The notes under the pieces were generated by a model. It was not told the origin of the DNA, searched no databases, and saw only the letters and a program-made list of their open reading frames with translations. Made by a program: the position numbers and the translations under genes. A stretch of 21,700 bases of DNA from Planctomycetota bacterium (GTDB lineage: Bacteria; Planctomycetota; SZUA-567; H5-PLA8), in the NCBI GenBank assembly GCA_038227875.1, contig JBBRPR010000095.1, forward strand, positions 1-21,700, read 5' to 3'. Positions 1 to 21,700 of the stretch are shown one piece after another (within the stretch, counting starts at the first letter, position 1; each line of letters starts with the position of its first letter).

Positions 1-112
1 CCTTGCCCAATTTCCACATCGCCGCGTCACCCGTGCCAAACGTTTCCACCGAACACAACGCCAGCCCCAGCACGTCCAGCACCTGCGGATCGTCGTAGCG
101 AGCGATGAGCAT
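1..112 (-). CDS. Possible 5' part of a CDS running off the left edge (MLIARYDDPQVLDVLGLALCSVETFGTGDAAMWKLGK...)
   Basis: Open minus-strand frame from ATG at 112 to the window edge with GC3-rich codons. No recognisable motif, start uncertain. Confidence 0.35.
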   Translation of the reverse strand, partial: MLIARYDDPQVLDVLGLALCSVETFGTGDAAMWKLGK

Positions 113-150
113 GCCGTCGCCCGGTAGCCCCCGGTGTAACGACCTGCCGG

Positions 151-732
151 ATGTCTGAATCAAGTGGGCTCAATGAAGTGGACGCCGGCGAAACTGTCGG
201 CGGACAACTTCGACAATACGACTTTTCACCTCAGCCGCGACATTACGTCACTCGACCCAACGATGCCCGGGCAAACATTCTCGCTTCTACACGAAAATCA
301 GCGGCGTCGCCCTCGATTCATGCAACATGCAGGCTAGGGCTGCCTGCCGTGAAGAAGTTTTTTGCCAGCGACGGTTCCCTCATCCCCAACGCAGGCGATC
401 CGCCGTTCGACAAAGCCAGCCCCGCCACTGTCCTGACCGAAGCCCTCATCGTCGCATCGAGGCACCACCGCAACGACGTGATCGCGTATCTCCTTGATCG
501 GGGCGCGCCCGTGAACGGCCGCACAACCTCAGCTCCGAATCACGCCACCGCCTTGCACGACGCCGCACTCAACGGCTTCGCCGATACCGTGAAACTCTTG
601 TTGAATCGAGGGGCTGATCCCACCCTCACCGACGATCAGTTCAAGTCAACCCCCGCAGGTTGGGCGAAGCACCACAATCACGCGGAAGTGGCAAACGTGT
701 TGGAGACGGCAATGGGGAAGTCGCCACCTTAG
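151..732 (+). CDS. Ankyrin-repeat protein, possibly an N-terminally truncated remnant
   Basis: Ankyrin motifs: EALIVASRHHRNDVIAYLLDRGAPVN, TALHDAALNGFADTVKLLLNRGADPT, TPAGWAKHHNHAEVANVL. The first ~60 codons look non-protein-like and there is no clear RBS. Confidence 0.75.
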   Translation: MSESSGLNEVDAGETVGGQLRQYDFSPQPRHYVTRPNDARANILASTRKSAASPSIHATCRLGLPAVKKFFASDGSLIPNAGDPPFDKASPATVLTEALIVASRHHRNDVIAYLLDRGAPVNGRTTSAPNHATALHDAALNGFADTVKLLLNRGADPTLTDDQFKSTPAGWAKHHNHAEVANVLETAMGKSPP

Positions 733-1050
733 TCGGCGCAGAGAATATGGGGCCAGCGCTGGCGGTCTGTTCGACTGACAGCACTCCGTATCTAACAGCC
801 ATGGTGGGTCGTGCGCAATTTGAGTGGGCTTGCTGGCGGGTTTACGGGCACGCCGTTCATGCAATTAACGTTGCAGTTCATGCCGTTGCTTGCCACCACT
901 TTTGAGTGGTGGTCAGGCTCTTGTGATGTCCCATCCAGCTTTCCGGCTGTTGCTTCAGGACTTCAACCAAGGCATTGCAAACACTTGGACTCCGGTGACA
1001 CCAATATCGATCTTCGTGGCAACTCGTAGCACGAAACTAATATAACGTAA

Positions 1051-1167
1051 CAACCGCTCATTCCTGCTCATTTACGCTCAAACCCGCTCATTCCTGCTCA
1101 AACACGCTCATTTCAGCTCATTCGCTATCATTCGCGCTCATTCCTGCTCATTTTAGCTCATTCGCTA
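1051..1167. repeat. Tandem array of 10-bp units, consensus NNNNNGCTCA (often TTCCTGCTCA)
   Basis: Units read directly: caaccgctca, ttcctgctca, tttacgctca, aacccgctca, ttcctgctca, aacacgctca, tttcagctca, ttcgctatca, ttcgcgctca, ttcctgctca, ttttagctca, then partial ttcgcta. Exact 10-bp period. Confidence 0.95.
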
Positions 1168-1175
1168 GATTTCCC

Positions 1176-1400
1176 TTGATTTTCGGGATCAATCACCGCT
1201 TATATATAAGGAGACTTTCACGCCGCGAACCGAGTCAGCCGAACCTATGCAGCCCATGGAATATGCACAATGGAAAAAGATTCGCGATATTCACACAACT
1301 CCTTATTTGACGAAAAATAATTTAAGTTTTCACACAAAGTTTAAAGATGTTATCTGACTTTTTAGTTTCTCGACCGCATAGATATAATAGGAAAATCGCC
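1176..1400. promoter_or_regulatory. AT-rich non-coding tract with palindromes and a possible -10 box
   Basis: TTGAT-N7-ATCAA (1176-1192), perfect palindrome CTTATATATAAG (1199-1210), TTCACACAA twice (~1290, ~1329), TATAAT at 1383-1388 without a good -35. Much lower GC than the flanking genes. Confidence 0.45.
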
Positions 1401-1565
1401 TAGTTGCACTGATCCACGTTCGAACCTCTTCGTCCGAATCCCAAGCCCCCAAAACGCGTCCCCAGACGCCCCTGAGCGCCTCCAAACCTCAAACCCGATC
1501 CAATTCCCAATCCGTTATCTGACACACGCACAGCCCCACAGAACTCAAATTTGGAGCCCTCCCAT

Positions 1566-1611
1566 CATGCCGTTCTTTGCGCCCTTCGCGGCTTCGCGCT
1601 TTTGCGTGAGA
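1566..1611 (-). repeat. Dispersed short intergenic repeat (CGCAAAG/CGCGAAG octamer type), copy 1
   Basis: Reverse complement reads tctcacgcaaaagcgcgaagccgcgaagggcgcaaagaacggcatg and matches 10599-10635, including the exact tail cgcaaagaacggcatg. Confidence 0.8.
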
Positions 1612-1694
1612 AAACACGAACCCGTGAACGCACCCACGACCCGTGCACCCCCGCGACGCATGTAGAGGCACCGATGAGACAGCCCCCAGTCCAT

Positions 1695-1722
1695 GTAACA
1701 TTTGGTAACATTCCGTAACATT
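1695..1722. repeat. Three GTAACATT direct repeats at 10-bp period
   Basis: ccatGTAACATTtgGTAACATTccGTAACATTgc. Confidence 0.9.
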
Positions 1723-1780
1723 GCACCAAGAGAGCACCCAATCATGACCATGCCATTCCCCCGCGCAACGCACCCCCATC

Positions 1781-1812
1781 CAATCCGCAATCCGCAATCC
1801 GAAATCCGCAAT
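1781..1812. repeat. Heptamer tandem repeat (CAATCCG)n
   Basis: caatccg caatccg caatccg aaatccg caat. Confidence 0.9.
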
Positions 1813-1901
1813 GCCGTCCGATTGACGTCCCACCTTTTTCGGGTACTTTATCCCCTCTCGTTTGCCCAACATGTTCAAGGCACTTGCCTTGAGGAGGCCG
1901 C

Positions 1902-3539
1902 ATGCAACGCACGATGACGTGGTTGTTCGTGATCGCATGTGCCTTCATGGCCGCAACTCACGCCGAGACCGCGCCCGCAGCCTGGGACGGCAAAGAAAAC
2001 CTCGACGACTACGCCAAACGCGTCCACCTGGAGCGCGAACTGGTCCTCGAATCCAACGGCGCCAAGTTCCCGCTCGTATTGGTCCCCGCCGGCGAATTCC
2101 AGATGGGCTCGACCACGGGAGACGGCGACGAAGTCCCCGTCCACGCGGTCCGGATCACCAAACCCTTCTACATCGGAAAATACCCCGTCAGCGTCGGCGC
2201 CTTCAAAGCCTTCGCGACCGCGGCGGCCTACAAGACCGGCCCCGAACGCCGCGGCAAAGGCTGGACCATCGCCGACCGCGACTGGCGCGAAGCTCCCGGA
2301 GCGTCTTGGAAGTCGCCGGGCTTCGAACAGACCGACGACCACCCGGTCGTGCTGGTCGATTGGTCCGATGCCCGAGCCTGCTGCGCGTGGCTGGCCAAGA
2401 CCACCGGCAAGGAAGTGCGCATCCCCTGCGAAGCCGAATGGGAATACGCCGCCCGCGGCCCGGCCGCGCTCAAATTTCCCTGGGGCAACGAGTGGGATGG
2501 CACCAAGGCCAATCACTCCGATCAGGCGCTGAAGAAAAGCGCGCTCGGCAACCCCATCTGGCCCGCTTCGAAGGACGACGACGGCTCCGTCTTCACCTCC
2601 AAAAACGGCACCTACGCTAACGCGAGCTGGTGCGGAGCCTTCGACATGGTCGGCAACGTCTGGAACTGGAACCGCGATCTCTACGTCGAACGCTACTACG
2701 AAAAGTCGCCCACTGACGACCCGCCTGGCCCGGCCGAAGGCACCGAAACGCGCCGCAACGCGCGCGGCGGCTCGTGGAGTCTCGGCGCAGGCGGTTGCCG
2801 CGGCGCCAACCGCTTCGGCTTCATGCCCTATTATGCCAGCACCACCGTCGGCTTCCGCATCGCGTACTACCCCGGTGAGGCCCCCGCCGCGCAGGCCGAA
2901 GTCGTGATCCTCCCCGACGCGCCGGAGCTCGTCGCCGCTCCGTCCGCCGACGCCGCGACGCGCGAGAAGAATTCCAAGCTCGCCGCCGAAAGCGCCGCCA
3001 ACGCCATCCAGACCAACACCGCCGCGAAGAAAACCGACTCCGCCTGGCTGGGAAAGACGCTCCCCGTCACGCGCTTTCTCGACTCCTCTGGCGGGCTGGC
3101 CGATCTCGCCGAATACCAGGACAAGAAGAACATCGTCCTGCTCGTGATGAAAGGCTTCTGGAGCCAGGGCATCTGCGTCTACTGCACGCGCCAGGCCTCC
3201 GACCTCAGCAAACGCATCGACGAAATCCGCAAGCTCGACGGCGAAGTTCTGATGATCTACCCCGGCAGCCAGGAGCACATCAACGCCTTCGTCAAGACCG
3301 TCCGCCAGTACGAAAAAAGCGCCTCGGCCGAATACGCGCTGCCCTTCAAAATCCTGATGGATGTCAGCGCCGATGCCGTGCGCGCCCTGAATGTCACCGG
3401 CGACCTCGCGCAGCCGACGACGATGATCCTCGATAAGAAGGGCATCGTCCGCTACCAGATGACCGGCAAGGTCACCTCCGACCGCCCCTCCGTCGACACG
3501 ATTATCGCCGAGCTGCAAAAACTGAAAGCCGCGCCATGA
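1902..3539 (+). CDS. Secreted FGE-sulfatase (SUMF1/EgtB/PvdO-like) domain protein fused to a C-terminal AhpC/TSA redoxin domain
   Basis: RBS GAGGAGG; signal peptide (WLFVIACAFMAATHA-E); FGE motifs VPAGEFQMGS, PVHAVRITKPFYIGKYPV, HPVVLVDWSDA, PCEAEWEYAARG, FDMVGNVWNW, RGGSW...GFR; C-terminal thioredoxin fold with CVYC and PTTMILDKKGIVRY. Confidence 0.9.
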   Translation: MQRTMTWLFVIACAFMAATHAETAPAAWDGKENLDDYAKRVHLERELVLESNGAKFPLVLVPAGEFQMGSTTGDGDEVPVHAVRITKPFYIGKYPVSVGAFKAFATAAAYKTGPERRGKGWTIADRDWREAPGASWKSPGFEQTDDHPVVLVDWSDARACCAWLAKTTGKEVRIPCEAEWEYAARGPAALKFPWGNEWDGTKANHSDQALKKSALGNPIWPASKDDDGSVFTSKNGTYANASWCGAFDMVGNVWNWNRDLYVERYYEKSPTDDPPGPAEGTETRRNARGGSWSLGAGGCRGANRFGFMPYYASTTVGFRIAYYPGEAPAAQAEVVILPDAPELVAAPSADAATREKNSKLAAESAANAIQTNTAAKKTDSAWLGKTLPVTRFLDSSGGLADLAEYQDKKNIVLLVMKGFWSQGICVYCTRQASDLSKRIDEIRKLDGEVLMIYPGSQEHINAFVKTVRQYEKSASAEYALPFKILMDVSADAVRALNVTGDLAQPTTMILDKKGIVRYQMTGKVTSDRPSVDTIIAELQKLKAAP

Positions 3540-5302
3540 GTTCCACTCACTCAAATCCATCTCCTTCCGACCCGGTCCCGCGGCCGTCCGGCCCAGTCGT
3601 CGGCACGCAATCGCGCTCCCTGGGCCTGCCCTTCCCGGAGATCCCCAATTTCAAAATCGAATCGCGACTCGGTGAAGGCGGCATGGGCACCGTCTACAAA
3701 GCCACGCAGATTTCGCTCAACCGCAAAGTCGCCGTGAAGACCATCAACAAGAACCTCAGCGATGACCCCGTCGTCCGTGAGCGCCTCAAACGCGAGGCAC
3801 AGATTCTTGGCCAGATTCAGCACGCCAACGTGGTCTCCTGCTTCGACTGCGGCGAATGCGGCGACCTGATCTACGTCGTGATGGAGTTCGTCGAAGGCGA
3901 GGACCTCGGATCGCTCCTCAAGCGCCGCGGCCATCTGCCCTGGCGCGAAGCCGTCCACATTCTCAAGCAGGCCGTGCTCGGCCTGGACTACGCCAGCGCC
4001 GTCGGCGTGATCCACCGTGACATTAAACCGGAGAACATCCTGCTCACCAAGCCGCCTGCGAAACAGACGGTGATCGTCGGCGCAACCAGTGTGGTCAAGA
4101 TCGTCGACCTCGGGCTGGCGGTTTCCTACTCCGTCGAAAGCGAAGAGAAGCAGCGCCTGACGCGCGCCGGCACGGTTCTCGGCAGTCCGCACTACATGTC
4201 GCCGGAGCAGCTCGGCGGCGACATCGAACTCGACCTCCGCGCCGACATCTACTCGCTGGGCATCATGATGTACCAGGTCGTCTCCGGCGTGCTTCCATTC
4301 GCCGCCGGGACGGTGACCGGCGTCTTGAGCAAGAAGCTCAGCGAAACGCTCCCCGACCCGCGCACGCACCGCGGCGAGCTCCCCGTCGGATTCTGCCAGA
4401 TCCTGCAGAAAATGACCGCGCGCAAACGGGAAAGCCGCTACGCCAGCTACGGCGAATTGCAGCAGGATCTCATCGCCCTTGAGCGCGGTGACCGCGTCGC
4501 CGCCGCCTCGGGCACCGACTACGCCTCCGTCGACGTCATGCGCTCGCTGCCCGAAAACAACCCCGTGCCCGAACACCCGCACTCCGCCGGTCCTTGGAAG
4601 TTTCTGGCCGTCGGCGCCGCCATCCTTGCGGTCGGCGCGCTCAGCTACTACTTCTCGCTGACGACGCCGGTGCTTCCTCCAACCGGTACGTCGACCGCCA
4701 AGAGCGTGATCGCTCTCGAGCCCCCGAAGACGCCCGCGGTTCCCTTCACCGCGCCCCTCAACCTGATCGAAGCGAAAAGCACGCGCGGCTGGACCTACGC
4801 GGGACCGGATGTCGGCTTTGGATTCCAGGATGAGGAACTCTTCCTGCAGTCCGTCGGCAATGAGAAGAGTTGGGTGATCGCCGAGCGCCCGCTGCCGTCG
4901 AATGAATTTAAACTCAACGCCGTGGCGGTCATCCCGGCCAATGCCGAACACTGCGAGCTCCAAACCTGCTTCGGCACGAACTCGTATCTGGCCTTCGGCA
5001 TTCGCCAGCCCAACGGAGCAAAGACGACGTCCGTCTACCTTGAACTTCGTGCCACCGACACCCACGCCGTTCAAAAACTGCTGGTCGAGAAAAACAATCT
5101 CCCCGCCGACGCGCCGCAGAATCTCACGCTGCAAGTCTGGGACGGCCAAGCCGCCGCGATGCTCGGAGGCGTACCTTTCTACTGCGCCGATATCCCCGCC
5201 GACGCCCTTGCTTCACAAAAATTGCGCATCGCCGTCCAAAATGGCATCGGTCAATTCCGCGAGCTTATGGCCTCGCCCCGTCCCACCGAAAAGCCGCACT
5301 AA
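3536..5302 (+). CDS. Hanks-type Ser/Thr protein kinase with a transmembrane segment and extracytoplasmic domain
   Basis: LGEGGMGTVY, VAVK, HRDIKPEN, DLG, GSPHYMSPEQ, DIYSLG; TM segment WKFLAVGAAILAVGALSYYF; ATGA overlap with the upstream stop. Confidence 0.95.
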   Translation: MSSTHSNPSPSDPVPRPSGPVVGTQSRSLGLPFPEIPNFKIESRLGEGGMGTVYKATQISLNRKVAVKTINKNLSDDPVVRERLKREAQILGQIQHANVVSCFDCGECGDLIYVVMEFVEGEDLGSLLKRRGHLPWREAVHILKQAVLGLDYASAVGVIHRDIKPENILLTKPPAKQTVIVGATSVVKIVDLGLAVSYSVESEEKQRLTRAGTVLGSPHYMSPEQLGGDIELDLRADIYSLGIMMYQVVSGVLPFAAGTVTGVLSKKLSETLPDPRTHRGELPVGFCQILQKMTARKRESRYASYGELQQDLIALERGDRVAAASGTDYASVDVMRSLPENNPVPEHPHSAGPWKFLAVGAAILAVGALSYYFSLTTPVLPPTGTSTAKSVIALEPPKTPAVPFTAPLNLIEAKSTRGWTYAGPDVGFGFQDEELFLQSVGNEKSWVIAERPLPSNEFKLNAVAVIPANAEHCELQTCFGTNSYLAFGIRQPNGAKTTSVYLELRATDTHAVQKLLVEKNNLPADAPQNLTLQVWDGQAAAMLGGVPFYCADIPADALASQKLRIAVQNGIGQFRELMASPRPTEKPH

Positions 5303-5313
5303 GAGTAAACCCA

Positions 5314-5973
5314 ATGTTCCAACTCGATCCCAAATGCATCGCCGTCCGGACGCGCTACGCCGCATCGCCGCGCGTTCCCGGCCTGTTCGAATCCCTCGCG
5401 CGTGGCACGCTCGGCTTCACCGTCGTCAGTGTCGCCGGATTCGTGCCGTGGGCGCTGGGCGAATCGTGGCTCTTCCACCGCGTCGGCGAAGCTGGTCTCT
5501 ACGCCTGCTGCGCGCTGGTCTTCATCGTGCTCAGCGGCGCGCTGCTCCACAAACTCATCATCGGCCCGGAAACGCTGCTGCGCTTCTACCAGGTCTTCAG
5601 TCCGGCGTTCATGATCTACTCCGTCGCCTGGATCGCCGGCTGGATGCTCCTGCGCGGCGACAAAGGCGGCCTCGTGGGTCTCGCGGCCGGAGCCCTGCTC
5701 TTCAGTGCCATCCTGGCCCACGTCTTCGTCGCTCGCCGCGTAACACCGCTGATTGCATTCGTGCTATTCATCACCAACGCCGCCGGCTACTTCGGCGGCG
5801 GCTGGGTCGAACGCGCAATCGGCAGTGCGCACATGACCGTCGCGATGCTCTCCTGGGGCGTCTGTTACGGTCTGGGTTTCGGAGCCGGCTTGGGCTTCGC
5901 GTTCTACACCTGCCAGGCCGAAGCCCGCCGCTTGCTCAACGAGCCGGCGCTGTCCACTAACCTCACTCCATAA
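5314..5973 (+). CDS. Multi-pass membrane protein of unknown function
   Basis: About six hydrophobic segments, GC3-rich codons, starts 11 bp after the kinase stop. Confidence 0.8.
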   Translation: MFQLDPKCIAVRTRYAASPRVPGLFESLARGTLGFTVVSVAGFVPWALGESWLFHRVGEAGLYACCALVFIVLSGALLHKLIIGPETLLRFYQVFSPAFMIYSVAWIAGWMLLRGDKGGLVGLAAGALLFSAILAHVFVARRVTPLIAFVLFITNAAGYFGGGWVERAIGSAHMTVAMLSWGVCYGLGFGAGLGFAFYTCQAEARRLLNEPALSTNLTP

Positions 5974-5982
5974 GAAAGGAGG

Positions 5983-8900
5983 TCACTGCGCATCCCATTC
6001 GTACTGCGATGCGCCATTTAGCGGGACGCTCCACCAATCGCCATGAACAACCGGTTGTACCGTGGCTTCCGTTCCGCCGCTGCACCGAATGGTTTTCGGC
6101 GGAGCAAACTTCGCGACGCTGTACTCCAATTGAAACCGGCGCGACGCCGGCATCACGAAGAGCTTCCACACCGCGCCTTCCTTGCGCAACAACGCACTGC
6201 CATCCGTGCGCACGGAACCAAAATCGACAACCTTGCCGGCAATGTTCAATCGTGTGGAAATCTGCGACTCCGGAACCTTCTCGATTTCAAACACCGGCTT
6301 CGCGCCCTCGCGAAGATGCAACGTTCCCAGCGCGATCCGATTTTCACCCGCATCCGCACCCTGCATGCGAATCCGTGAGCCGTCCTCTTTGGAATACAGC
6401 CCAATCGTCCAACGGTAGTCGCCGGCCTTCAGTCCACTTACATTCAAGGAGTACGGCCCGTCCTTGATCTCCTCACGCGCTTTCCATTGAGTCGTCGACG
6501 TCGGCAGCGCGTGATCCTGCTGCAATACTATCTGCCCCTTCTTCTCGCCCTCGGTGCCCAGGATATGAACAAAGCAAGCCATTTCCCGCAACTCGGTCTC
6601 GTTCACCGACCAGCGGTACGAAAAGTTGACCGCGCCCGGCGTCTTCGCGTCTGGTGTGAAATTCTCCAACACGGGAAGGATGTGCTTGGCGTTCGTCAGA
6701 TTCCAATCCAGCGCATTCCGCGCGTTTGCGAATATGGACTCCGGCGTCGCCGCGAAATCGCAGATCACGCCCTCGCGCATGGCCGTGTACGCGGTGACTC
6801 CCGCGCCCTCCGCCGCCCAGCCAAATTGCGGCAGCACGTTTGCTCCAGCTTTCAATTCCGTCGCTGCGCCGTTGGCGGTCAACACCAGGCCATTGCCGTA
6901 CGTGACGCGCACGCGATTCCATTGATTCGCCTTCGCTGCCGCCGTGGAATCCCGCCACGTGCCGTCGACCTCGTACTCGATCTTCGCCGCCTTCTCGGTG
7001 CCGTAACGCCGGGCCACCGGAGTAGTGAGATGATGTTCAAGCCACGCGAGCTGCGGCGTGGTGTAGAAGCGGCTGGCCAGCAGACCGGCGTGACCAAAAA
7101 TCAGTTCCTGCATGCGGTATTGATCGAGGTCCGTGAGCATGCCGTCGGGGCCGCGATCTTCCGCGATCCAGCGCTCGAAATAGCCCATGCCATGATTGCA
7201 CTGCAGCGGATGAATTTTCAGCAGATCGAAATCGACACAGAGCGGCACGTCGCGTCCGCGGTTGTTGTCCCAACCAGCCTTCAGTTCGGCCTCAACGCCG
7301 TCGAGACATCCCGACCAGAACCAATGATTTCCGCCCTCGCCAAAAACGGGACCGTCGTGCGTCTGCCGCTCCATCGCCCAGAGCGCGCGGTGCGTGTCCC
7401 ACGTGCTCTTGAACATGCCCGTGTCGCTTTCGCCGGGGCGGTGATCGACATGAAACCACGGCGGCACCGACGAATTTACGTCCAGGAACATCGCACTGGT
7501 GCCGAAGCGCGCGTGGATCTCCGGCGACTGCGTCTTTGCCAGCCGCAGCATCGCGCTGGGCCGCACGGCGAACGACTGCATTTTTGTGCCTTCGTTGTAC
7601 CAGGCCGTTATCCGTTTTCCCGCGGAGTCGAAGGCGATGTCCTGCTCGTCGAACTTTTCGCAGTTCGTGTAGTAGTCGACGTAATTCTCATGCAGCCCGA
7701 TCACGTAGCCCAGTTTTCGCGCCGTCGCGGTCAGTGTTTTCATCGCCTCATCGCCGCCCAGCTTTGTGTTGGCGGGCAGATGCGTCGGCAGACCGTTGTC
7801 GTAGCCGGAATTCTGCCAATCATGGATCAACACAATGCAGTCGCTGAGGCCCATTGCGTGAAGCTGTTCGAGCTTCTTCGCGATCTCCGCGTACTTGCCG
7901 CCCCAGACATCGACCACCAGCTTCCCACTCACCGCGCTCAATTTGGGCGACGGCGCGTTGGGAATGTTGGGCAGCACTTCATCGAGATTCCAGGCCACGG
8001 AGTATGCGGCGCGCTCCTGCAGCGGCCGGCGCGAACCGTCGGTCAGCGCATCGTAATGAGCCTGCATCCCGTCGTGGGCGCTTGCCGTCGACGCCGTCCA
8101 ATCCAGCTGCGAGCTGACGAACAAATTGTCGCTTGGCAGGTACTCGACAGACATGCTCGAAAGATACGGCACCACGATCCGGCGGCTGCGCAGCATCGGT
8201 CCCCAGTGTCCGGCGTCGAAGCGCGTGATCACCGGCTTGTCGCACGAAAATTCGACCTGCAGCGTCTTACCGGAAATCTTTCCCACCATCCGCACCACCG
8301 CGGGTTGTCCGCCCACCGAGTACGTGCTCACGCAGGTCGCGCTGTCGTCGGTGTGTTCCCAGCGGCTGCTCTGCCACTCGGCCTTGCCTGTCCATTCAAT
8401 CGTTACATCGCGTGCGAAATTCAGTTCGATCGGCTTTCCATCGCCTTTGAGCGGCAACACCTGAACCGTCAACTCGCCGAGCAGCGGATCGCTGCCGCTC
8501 TTCGGCAACTCCCAGCGGTAGCCGAACGCGCCATCGCTGCCGCTGTACTTCAATGTCGCCACGGAGTCGGCGATACTCACCGTCGTTTTTCCCGCGAACG
8601 CATTCGGCGGCGCAACGGATCCATTTGCGGTGGACGTCAACTGTGCCAGATCGGGAGCAGGCGCCGCGACGGTGTCGGTGGCCGCGGATTTGAAGCCCTT
8701 CACCACCAATGTGCGATTGCCCCAGACCGAAAAATCGAAACTGGCATTGTCCTGCGGGCCGGGATCGGTCTCGAAGCGGATTACGCCGCGCTTACCCGCG
8801 TAGGCGTTGAGATTGAATTCAAAATCCTTCCACTGCGTGTCGGTGCGATGGACGTCGAGCAGCTTTGTGCCATTCACGAAGACACGGAACGTGACGCCAT

Positions 8901-9279
8901 CGGATTTCTCCGTGCGGCCTTCGCCCAGCGCCGTCGCACCGCGCAGCAGAATTTCGGAACAGCCCGTGAAATCAAACGCGAACTGTTGAAAGGTCACGCC
9001 CGTCCCGCCGCGCCACGGACAGTGGAGCAGAAACGCTTTCCGTCCTTGCTGCGTGCCCACGGCCTTGCAACAGACGCCGGAATGCGCTTCCATTTCGCCG
9101 GACCAGCCGAGCGGAAAGTGAACCTCCGGTTTCGTGCGGTAGGCGTAACCGACGTCGTACAGGCCGATCTCGTCGAGCTCCATGACTTCCGCGTACGGTT
9201 TGATTGTTGGCGGCGCTTCTTCCGCCGGAATTCCACCGCAGCAGAGCAAAATTCCGATCGCTACCCAATTCCACCGCAT
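5983..9279 (-). CDS. Large secreted glycoside-hydrolase-like protein (DUF5696/GH129/GH101-like TIM barrel with accessory beta-sandwich domains)
   Basis: Start reassigned to ATG 9279 (RBS AAGGAG; signal peptide MRWNWVAIGILLCCGGIPA). Barrel motif HDWQNSGYDNGLP...LGGDEAMK...GYVIGLHENYVDYY, then MFLDV and GPVFGEG; NPCBM-like segment SDGVTFRVFVNG. Family assignment is from memory of motifs. Confidence 0.7.
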   Translation of the reverse strand: MRWNWVAIGILLCCGGIPAEEAPPTIKPYAEVMELDEIGLYDVGYAYRTKPEVHFPLGWSGEMEAHSGVCCKAVGTQQGRKAFLLHCPWRGGTGVTFQQFAFDFTGCSEILLRGATALGEGRTEKSDGVTFRVFVNGTKLLDVHRTDTQWKDFEFNLNAYAGKRGVIRFETDPGPQDNASFDFSVWGNRTLVVKGFKSAATDTVAAPAPDLAQLTSTANGSVAPPNAFAGKTTVSIADSVATLKYSGSDGAFGYRWELPKSGSDPLLGELTVQVLPLKGDGKPIELNFARDVTIEWTGKAEWQSSRWEHTDDSATCVSTYSVGGQPAVVRMVGKISGKTLQVEFSCDKPVITRFDAGHWGPMLRSRRIVVPYLSSMSVEYLPSDNLFVSSQLDWTASTASAHDGMQAHYDALTDGSRRPLQERAAYSVAWNLDEVLPNIPNAPSPKLSAVSGKLVVDVWGGKYAEIAKKLEQLHAMGLSDCIVLIHDWQNSGYDNGLPTHLPANTKLGGDEAMKTLTATARKLGYVIGLHENYVDYYTNCEKFDEQDIAFDSAGKRITAWYNEGTKMQSFAVRPSAMLRLAKTQSPEIHARFGTSAMFLDVNSSVPPWFHVDHRPGESDTGMFKSTWDTHRALWAMERQTHDGPVFGEGGNHWFWSGCLDGVEAELKAGWDNNRGRDVPLCVDFDLLKIHPLQCNHGMGYFERWIAEDRGPDGMLTDLDQYRMQELIFGHAGLLASRFYTTPQLAWLEHHLTTPVARRYGTEKAAKIEYEVDGTWRDSTAAAKANQWNRVRVTYGNGLVLTANGAATELKAGANVLPQFGWAAEGAGVTAYTAMREGVICDFAATPESIFANARNALDWNLTNAKHILPVLENFTPDAKTPGAVNFSYRWSVNETELREMACFVHILGTEGEKKGQIVLQQDHALPTSTTQWKAREEIKDGPYSLNVSGLKAGDYRWTIGLYSKEDGSRIRMQGADAGENRIALGTLHLREGAKPVFEIEKVPESQISTRLNIAGKVVDFGSVRTDGSALLRKEGAVWKLFVMPASRRFQLEYSVAKFAPPKTIRCSGGTEATVQPVVHGDWWSVPLNGASQYEWDAQ

Positions 9280-9448
9280 GAAGACACTCCTTTTCGCGCC
9301 GCCATTCCGTTGCACCGGCGAGAGCTTACCGATTTTCACAGCACGCGTCTTGACTCAGTACCGATTGCAATCTTCACCTCCATTTGTAATTGCCAGCGTG
9401 AGCTGGAATGGCGTATGGTTACGGAAACATTCCGAGGAGATATGCGCA

Positions 9449-10588
9449 ATGGCGATCATGACTGGTCTTTCCGGCAACGAGATGTTCTGTCTGCATAAGA
9501 AGGGGTATTCAGCCGGACATCTGGTCATCGGCAACAGCGTCTTCTCGATCGGGCTGATCGGCGGAATCGGATCGGGGCTGAAGACTCTGGCCGGCGGCGA
9601 AGTCACGCAGATCACCAGCGTCATCCACGAAGGCCGCCAGAAATCCTACGAACGCATGCGCGCAGAAGCTCAGAAGCAGGGCGGGGTGGGCATCACGGGC
9701 GTGACCAGCGAATTGGTCCAGCACGCGGGCAACGTCGAGTTTCTTTCGGTCGGGTCGTGCATCCACAAAGAGGGCGCGCGCTCCGAAGAAATGAACTTCT
9801 CGACCTCCGCTGACGGCCAGGAGCTCTATTGCCAGCTCGATTCGGGGTTCGAGCCGGTGAAATTTGTGTTCGGTAACGTGGCGTACTCGATCGGCGTCGC
9901 CGGCGGCATTGCCGGAATCTTCCGCAGCATGGCGCGGGGCGAGGTCAAAGAGTTCTCCGACATCTTCAACACGACGCGGCACCTGGCATTGCAACGCATC
10001 TCCGATGAAGCGCGTAGCGCGGGCGCGAACTCGGTGGTCGGCATCGAGACCTCGATCATCCCGTTTCAGGGCATGCAGGAAATGGTGATGATTGGAACCG
10101 CGTCGCGCCACCCGAAGCTCGACAAGAAGTACGACCAGAATCCCGTCACCAGCGATCTGACCAACGAAGAGATGTGGAACCTGATCCACATGGGCTACAT
10201 GCCGCTGCAACTGGTGCTGGGCGTGTCGGTTTATTCGGTGGGAATCGTGGGAGGGCTAATGTCTGCGTTGAAAGGGCTCGGCCGGGGCGAATTGAGCGAG
10301 CTGACGACGATGATCTACGAAGCCCGCGAAAATGCAATCGGGCGCATCGCCAAGGACGCCGTGGCCTGCGGCGCCGACGACGTGGTGGGCATCAAGACGT
10401 ACGTGTATCAGCTCGGCGGCGGCGTGATCGAATTCCTCGCCATCGGCACGGCCGTGAAGAAGATCGAAGGCCTGACGACCGTCACCGACTCTTTGCCGCC
10501 GCAAGCGATCATCCAGGACCGCGACACGTTTGTGAACACGGCTGAGACGGCGCTGGGAACGAACCTCAATCGTGGGCGGACGGAGTAA
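9449..10588 (+). CDS. Protein with three YbjQ/UPF0145 (heavy-metal-binding-like) domains
   Basis: RBS GAGGAG before ATG 9449. Three repeats of GN/GxSVYS-GxxGG...GEV/LxE...R..A..R...A...GA..VVG...EFLAIGTA. Confidence 0.8.
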   Translation: MAIMTGLSGNEMFCLHKKGYSAGHLVIGNSVFSIGLIGGIGSGLKTLAGGEVTQITSVIHEGRQKSYERMRAEAQKQGGVGITGVTSELVQHAGNVEFLSVGSCIHKEGARSEEMNFSTSADGQELYCQLDSGFEPVKFVFGNVAYSIGVAGGIAGIFRSMARGEVKEFSDIFNTTRHLALQRISDEARSAGANSVVGIETSIIPFQGMQEMVMIGTASRHPKLDKKYDQNPVTSDLTNEEMWNLIHMGYMPLQLVLGVSVYSVGIVGGLMSALKGLGRGELSELTTMIYEARENAIGRIAKDAVACGADDVVGIKTYVYQLGGGVIEFLAIGTAVKKIEGLTTVTDSLPPQAIIQDRDTFVNTAETALGTNLNRGRTE

Positions 10589-10598
10589 GGGCTTTTGA

Positions 10599-10635
10599 TC
10601 TCTCGCAAAGACGCGAAGACGCAAAGAACGGCATG
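10599..10635 (+). repeat. Dispersed short intergenic repeat, copy 2
   Basis: tctctcgcaaagacgcgaagacgcaaagaacggcatg, inverted relative to 1566-1611. Confidence 0.8.
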
Positions 10636-10654
10636 TACGGCTGTGATATGTGTT

Positions 10655-11016
10655 TTATGTCGGTGAGCGCGCAGAGAGACTGCGGATTGAGTATTCGCAG
10701 AGCATGGCGATCGCGGTAAGAGTTAGGGCTGCCGCGAGATGTTCCGCGACGAACACTTTCCAAAAGTTGTCGGCCTTGAAGTCCTTCCACTTTTCATGCC
10801 GAGTCGGCATGAGCATCAGGACCGTCCCACGGTCGCACTCAAGCCGGATTGGGCTGCGCCGCCGGATTTGCGAATTGTTCGATGGGTTCTGAAGACGACA
10901 GGGCGATACGCCAATCGGCGTAGTAACAACCATGTGGTGCCACTGGCGACGATTACGGTGATTACGGCAGTCAGCAGGTGGAATTGAAACCAACGGTGTG
11001 GATTCGTATTGTTCAT
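10655..11016 (-). pseudogene. Frameshifted small two-TM membrane protein (RWFQFHL-type N-terminus)
   Basis: N-terminus MNNTNPHRWFQFHLLTAVITVIVASGTTWLLL lies in one frame and the hydrophobic C-terminus VFVAEHLAAALTLTAIAMLCEYSIR in another. The span is 362 nt, not a multiple of 3. Confidence 0.55.
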
Positions 11017-11026
11017 CGATTTATCT

Positions 11027-11371
11027 TCACGGCTCACAGATATTTCCTTCTTCATCCGTTACATCAGCATCCAATAACTTCGCAAGCGCGAACGCGACAT
11101 GCAGAACCTCCTCTGAGCAATTGCCCGTGGCCTTGAATAGGACCACTCCTTCGAACAAACTGAATACCTTGATCCATCGATTCAAATCTTTGAAATAGAA
11201 GTCCACATCGCCATCATTTCCGGGCACGCGAATTTCCGCACCGGTTTTCGGATTCTTAACAACATTTCCCGCCGCGTTGGCGCGCAGGTCCTTTCGCGAG
11301 AGCACCGCGTTGTTCCAATCCTCCTGTCGAATTTTCCCGTGGCGACCCCTGATCAACATCTCGACTGGCAT
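11027..11371 (-). CDS. Small hypothetical protein (114 aa), immunity-protein-like
   Basis: RBS GAGGA before ATG 11371; lower GC; pattern I..EDW...V...L...NPKTG.EI.VPG...ALAKLLDADVTDEEGN. Confidence 0.7.
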   Translation of the reverse strand: MPVEMLIRGRHGKIRQEDWNNAVLSRKDLRANAAGNVVKNPKTGAEIRVPGNDGDVDFYFKDLNRWIKVFSLFEGVVLFKATGNCSEEVLHVAFALAKLLDADVTDEEGNICEP

Positions 11372-11521
11372 AGTTGATTTCCTCAAGATTTCTCGAGTCT
11401 ACACGCTTGAAATAGATCCTGAATTATTTTTTCAAATACTTGTCGGTTCCTCCTCCAAACCGGACATCTCCGGGTAATCGACGCCCTTGTGGGCGGGTTG
11501 GCTTGGGTCTGGGGAGCACGC

Positions 11522-12535
11522 ATGAAAACGTTAATGGTCATCGTAACCGTAGCACTTATCGCAACTTCCATCGGAGCGGCTGATATAAAACTGGCCGACG
11601 CGACGCTCGGAAAGACGGTCCATGGGCCGGAGCTAACTTTGAATGAGATGAAAGGGCAGGTCGTGCTGCTGACGCATTGGGGCGCGCATTGTGGTACGTG
11701 CGTCGCGCTGCTGCCGGAGTGGCAGGCGCTCTACAAAAATTACAACGATCAGGGGCTGCATGTCGTCGGATTGGAGATGGATAAGCTGACCGACAGCGAA
11801 GTCGACACGCTCTGCAAATCGCGGCATGTCGGGTTTCAGGTGAACGTCGGCGGCGCGCTGATGGTCGGCGGACATGCCAACTGGCCGCACACATTCCTGT
11901 TCGGCGCGGACGGAAAGCTCCTCGCCGACAATATCGAAGGCAAGGAACTCGAAGCCAAAGTCAAGGAAGCGCTCGCCGAAGCGAACAGCATCGACGCCGG
12001 CTACGGTCCGTACACGAAACTCGCGCCGCTGGCCGCGCAGGTGAAGGCGGGCCAGGGACTCGGGCAGGTGCTGAAGACGCTGGCAGCAAAGAAGAGCAGC
12101 AAGGACGCGGCGGAAGCTTCTGAAGCGACCATGATGTTCGACGCAGTCAACGGCCGCGCCGATGGGATGCTCAAGCAGGCGCTGGCGGACAGCGCGGCCA
12201 AGCCGCTCCCAACCATCGCGAAGCTGGAGAAACTCGCGCAACAGTTTGACGGCTCGGAGATCGGGAAGTCAGCGAAGCTGGAAGCCGAAAAGCTGAAGAG
12301 CGATCCGGCGGTACGCAAGGAGATCGAAGCGAACGGTATGTACAACCAGCTGCAGACACTGTGCGACGGTATGAAAGCTGTGCAGGGCATCACCAGTCCG
12401 AAGGCCGAGGCGTACCGCCGCGTGAATGCGCAGGCGATTCAAGCTGTCGTCGCCGGTTGCCAACAGTTGGTGCAGCGCTATCCCGGCACGAAAGCCGCTA
12501 CGAAGGCCGGAGAAATGATGGACGAGTACCGCTGA
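11522..12535 (+). CDS. Secreted TlpA-like thioredoxin-fold protein with a helical C-terminal region
   Basis: RBS GGGGAG; signal peptide MKTLMVIVTVALIATSIGA; LNEMKGQVVLLTHWGAHCGTC (CxxC); cis-Pro motif WPHTFLFGADGK. Confidence 0.85.
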   Translation: MKTLMVIVTVALIATSIGAADIKLADATLGKTVHGPELTLNEMKGQVVLLTHWGAHCGTCVALLPEWQALYKNYNDQGLHVVGLEMDKLTDSEVDTLCKSRHVGFQVNVGGALMVGGHANWPHTFLFGADGKLLADNIEGKELEAKVKEALAEANSIDAGYGPYTKLAPLAAQVKAGQGLGQVLKTLAAKKSSKDAAEASEATMMFDAVNGRADGMLKQALADSAAKPLPTIAKLEKLAQQFDGSEIGKSAKLEAEKLKSDPAVRKEIEANGMYNQLQTLCDGMKAVQGITSPKAEAYRRVNAQAIQAVVAGCQQLVQRYPGTKAATKAGEMMDEYR

Positions 12536-12562
12536 ACGGCGAGTGCTGAGGACTGCGGGGTG

Positions 12563-12581
12563 GCCTGGCCCCTCGGGCCGG
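12563..12581. other. GC-rich intergenic hairpin
   Basis: cc-tggccc-ctc-gggccg-gg downstream of the redoxin stop. No U-tract, so not a clear intrinsic terminator. Confidence 0.35.
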
Positions 12582-12723
12582 GTCGCTTGGCGACAGGAAG
12601 TTACGCTGAGCTCGCCGATAACGATTGTCCAGGTGCTTCGAAGATGAAAAGAAGGTCCGTAATTGTTCCCAGTTAGCGTCGTCCATCATCTACAATTGTT
12701 GGACGACCATCACAGAGGGACCG

Positions 12724-15078
12724 ATGCACGACTGGGATCTGCTGCAAGACTACGTGACGAAAGGGTCCGACGCGGCATTTGCGCAGGTCGTCGAACGCCA
12801 CACGAACATGGTCTATGCGTTCTGTTACCGGCAGGTGCGCAACCGGGAACTGGCTGAAGAAGCGACGCAGACGGTTTTCATCATCCTGGCCCGGAAAGCC
12901 GCGGGATTGAAGCGCGAGACGGTGCTGGCCGGCTGGCTGTTCAAAACAGCGCGGTTTGCCATCGCCAATGCGTTGAAGATCGAAGCGCGCAAGCGGCGCA
13001 TCCAGATGAGGGCAATGGCGATGGCCAGCGCAACGCAATCACGGGAGCAGCCTGCCGCGGCCAGCGATGCGTTCGTGCTGCTCGACGATGCGCTGGCCAC
13101 ATTGCCTGACATCGAACGGAACGCGGTCCTGCTGAAATATTTCGAGCAGCAGTCGCTGGCGGAAGTGGGCTCGGCGCTGGGTGTCTCGACGGACGCGGCC
13201 GAAAAGCGGATCTCGCGCGCCATAGGAAAGCTGCACAGTTACCTCTCGCAGCGCGGCGTGGTGTTGAGCATCGTCGGAATGGGTGGGCTGCTCACGGCGT
13301 CCGCTTCACAGATGGCGCCAAGCGGGCTGGCGGCTGCGGTGACGAAATCACTGGCGTCGCAGTCGGTCTCCGCGGCGGGGGCTCATTCCAGCCCCGCGCT
13401 GGTTGAAAGTACGTTGCGCGCGATGCAGTGGGCACGCTGGAAACCTGCGCTGACCGCGGCGAGCGTGCTACTCATTGCGTGCGCGGTGGCATGGGTGGCT
13501 CGCATCGGCGGGGCGACCCTGACGCCAGTGGCTGCGAACACATCGAGTGTTCAGTCCGCGACACCGATGGCCGATCCGCCGCCGGTTGCCGAAGCGAAAA
13601 TGAGGCAGGAACTTCGCGCGATTTTCAGCCACTTGACCGGCGAGCCTGCCGCGCGCGACGCGGCAGAGCAGGAAATTTTGAAATTTGTGCGTCGATCAGG
13701 GCAACCGGCGTTCGCGGCCTTGACTGAATTCGCACATGCGCCGACGACACGTGCAGAACCGGATGTTGCGGCGCGGTCGGCGCGCGTCTTGAAGATGCTG
13801 ATGCAGCCGGAATTCCTGTGGGGGCAGACAACGGGCGCGACCTTCAGTCATCCGCCACGGCCAGCGGCGGCCCCGACACTTGTGACGCAGAGCACCGACG
13901 ATGGCGTGTTTGTGCTCGATGCGGAAAGCGGCGCGATCCAGTGGAGCAAGCCGATGCGTGCGGCGCCGAGCGTCGGCGCGATTTCCGGCACGACAGTGTT
14001 CAGCGCCATGCCGTTTGATCGGGCCAGTCCGCAAGCGGCGCTCGTCGGTTTGGGTGACGGTGGTACAGCGCTTTGGACGCATGCGTTCGATGCGCTCTAT
14101 CCGGCCGGTGCGATCGCGCAGATCCGGACGTCGCTGGCGCTGGATGCGCAGGCCGGTCGCGTGTACATCACGGCCGGCGCGGATGACCAGGAATGCCTGA
14201 GCGCCTTCACGACCGCCGGTCAGACTGTTTGGAGCAAGCATGTCGGCACACTCTCCGGTGATCCGGTGCTCGCGCCGGATCTGAATCTCGTTGTCGTTGG
14301 CTGCGAGAATTCGATCGGGGGCGGCGATCCGCAACTCCGCGCGGTCCACCTTGCCGACGGTACGGCGGCGTGGTCGGCGACTTTTCTCGGGCTTCATCGC
14401 AACTGCGTGGGGGAGGGTAGTGGCCGCGTCTACGCAGCCGCAGCCGGCGACGGTCAGGACGCGGCGTTCAATCAGGCGACGCATCTGATCAGCCGCGATG
14501 CAACGAACGGCGCGGCAGTGTGGGATTGCGCGGTGGCTAAAGCGCTGCCGGCAGCGCCGCAACGCGTGACGCTCGAATACCTCGGGCAGTCGAAATTCGG
14601 CGAGCATTCGTGGCATGAACCGGGTGGTTCTGACTTGGATATTATTGGCGTGCCGCTGAGCGCGGCGAAGCATCAGTGGGTGGTGTCGCAGACGCGCCGG
14701 TTCCTGTTCGGCATCGACGCGAAATCGGGTGTGCTGAAATGGAGCACGCCCTGTTTGCGTGTGGATGAAACGCATTTCGCGGAGCGCGACGGAATTGTTT
14801 TTGCGGGAACCGACGAGGGCTTGCTGCTCGCCGTCCGCGCCAGTGACGGGCGGGTAGTTTGGTCGCTGGACTTGAATACGTATCCAGCGGCGGTGAATGC
14901 GCCGCGCGTGCTGGAAATTCGCAACAACGATTTTCCCAACGCCACCCGTCGCATCGGACCCATCGGCGAGCCCACGGTTTTTGACAACATTCTTTACGCC
15001 ACTACGGCTGGCGGCTGGACCTTTGCGCTGCGCCTTCCAGAATTCAATTTGGACGACACGGAGGCGAACGGAAACTAG
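12724..15078 (+). CDS. ECF sigma-70 factor fused through a TM helix to a PQQ-like (BamB-type) beta-propeller
   Basis: Start ATG 12724 (RBS GAGGGA). Region 2: DAAFAQVVERH...AEEATQTVFIILARKA...LAGWLFKTAR. Region 4: LDDALATLPDIERNAVLLKYFEQQSLAEVGSALGVSTDAAEKRISRAIGKL. TM segment ALTAASVLLIACAVAWV. Repeated LDAxSG..xW propeller motifs. Confidence 0.9.
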   Translation: MHDWDLLQDYVTKGSDAAFAQVVERHTNMVYAFCYRQVRNRELAEEATQTVFIILARKAAGLKRETVLAGWLFKTARFAIANALKIEARKRRIQMRAMAMASATQSREQPAAASDAFVLLDDALATLPDIERNAVLLKYFEQQSLAEVGSALGVSTDAAEKRISRAIGKLHSYLSQRGVVLSIVGMGGLLTASASQMAPSGLAAAVTKSLASQSVSAAGAHSSPALVESTLRAMQWARWKPALTAASVLLIACAVAWVARIGGATLTPVAANTSSVQSATPMADPPPVAEAKMRQELRAIFSHLTGEPAARDAAEQEILKFVRRSGQPAFAALTEFAHAPTTRAEPDVAARSARVLKMLMQPEFLWGQTTGATFSHPPRPAAAPTLVTQSTDDGVFVLDAESGAIQWSKPMRAAPSVGAISGTTVFSAMPFDRASPQAALVGLGDGGTALWTHAFDALYPAGAIAQIRTSLALDAQAGRVYITAGADDQECLSAFTTAGQTVWSKHVGTLSGDPVLAPDLNLVVVGCENSIGGGDPQLRAVHLADGTAAWSATFLGLHRNCVGEGSGRVYAAAAGDGQDAAFNQATHLISRDATNGAAVWDCAVAKALPAAPQRVTLEYLGQSKFGEHSWHEPGGSDLDIIGVPLSAAKHQWVVSQTRRFLFGIDAKSGVLKWSTPCLRVDETHFAERDGIVFAGTDEGLLLAVRASDGRVVWSLDLNTYPAAVNAPRVLEIRNNDFPNATRRIGPIGEPTVFDNILYATTAGGWTFALRLPEFNLDDTEANGN

Positions 15079-16428
15079 ATGATGAGAATTTCGCGAAGTC
15101 TTTTGCTGCTTGCAGTCGTATCACTTTCCATGGCCGCTGCCGAGTCGCCGATCGTGTGGAATCAGCGCACCAGCGGGAATCCATTTTGGATGCCTGCGCC
15201 GCTAGTGGCCGAAAGCGAGAATGTCCTGATCCAGATGACCGGCGAGGGGCTCTACGCGCTGGAATTTGATACGGGGAAAATCCTGTGGACGAAGACCGGC
15301 ACGGAGGCGGGATTCAGACTCAGTCCGCCGTGCCTCAACAATGGCGTTATCTACGCTGCGATGCCGAATGCGGAGAAAAATCGCTCGCGCGCCATCGCTG
15401 CGTACAAGGTGAAGGACGGGCAGGAACTCTGGCAGCACAGTTTCGCTGAGTTTTACAAAGATGATTCGTACGGTTCGATTCATTCGGCGATTGTGTTCGA
15501 TGCGGTCAATTCCCGGTTGCTGGTCTGTGTCGGGGATACGCCCAACGAGAAACTCGTGGCGCTGGATCTCAGTGGCAAGCAGGTCTGGGCCGCGGAAATC
15601 GGCGCGAAGCTGGCCTCCCCCATCGTTTCGGCCGAGCAGAAAATGGTCTACTGCTGCTGCGGCAATCCCGAAGGCGAGCCGTCGCACCTGGCGGCTGTGA
15701 ATCTCGCCGACGGCACCGTAGCGTGGAAGAAAGTGATCTGGGGCGGCAACGACGGAGCCACCGATGCGCTGCCGGTCGGCGACCGGGTCTATCTTCTGGC
15801 CGATGACAAACCCAGTGCGACTGCTTTTCGCGATCAGAATCTGCCGGCCGAGGGCTACATCTGTTGTTTGGATGCGAAGACCGGAAATGAGATCTGGGTC
15901 TGCGACATCAACGAAAACTTTAAGGACGACGGCAGTCCTGCTCGCTCGCGAGAATCCTGTTATTACCACGCAGGCCAGAGTACTTGGGGTGTGTTGACGA
16001 TGTTCAACAAAGGTGTGAATCGCCGCGCCGTCGGTTCACCGATGCTCGCCGACGACGGCAAGCGATTGATCACGCAGAACGAATACGGCATCTGCGGCAT
16101 CGATACGTCGAGCGGCAATGTGGTGTGGCGCGTGCGCAGTCCACGGCTCGAGCGCTGCCACTACGCGCTGAAAGGCGACGCGGTGCTGACCGGCGATGAC
16201 ATGGGCGGCATCTCTGCGATGCGCGCCAGCGACGGGCAATTCTTCTGGCGCCTCGATCTCGCCAGAATGCCGGCTGCCGACAAGGTTCCAAAGGCGGAGC
16301 ATGGCGCTCCAGTGGTCGGGCCGGTGGGCGATCCAACGGTGATCGGCGATTACCTCTACGCCACGACCTGTGGCGGCTATACGTTCAAGCTCAAGATGGC
16401 TCCGTTGCAACCCGCCGGCGCGCGGTGA
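15079..16428 (+). CDS. Secreted PQQ-like beta-propeller protein, paralogous to the C-terminal domain of the upstream sigma factor
   Basis: Signal peptide MMRISRSLLLLAVVSLSMA; motifs ALEFDTGKILW, CLDAKTGNEIW, GIDTSSGNVVW, AMRASDGQFFW; starts immediately after the upstream stop. Confidence 0.9.
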   Translation: MMRISRSLLLLAVVSLSMAAAESPIVWNQRTSGNPFWMPAPLVAESENVLIQMTGEGLYALEFDTGKILWTKTGTEAGFRLSPPCLNNGVIYAAMPNAEKNRSRAIAAYKVKDGQELWQHSFAEFYKDDSYGSIHSAIVFDAVNSRLLVCVGDTPNEKLVALDLSGKQVWAAEIGAKLASPIVSAEQKMVYCCCGNPEGEPSHLAAVNLADGTVAWKKVIWGGNDGATDALPVGDRVYLLADDKPSATAFRDQNLPAEGYICCLDAKTGNEIWVCDINENFKDDGSPARSRESCYYHAGQSTWGVLTMFNKGVNRRAVGSPMLADDGKRLITQNEYGICGIDTSSGNVVWRVRSPRLERCHYALKGDAVLTGDDMGGISAMRASDGQFFWRLDLARMPAADKVPKAEHGAPVVGPVGDPTVIGDYLYATTCGGYTFKLKMAPLQPAGAR

Positions 16429-16431
16429 GTC

Positions 16432-17628
16432 CTACCTCAGCACCGCCGCGAGAAAACGTTCGATGGCGTAGAGCGACAGTTGCCCGCCCGGGCCGCTCAA
16501 GTTGGCGTCGCAGCCGTGATTGCCCCACGGGATGCGCAGGAAGTAATGCTTCACGCCCGCTTCGGTCAGGCGTTGATCCAGCCGTTCGCTGTGGACAACC
16601 GGGACGACGTCGTCGCGGTCGCCGTGAATCAGCAATGTCGGCGGTGCGGCGAACTTGACGAAGTTGAGCGGCGAGCCGCTACGATACGCGTCCGCCAAGC
16701 TGCCAGGATTCCCACCGAGGAAACTTTCGAGCACTGCAGTCGAATCGAGCACTCGGGGGTTGCAGGGGTGATCGTAGGCGTAGACCAGGTCGGTGGGCGA
16801 ATAGATCGCGACAACGCCGCGAATGGCAGGATCGTTGGATGTGTATGCGTGCAGCAATGCCAGGTGTCCACCGGCCGAACGACCGAGGAGCGCGATGCGT
16901 TTAGCGTCCAGATTCAACGCGGTTGCATTGGCCTTTAAATAGGCGATGGCGGCTTGCACATCTTCCGAGGCGATTGGAAATCGGAACGTGGGCGCCAGCC
17001 GGTAATCGACTGAGGCCACAAAATATCCGCGCGAGGCCAGGTAATGGTTGATGCGCGGTAATTCTGTTCGATCGCCTCCGCGCCACGCGCCGCCGTGAAT
17101 CACAACCAGCACGGGTGCAGGCTTGGAACTGGAGCTTTGCGGCGGCGTGTACACATCCATCGCCAGTGCGCTGCCGCCCGGCGATGCGAAATCCACGCTC
17201 GACCGCTTCACCGGCGGGCACGAAATGCCCAGCACCAAATCACTCCACACAAGTGGCGCCGCCCGCGGCGGTGCGTTTTCAGTTGAGCTAGGCTGCACCG
17301 TGCCAAACGCGCTTTCGACACCGGCGCGAATTTCGCCGGAAAGCAGTGAAGCTCTGACGATCGTACTGAGCGCGAGACAGATTCCGACACAGCCCAAAGC
17401 AGCGCCTACCAGGGCAGGGCGAGATGTTCTCAAACCGGGCAGGAGCGGAAGCAGACTGAGCAGCGCGATGTAGTGTCCCCATTCGGTCATGCCGACGGCC
17501 AGCAACCAGCAAATCCGCGTGGGCGCCGGCACAAACGGCAGCAGGCCGAGCGCGACGCAGAAAATTCCCAGTGCCAGACGCAGCCAGGGAATCGCACGTT
17601 TAAATGCGGAGAGGTTCACAATCACCAC
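16432..17628 (-). CDS. Membrane-anchored alpha/beta hydrolase (HSL/BD-FAE-like esterase)
   Basis: HGGAW oxyanion motif, VDYRLAP, GRSAG nucleophile, HGDRDDVVP, catalytic His in GNHG; three N-terminal TM segments. Start uncertain (GTG at 17628, 17625 or 17619). Confidence 0.9.
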   Translation of the reverse strand: MVIVNLSAFKRAIPWLRLALGIFCVALGLLPFVPAPTRICWLLAVGMTEWGHYIALLSLLPLLPGLRTSRPALVGAALGCVGICLALSTIVRASLLSGEIRAGVESAFGTVQPSSTENAPPRAAPLVWSDLVLGISCPPVKRSSVDFASPGGSALAMDVYTPPQSSSSKPAPVLVVIHGGAWRGGDRTELPRINHYLASRGYFVASVDYRLAPTFRFPIASEDVQAAIAYLKANATALNLDAKRIALLGRSAGGHLALLHAYTSNDPAIRGVVAIYSPTDLVYAYDHPCNPRVLDSTAVLESFLGGNPGSLADAYRSGSPLNFVKFAAPPTLLIHGDRDDVVPVVHSERLDQRLTEAGVKHYFLRIPWGNHGCDANLSGPGGQLSLYAIERFLAAVLR

Positions 17629-17647
17629 GCTAGCGCAGTCGGAGTTC

Positions 17648-18628
17648 TTACGACTTGCGCCGGAATTGAGGGAGGGCAGGGTAGCCCGGGCCACCGATCT
17701 GCCCAAGGATCTGAGCGTCTTTCGCCTTCTTAACGAATTGCTTCAGTGCTTGCACGTCTTGTTTCACGAAGAATCGGTAGAGGTTGGCGTGGCCCTCCGC
17801 TTCTCCATAAGCTGCCTTGAAGTACTTCGGCGCGAGATCCAGATTCAGACGCAAGCCGATCGCAGGCGAATGTTGTCCGCCCAGCGCATAGACGCGGGCT
17901 TCGCCGAGTTGCTCGAACATGATCAGCTTGCGGTAGTACATTTCATGATTCGCTGGCACCAGGACGCAAATGTCGGTGGCTTCCAGCACGTTTCGAGCGT
18001 AACGCCACGCGGCGCGAAAGAGGTGGAGGCGAGCCCAGCGAGCCACGTCCTTATGTGGCGTCTCGATGGCCAGACTTGAAAATCCGCACAGCTTGCGCCC
18101 GCTGTGCCGCAGCGCCTTGAGTTCTGCATGGTAAAGTTCATCGGCCGGCAAACCCAACACGCTGTCGGGCAGAACAGTCAAAGCGCCGACGAGCTTCCGC
18201 TCATGATGGATCAGCAGCGTGCGTGCCTCGCCGAGGCGATTGAAAGAGTCGATGCGGAGTTTGACGGGGCCGGTTTCCGGCAGCCCTTCCTGCCGGAAGC
18301 AACGGTAGACCAGACAGTACGCTTCTTCCAGGTCCGGCCAGCTGCGTGCCGCGGTGAGCTCCAGATTCAGCTCCGCGTTACCGGTCTTGCATGAGAACGC
18401 CTCTTTTTGAGTGCTGAGTCCCAGCAAGGAGTTAATGGCGGAATGCCGCTGAGCCGCCGTCTCTGGAGAGGCGTGCACGCATCCACCGCAGGCATGAAAG
18501 CCTTCTGCCTGCAGTTTCAGGCAATGTTCAACTGTGACCTGACGCGTGATGAAGGCCTTGCGGCCGTCCACGGGGTTGGGGCAATTCCGGAAGATGACTG
18601 TTTCAGGCGGTTTAAGATTCGGTTCCAT
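17648..18628 (-). CDS. FeeM-like N-acyl amino acid synthase (GNAT/LuxI-like acyltransferase) with a Cys-rich N-terminal extension
   Basis: DLEEAYCLVYRCF..EG, LVGALTVLPDSVLGLPADELYHAELKALR..GRKLCGFSSLAI, DICVLVPANHEMYYRKLIMFEQLG, PAIGLRLNL. RBS-like GGAAGG/GAGA region upstream is weak. Confidence 0.75.
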   Translation of the reverse strand: MEPNLKPPETVIFRNCPNPVDGRKAFITRQVTVEHCLKLQAEGFHACGGCVHASPETAAQRHSAINSLLGLSTQKEAFSCKTGNAELNLELTAARSWPDLEEAYCLVYRCFRQEGLPETGPVKLRIDSFNRLGEARTLLIHHERKLVGALTVLPDSVLGLPADELYHAELKALRHSGRKLCGFSSLAIETPHKDVARWARLHLFRAAWRYARNVLEATDICVLVPANHEMYYRKLIMFEQLGEARVYALGGQHSPAIGLRLNLDLAPKYFKAAYGEAEGHANLYRFFVKQDVQALKQFVKKAKDAQILGQIGGPGYPALPQFRRKS

Positions 18629-18915
18629 GATGGAAGGAAATCTCTGCGGGTCGTGCGGAGGAAGAAAGAGCTGCAGACACGAAGCAGTACTGGAACGGTT
18701 CCCAGAGTCCTGATCGTAGGCGAACTCCGTGCATCACGCAAGGCTCATGGTTTTCACACCGAGGAACAGAGTCGTAGCGTTTGGATTAAAAGTCGCCAGC
18801 CCTCCTTGATTCTTTTCGCATGAGTTGATAACATTCGCGCCTCAATCATGCCGCTGGTTGAGAAGCTCAGAAGTACCATCCGCGGAAGTAAAACAACTGA
18901 ATAGAAATACGAGAC

Positions 18916-18956
18916 GGAGAGGTGCCAGAGTGGTCGATTGGGCTTGTCTCGAAAAC
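18916..18956 (+). tRNA. 5' half of tRNA-Ser(CGA), truncated two bases after the anticodon loop (attL-like junction)
   Basis: GGAGAGG-TG-CCAG-AGTGGTCGA-TTGG-G-CTTGT-CTCGAAA-AC gives the acceptor 5' strand, the D arm with GG, and the anticodon CGA at 18950-18952. The 3' stem should read ACAAG but reads ACTAA. No variable arm, T arm or CCTCTCC acceptor 3' strand follows. Confidence 0.9.
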
Positions 18957-19016
18957 TAATGCCATGTCGTTGTAAACTCTTAAACTGCCGATGTTTCTTG
19001 CTTTAAATGACCTCAA

Positions 19017-19039
19017 GGGTATATCAGACGGGTATAGCA
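19017..19039 (+). promoter_or_regulatory. Putative integrase arm-type binding sites
   Basis: Direct repeat GGGTATATCA (19017-19026) / GGGTATAGCA (19030-19039), 9 of 10 identical, 13-bp period, between the att core and the integrase start. Confidence 0.55.
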
Positions 19040-19060
19040 AGTTCCCGTTTGTGAGGCAAC

Positions 19061-20641
19061 ATGGCTCGGAATTTTTCGGCCCATCCTCGCGTCCGACTTT
19101 GGCGCAAGAGCAACAGCGGACATCACTATCTCTACTGGCGAGACCCACGAGACAATCGCCGCCAGCGCAACGATTCCACGGGTACAGAAGACTCGCTTGA
19201 AGCACAACGAATGGCCTTGAGCCTTTCACGATATCTTCGCGATCCAGAGAACTCTCCTCCAGACTTACACCCCAAGATTTCCGAGATCCTCGGTATTAAC
19301 CTCTTGGATCAGCGCATCGTTTCCGCAAAGTTGGCAATTGTCGACGACATCGTCGCCACGTCAAAAAGCGAACACAAAGGCAAGGTGGATCTATACAGAG
19401 AACTCGTAAAGGAACTCGTCGCTGCATTTGGCGGTCCTGCTGGCGATGTTTTGACGAATACGATAGATGTCGTTCGTAGCAAGTTTGCTGCTGGTCGGCA
19501 GCCTACGGTGGATTCTCGCGAAGTCTATGAGCTGCTTGACCTGCTCAAGACGGTGTCGATCGATAGGGATCAATGGCGCGACCGTTCGCGGGCGCTGGAG
19601 GGTCTTGTACGAGAAAAGGGCCAGCGGTTCATCTTGCGGACAGAGCCGAAGTCCATCAAGCAAGCTGTCGAGGAATTCATGGCAGCACCGGATGGCATGT
19701 CTTCTAAGGGTCAATGGCGCTACTCGGTCGAATGCTGGTTGAATCGGTTTGCCCGAGAACTCAAGTCCGTAAAAAACGTTCATGACCTGACGCCTGAACA
19801 AATCGTGGCGCATATTCAAAAGCAGAAAGGCGTCGCATCGACAAAAACGAGCATGACGACCTACATCTGCCTGTTCATGAAATGGGTTTCAAAGGGAACG
19901 TTCGACTGCCCCACTGTCCGCAGCGCAATTCTCGATAATTTGGAAGAAGAGAGCCCAGAATGGTTCTGGCTAAAGAAACAAGAATCGCTCGATTTGATCG
20001 CGAGAGTCCGCAAACTTTCTGGAGACTATTGGGCTGATGCGGCGCTTCTACAGTATGGATGCGGCTGGCGACCAGAAGAGTTGCCCTTACTGAAGCGCTC
20101 TGCCGTCGCGATCGCTGAGAACGCTTGTTCCATACGGATTGCACCAATTTTTGACGACAAACGGAAGCTCGTTCGGCGTATTAAGACGCAGCGTTCTGAG
20201 GACACGATAATCATTCCTTCATTCGCTCGCGAAGCCGTCGAACGGCGCATGGCGGCAACGTCCTCGGAGTATCTGCTGTTTCCATTGTTCGATGAATCGC
20301 TGATCCAGCCAAAACTGCGCGAGAACCGTACTCGGTTTGAATCCAACAATCATTTTTGGCCAGCCGCGGATGATCGAGCATTTACAGACAACTATCGACC
20401 GATCCTAAGGAAAGCAGCAAATGAACTGGCTAAGGAATTGACGGGAGCAGAGAAGAAATCGGCTGCGGAACGATTTTCTGACAAAAATATCGACTCGCGA
20501 ACGCTTCGACGAACATGCGCTCGCGAGATGATCCTCGCCCATGGCTTCGAGAAAGCCGCCGCGGTTCTTCGTGACAGTATTGAAACACTGAGAAAGCACT
20601 ACGCTGACTTGCAGGCAGCGGATGTCTCAACAGAGCGATAA
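19061..20641 (+). CDS. Tyrosine recombinase / phage-type integrase (526 aa)
   Basis: RBS GAGG; arm-binding-like N-terminus (YLYWRDPRDNRRQRNDSTGTEDSLEAQRMA); core-binding region (SIKQAVEEFM...VHDLTPEQIVAHI); catalytic motifs GCGWRPEEL, IKTQRS, SRTLRRTCA, VLRDSIETLRKHY. Confidence 0.9.
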   Translation: MARNFSAHPRVRLWRKSNSGHHYLYWRDPRDNRRQRNDSTGTEDSLEAQRMALSLSRYLRDPENSPPDLHPKISEILGINLLDQRIVSAKLAIVDDIVATSKSEHKGKVDLYRELVKELVAAFGGPAGDVLTNTIDVVRSKFAAGRQPTVDSREVYELLDLLKTVSIDRDQWRDRSRALEGLVREKGQRFILRTEPKSIKQAVEEFMAAPDGMSSKGQWRYSVECWLNRFARELKSVKNVHDLTPEQIVAHIQKQKGVASTKTSMTTYICLFMKWVSKGTFDCPTVRSAILDNLEEESPEWFWLKKQESLDLIARVRKLSGDYWADAALLQYGCGWRPEELPLLKRSAVAIAENACSIRIAPIFDDKRKLVRRIKTQRSEDTIIIPSFAREAVERRMAATSSEYLLFPLFDESLIQPKLRENRTRFESNNHFWPAADDRAFTDNYRPILRKAANELAKELTGAEKKSAAERFSDKNIDSRTLRRTCAREMILAHGFEKAAAVLRDSIETLRKHYADLQAADVSTER

Positions 20642-20643
20642 CC

Positions 20644-20934
20644 ATGATAATGTCGGCAAGAACGGAACCACACCGGCCGTACTCGCATGTCCTGTCCGAG
20701 AATTTTCTTGCGGCGGTCAGACAGGCGGCTCTCATGATCCGCCAAGGCCGCGATGACTGGAAGCCCGTGATCAAGCTCGCGCTAGATCTGGAATTCCCGA
20801 CTGACAGCGGCATGAAGACTTATGCCGAGGCGAGCTTCTCGGAAATCGTTGGGATGCTGCTGAAGGGCCGGACAACAATCTGCATTCATCGAAGTCTCAG
20901 TCATGGATTCGAACTCTTCGCGGAGGATGAATGA
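20644..20934 (+). CDS. Hypothetical protein (96 aa) directly downstream of the integrase
   Basis: ATG 2 bp after the integrase stop; globular-looking sequence with no recognisable motif. Confidence 0.6.
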   Translation: MIMSARTEPHRPYSHVLSENFLAAVRQAALMIRQGRDDWKPVIKLALDLEFPTDSGMKTYAEASFSEIVGMLLKGRTTICIHRSLSHGFELFAEDE

Positions 20935-21050
20935 TGGCCGATTCTTCGGACATCCTGCTTGACGTATCGACTGGGATCTCCAACGAGCGTGCCGTCATCT
21001 CTGAGAACGCCAACTCAATCTTTAACCTGTCGTACTTCGGAACAAGTTAA
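20931..21050 (+). CDS. Possible 39-aa small protein (MMADSSDILLDVSTGISNERAVISENANSIFNLSYFGTS)
   Basis: ATGA overlap with the previous stop and RBS GGAGGA at 20922-20927. Below the ORF-track size cut-off. Confidence 0.4.
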   Translation: MMADSSDILLDVSTGISNERAVISENANSIFNLSYFGTS

Positions 21051-21122
21051 GTCCGTGCTCTCCTAAGCGAACGCAACTGGCCGGCGCTCATCTTGCTGGC
21101 CGCTGATTACGCGGGAGGACGC

Positions 21123-21467
21123 ATGTTCACGCTCATCGCTCTGGCAGTCGGATTGTCGCTGATGTTTGGAACTGGGGAATGCTTCCCCGCTCGACGACTG
21201 GGATTTTGCATTCTCGTTGTCCTTCTCGGGTACTTGGGCTATCGACTAATCGAATCCGTTGCCGGGACCGCCGTCGATGCCGTTCATGCCGTGCCGGCGG
21301 TCGCCGTCAAGGTTCTTGAACCTATTGAGAAGATCATCGATCCAGTGATCGTCTGGATCGGCGAGACCGTCGCATACGTCGTGAATTGCATCCTTTACTT
21401 CATCTGCATCGTCTGCTTCATGCTCTTCTACGGGTACTTCAATCTCTTTCGCAAGATCGGGTCGTGA
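21123..21467 (+). CDS. Small membrane protein (114 aa, ~3 TM)
   Basis: RBS GGAGGA before ATG 21123; three hydrophobic stretches. Confidence 0.65.
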   Translation: MFTLIALAVGLSLMFGTGECFPARRLGFCILVVLLGYLGYRLIESVAGTAVDAVHAVPAVAVKVLEPIEKIIDPVIVWIGETVAYVVNCILYFICIVCFMLFYGYFNLFRKIGS

Positions 21468-21559
21468 CGCGCCGCGTCGAGTTCAATCTTCGGCAATATT
21501 TAAGGCCGTGCTCTATATCGAAAAAGGATGGTCTCGTTTGAACGCAAACGAACGCGAAT

Positions 21560-21700
21560 TGTCAGCGGCCACTCAAAATAGGCCACCGCTGGCCACTTCA
21601 AAATAGGCCATGTTAAGGGGATGTTCGAACAGGGTAGCCTGCGCCGTTTTTGGGCGGAGGAGATCTTGTGTCGAACGAACTGAGCATGGCGGAGCGAGCG
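21560..21700 (+). mobile_element. Left end of an IS21-family insertion sequence
   Basis: Starts TGTCAGCGGCCA; tandem internal repeats GGCCACT-CAAAATAGGCCA (21567-21585) and GGCCACTTCAAAATAGGCCA (21591-21610), the multiple-repeat end architecture of IS21 elements. Confidence 0.8.
21668..21700 (+). CDS. istA: Start of putative IS21 transposase IstA (partial: MSNELSMAERA...)
   Basis: RBS GGAGGA then GTG at 21668, ~108 bp inside the IS end. Only 11 codons are visible. Confidence 0.55.
   Translation, partial: MSNELSMAERA

Follow-up and report, generated by a model that had tools for sequence, protein, structure and literature searches.

A tRNA-Ser(CGA) 5' half beside a divergent integrase gene in a Planctomycetota genome: probable reversed-orientation integration with rebuilding of the tRNA gene

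The host-element junction and the integrase gene

The window analysed here is the entire contig C95 (21,700 bp) of genome G000, a metagenome bin of 9.34 Mb in 176 contigs with a completeness of 88.1% and a contamination of 3.99%. The junction between host and element DNA lies in its right part, with the following features.

17648-18628, - strand: FeeM-like N-acyl amino acid synthase (Pfam PF21926, E = 9.3e-33), the last host gene before the junction
18886-18915, + strand: host region upstream of the tRNA, possibly promoter-proximal or leader sequence, resembling C52:3785-3816
18910-18956, + strand: 47-bp exact repeat, equal to C52:3811-3857, the putative attL/attR identity block
18916-18956, + strand: displaced 5' half of tRNA-Ser(CGA), tRNA positions 1-41, the putative attL remnant
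18948-18954, + strand: anticodon loop of 7 nt, the probable crossover (overlap) region
18957-19060, + strand: element arm between the crossover and the integrase start, unrelated to tRNA
19061-20641, + strand: putative divergent tyrosine recombinase (integrase) of 526 aa, starting 105 nt after the fragment
20644-20934, + strand: element ORF of 96 aa, with no Pfam or PHROG match and no paralogue in the genome
21093-21467, + strand: element ORF of 124 aa, with sub-threshold matches only (TrbC, E = 0.052; holin PHROG, E = 0.19)

The G+C content around the FeeM-like gene is genome-like (~0.60). The FeeM-like family is strongly expanded, with 18 matches in G000 and 22-28 in some relatives, and one paralogue lies ~2 kb from a tRNA-Ser(UGA) gene on contig C102. 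Window positions 12625-15078 hold an ORF of 817 aa in which ECF-type sigma-70 regions 2 and 4 are fused to a PQQ/beta-propeller domain, and its 3' neighbour is a second beta-propeller ORF of 449 aa. A promoter scan found no sigma-70 consensus in 18600-19200, and the same interval contains no terminator-like site. UCG was described as frequent in the host genes by the first-pass annotation, and the count agrees: it is the commonest serine codon (93 of 330; 28%) in the ten window ORFs that were taken as host genes by their length and Pfam matches. Such a frequency argues for selection to restore the tRNA gene rather than for tolerance of its loss.

Read from its sequence, the fragment at 18916-18956 belongs to a type II (long-arm) tRNA-Ser and includes the acceptor and D arms. 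The 5' strand of the anticodon stem occupies 18943-18947 and the anticodon CGA 18950-18952; only two nucleotides of the 3' strand of the stem follow the loop (18955-18956), after which unrelated DNA starts with TAATGCC. The fragment is thus a 5' half of 41 nt that ends 2 nt beyond the anticodon loop, as the first-pass annotation had held. ARAGORN calls no tRNA gene in the 21,700-bp window, and Rfam gives no tRNA match at E <= 1 in window positions 17416-20560. The fragment is nevertheless not a chance look-alike, since all 41 of its bases are identical to the 5' part of an intact gene on contig C52 (described below). That no 3' half is present in the remaining 2.7 kb is also true, and reflects only the end of the contig, the window being the whole of C95. 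The G+C content is 0.604 at 1-18915 vs 0.527 at 18957-21700, with a genome mean of 0.596; 2-kb windows with a G+C content of <=0.53 make up 3.3% of the genome and those with <=0.42 make up 0.1%.

The product of 19061-20641 is taken to be a divergent tyrosine integrase, for which recombination activity is predicted. It matches the Pfam family Phage_integrase (PF00589) only below threshold, with E = 0.035 and 14.3 bits, the cut-off being 27.1, and eight of ten aligned members of its clade match the same family (best E = 3.4e-9). The best PDB match of the ten-sequence profile is the tyrosine recombinase XerA (5hxy; E = 0.0094). Residues R337, K375, R480, R483 and Y514 are invariant in all ten aligned sequences. 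Four of them (R337, K375, R483 and Y514) account for the Arg, Lys, second Arg and Tyr of the catalytic set R...K...HxxR...H/W...Y, with R480 standing at the first His position; the last His/Trp position is not conserved in the ten-sequence alignment, in the register set against XerA. The two His positions vary across the tyrosine recombinase family. The ORF is full length with its conserved catalytic positions all present, and homologues of the integrase sit beside tRNA genes or tRNA fragments. There are five homologues in G000; matches were also obtained in six other genomes when 400 were sampled across the phylum, and in six of the 19 other genomes of the order. A wider pattern search from a two-sequence integrase alignment gave 65 matches, none of which was confirmed.

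The motif TATCAGA occurs once in the window, at 19022-19028 (66 nt after the junction), and four times in C52:1-12000, two of these copies standing in tandem (3721 and 3734) 83-96 nt before the intact tRNA gene; at least four copies were reached in two of 200 shuffles. A pair of TATCAGA-like CTATCAC motifs precedes the closest paralogue of the integrase gene, on contig C54. These repeats are weak candidates for arm-type sites.

The intact tRNA-Ser(CGA) gene and its proposed link to the window

ARAGORN places an intact tRNA-Ser(CGA) gene of 90 nt at C52:3817-3906 in the same genome, and Rfam matches it over its full length with 54.2 bits (gathering score 29). When the genome was searched with window positions 18916-19060, the fragment was identical to C52:3817-3857 at 41 of 41 positions, and this intact gene is the only other match to the fragment's tRNA in the 9.3-Mb assembly. 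Both copies lie on the + strand of their own contigs. The identity continues upstream of the tRNA to complete the 47-bp block, the next 24 nt are identical at 21 of 24 positions with a 2-nt indel, and the similarity then ends. Taken as a whole, 18886-18915 and C52:3785-3816 agree at 27 of 30 aligned bases apart from the 2-nt indel, with the final 6 nt identical, and beyond ~30 nt upstream the window and C52 copies show no similarity. From this likeness a promoter-proximal role is predicted for 18886-18915. On the other side, past tRNA position 41, the window and C52 sequences are unrelated.

A search for the 3' half, which the first-pass annotation had proposed as a check, locates it only within the intact C52 gene, preceded by a full 5' half. 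No orphan 3' half of tRNA-Ser(CGA) was found in the assembly when the 81 ARAGORN tRNAs were compared with the genome by BLAST (the bin being 88% complete). The genome-wide ARAGORN check for another Ser(CGA), likewise proposed there, gives intact genes on C52 and in a tRNA array on contig C25. This array (C25:15917-21842) contains ~30 tRNA genes on one strand within ~6 kb, forming a near-complete isoacceptor set with a host-like G+C content of 0.578, and its tRNA-Ser(CGA), at 16068-16157, is a second and different one. The array might derive from a mobile element or a phage. The ARAGORN calls also include a tRNA with the anticodon CTA (labelled Pyl) and two tRNA-SeC (C67:21469-21544, C13:840-935 and C47:42458-42548).

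The G+C content of C52 is 0.403 at positions 1-3816 vs 0.588 at 3907-63268, the shift falling at the tRNA gene. To the left are small ORFs, including one for a ribbon-helix-helix protein; to the right are ordinary metabolic genes, among them FUSC-like, GH9 and TIM-barrel genes. The composition shift and the gene content on either side therefore place the C52 tRNA exactly at a boundary between foreign and host DNA, with the foreign DNA on its 5' side. Two adjacent ORFs in the left part of C52 (L004), 1489-2040 and 2104-2604, are paralogues of 183 and 166 aa without a family match and are 51% identical (aligned segments 1779-1898 and 2343-2460). The sequence immediately before the C52 tRNA showed no sigma-70 promoter, the nearest consensus match (9/12) ending 139 nt upstream; many host tRNA genes in G000 show TTGACA-type upstream boxes.

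The most convincing account of the two loci, in which we place considerable confidence, is a reversed-orientation (5'-replacement) integration into tRNA-Ser(CGA), by which the gene was rebuilt and not inactivated. The right part of the window and the left part of C52 would then be the two ends of one element. The layout is that of a reversed island: in the window a fragment is followed by element DNA, and on C52 an intact gene is preceded by DNA of low G+C content and followed by host-like DNA. The pair of features on which an Islander-type test relies, an end fragment (here positions 1-41) and an intact tDNA, is found. The first-pass annotation had called the arrangement the opposite of the usual one, which is correct. 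It had further suggested that the element might supply a replacement 5' half together with a promoter; the identical 5' half at the C52 boundary upholds the first part, and for the second we infer that the element provides the rebuilt gene with a working promoter.

The other outcome that it had considered is a switch, in which the element inactivates tRNA-Ser(CGA), wobble reading by tRNA-Ser(UGA) covers UCG and excision restores the gene. The fragment does stand alone at the window junction and a tRNA-Ser(UGA) gene is present on C102, but the intact 54.2-bit tRNA-Ser(CGA) with its identical 5' half refutes this model by the standard that the annotation itself had set, and UCG is the commonest serine codon (28%) in the host ORFs of the window; we give the switch practically no credence. 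Regulated gene integrity, by which the tRNA would be non-functional while the element is integrated, was rejected on the same intact 54.2-bit gene.

A join between C95 and C52 was not obtained: the end of C95 matches nothing else in the assembly, and C52 starts with a 140-bp multi-copy repeat that is common to the ends of contigs C48 and C119. The two element pieces differ in G+C content (0.53 in the window vs 0.40 on C52) and have no genes in common, and their ORFs showed no linking paralogues elsewhere in the genome. In metagenome contigs the 41-nt 5' half was recovered at 12 loci, ten of which have an intact tRNA-Ser(CGA) and two the fragment only. Two unrelated metagenome contigs, L048 and L049, each have only the 5' half of this same tRNA-Ser(CGA). 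The fragment on L048 (2920-2960) ends at the same base as the window fragment. On L049 (region 11-326) the fragment ends after the full anticodon stem, and ~165 nt past it lies a remnant of 36 aa that is 56% identical to the integrase C-terminus, indicating a decayed relative.

It is conceivable that the loci are unrelated, the window fragment being a decayed remnant or lost copy and C52 carrying a separate tRNA-Ser(CGA) with some other inserted neighbour. The missing physical link between the contigs and the differences in G+C content and genes between the pieces would suit this explanation, and the integrase remnant on L049 demonstrates that decayed cases exist. However, the window integrase is full length with complete conserved catalytic positions, the 47-bp block is perfectly identical, which is unfit for an old remnant, TATCAGA motifs flank both pieces, and a stranded 5' half implies a partner with the 3' half, of which only one exists. 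We consider unrelated loci highly improbable.

The contig ends of the assembly share exact overlaps of 140 bp, which suggests assembly at k = 141, so that the junctions would be spanned by words longer than the 47-bp repeat, and the contigs do run through this repeat. In a k = 31 graph of the probable source run, the 47-bp block forms a separate unitig with a depth of 30.5, and the depths are 11.1 for the host flank, 11.4 for the element and 8.8 for the other end. These depths are consistent with the presence of the element in essentially all cells. No sign of an excised or empty form and no attB or attP joints were seen in the source run, in which k = 31 unitigs cannot resolve the 47-bp repeat. 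In the Logan runs X2-X4, pieces of the host flank are present at high identity, and the missing cover of the element there is no evidence either way. An exact 30-nt host-specific pattern had no match in metagenome contigs, the 12 metagenome loci all lack a flank in common with C95 or C52, and the search thus yielded no empty attB. The FeeM ortholog in relative G004 (59% identity) has neither a tRNA nor shared neighbours beside it and shows no synteny, identity among GH9 homologues of the family does not exceed 37%, and neither flank is shared by family-level relatives; these relatives are too distant for a comparison of synteny.

The same data bear on an artefact of assembly or binning, namely a chimeric join across the 47-bp repeat or a mixture of strains with and without the element. 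G000 is a metagenome bin with 3.99% contamination, and the separate unitig at k = 31 means ambiguous paths at that k. Against such an artefact, the left flank of C52 differs from that of the window beyond ~30 nt, so C52 is not the empty site; the 140-bp overlaps at the contig ends point to a k of 141, longer than the repeat; the depths of host and element match (11.1 and 11.4); and the same layout recurs on single contigs elsewhere. An artefact of this kind appears very unlikely to us.

Integrase homologues and analogous elements

The reversed layout is found on single contigs in three further cases, on C54 and C7 of G000 and in relative G006. C54 encodes the closest paralogue of the window integrase (499 aa, 37% identity). 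A 5' fragment of tRNA-Pro(GGG), positions 1-47, lies at C54:33363-33317, the integrase gene follows 107 nt on, and after ~20 kb with a G+C content of 0.50 the intact tRNA-Pro(GGG) is found at C54:13248-13170; fragment, integrase and intact gene are all on one strand of one contig. This element (~20 kb) shows both features required by Islander, an integrase gene between fragment and tDNA and a span of 2-200 kb on one replicon. On C7 a 5' fragment of tRNA-Thr(TGT), positions 2-41, and the intact gene 13 kb downstream of it delimit an island at C7:60502-73572, and an ORF of 366 aa immediately precedes the intact gene. A fourth 5' fragment in G000, from tRNA-Thr(CGT) (positions 1-38), is located at C68:6570-6607, with the intact gene on C11. 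The Thr(TGT) fragment runs 3 nt beyond the anticodon loop and the Thr(CGT) fragment 1 nt beyond it; in all four 5' fragments of G000 the identity starts at tRNA position 1 or a few bases from it and ends 1-6 nt after the loop. The first ORFs of the C68 piece resemble a Y-family DNA polymerase and a small tyrosine recombinase, both putative and judged from their first residues only.

In G006 an intact tRNA-Val(TAC) and an integrase homologue are divergently oriented and separated by 58 nt. The 5' fragment that was predicted for the far end of this element was found 72.8 kb upstream on the same contig (positions 1-42, 100% identity). Relative G167 has the other layout: an intact tRNA-Val(GAC) precedes the homologue, and 28.4 kb downstream there is a 3' fragment (positions 33-77) whose identity begins at the first base of the anticodon loop. 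The loop is the only segment common to the reversed and the standard layouts, which places the probable crossover within it. The 17 integrase homologues examined in a survey of the clade are distributed as follows.

Reversed layout, n = 3: the window (Ser), C54 (Pro) and G006 (Val-TAC)
Standard layout, n = 8: G148, G411, G167 and G185 (Val-GAC), G015 (Gly-TCC), G013 (Leu-TAG), C66 of G000 (Tyr) and G016 (Gly 3' fragment)
Remaining homologues, n = 6: at contig ends or with no tRNA piece found

When ten of the integrases were placed in a maximum-likelihood tree, the window and C54 sequences pair with a support of 91/88, and G006 falls inside a fully supported tRNA-Val group with four standard members. 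With its few sequences and long branches, the tree suggests that the orientation changed at least twice within the clade.

In the genome as a whole, four of the 18 end-type tRNA fragments are 5' fragments and 14 are 3' fragments, after four internal matches and a dispersed repeat matching a dubious tRNA-Lys call were set aside. Compared with ~4% in Islander this is an excess that is only suggestive, the 3' fragments having been counted as fragments and not as confirmed island ends. The dispersed sequence, of ~35 nt and with more than 60 copies, corresponds to positions 31-65 in the 83 nt that ARAGORN calls as tRNA-Lys(ctt) at C24:109711-109793 and often occurs in inverted pairs ~90 nt apart (for example at C3:57060-57217 and C5:41092-41215). 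It looks like a short repeat family, and the tRNA-Lys(ctt) call on C24 is probably false.

In both the window and the C54 element, the tRNA 5' half lies ~105 nt upstream of the integrase start and points the same way, and nothing resembling a terminator separates the two. The half that precedes the integrase gene is the host copy in the integrated state and would be the element's own after excision as a circle. One could imagine from this that a tRNA promoter drives the integrases of the window/C54 subclade, with half a tRNA as leader, both integrated and excised, that the carried half was flipped at least twice in the clade and that G000 is unusually rich in reversed islands (4 of 18 vs 159 of 3919); taken jointly, these propositions are speculative and rather unlikely all to hold.

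Proposed mode of integration and relation to known systems

For the 5'-replacement integration that we favour, the following course may be envisaged. The excised element would begin with a tRNA-like upstream region of its own, continue with the tRNA 5' half up to and including the anticodon loop, and then carry the integrase arm and the integrase gene, so that attP would contain the 5' half with ~30 nt of tRNA-upstream sequence in place of the usual 3' part. Recombination with the chromosomal tRNA gene would take place in the anticodon loop in reversed orientation. The host promoter and 5' half would be left stranded in front of the integrase gene, as in the window, and the upstream region and 5' half of the element would be joined to the host 3' half at the other end (C52:3817-3906). 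The tRNA gene would in this way be rebuilt base for base and would now be transcribed from element DNA. The likeness of the carried upstream sequence to that of the host (27/30) suggests an origin of the reversed attP in which the left flank of tRNA-Ser(CGA) was captured from a related host, and the captured flank may bring promoter-proximal signals with it.

Zhao & Williams 2002 (J Bacteriol 184:859) reportedly describes tDNA islands of reversed orientation, and integration at the anticodon loop is said to form the sublocation class 'A' of Williams 2002. Recombination on the 5' side of tRNA genes is presented as rare but real in PMC6563490 and PMC8371274, the former citing Zhao & Williams 2002 and archaeal cases. 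Of the 3919 islands in Table 1 of the Islander paper (PMC4383910), 3760 have a 3' fragment and 159 a 5' fragment. The window element belongs to this known minority class: as in the islands with a 5' fragment that Islander describes, the 5' part of the gene is carried, the fragment lies upstream and the intact gene downstream, and the rebuilt gene would rely on island DNA for its promoter. Unlike known reversed islands, it has an integrase from a poorly matched clade (Pfam E = 0.035) and a host from a little-studied lineage, and ~30 nt of native-like tRNA-upstream sequence travels with its 5' half.

The pTN3-like integrases of Thermococcales (Cossu et al. 2017 and Krupovic & Bamford 2008, via PMC8371274) offer a second parallel. 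According to PMC8371274, their attB is likewise the 5' half of a tRNA gene, a situation 'seldomly encountered in bacteria', and an uninterrupted tRNA gene is restored that is expressed from element sequences, as we propose for the rebuilt Ser gene. These archaeal integrases are described in the same source as 'suicidal', their own gene being split by integration, whereas the window integrase ORF is intact; the tRNA is said there to be expressed from the integrase promoter, whereas the window integrase and the rebuilt tRNA are at opposite ends of the element. The G006 element, with its integrase gene adjacent to the tRNA and divergent at 58 nt, comes closer to the pTN3 arrangement as given in PMC8371274.

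Standard anticodon-loop integration also shares much with the present case, including a tyrosine integrase, a probable crossover in the 7-nt loop, a symmetric stem and restoration of the gene, and its layout is the one shown by the eight homologues of the window integrase at tRNA-Val(GAC), Gly(TCC), Leu(TAG) and Tyr. The difference lies in the identity block, which extends from the loop towards the 3' end in the standard mode and from the loop towards the 5' end and beyond in the window element.

A more distant comparison is the tRNA-dependent lysogeny known in actinobacteriophages (Guerrero-Bustamante & Hatfull 2024, PMC10865867), in which a tyrosine integrase also acts at a tRNA gene and the integrase-side junction is also without a functional tRNA. 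As that paper describes it, the core is ~10 bp and the gene is rebuilt at neither junction, its loss being complemented by a separate phage tRNA; in the present case the gene is rebuilt at the distal end through a 47-bp block. Applied to G000, this precedent would make the integration non-restoring and the C52 gene a complete tRNA carried inside the element. Such a reading could draw on the missing join between C95 and C52 and on the redundancy of tRNA-Ser genes, to which the C25 array adds another Ser(CGA) and C102 a Ser(UGA). It is countered by the 59 kb to the right of the C52 tRNA, which are host-like (G+C content 0.588, housekeeping-type genes) and mark a boundary rather than the interior of an element, by the lack of an orphan 3' half in the assembly, by the 47-bp block with similar sequence upstream of it in place of a ~10-bp core, and by the three single-contig analogues, which rebuild the gene at the boundary. 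We regard non-restoring integration as highly improbable and retain the reversed-orientation integration with rebuilding of the gene.

The attractive reading of this locus as an on/off switch for a tRNA thus gives way to a clear example of a minority mode of integration. Islands of this kind would escape tools that search for 3' fragments alone or depend on Pfam to recognise integrases. With both orientations in one integrase clade (three reversed, eight standard and six other among 17), these elements constitute a natural system for asking what fixes the half of the tRNA gene that is carried.
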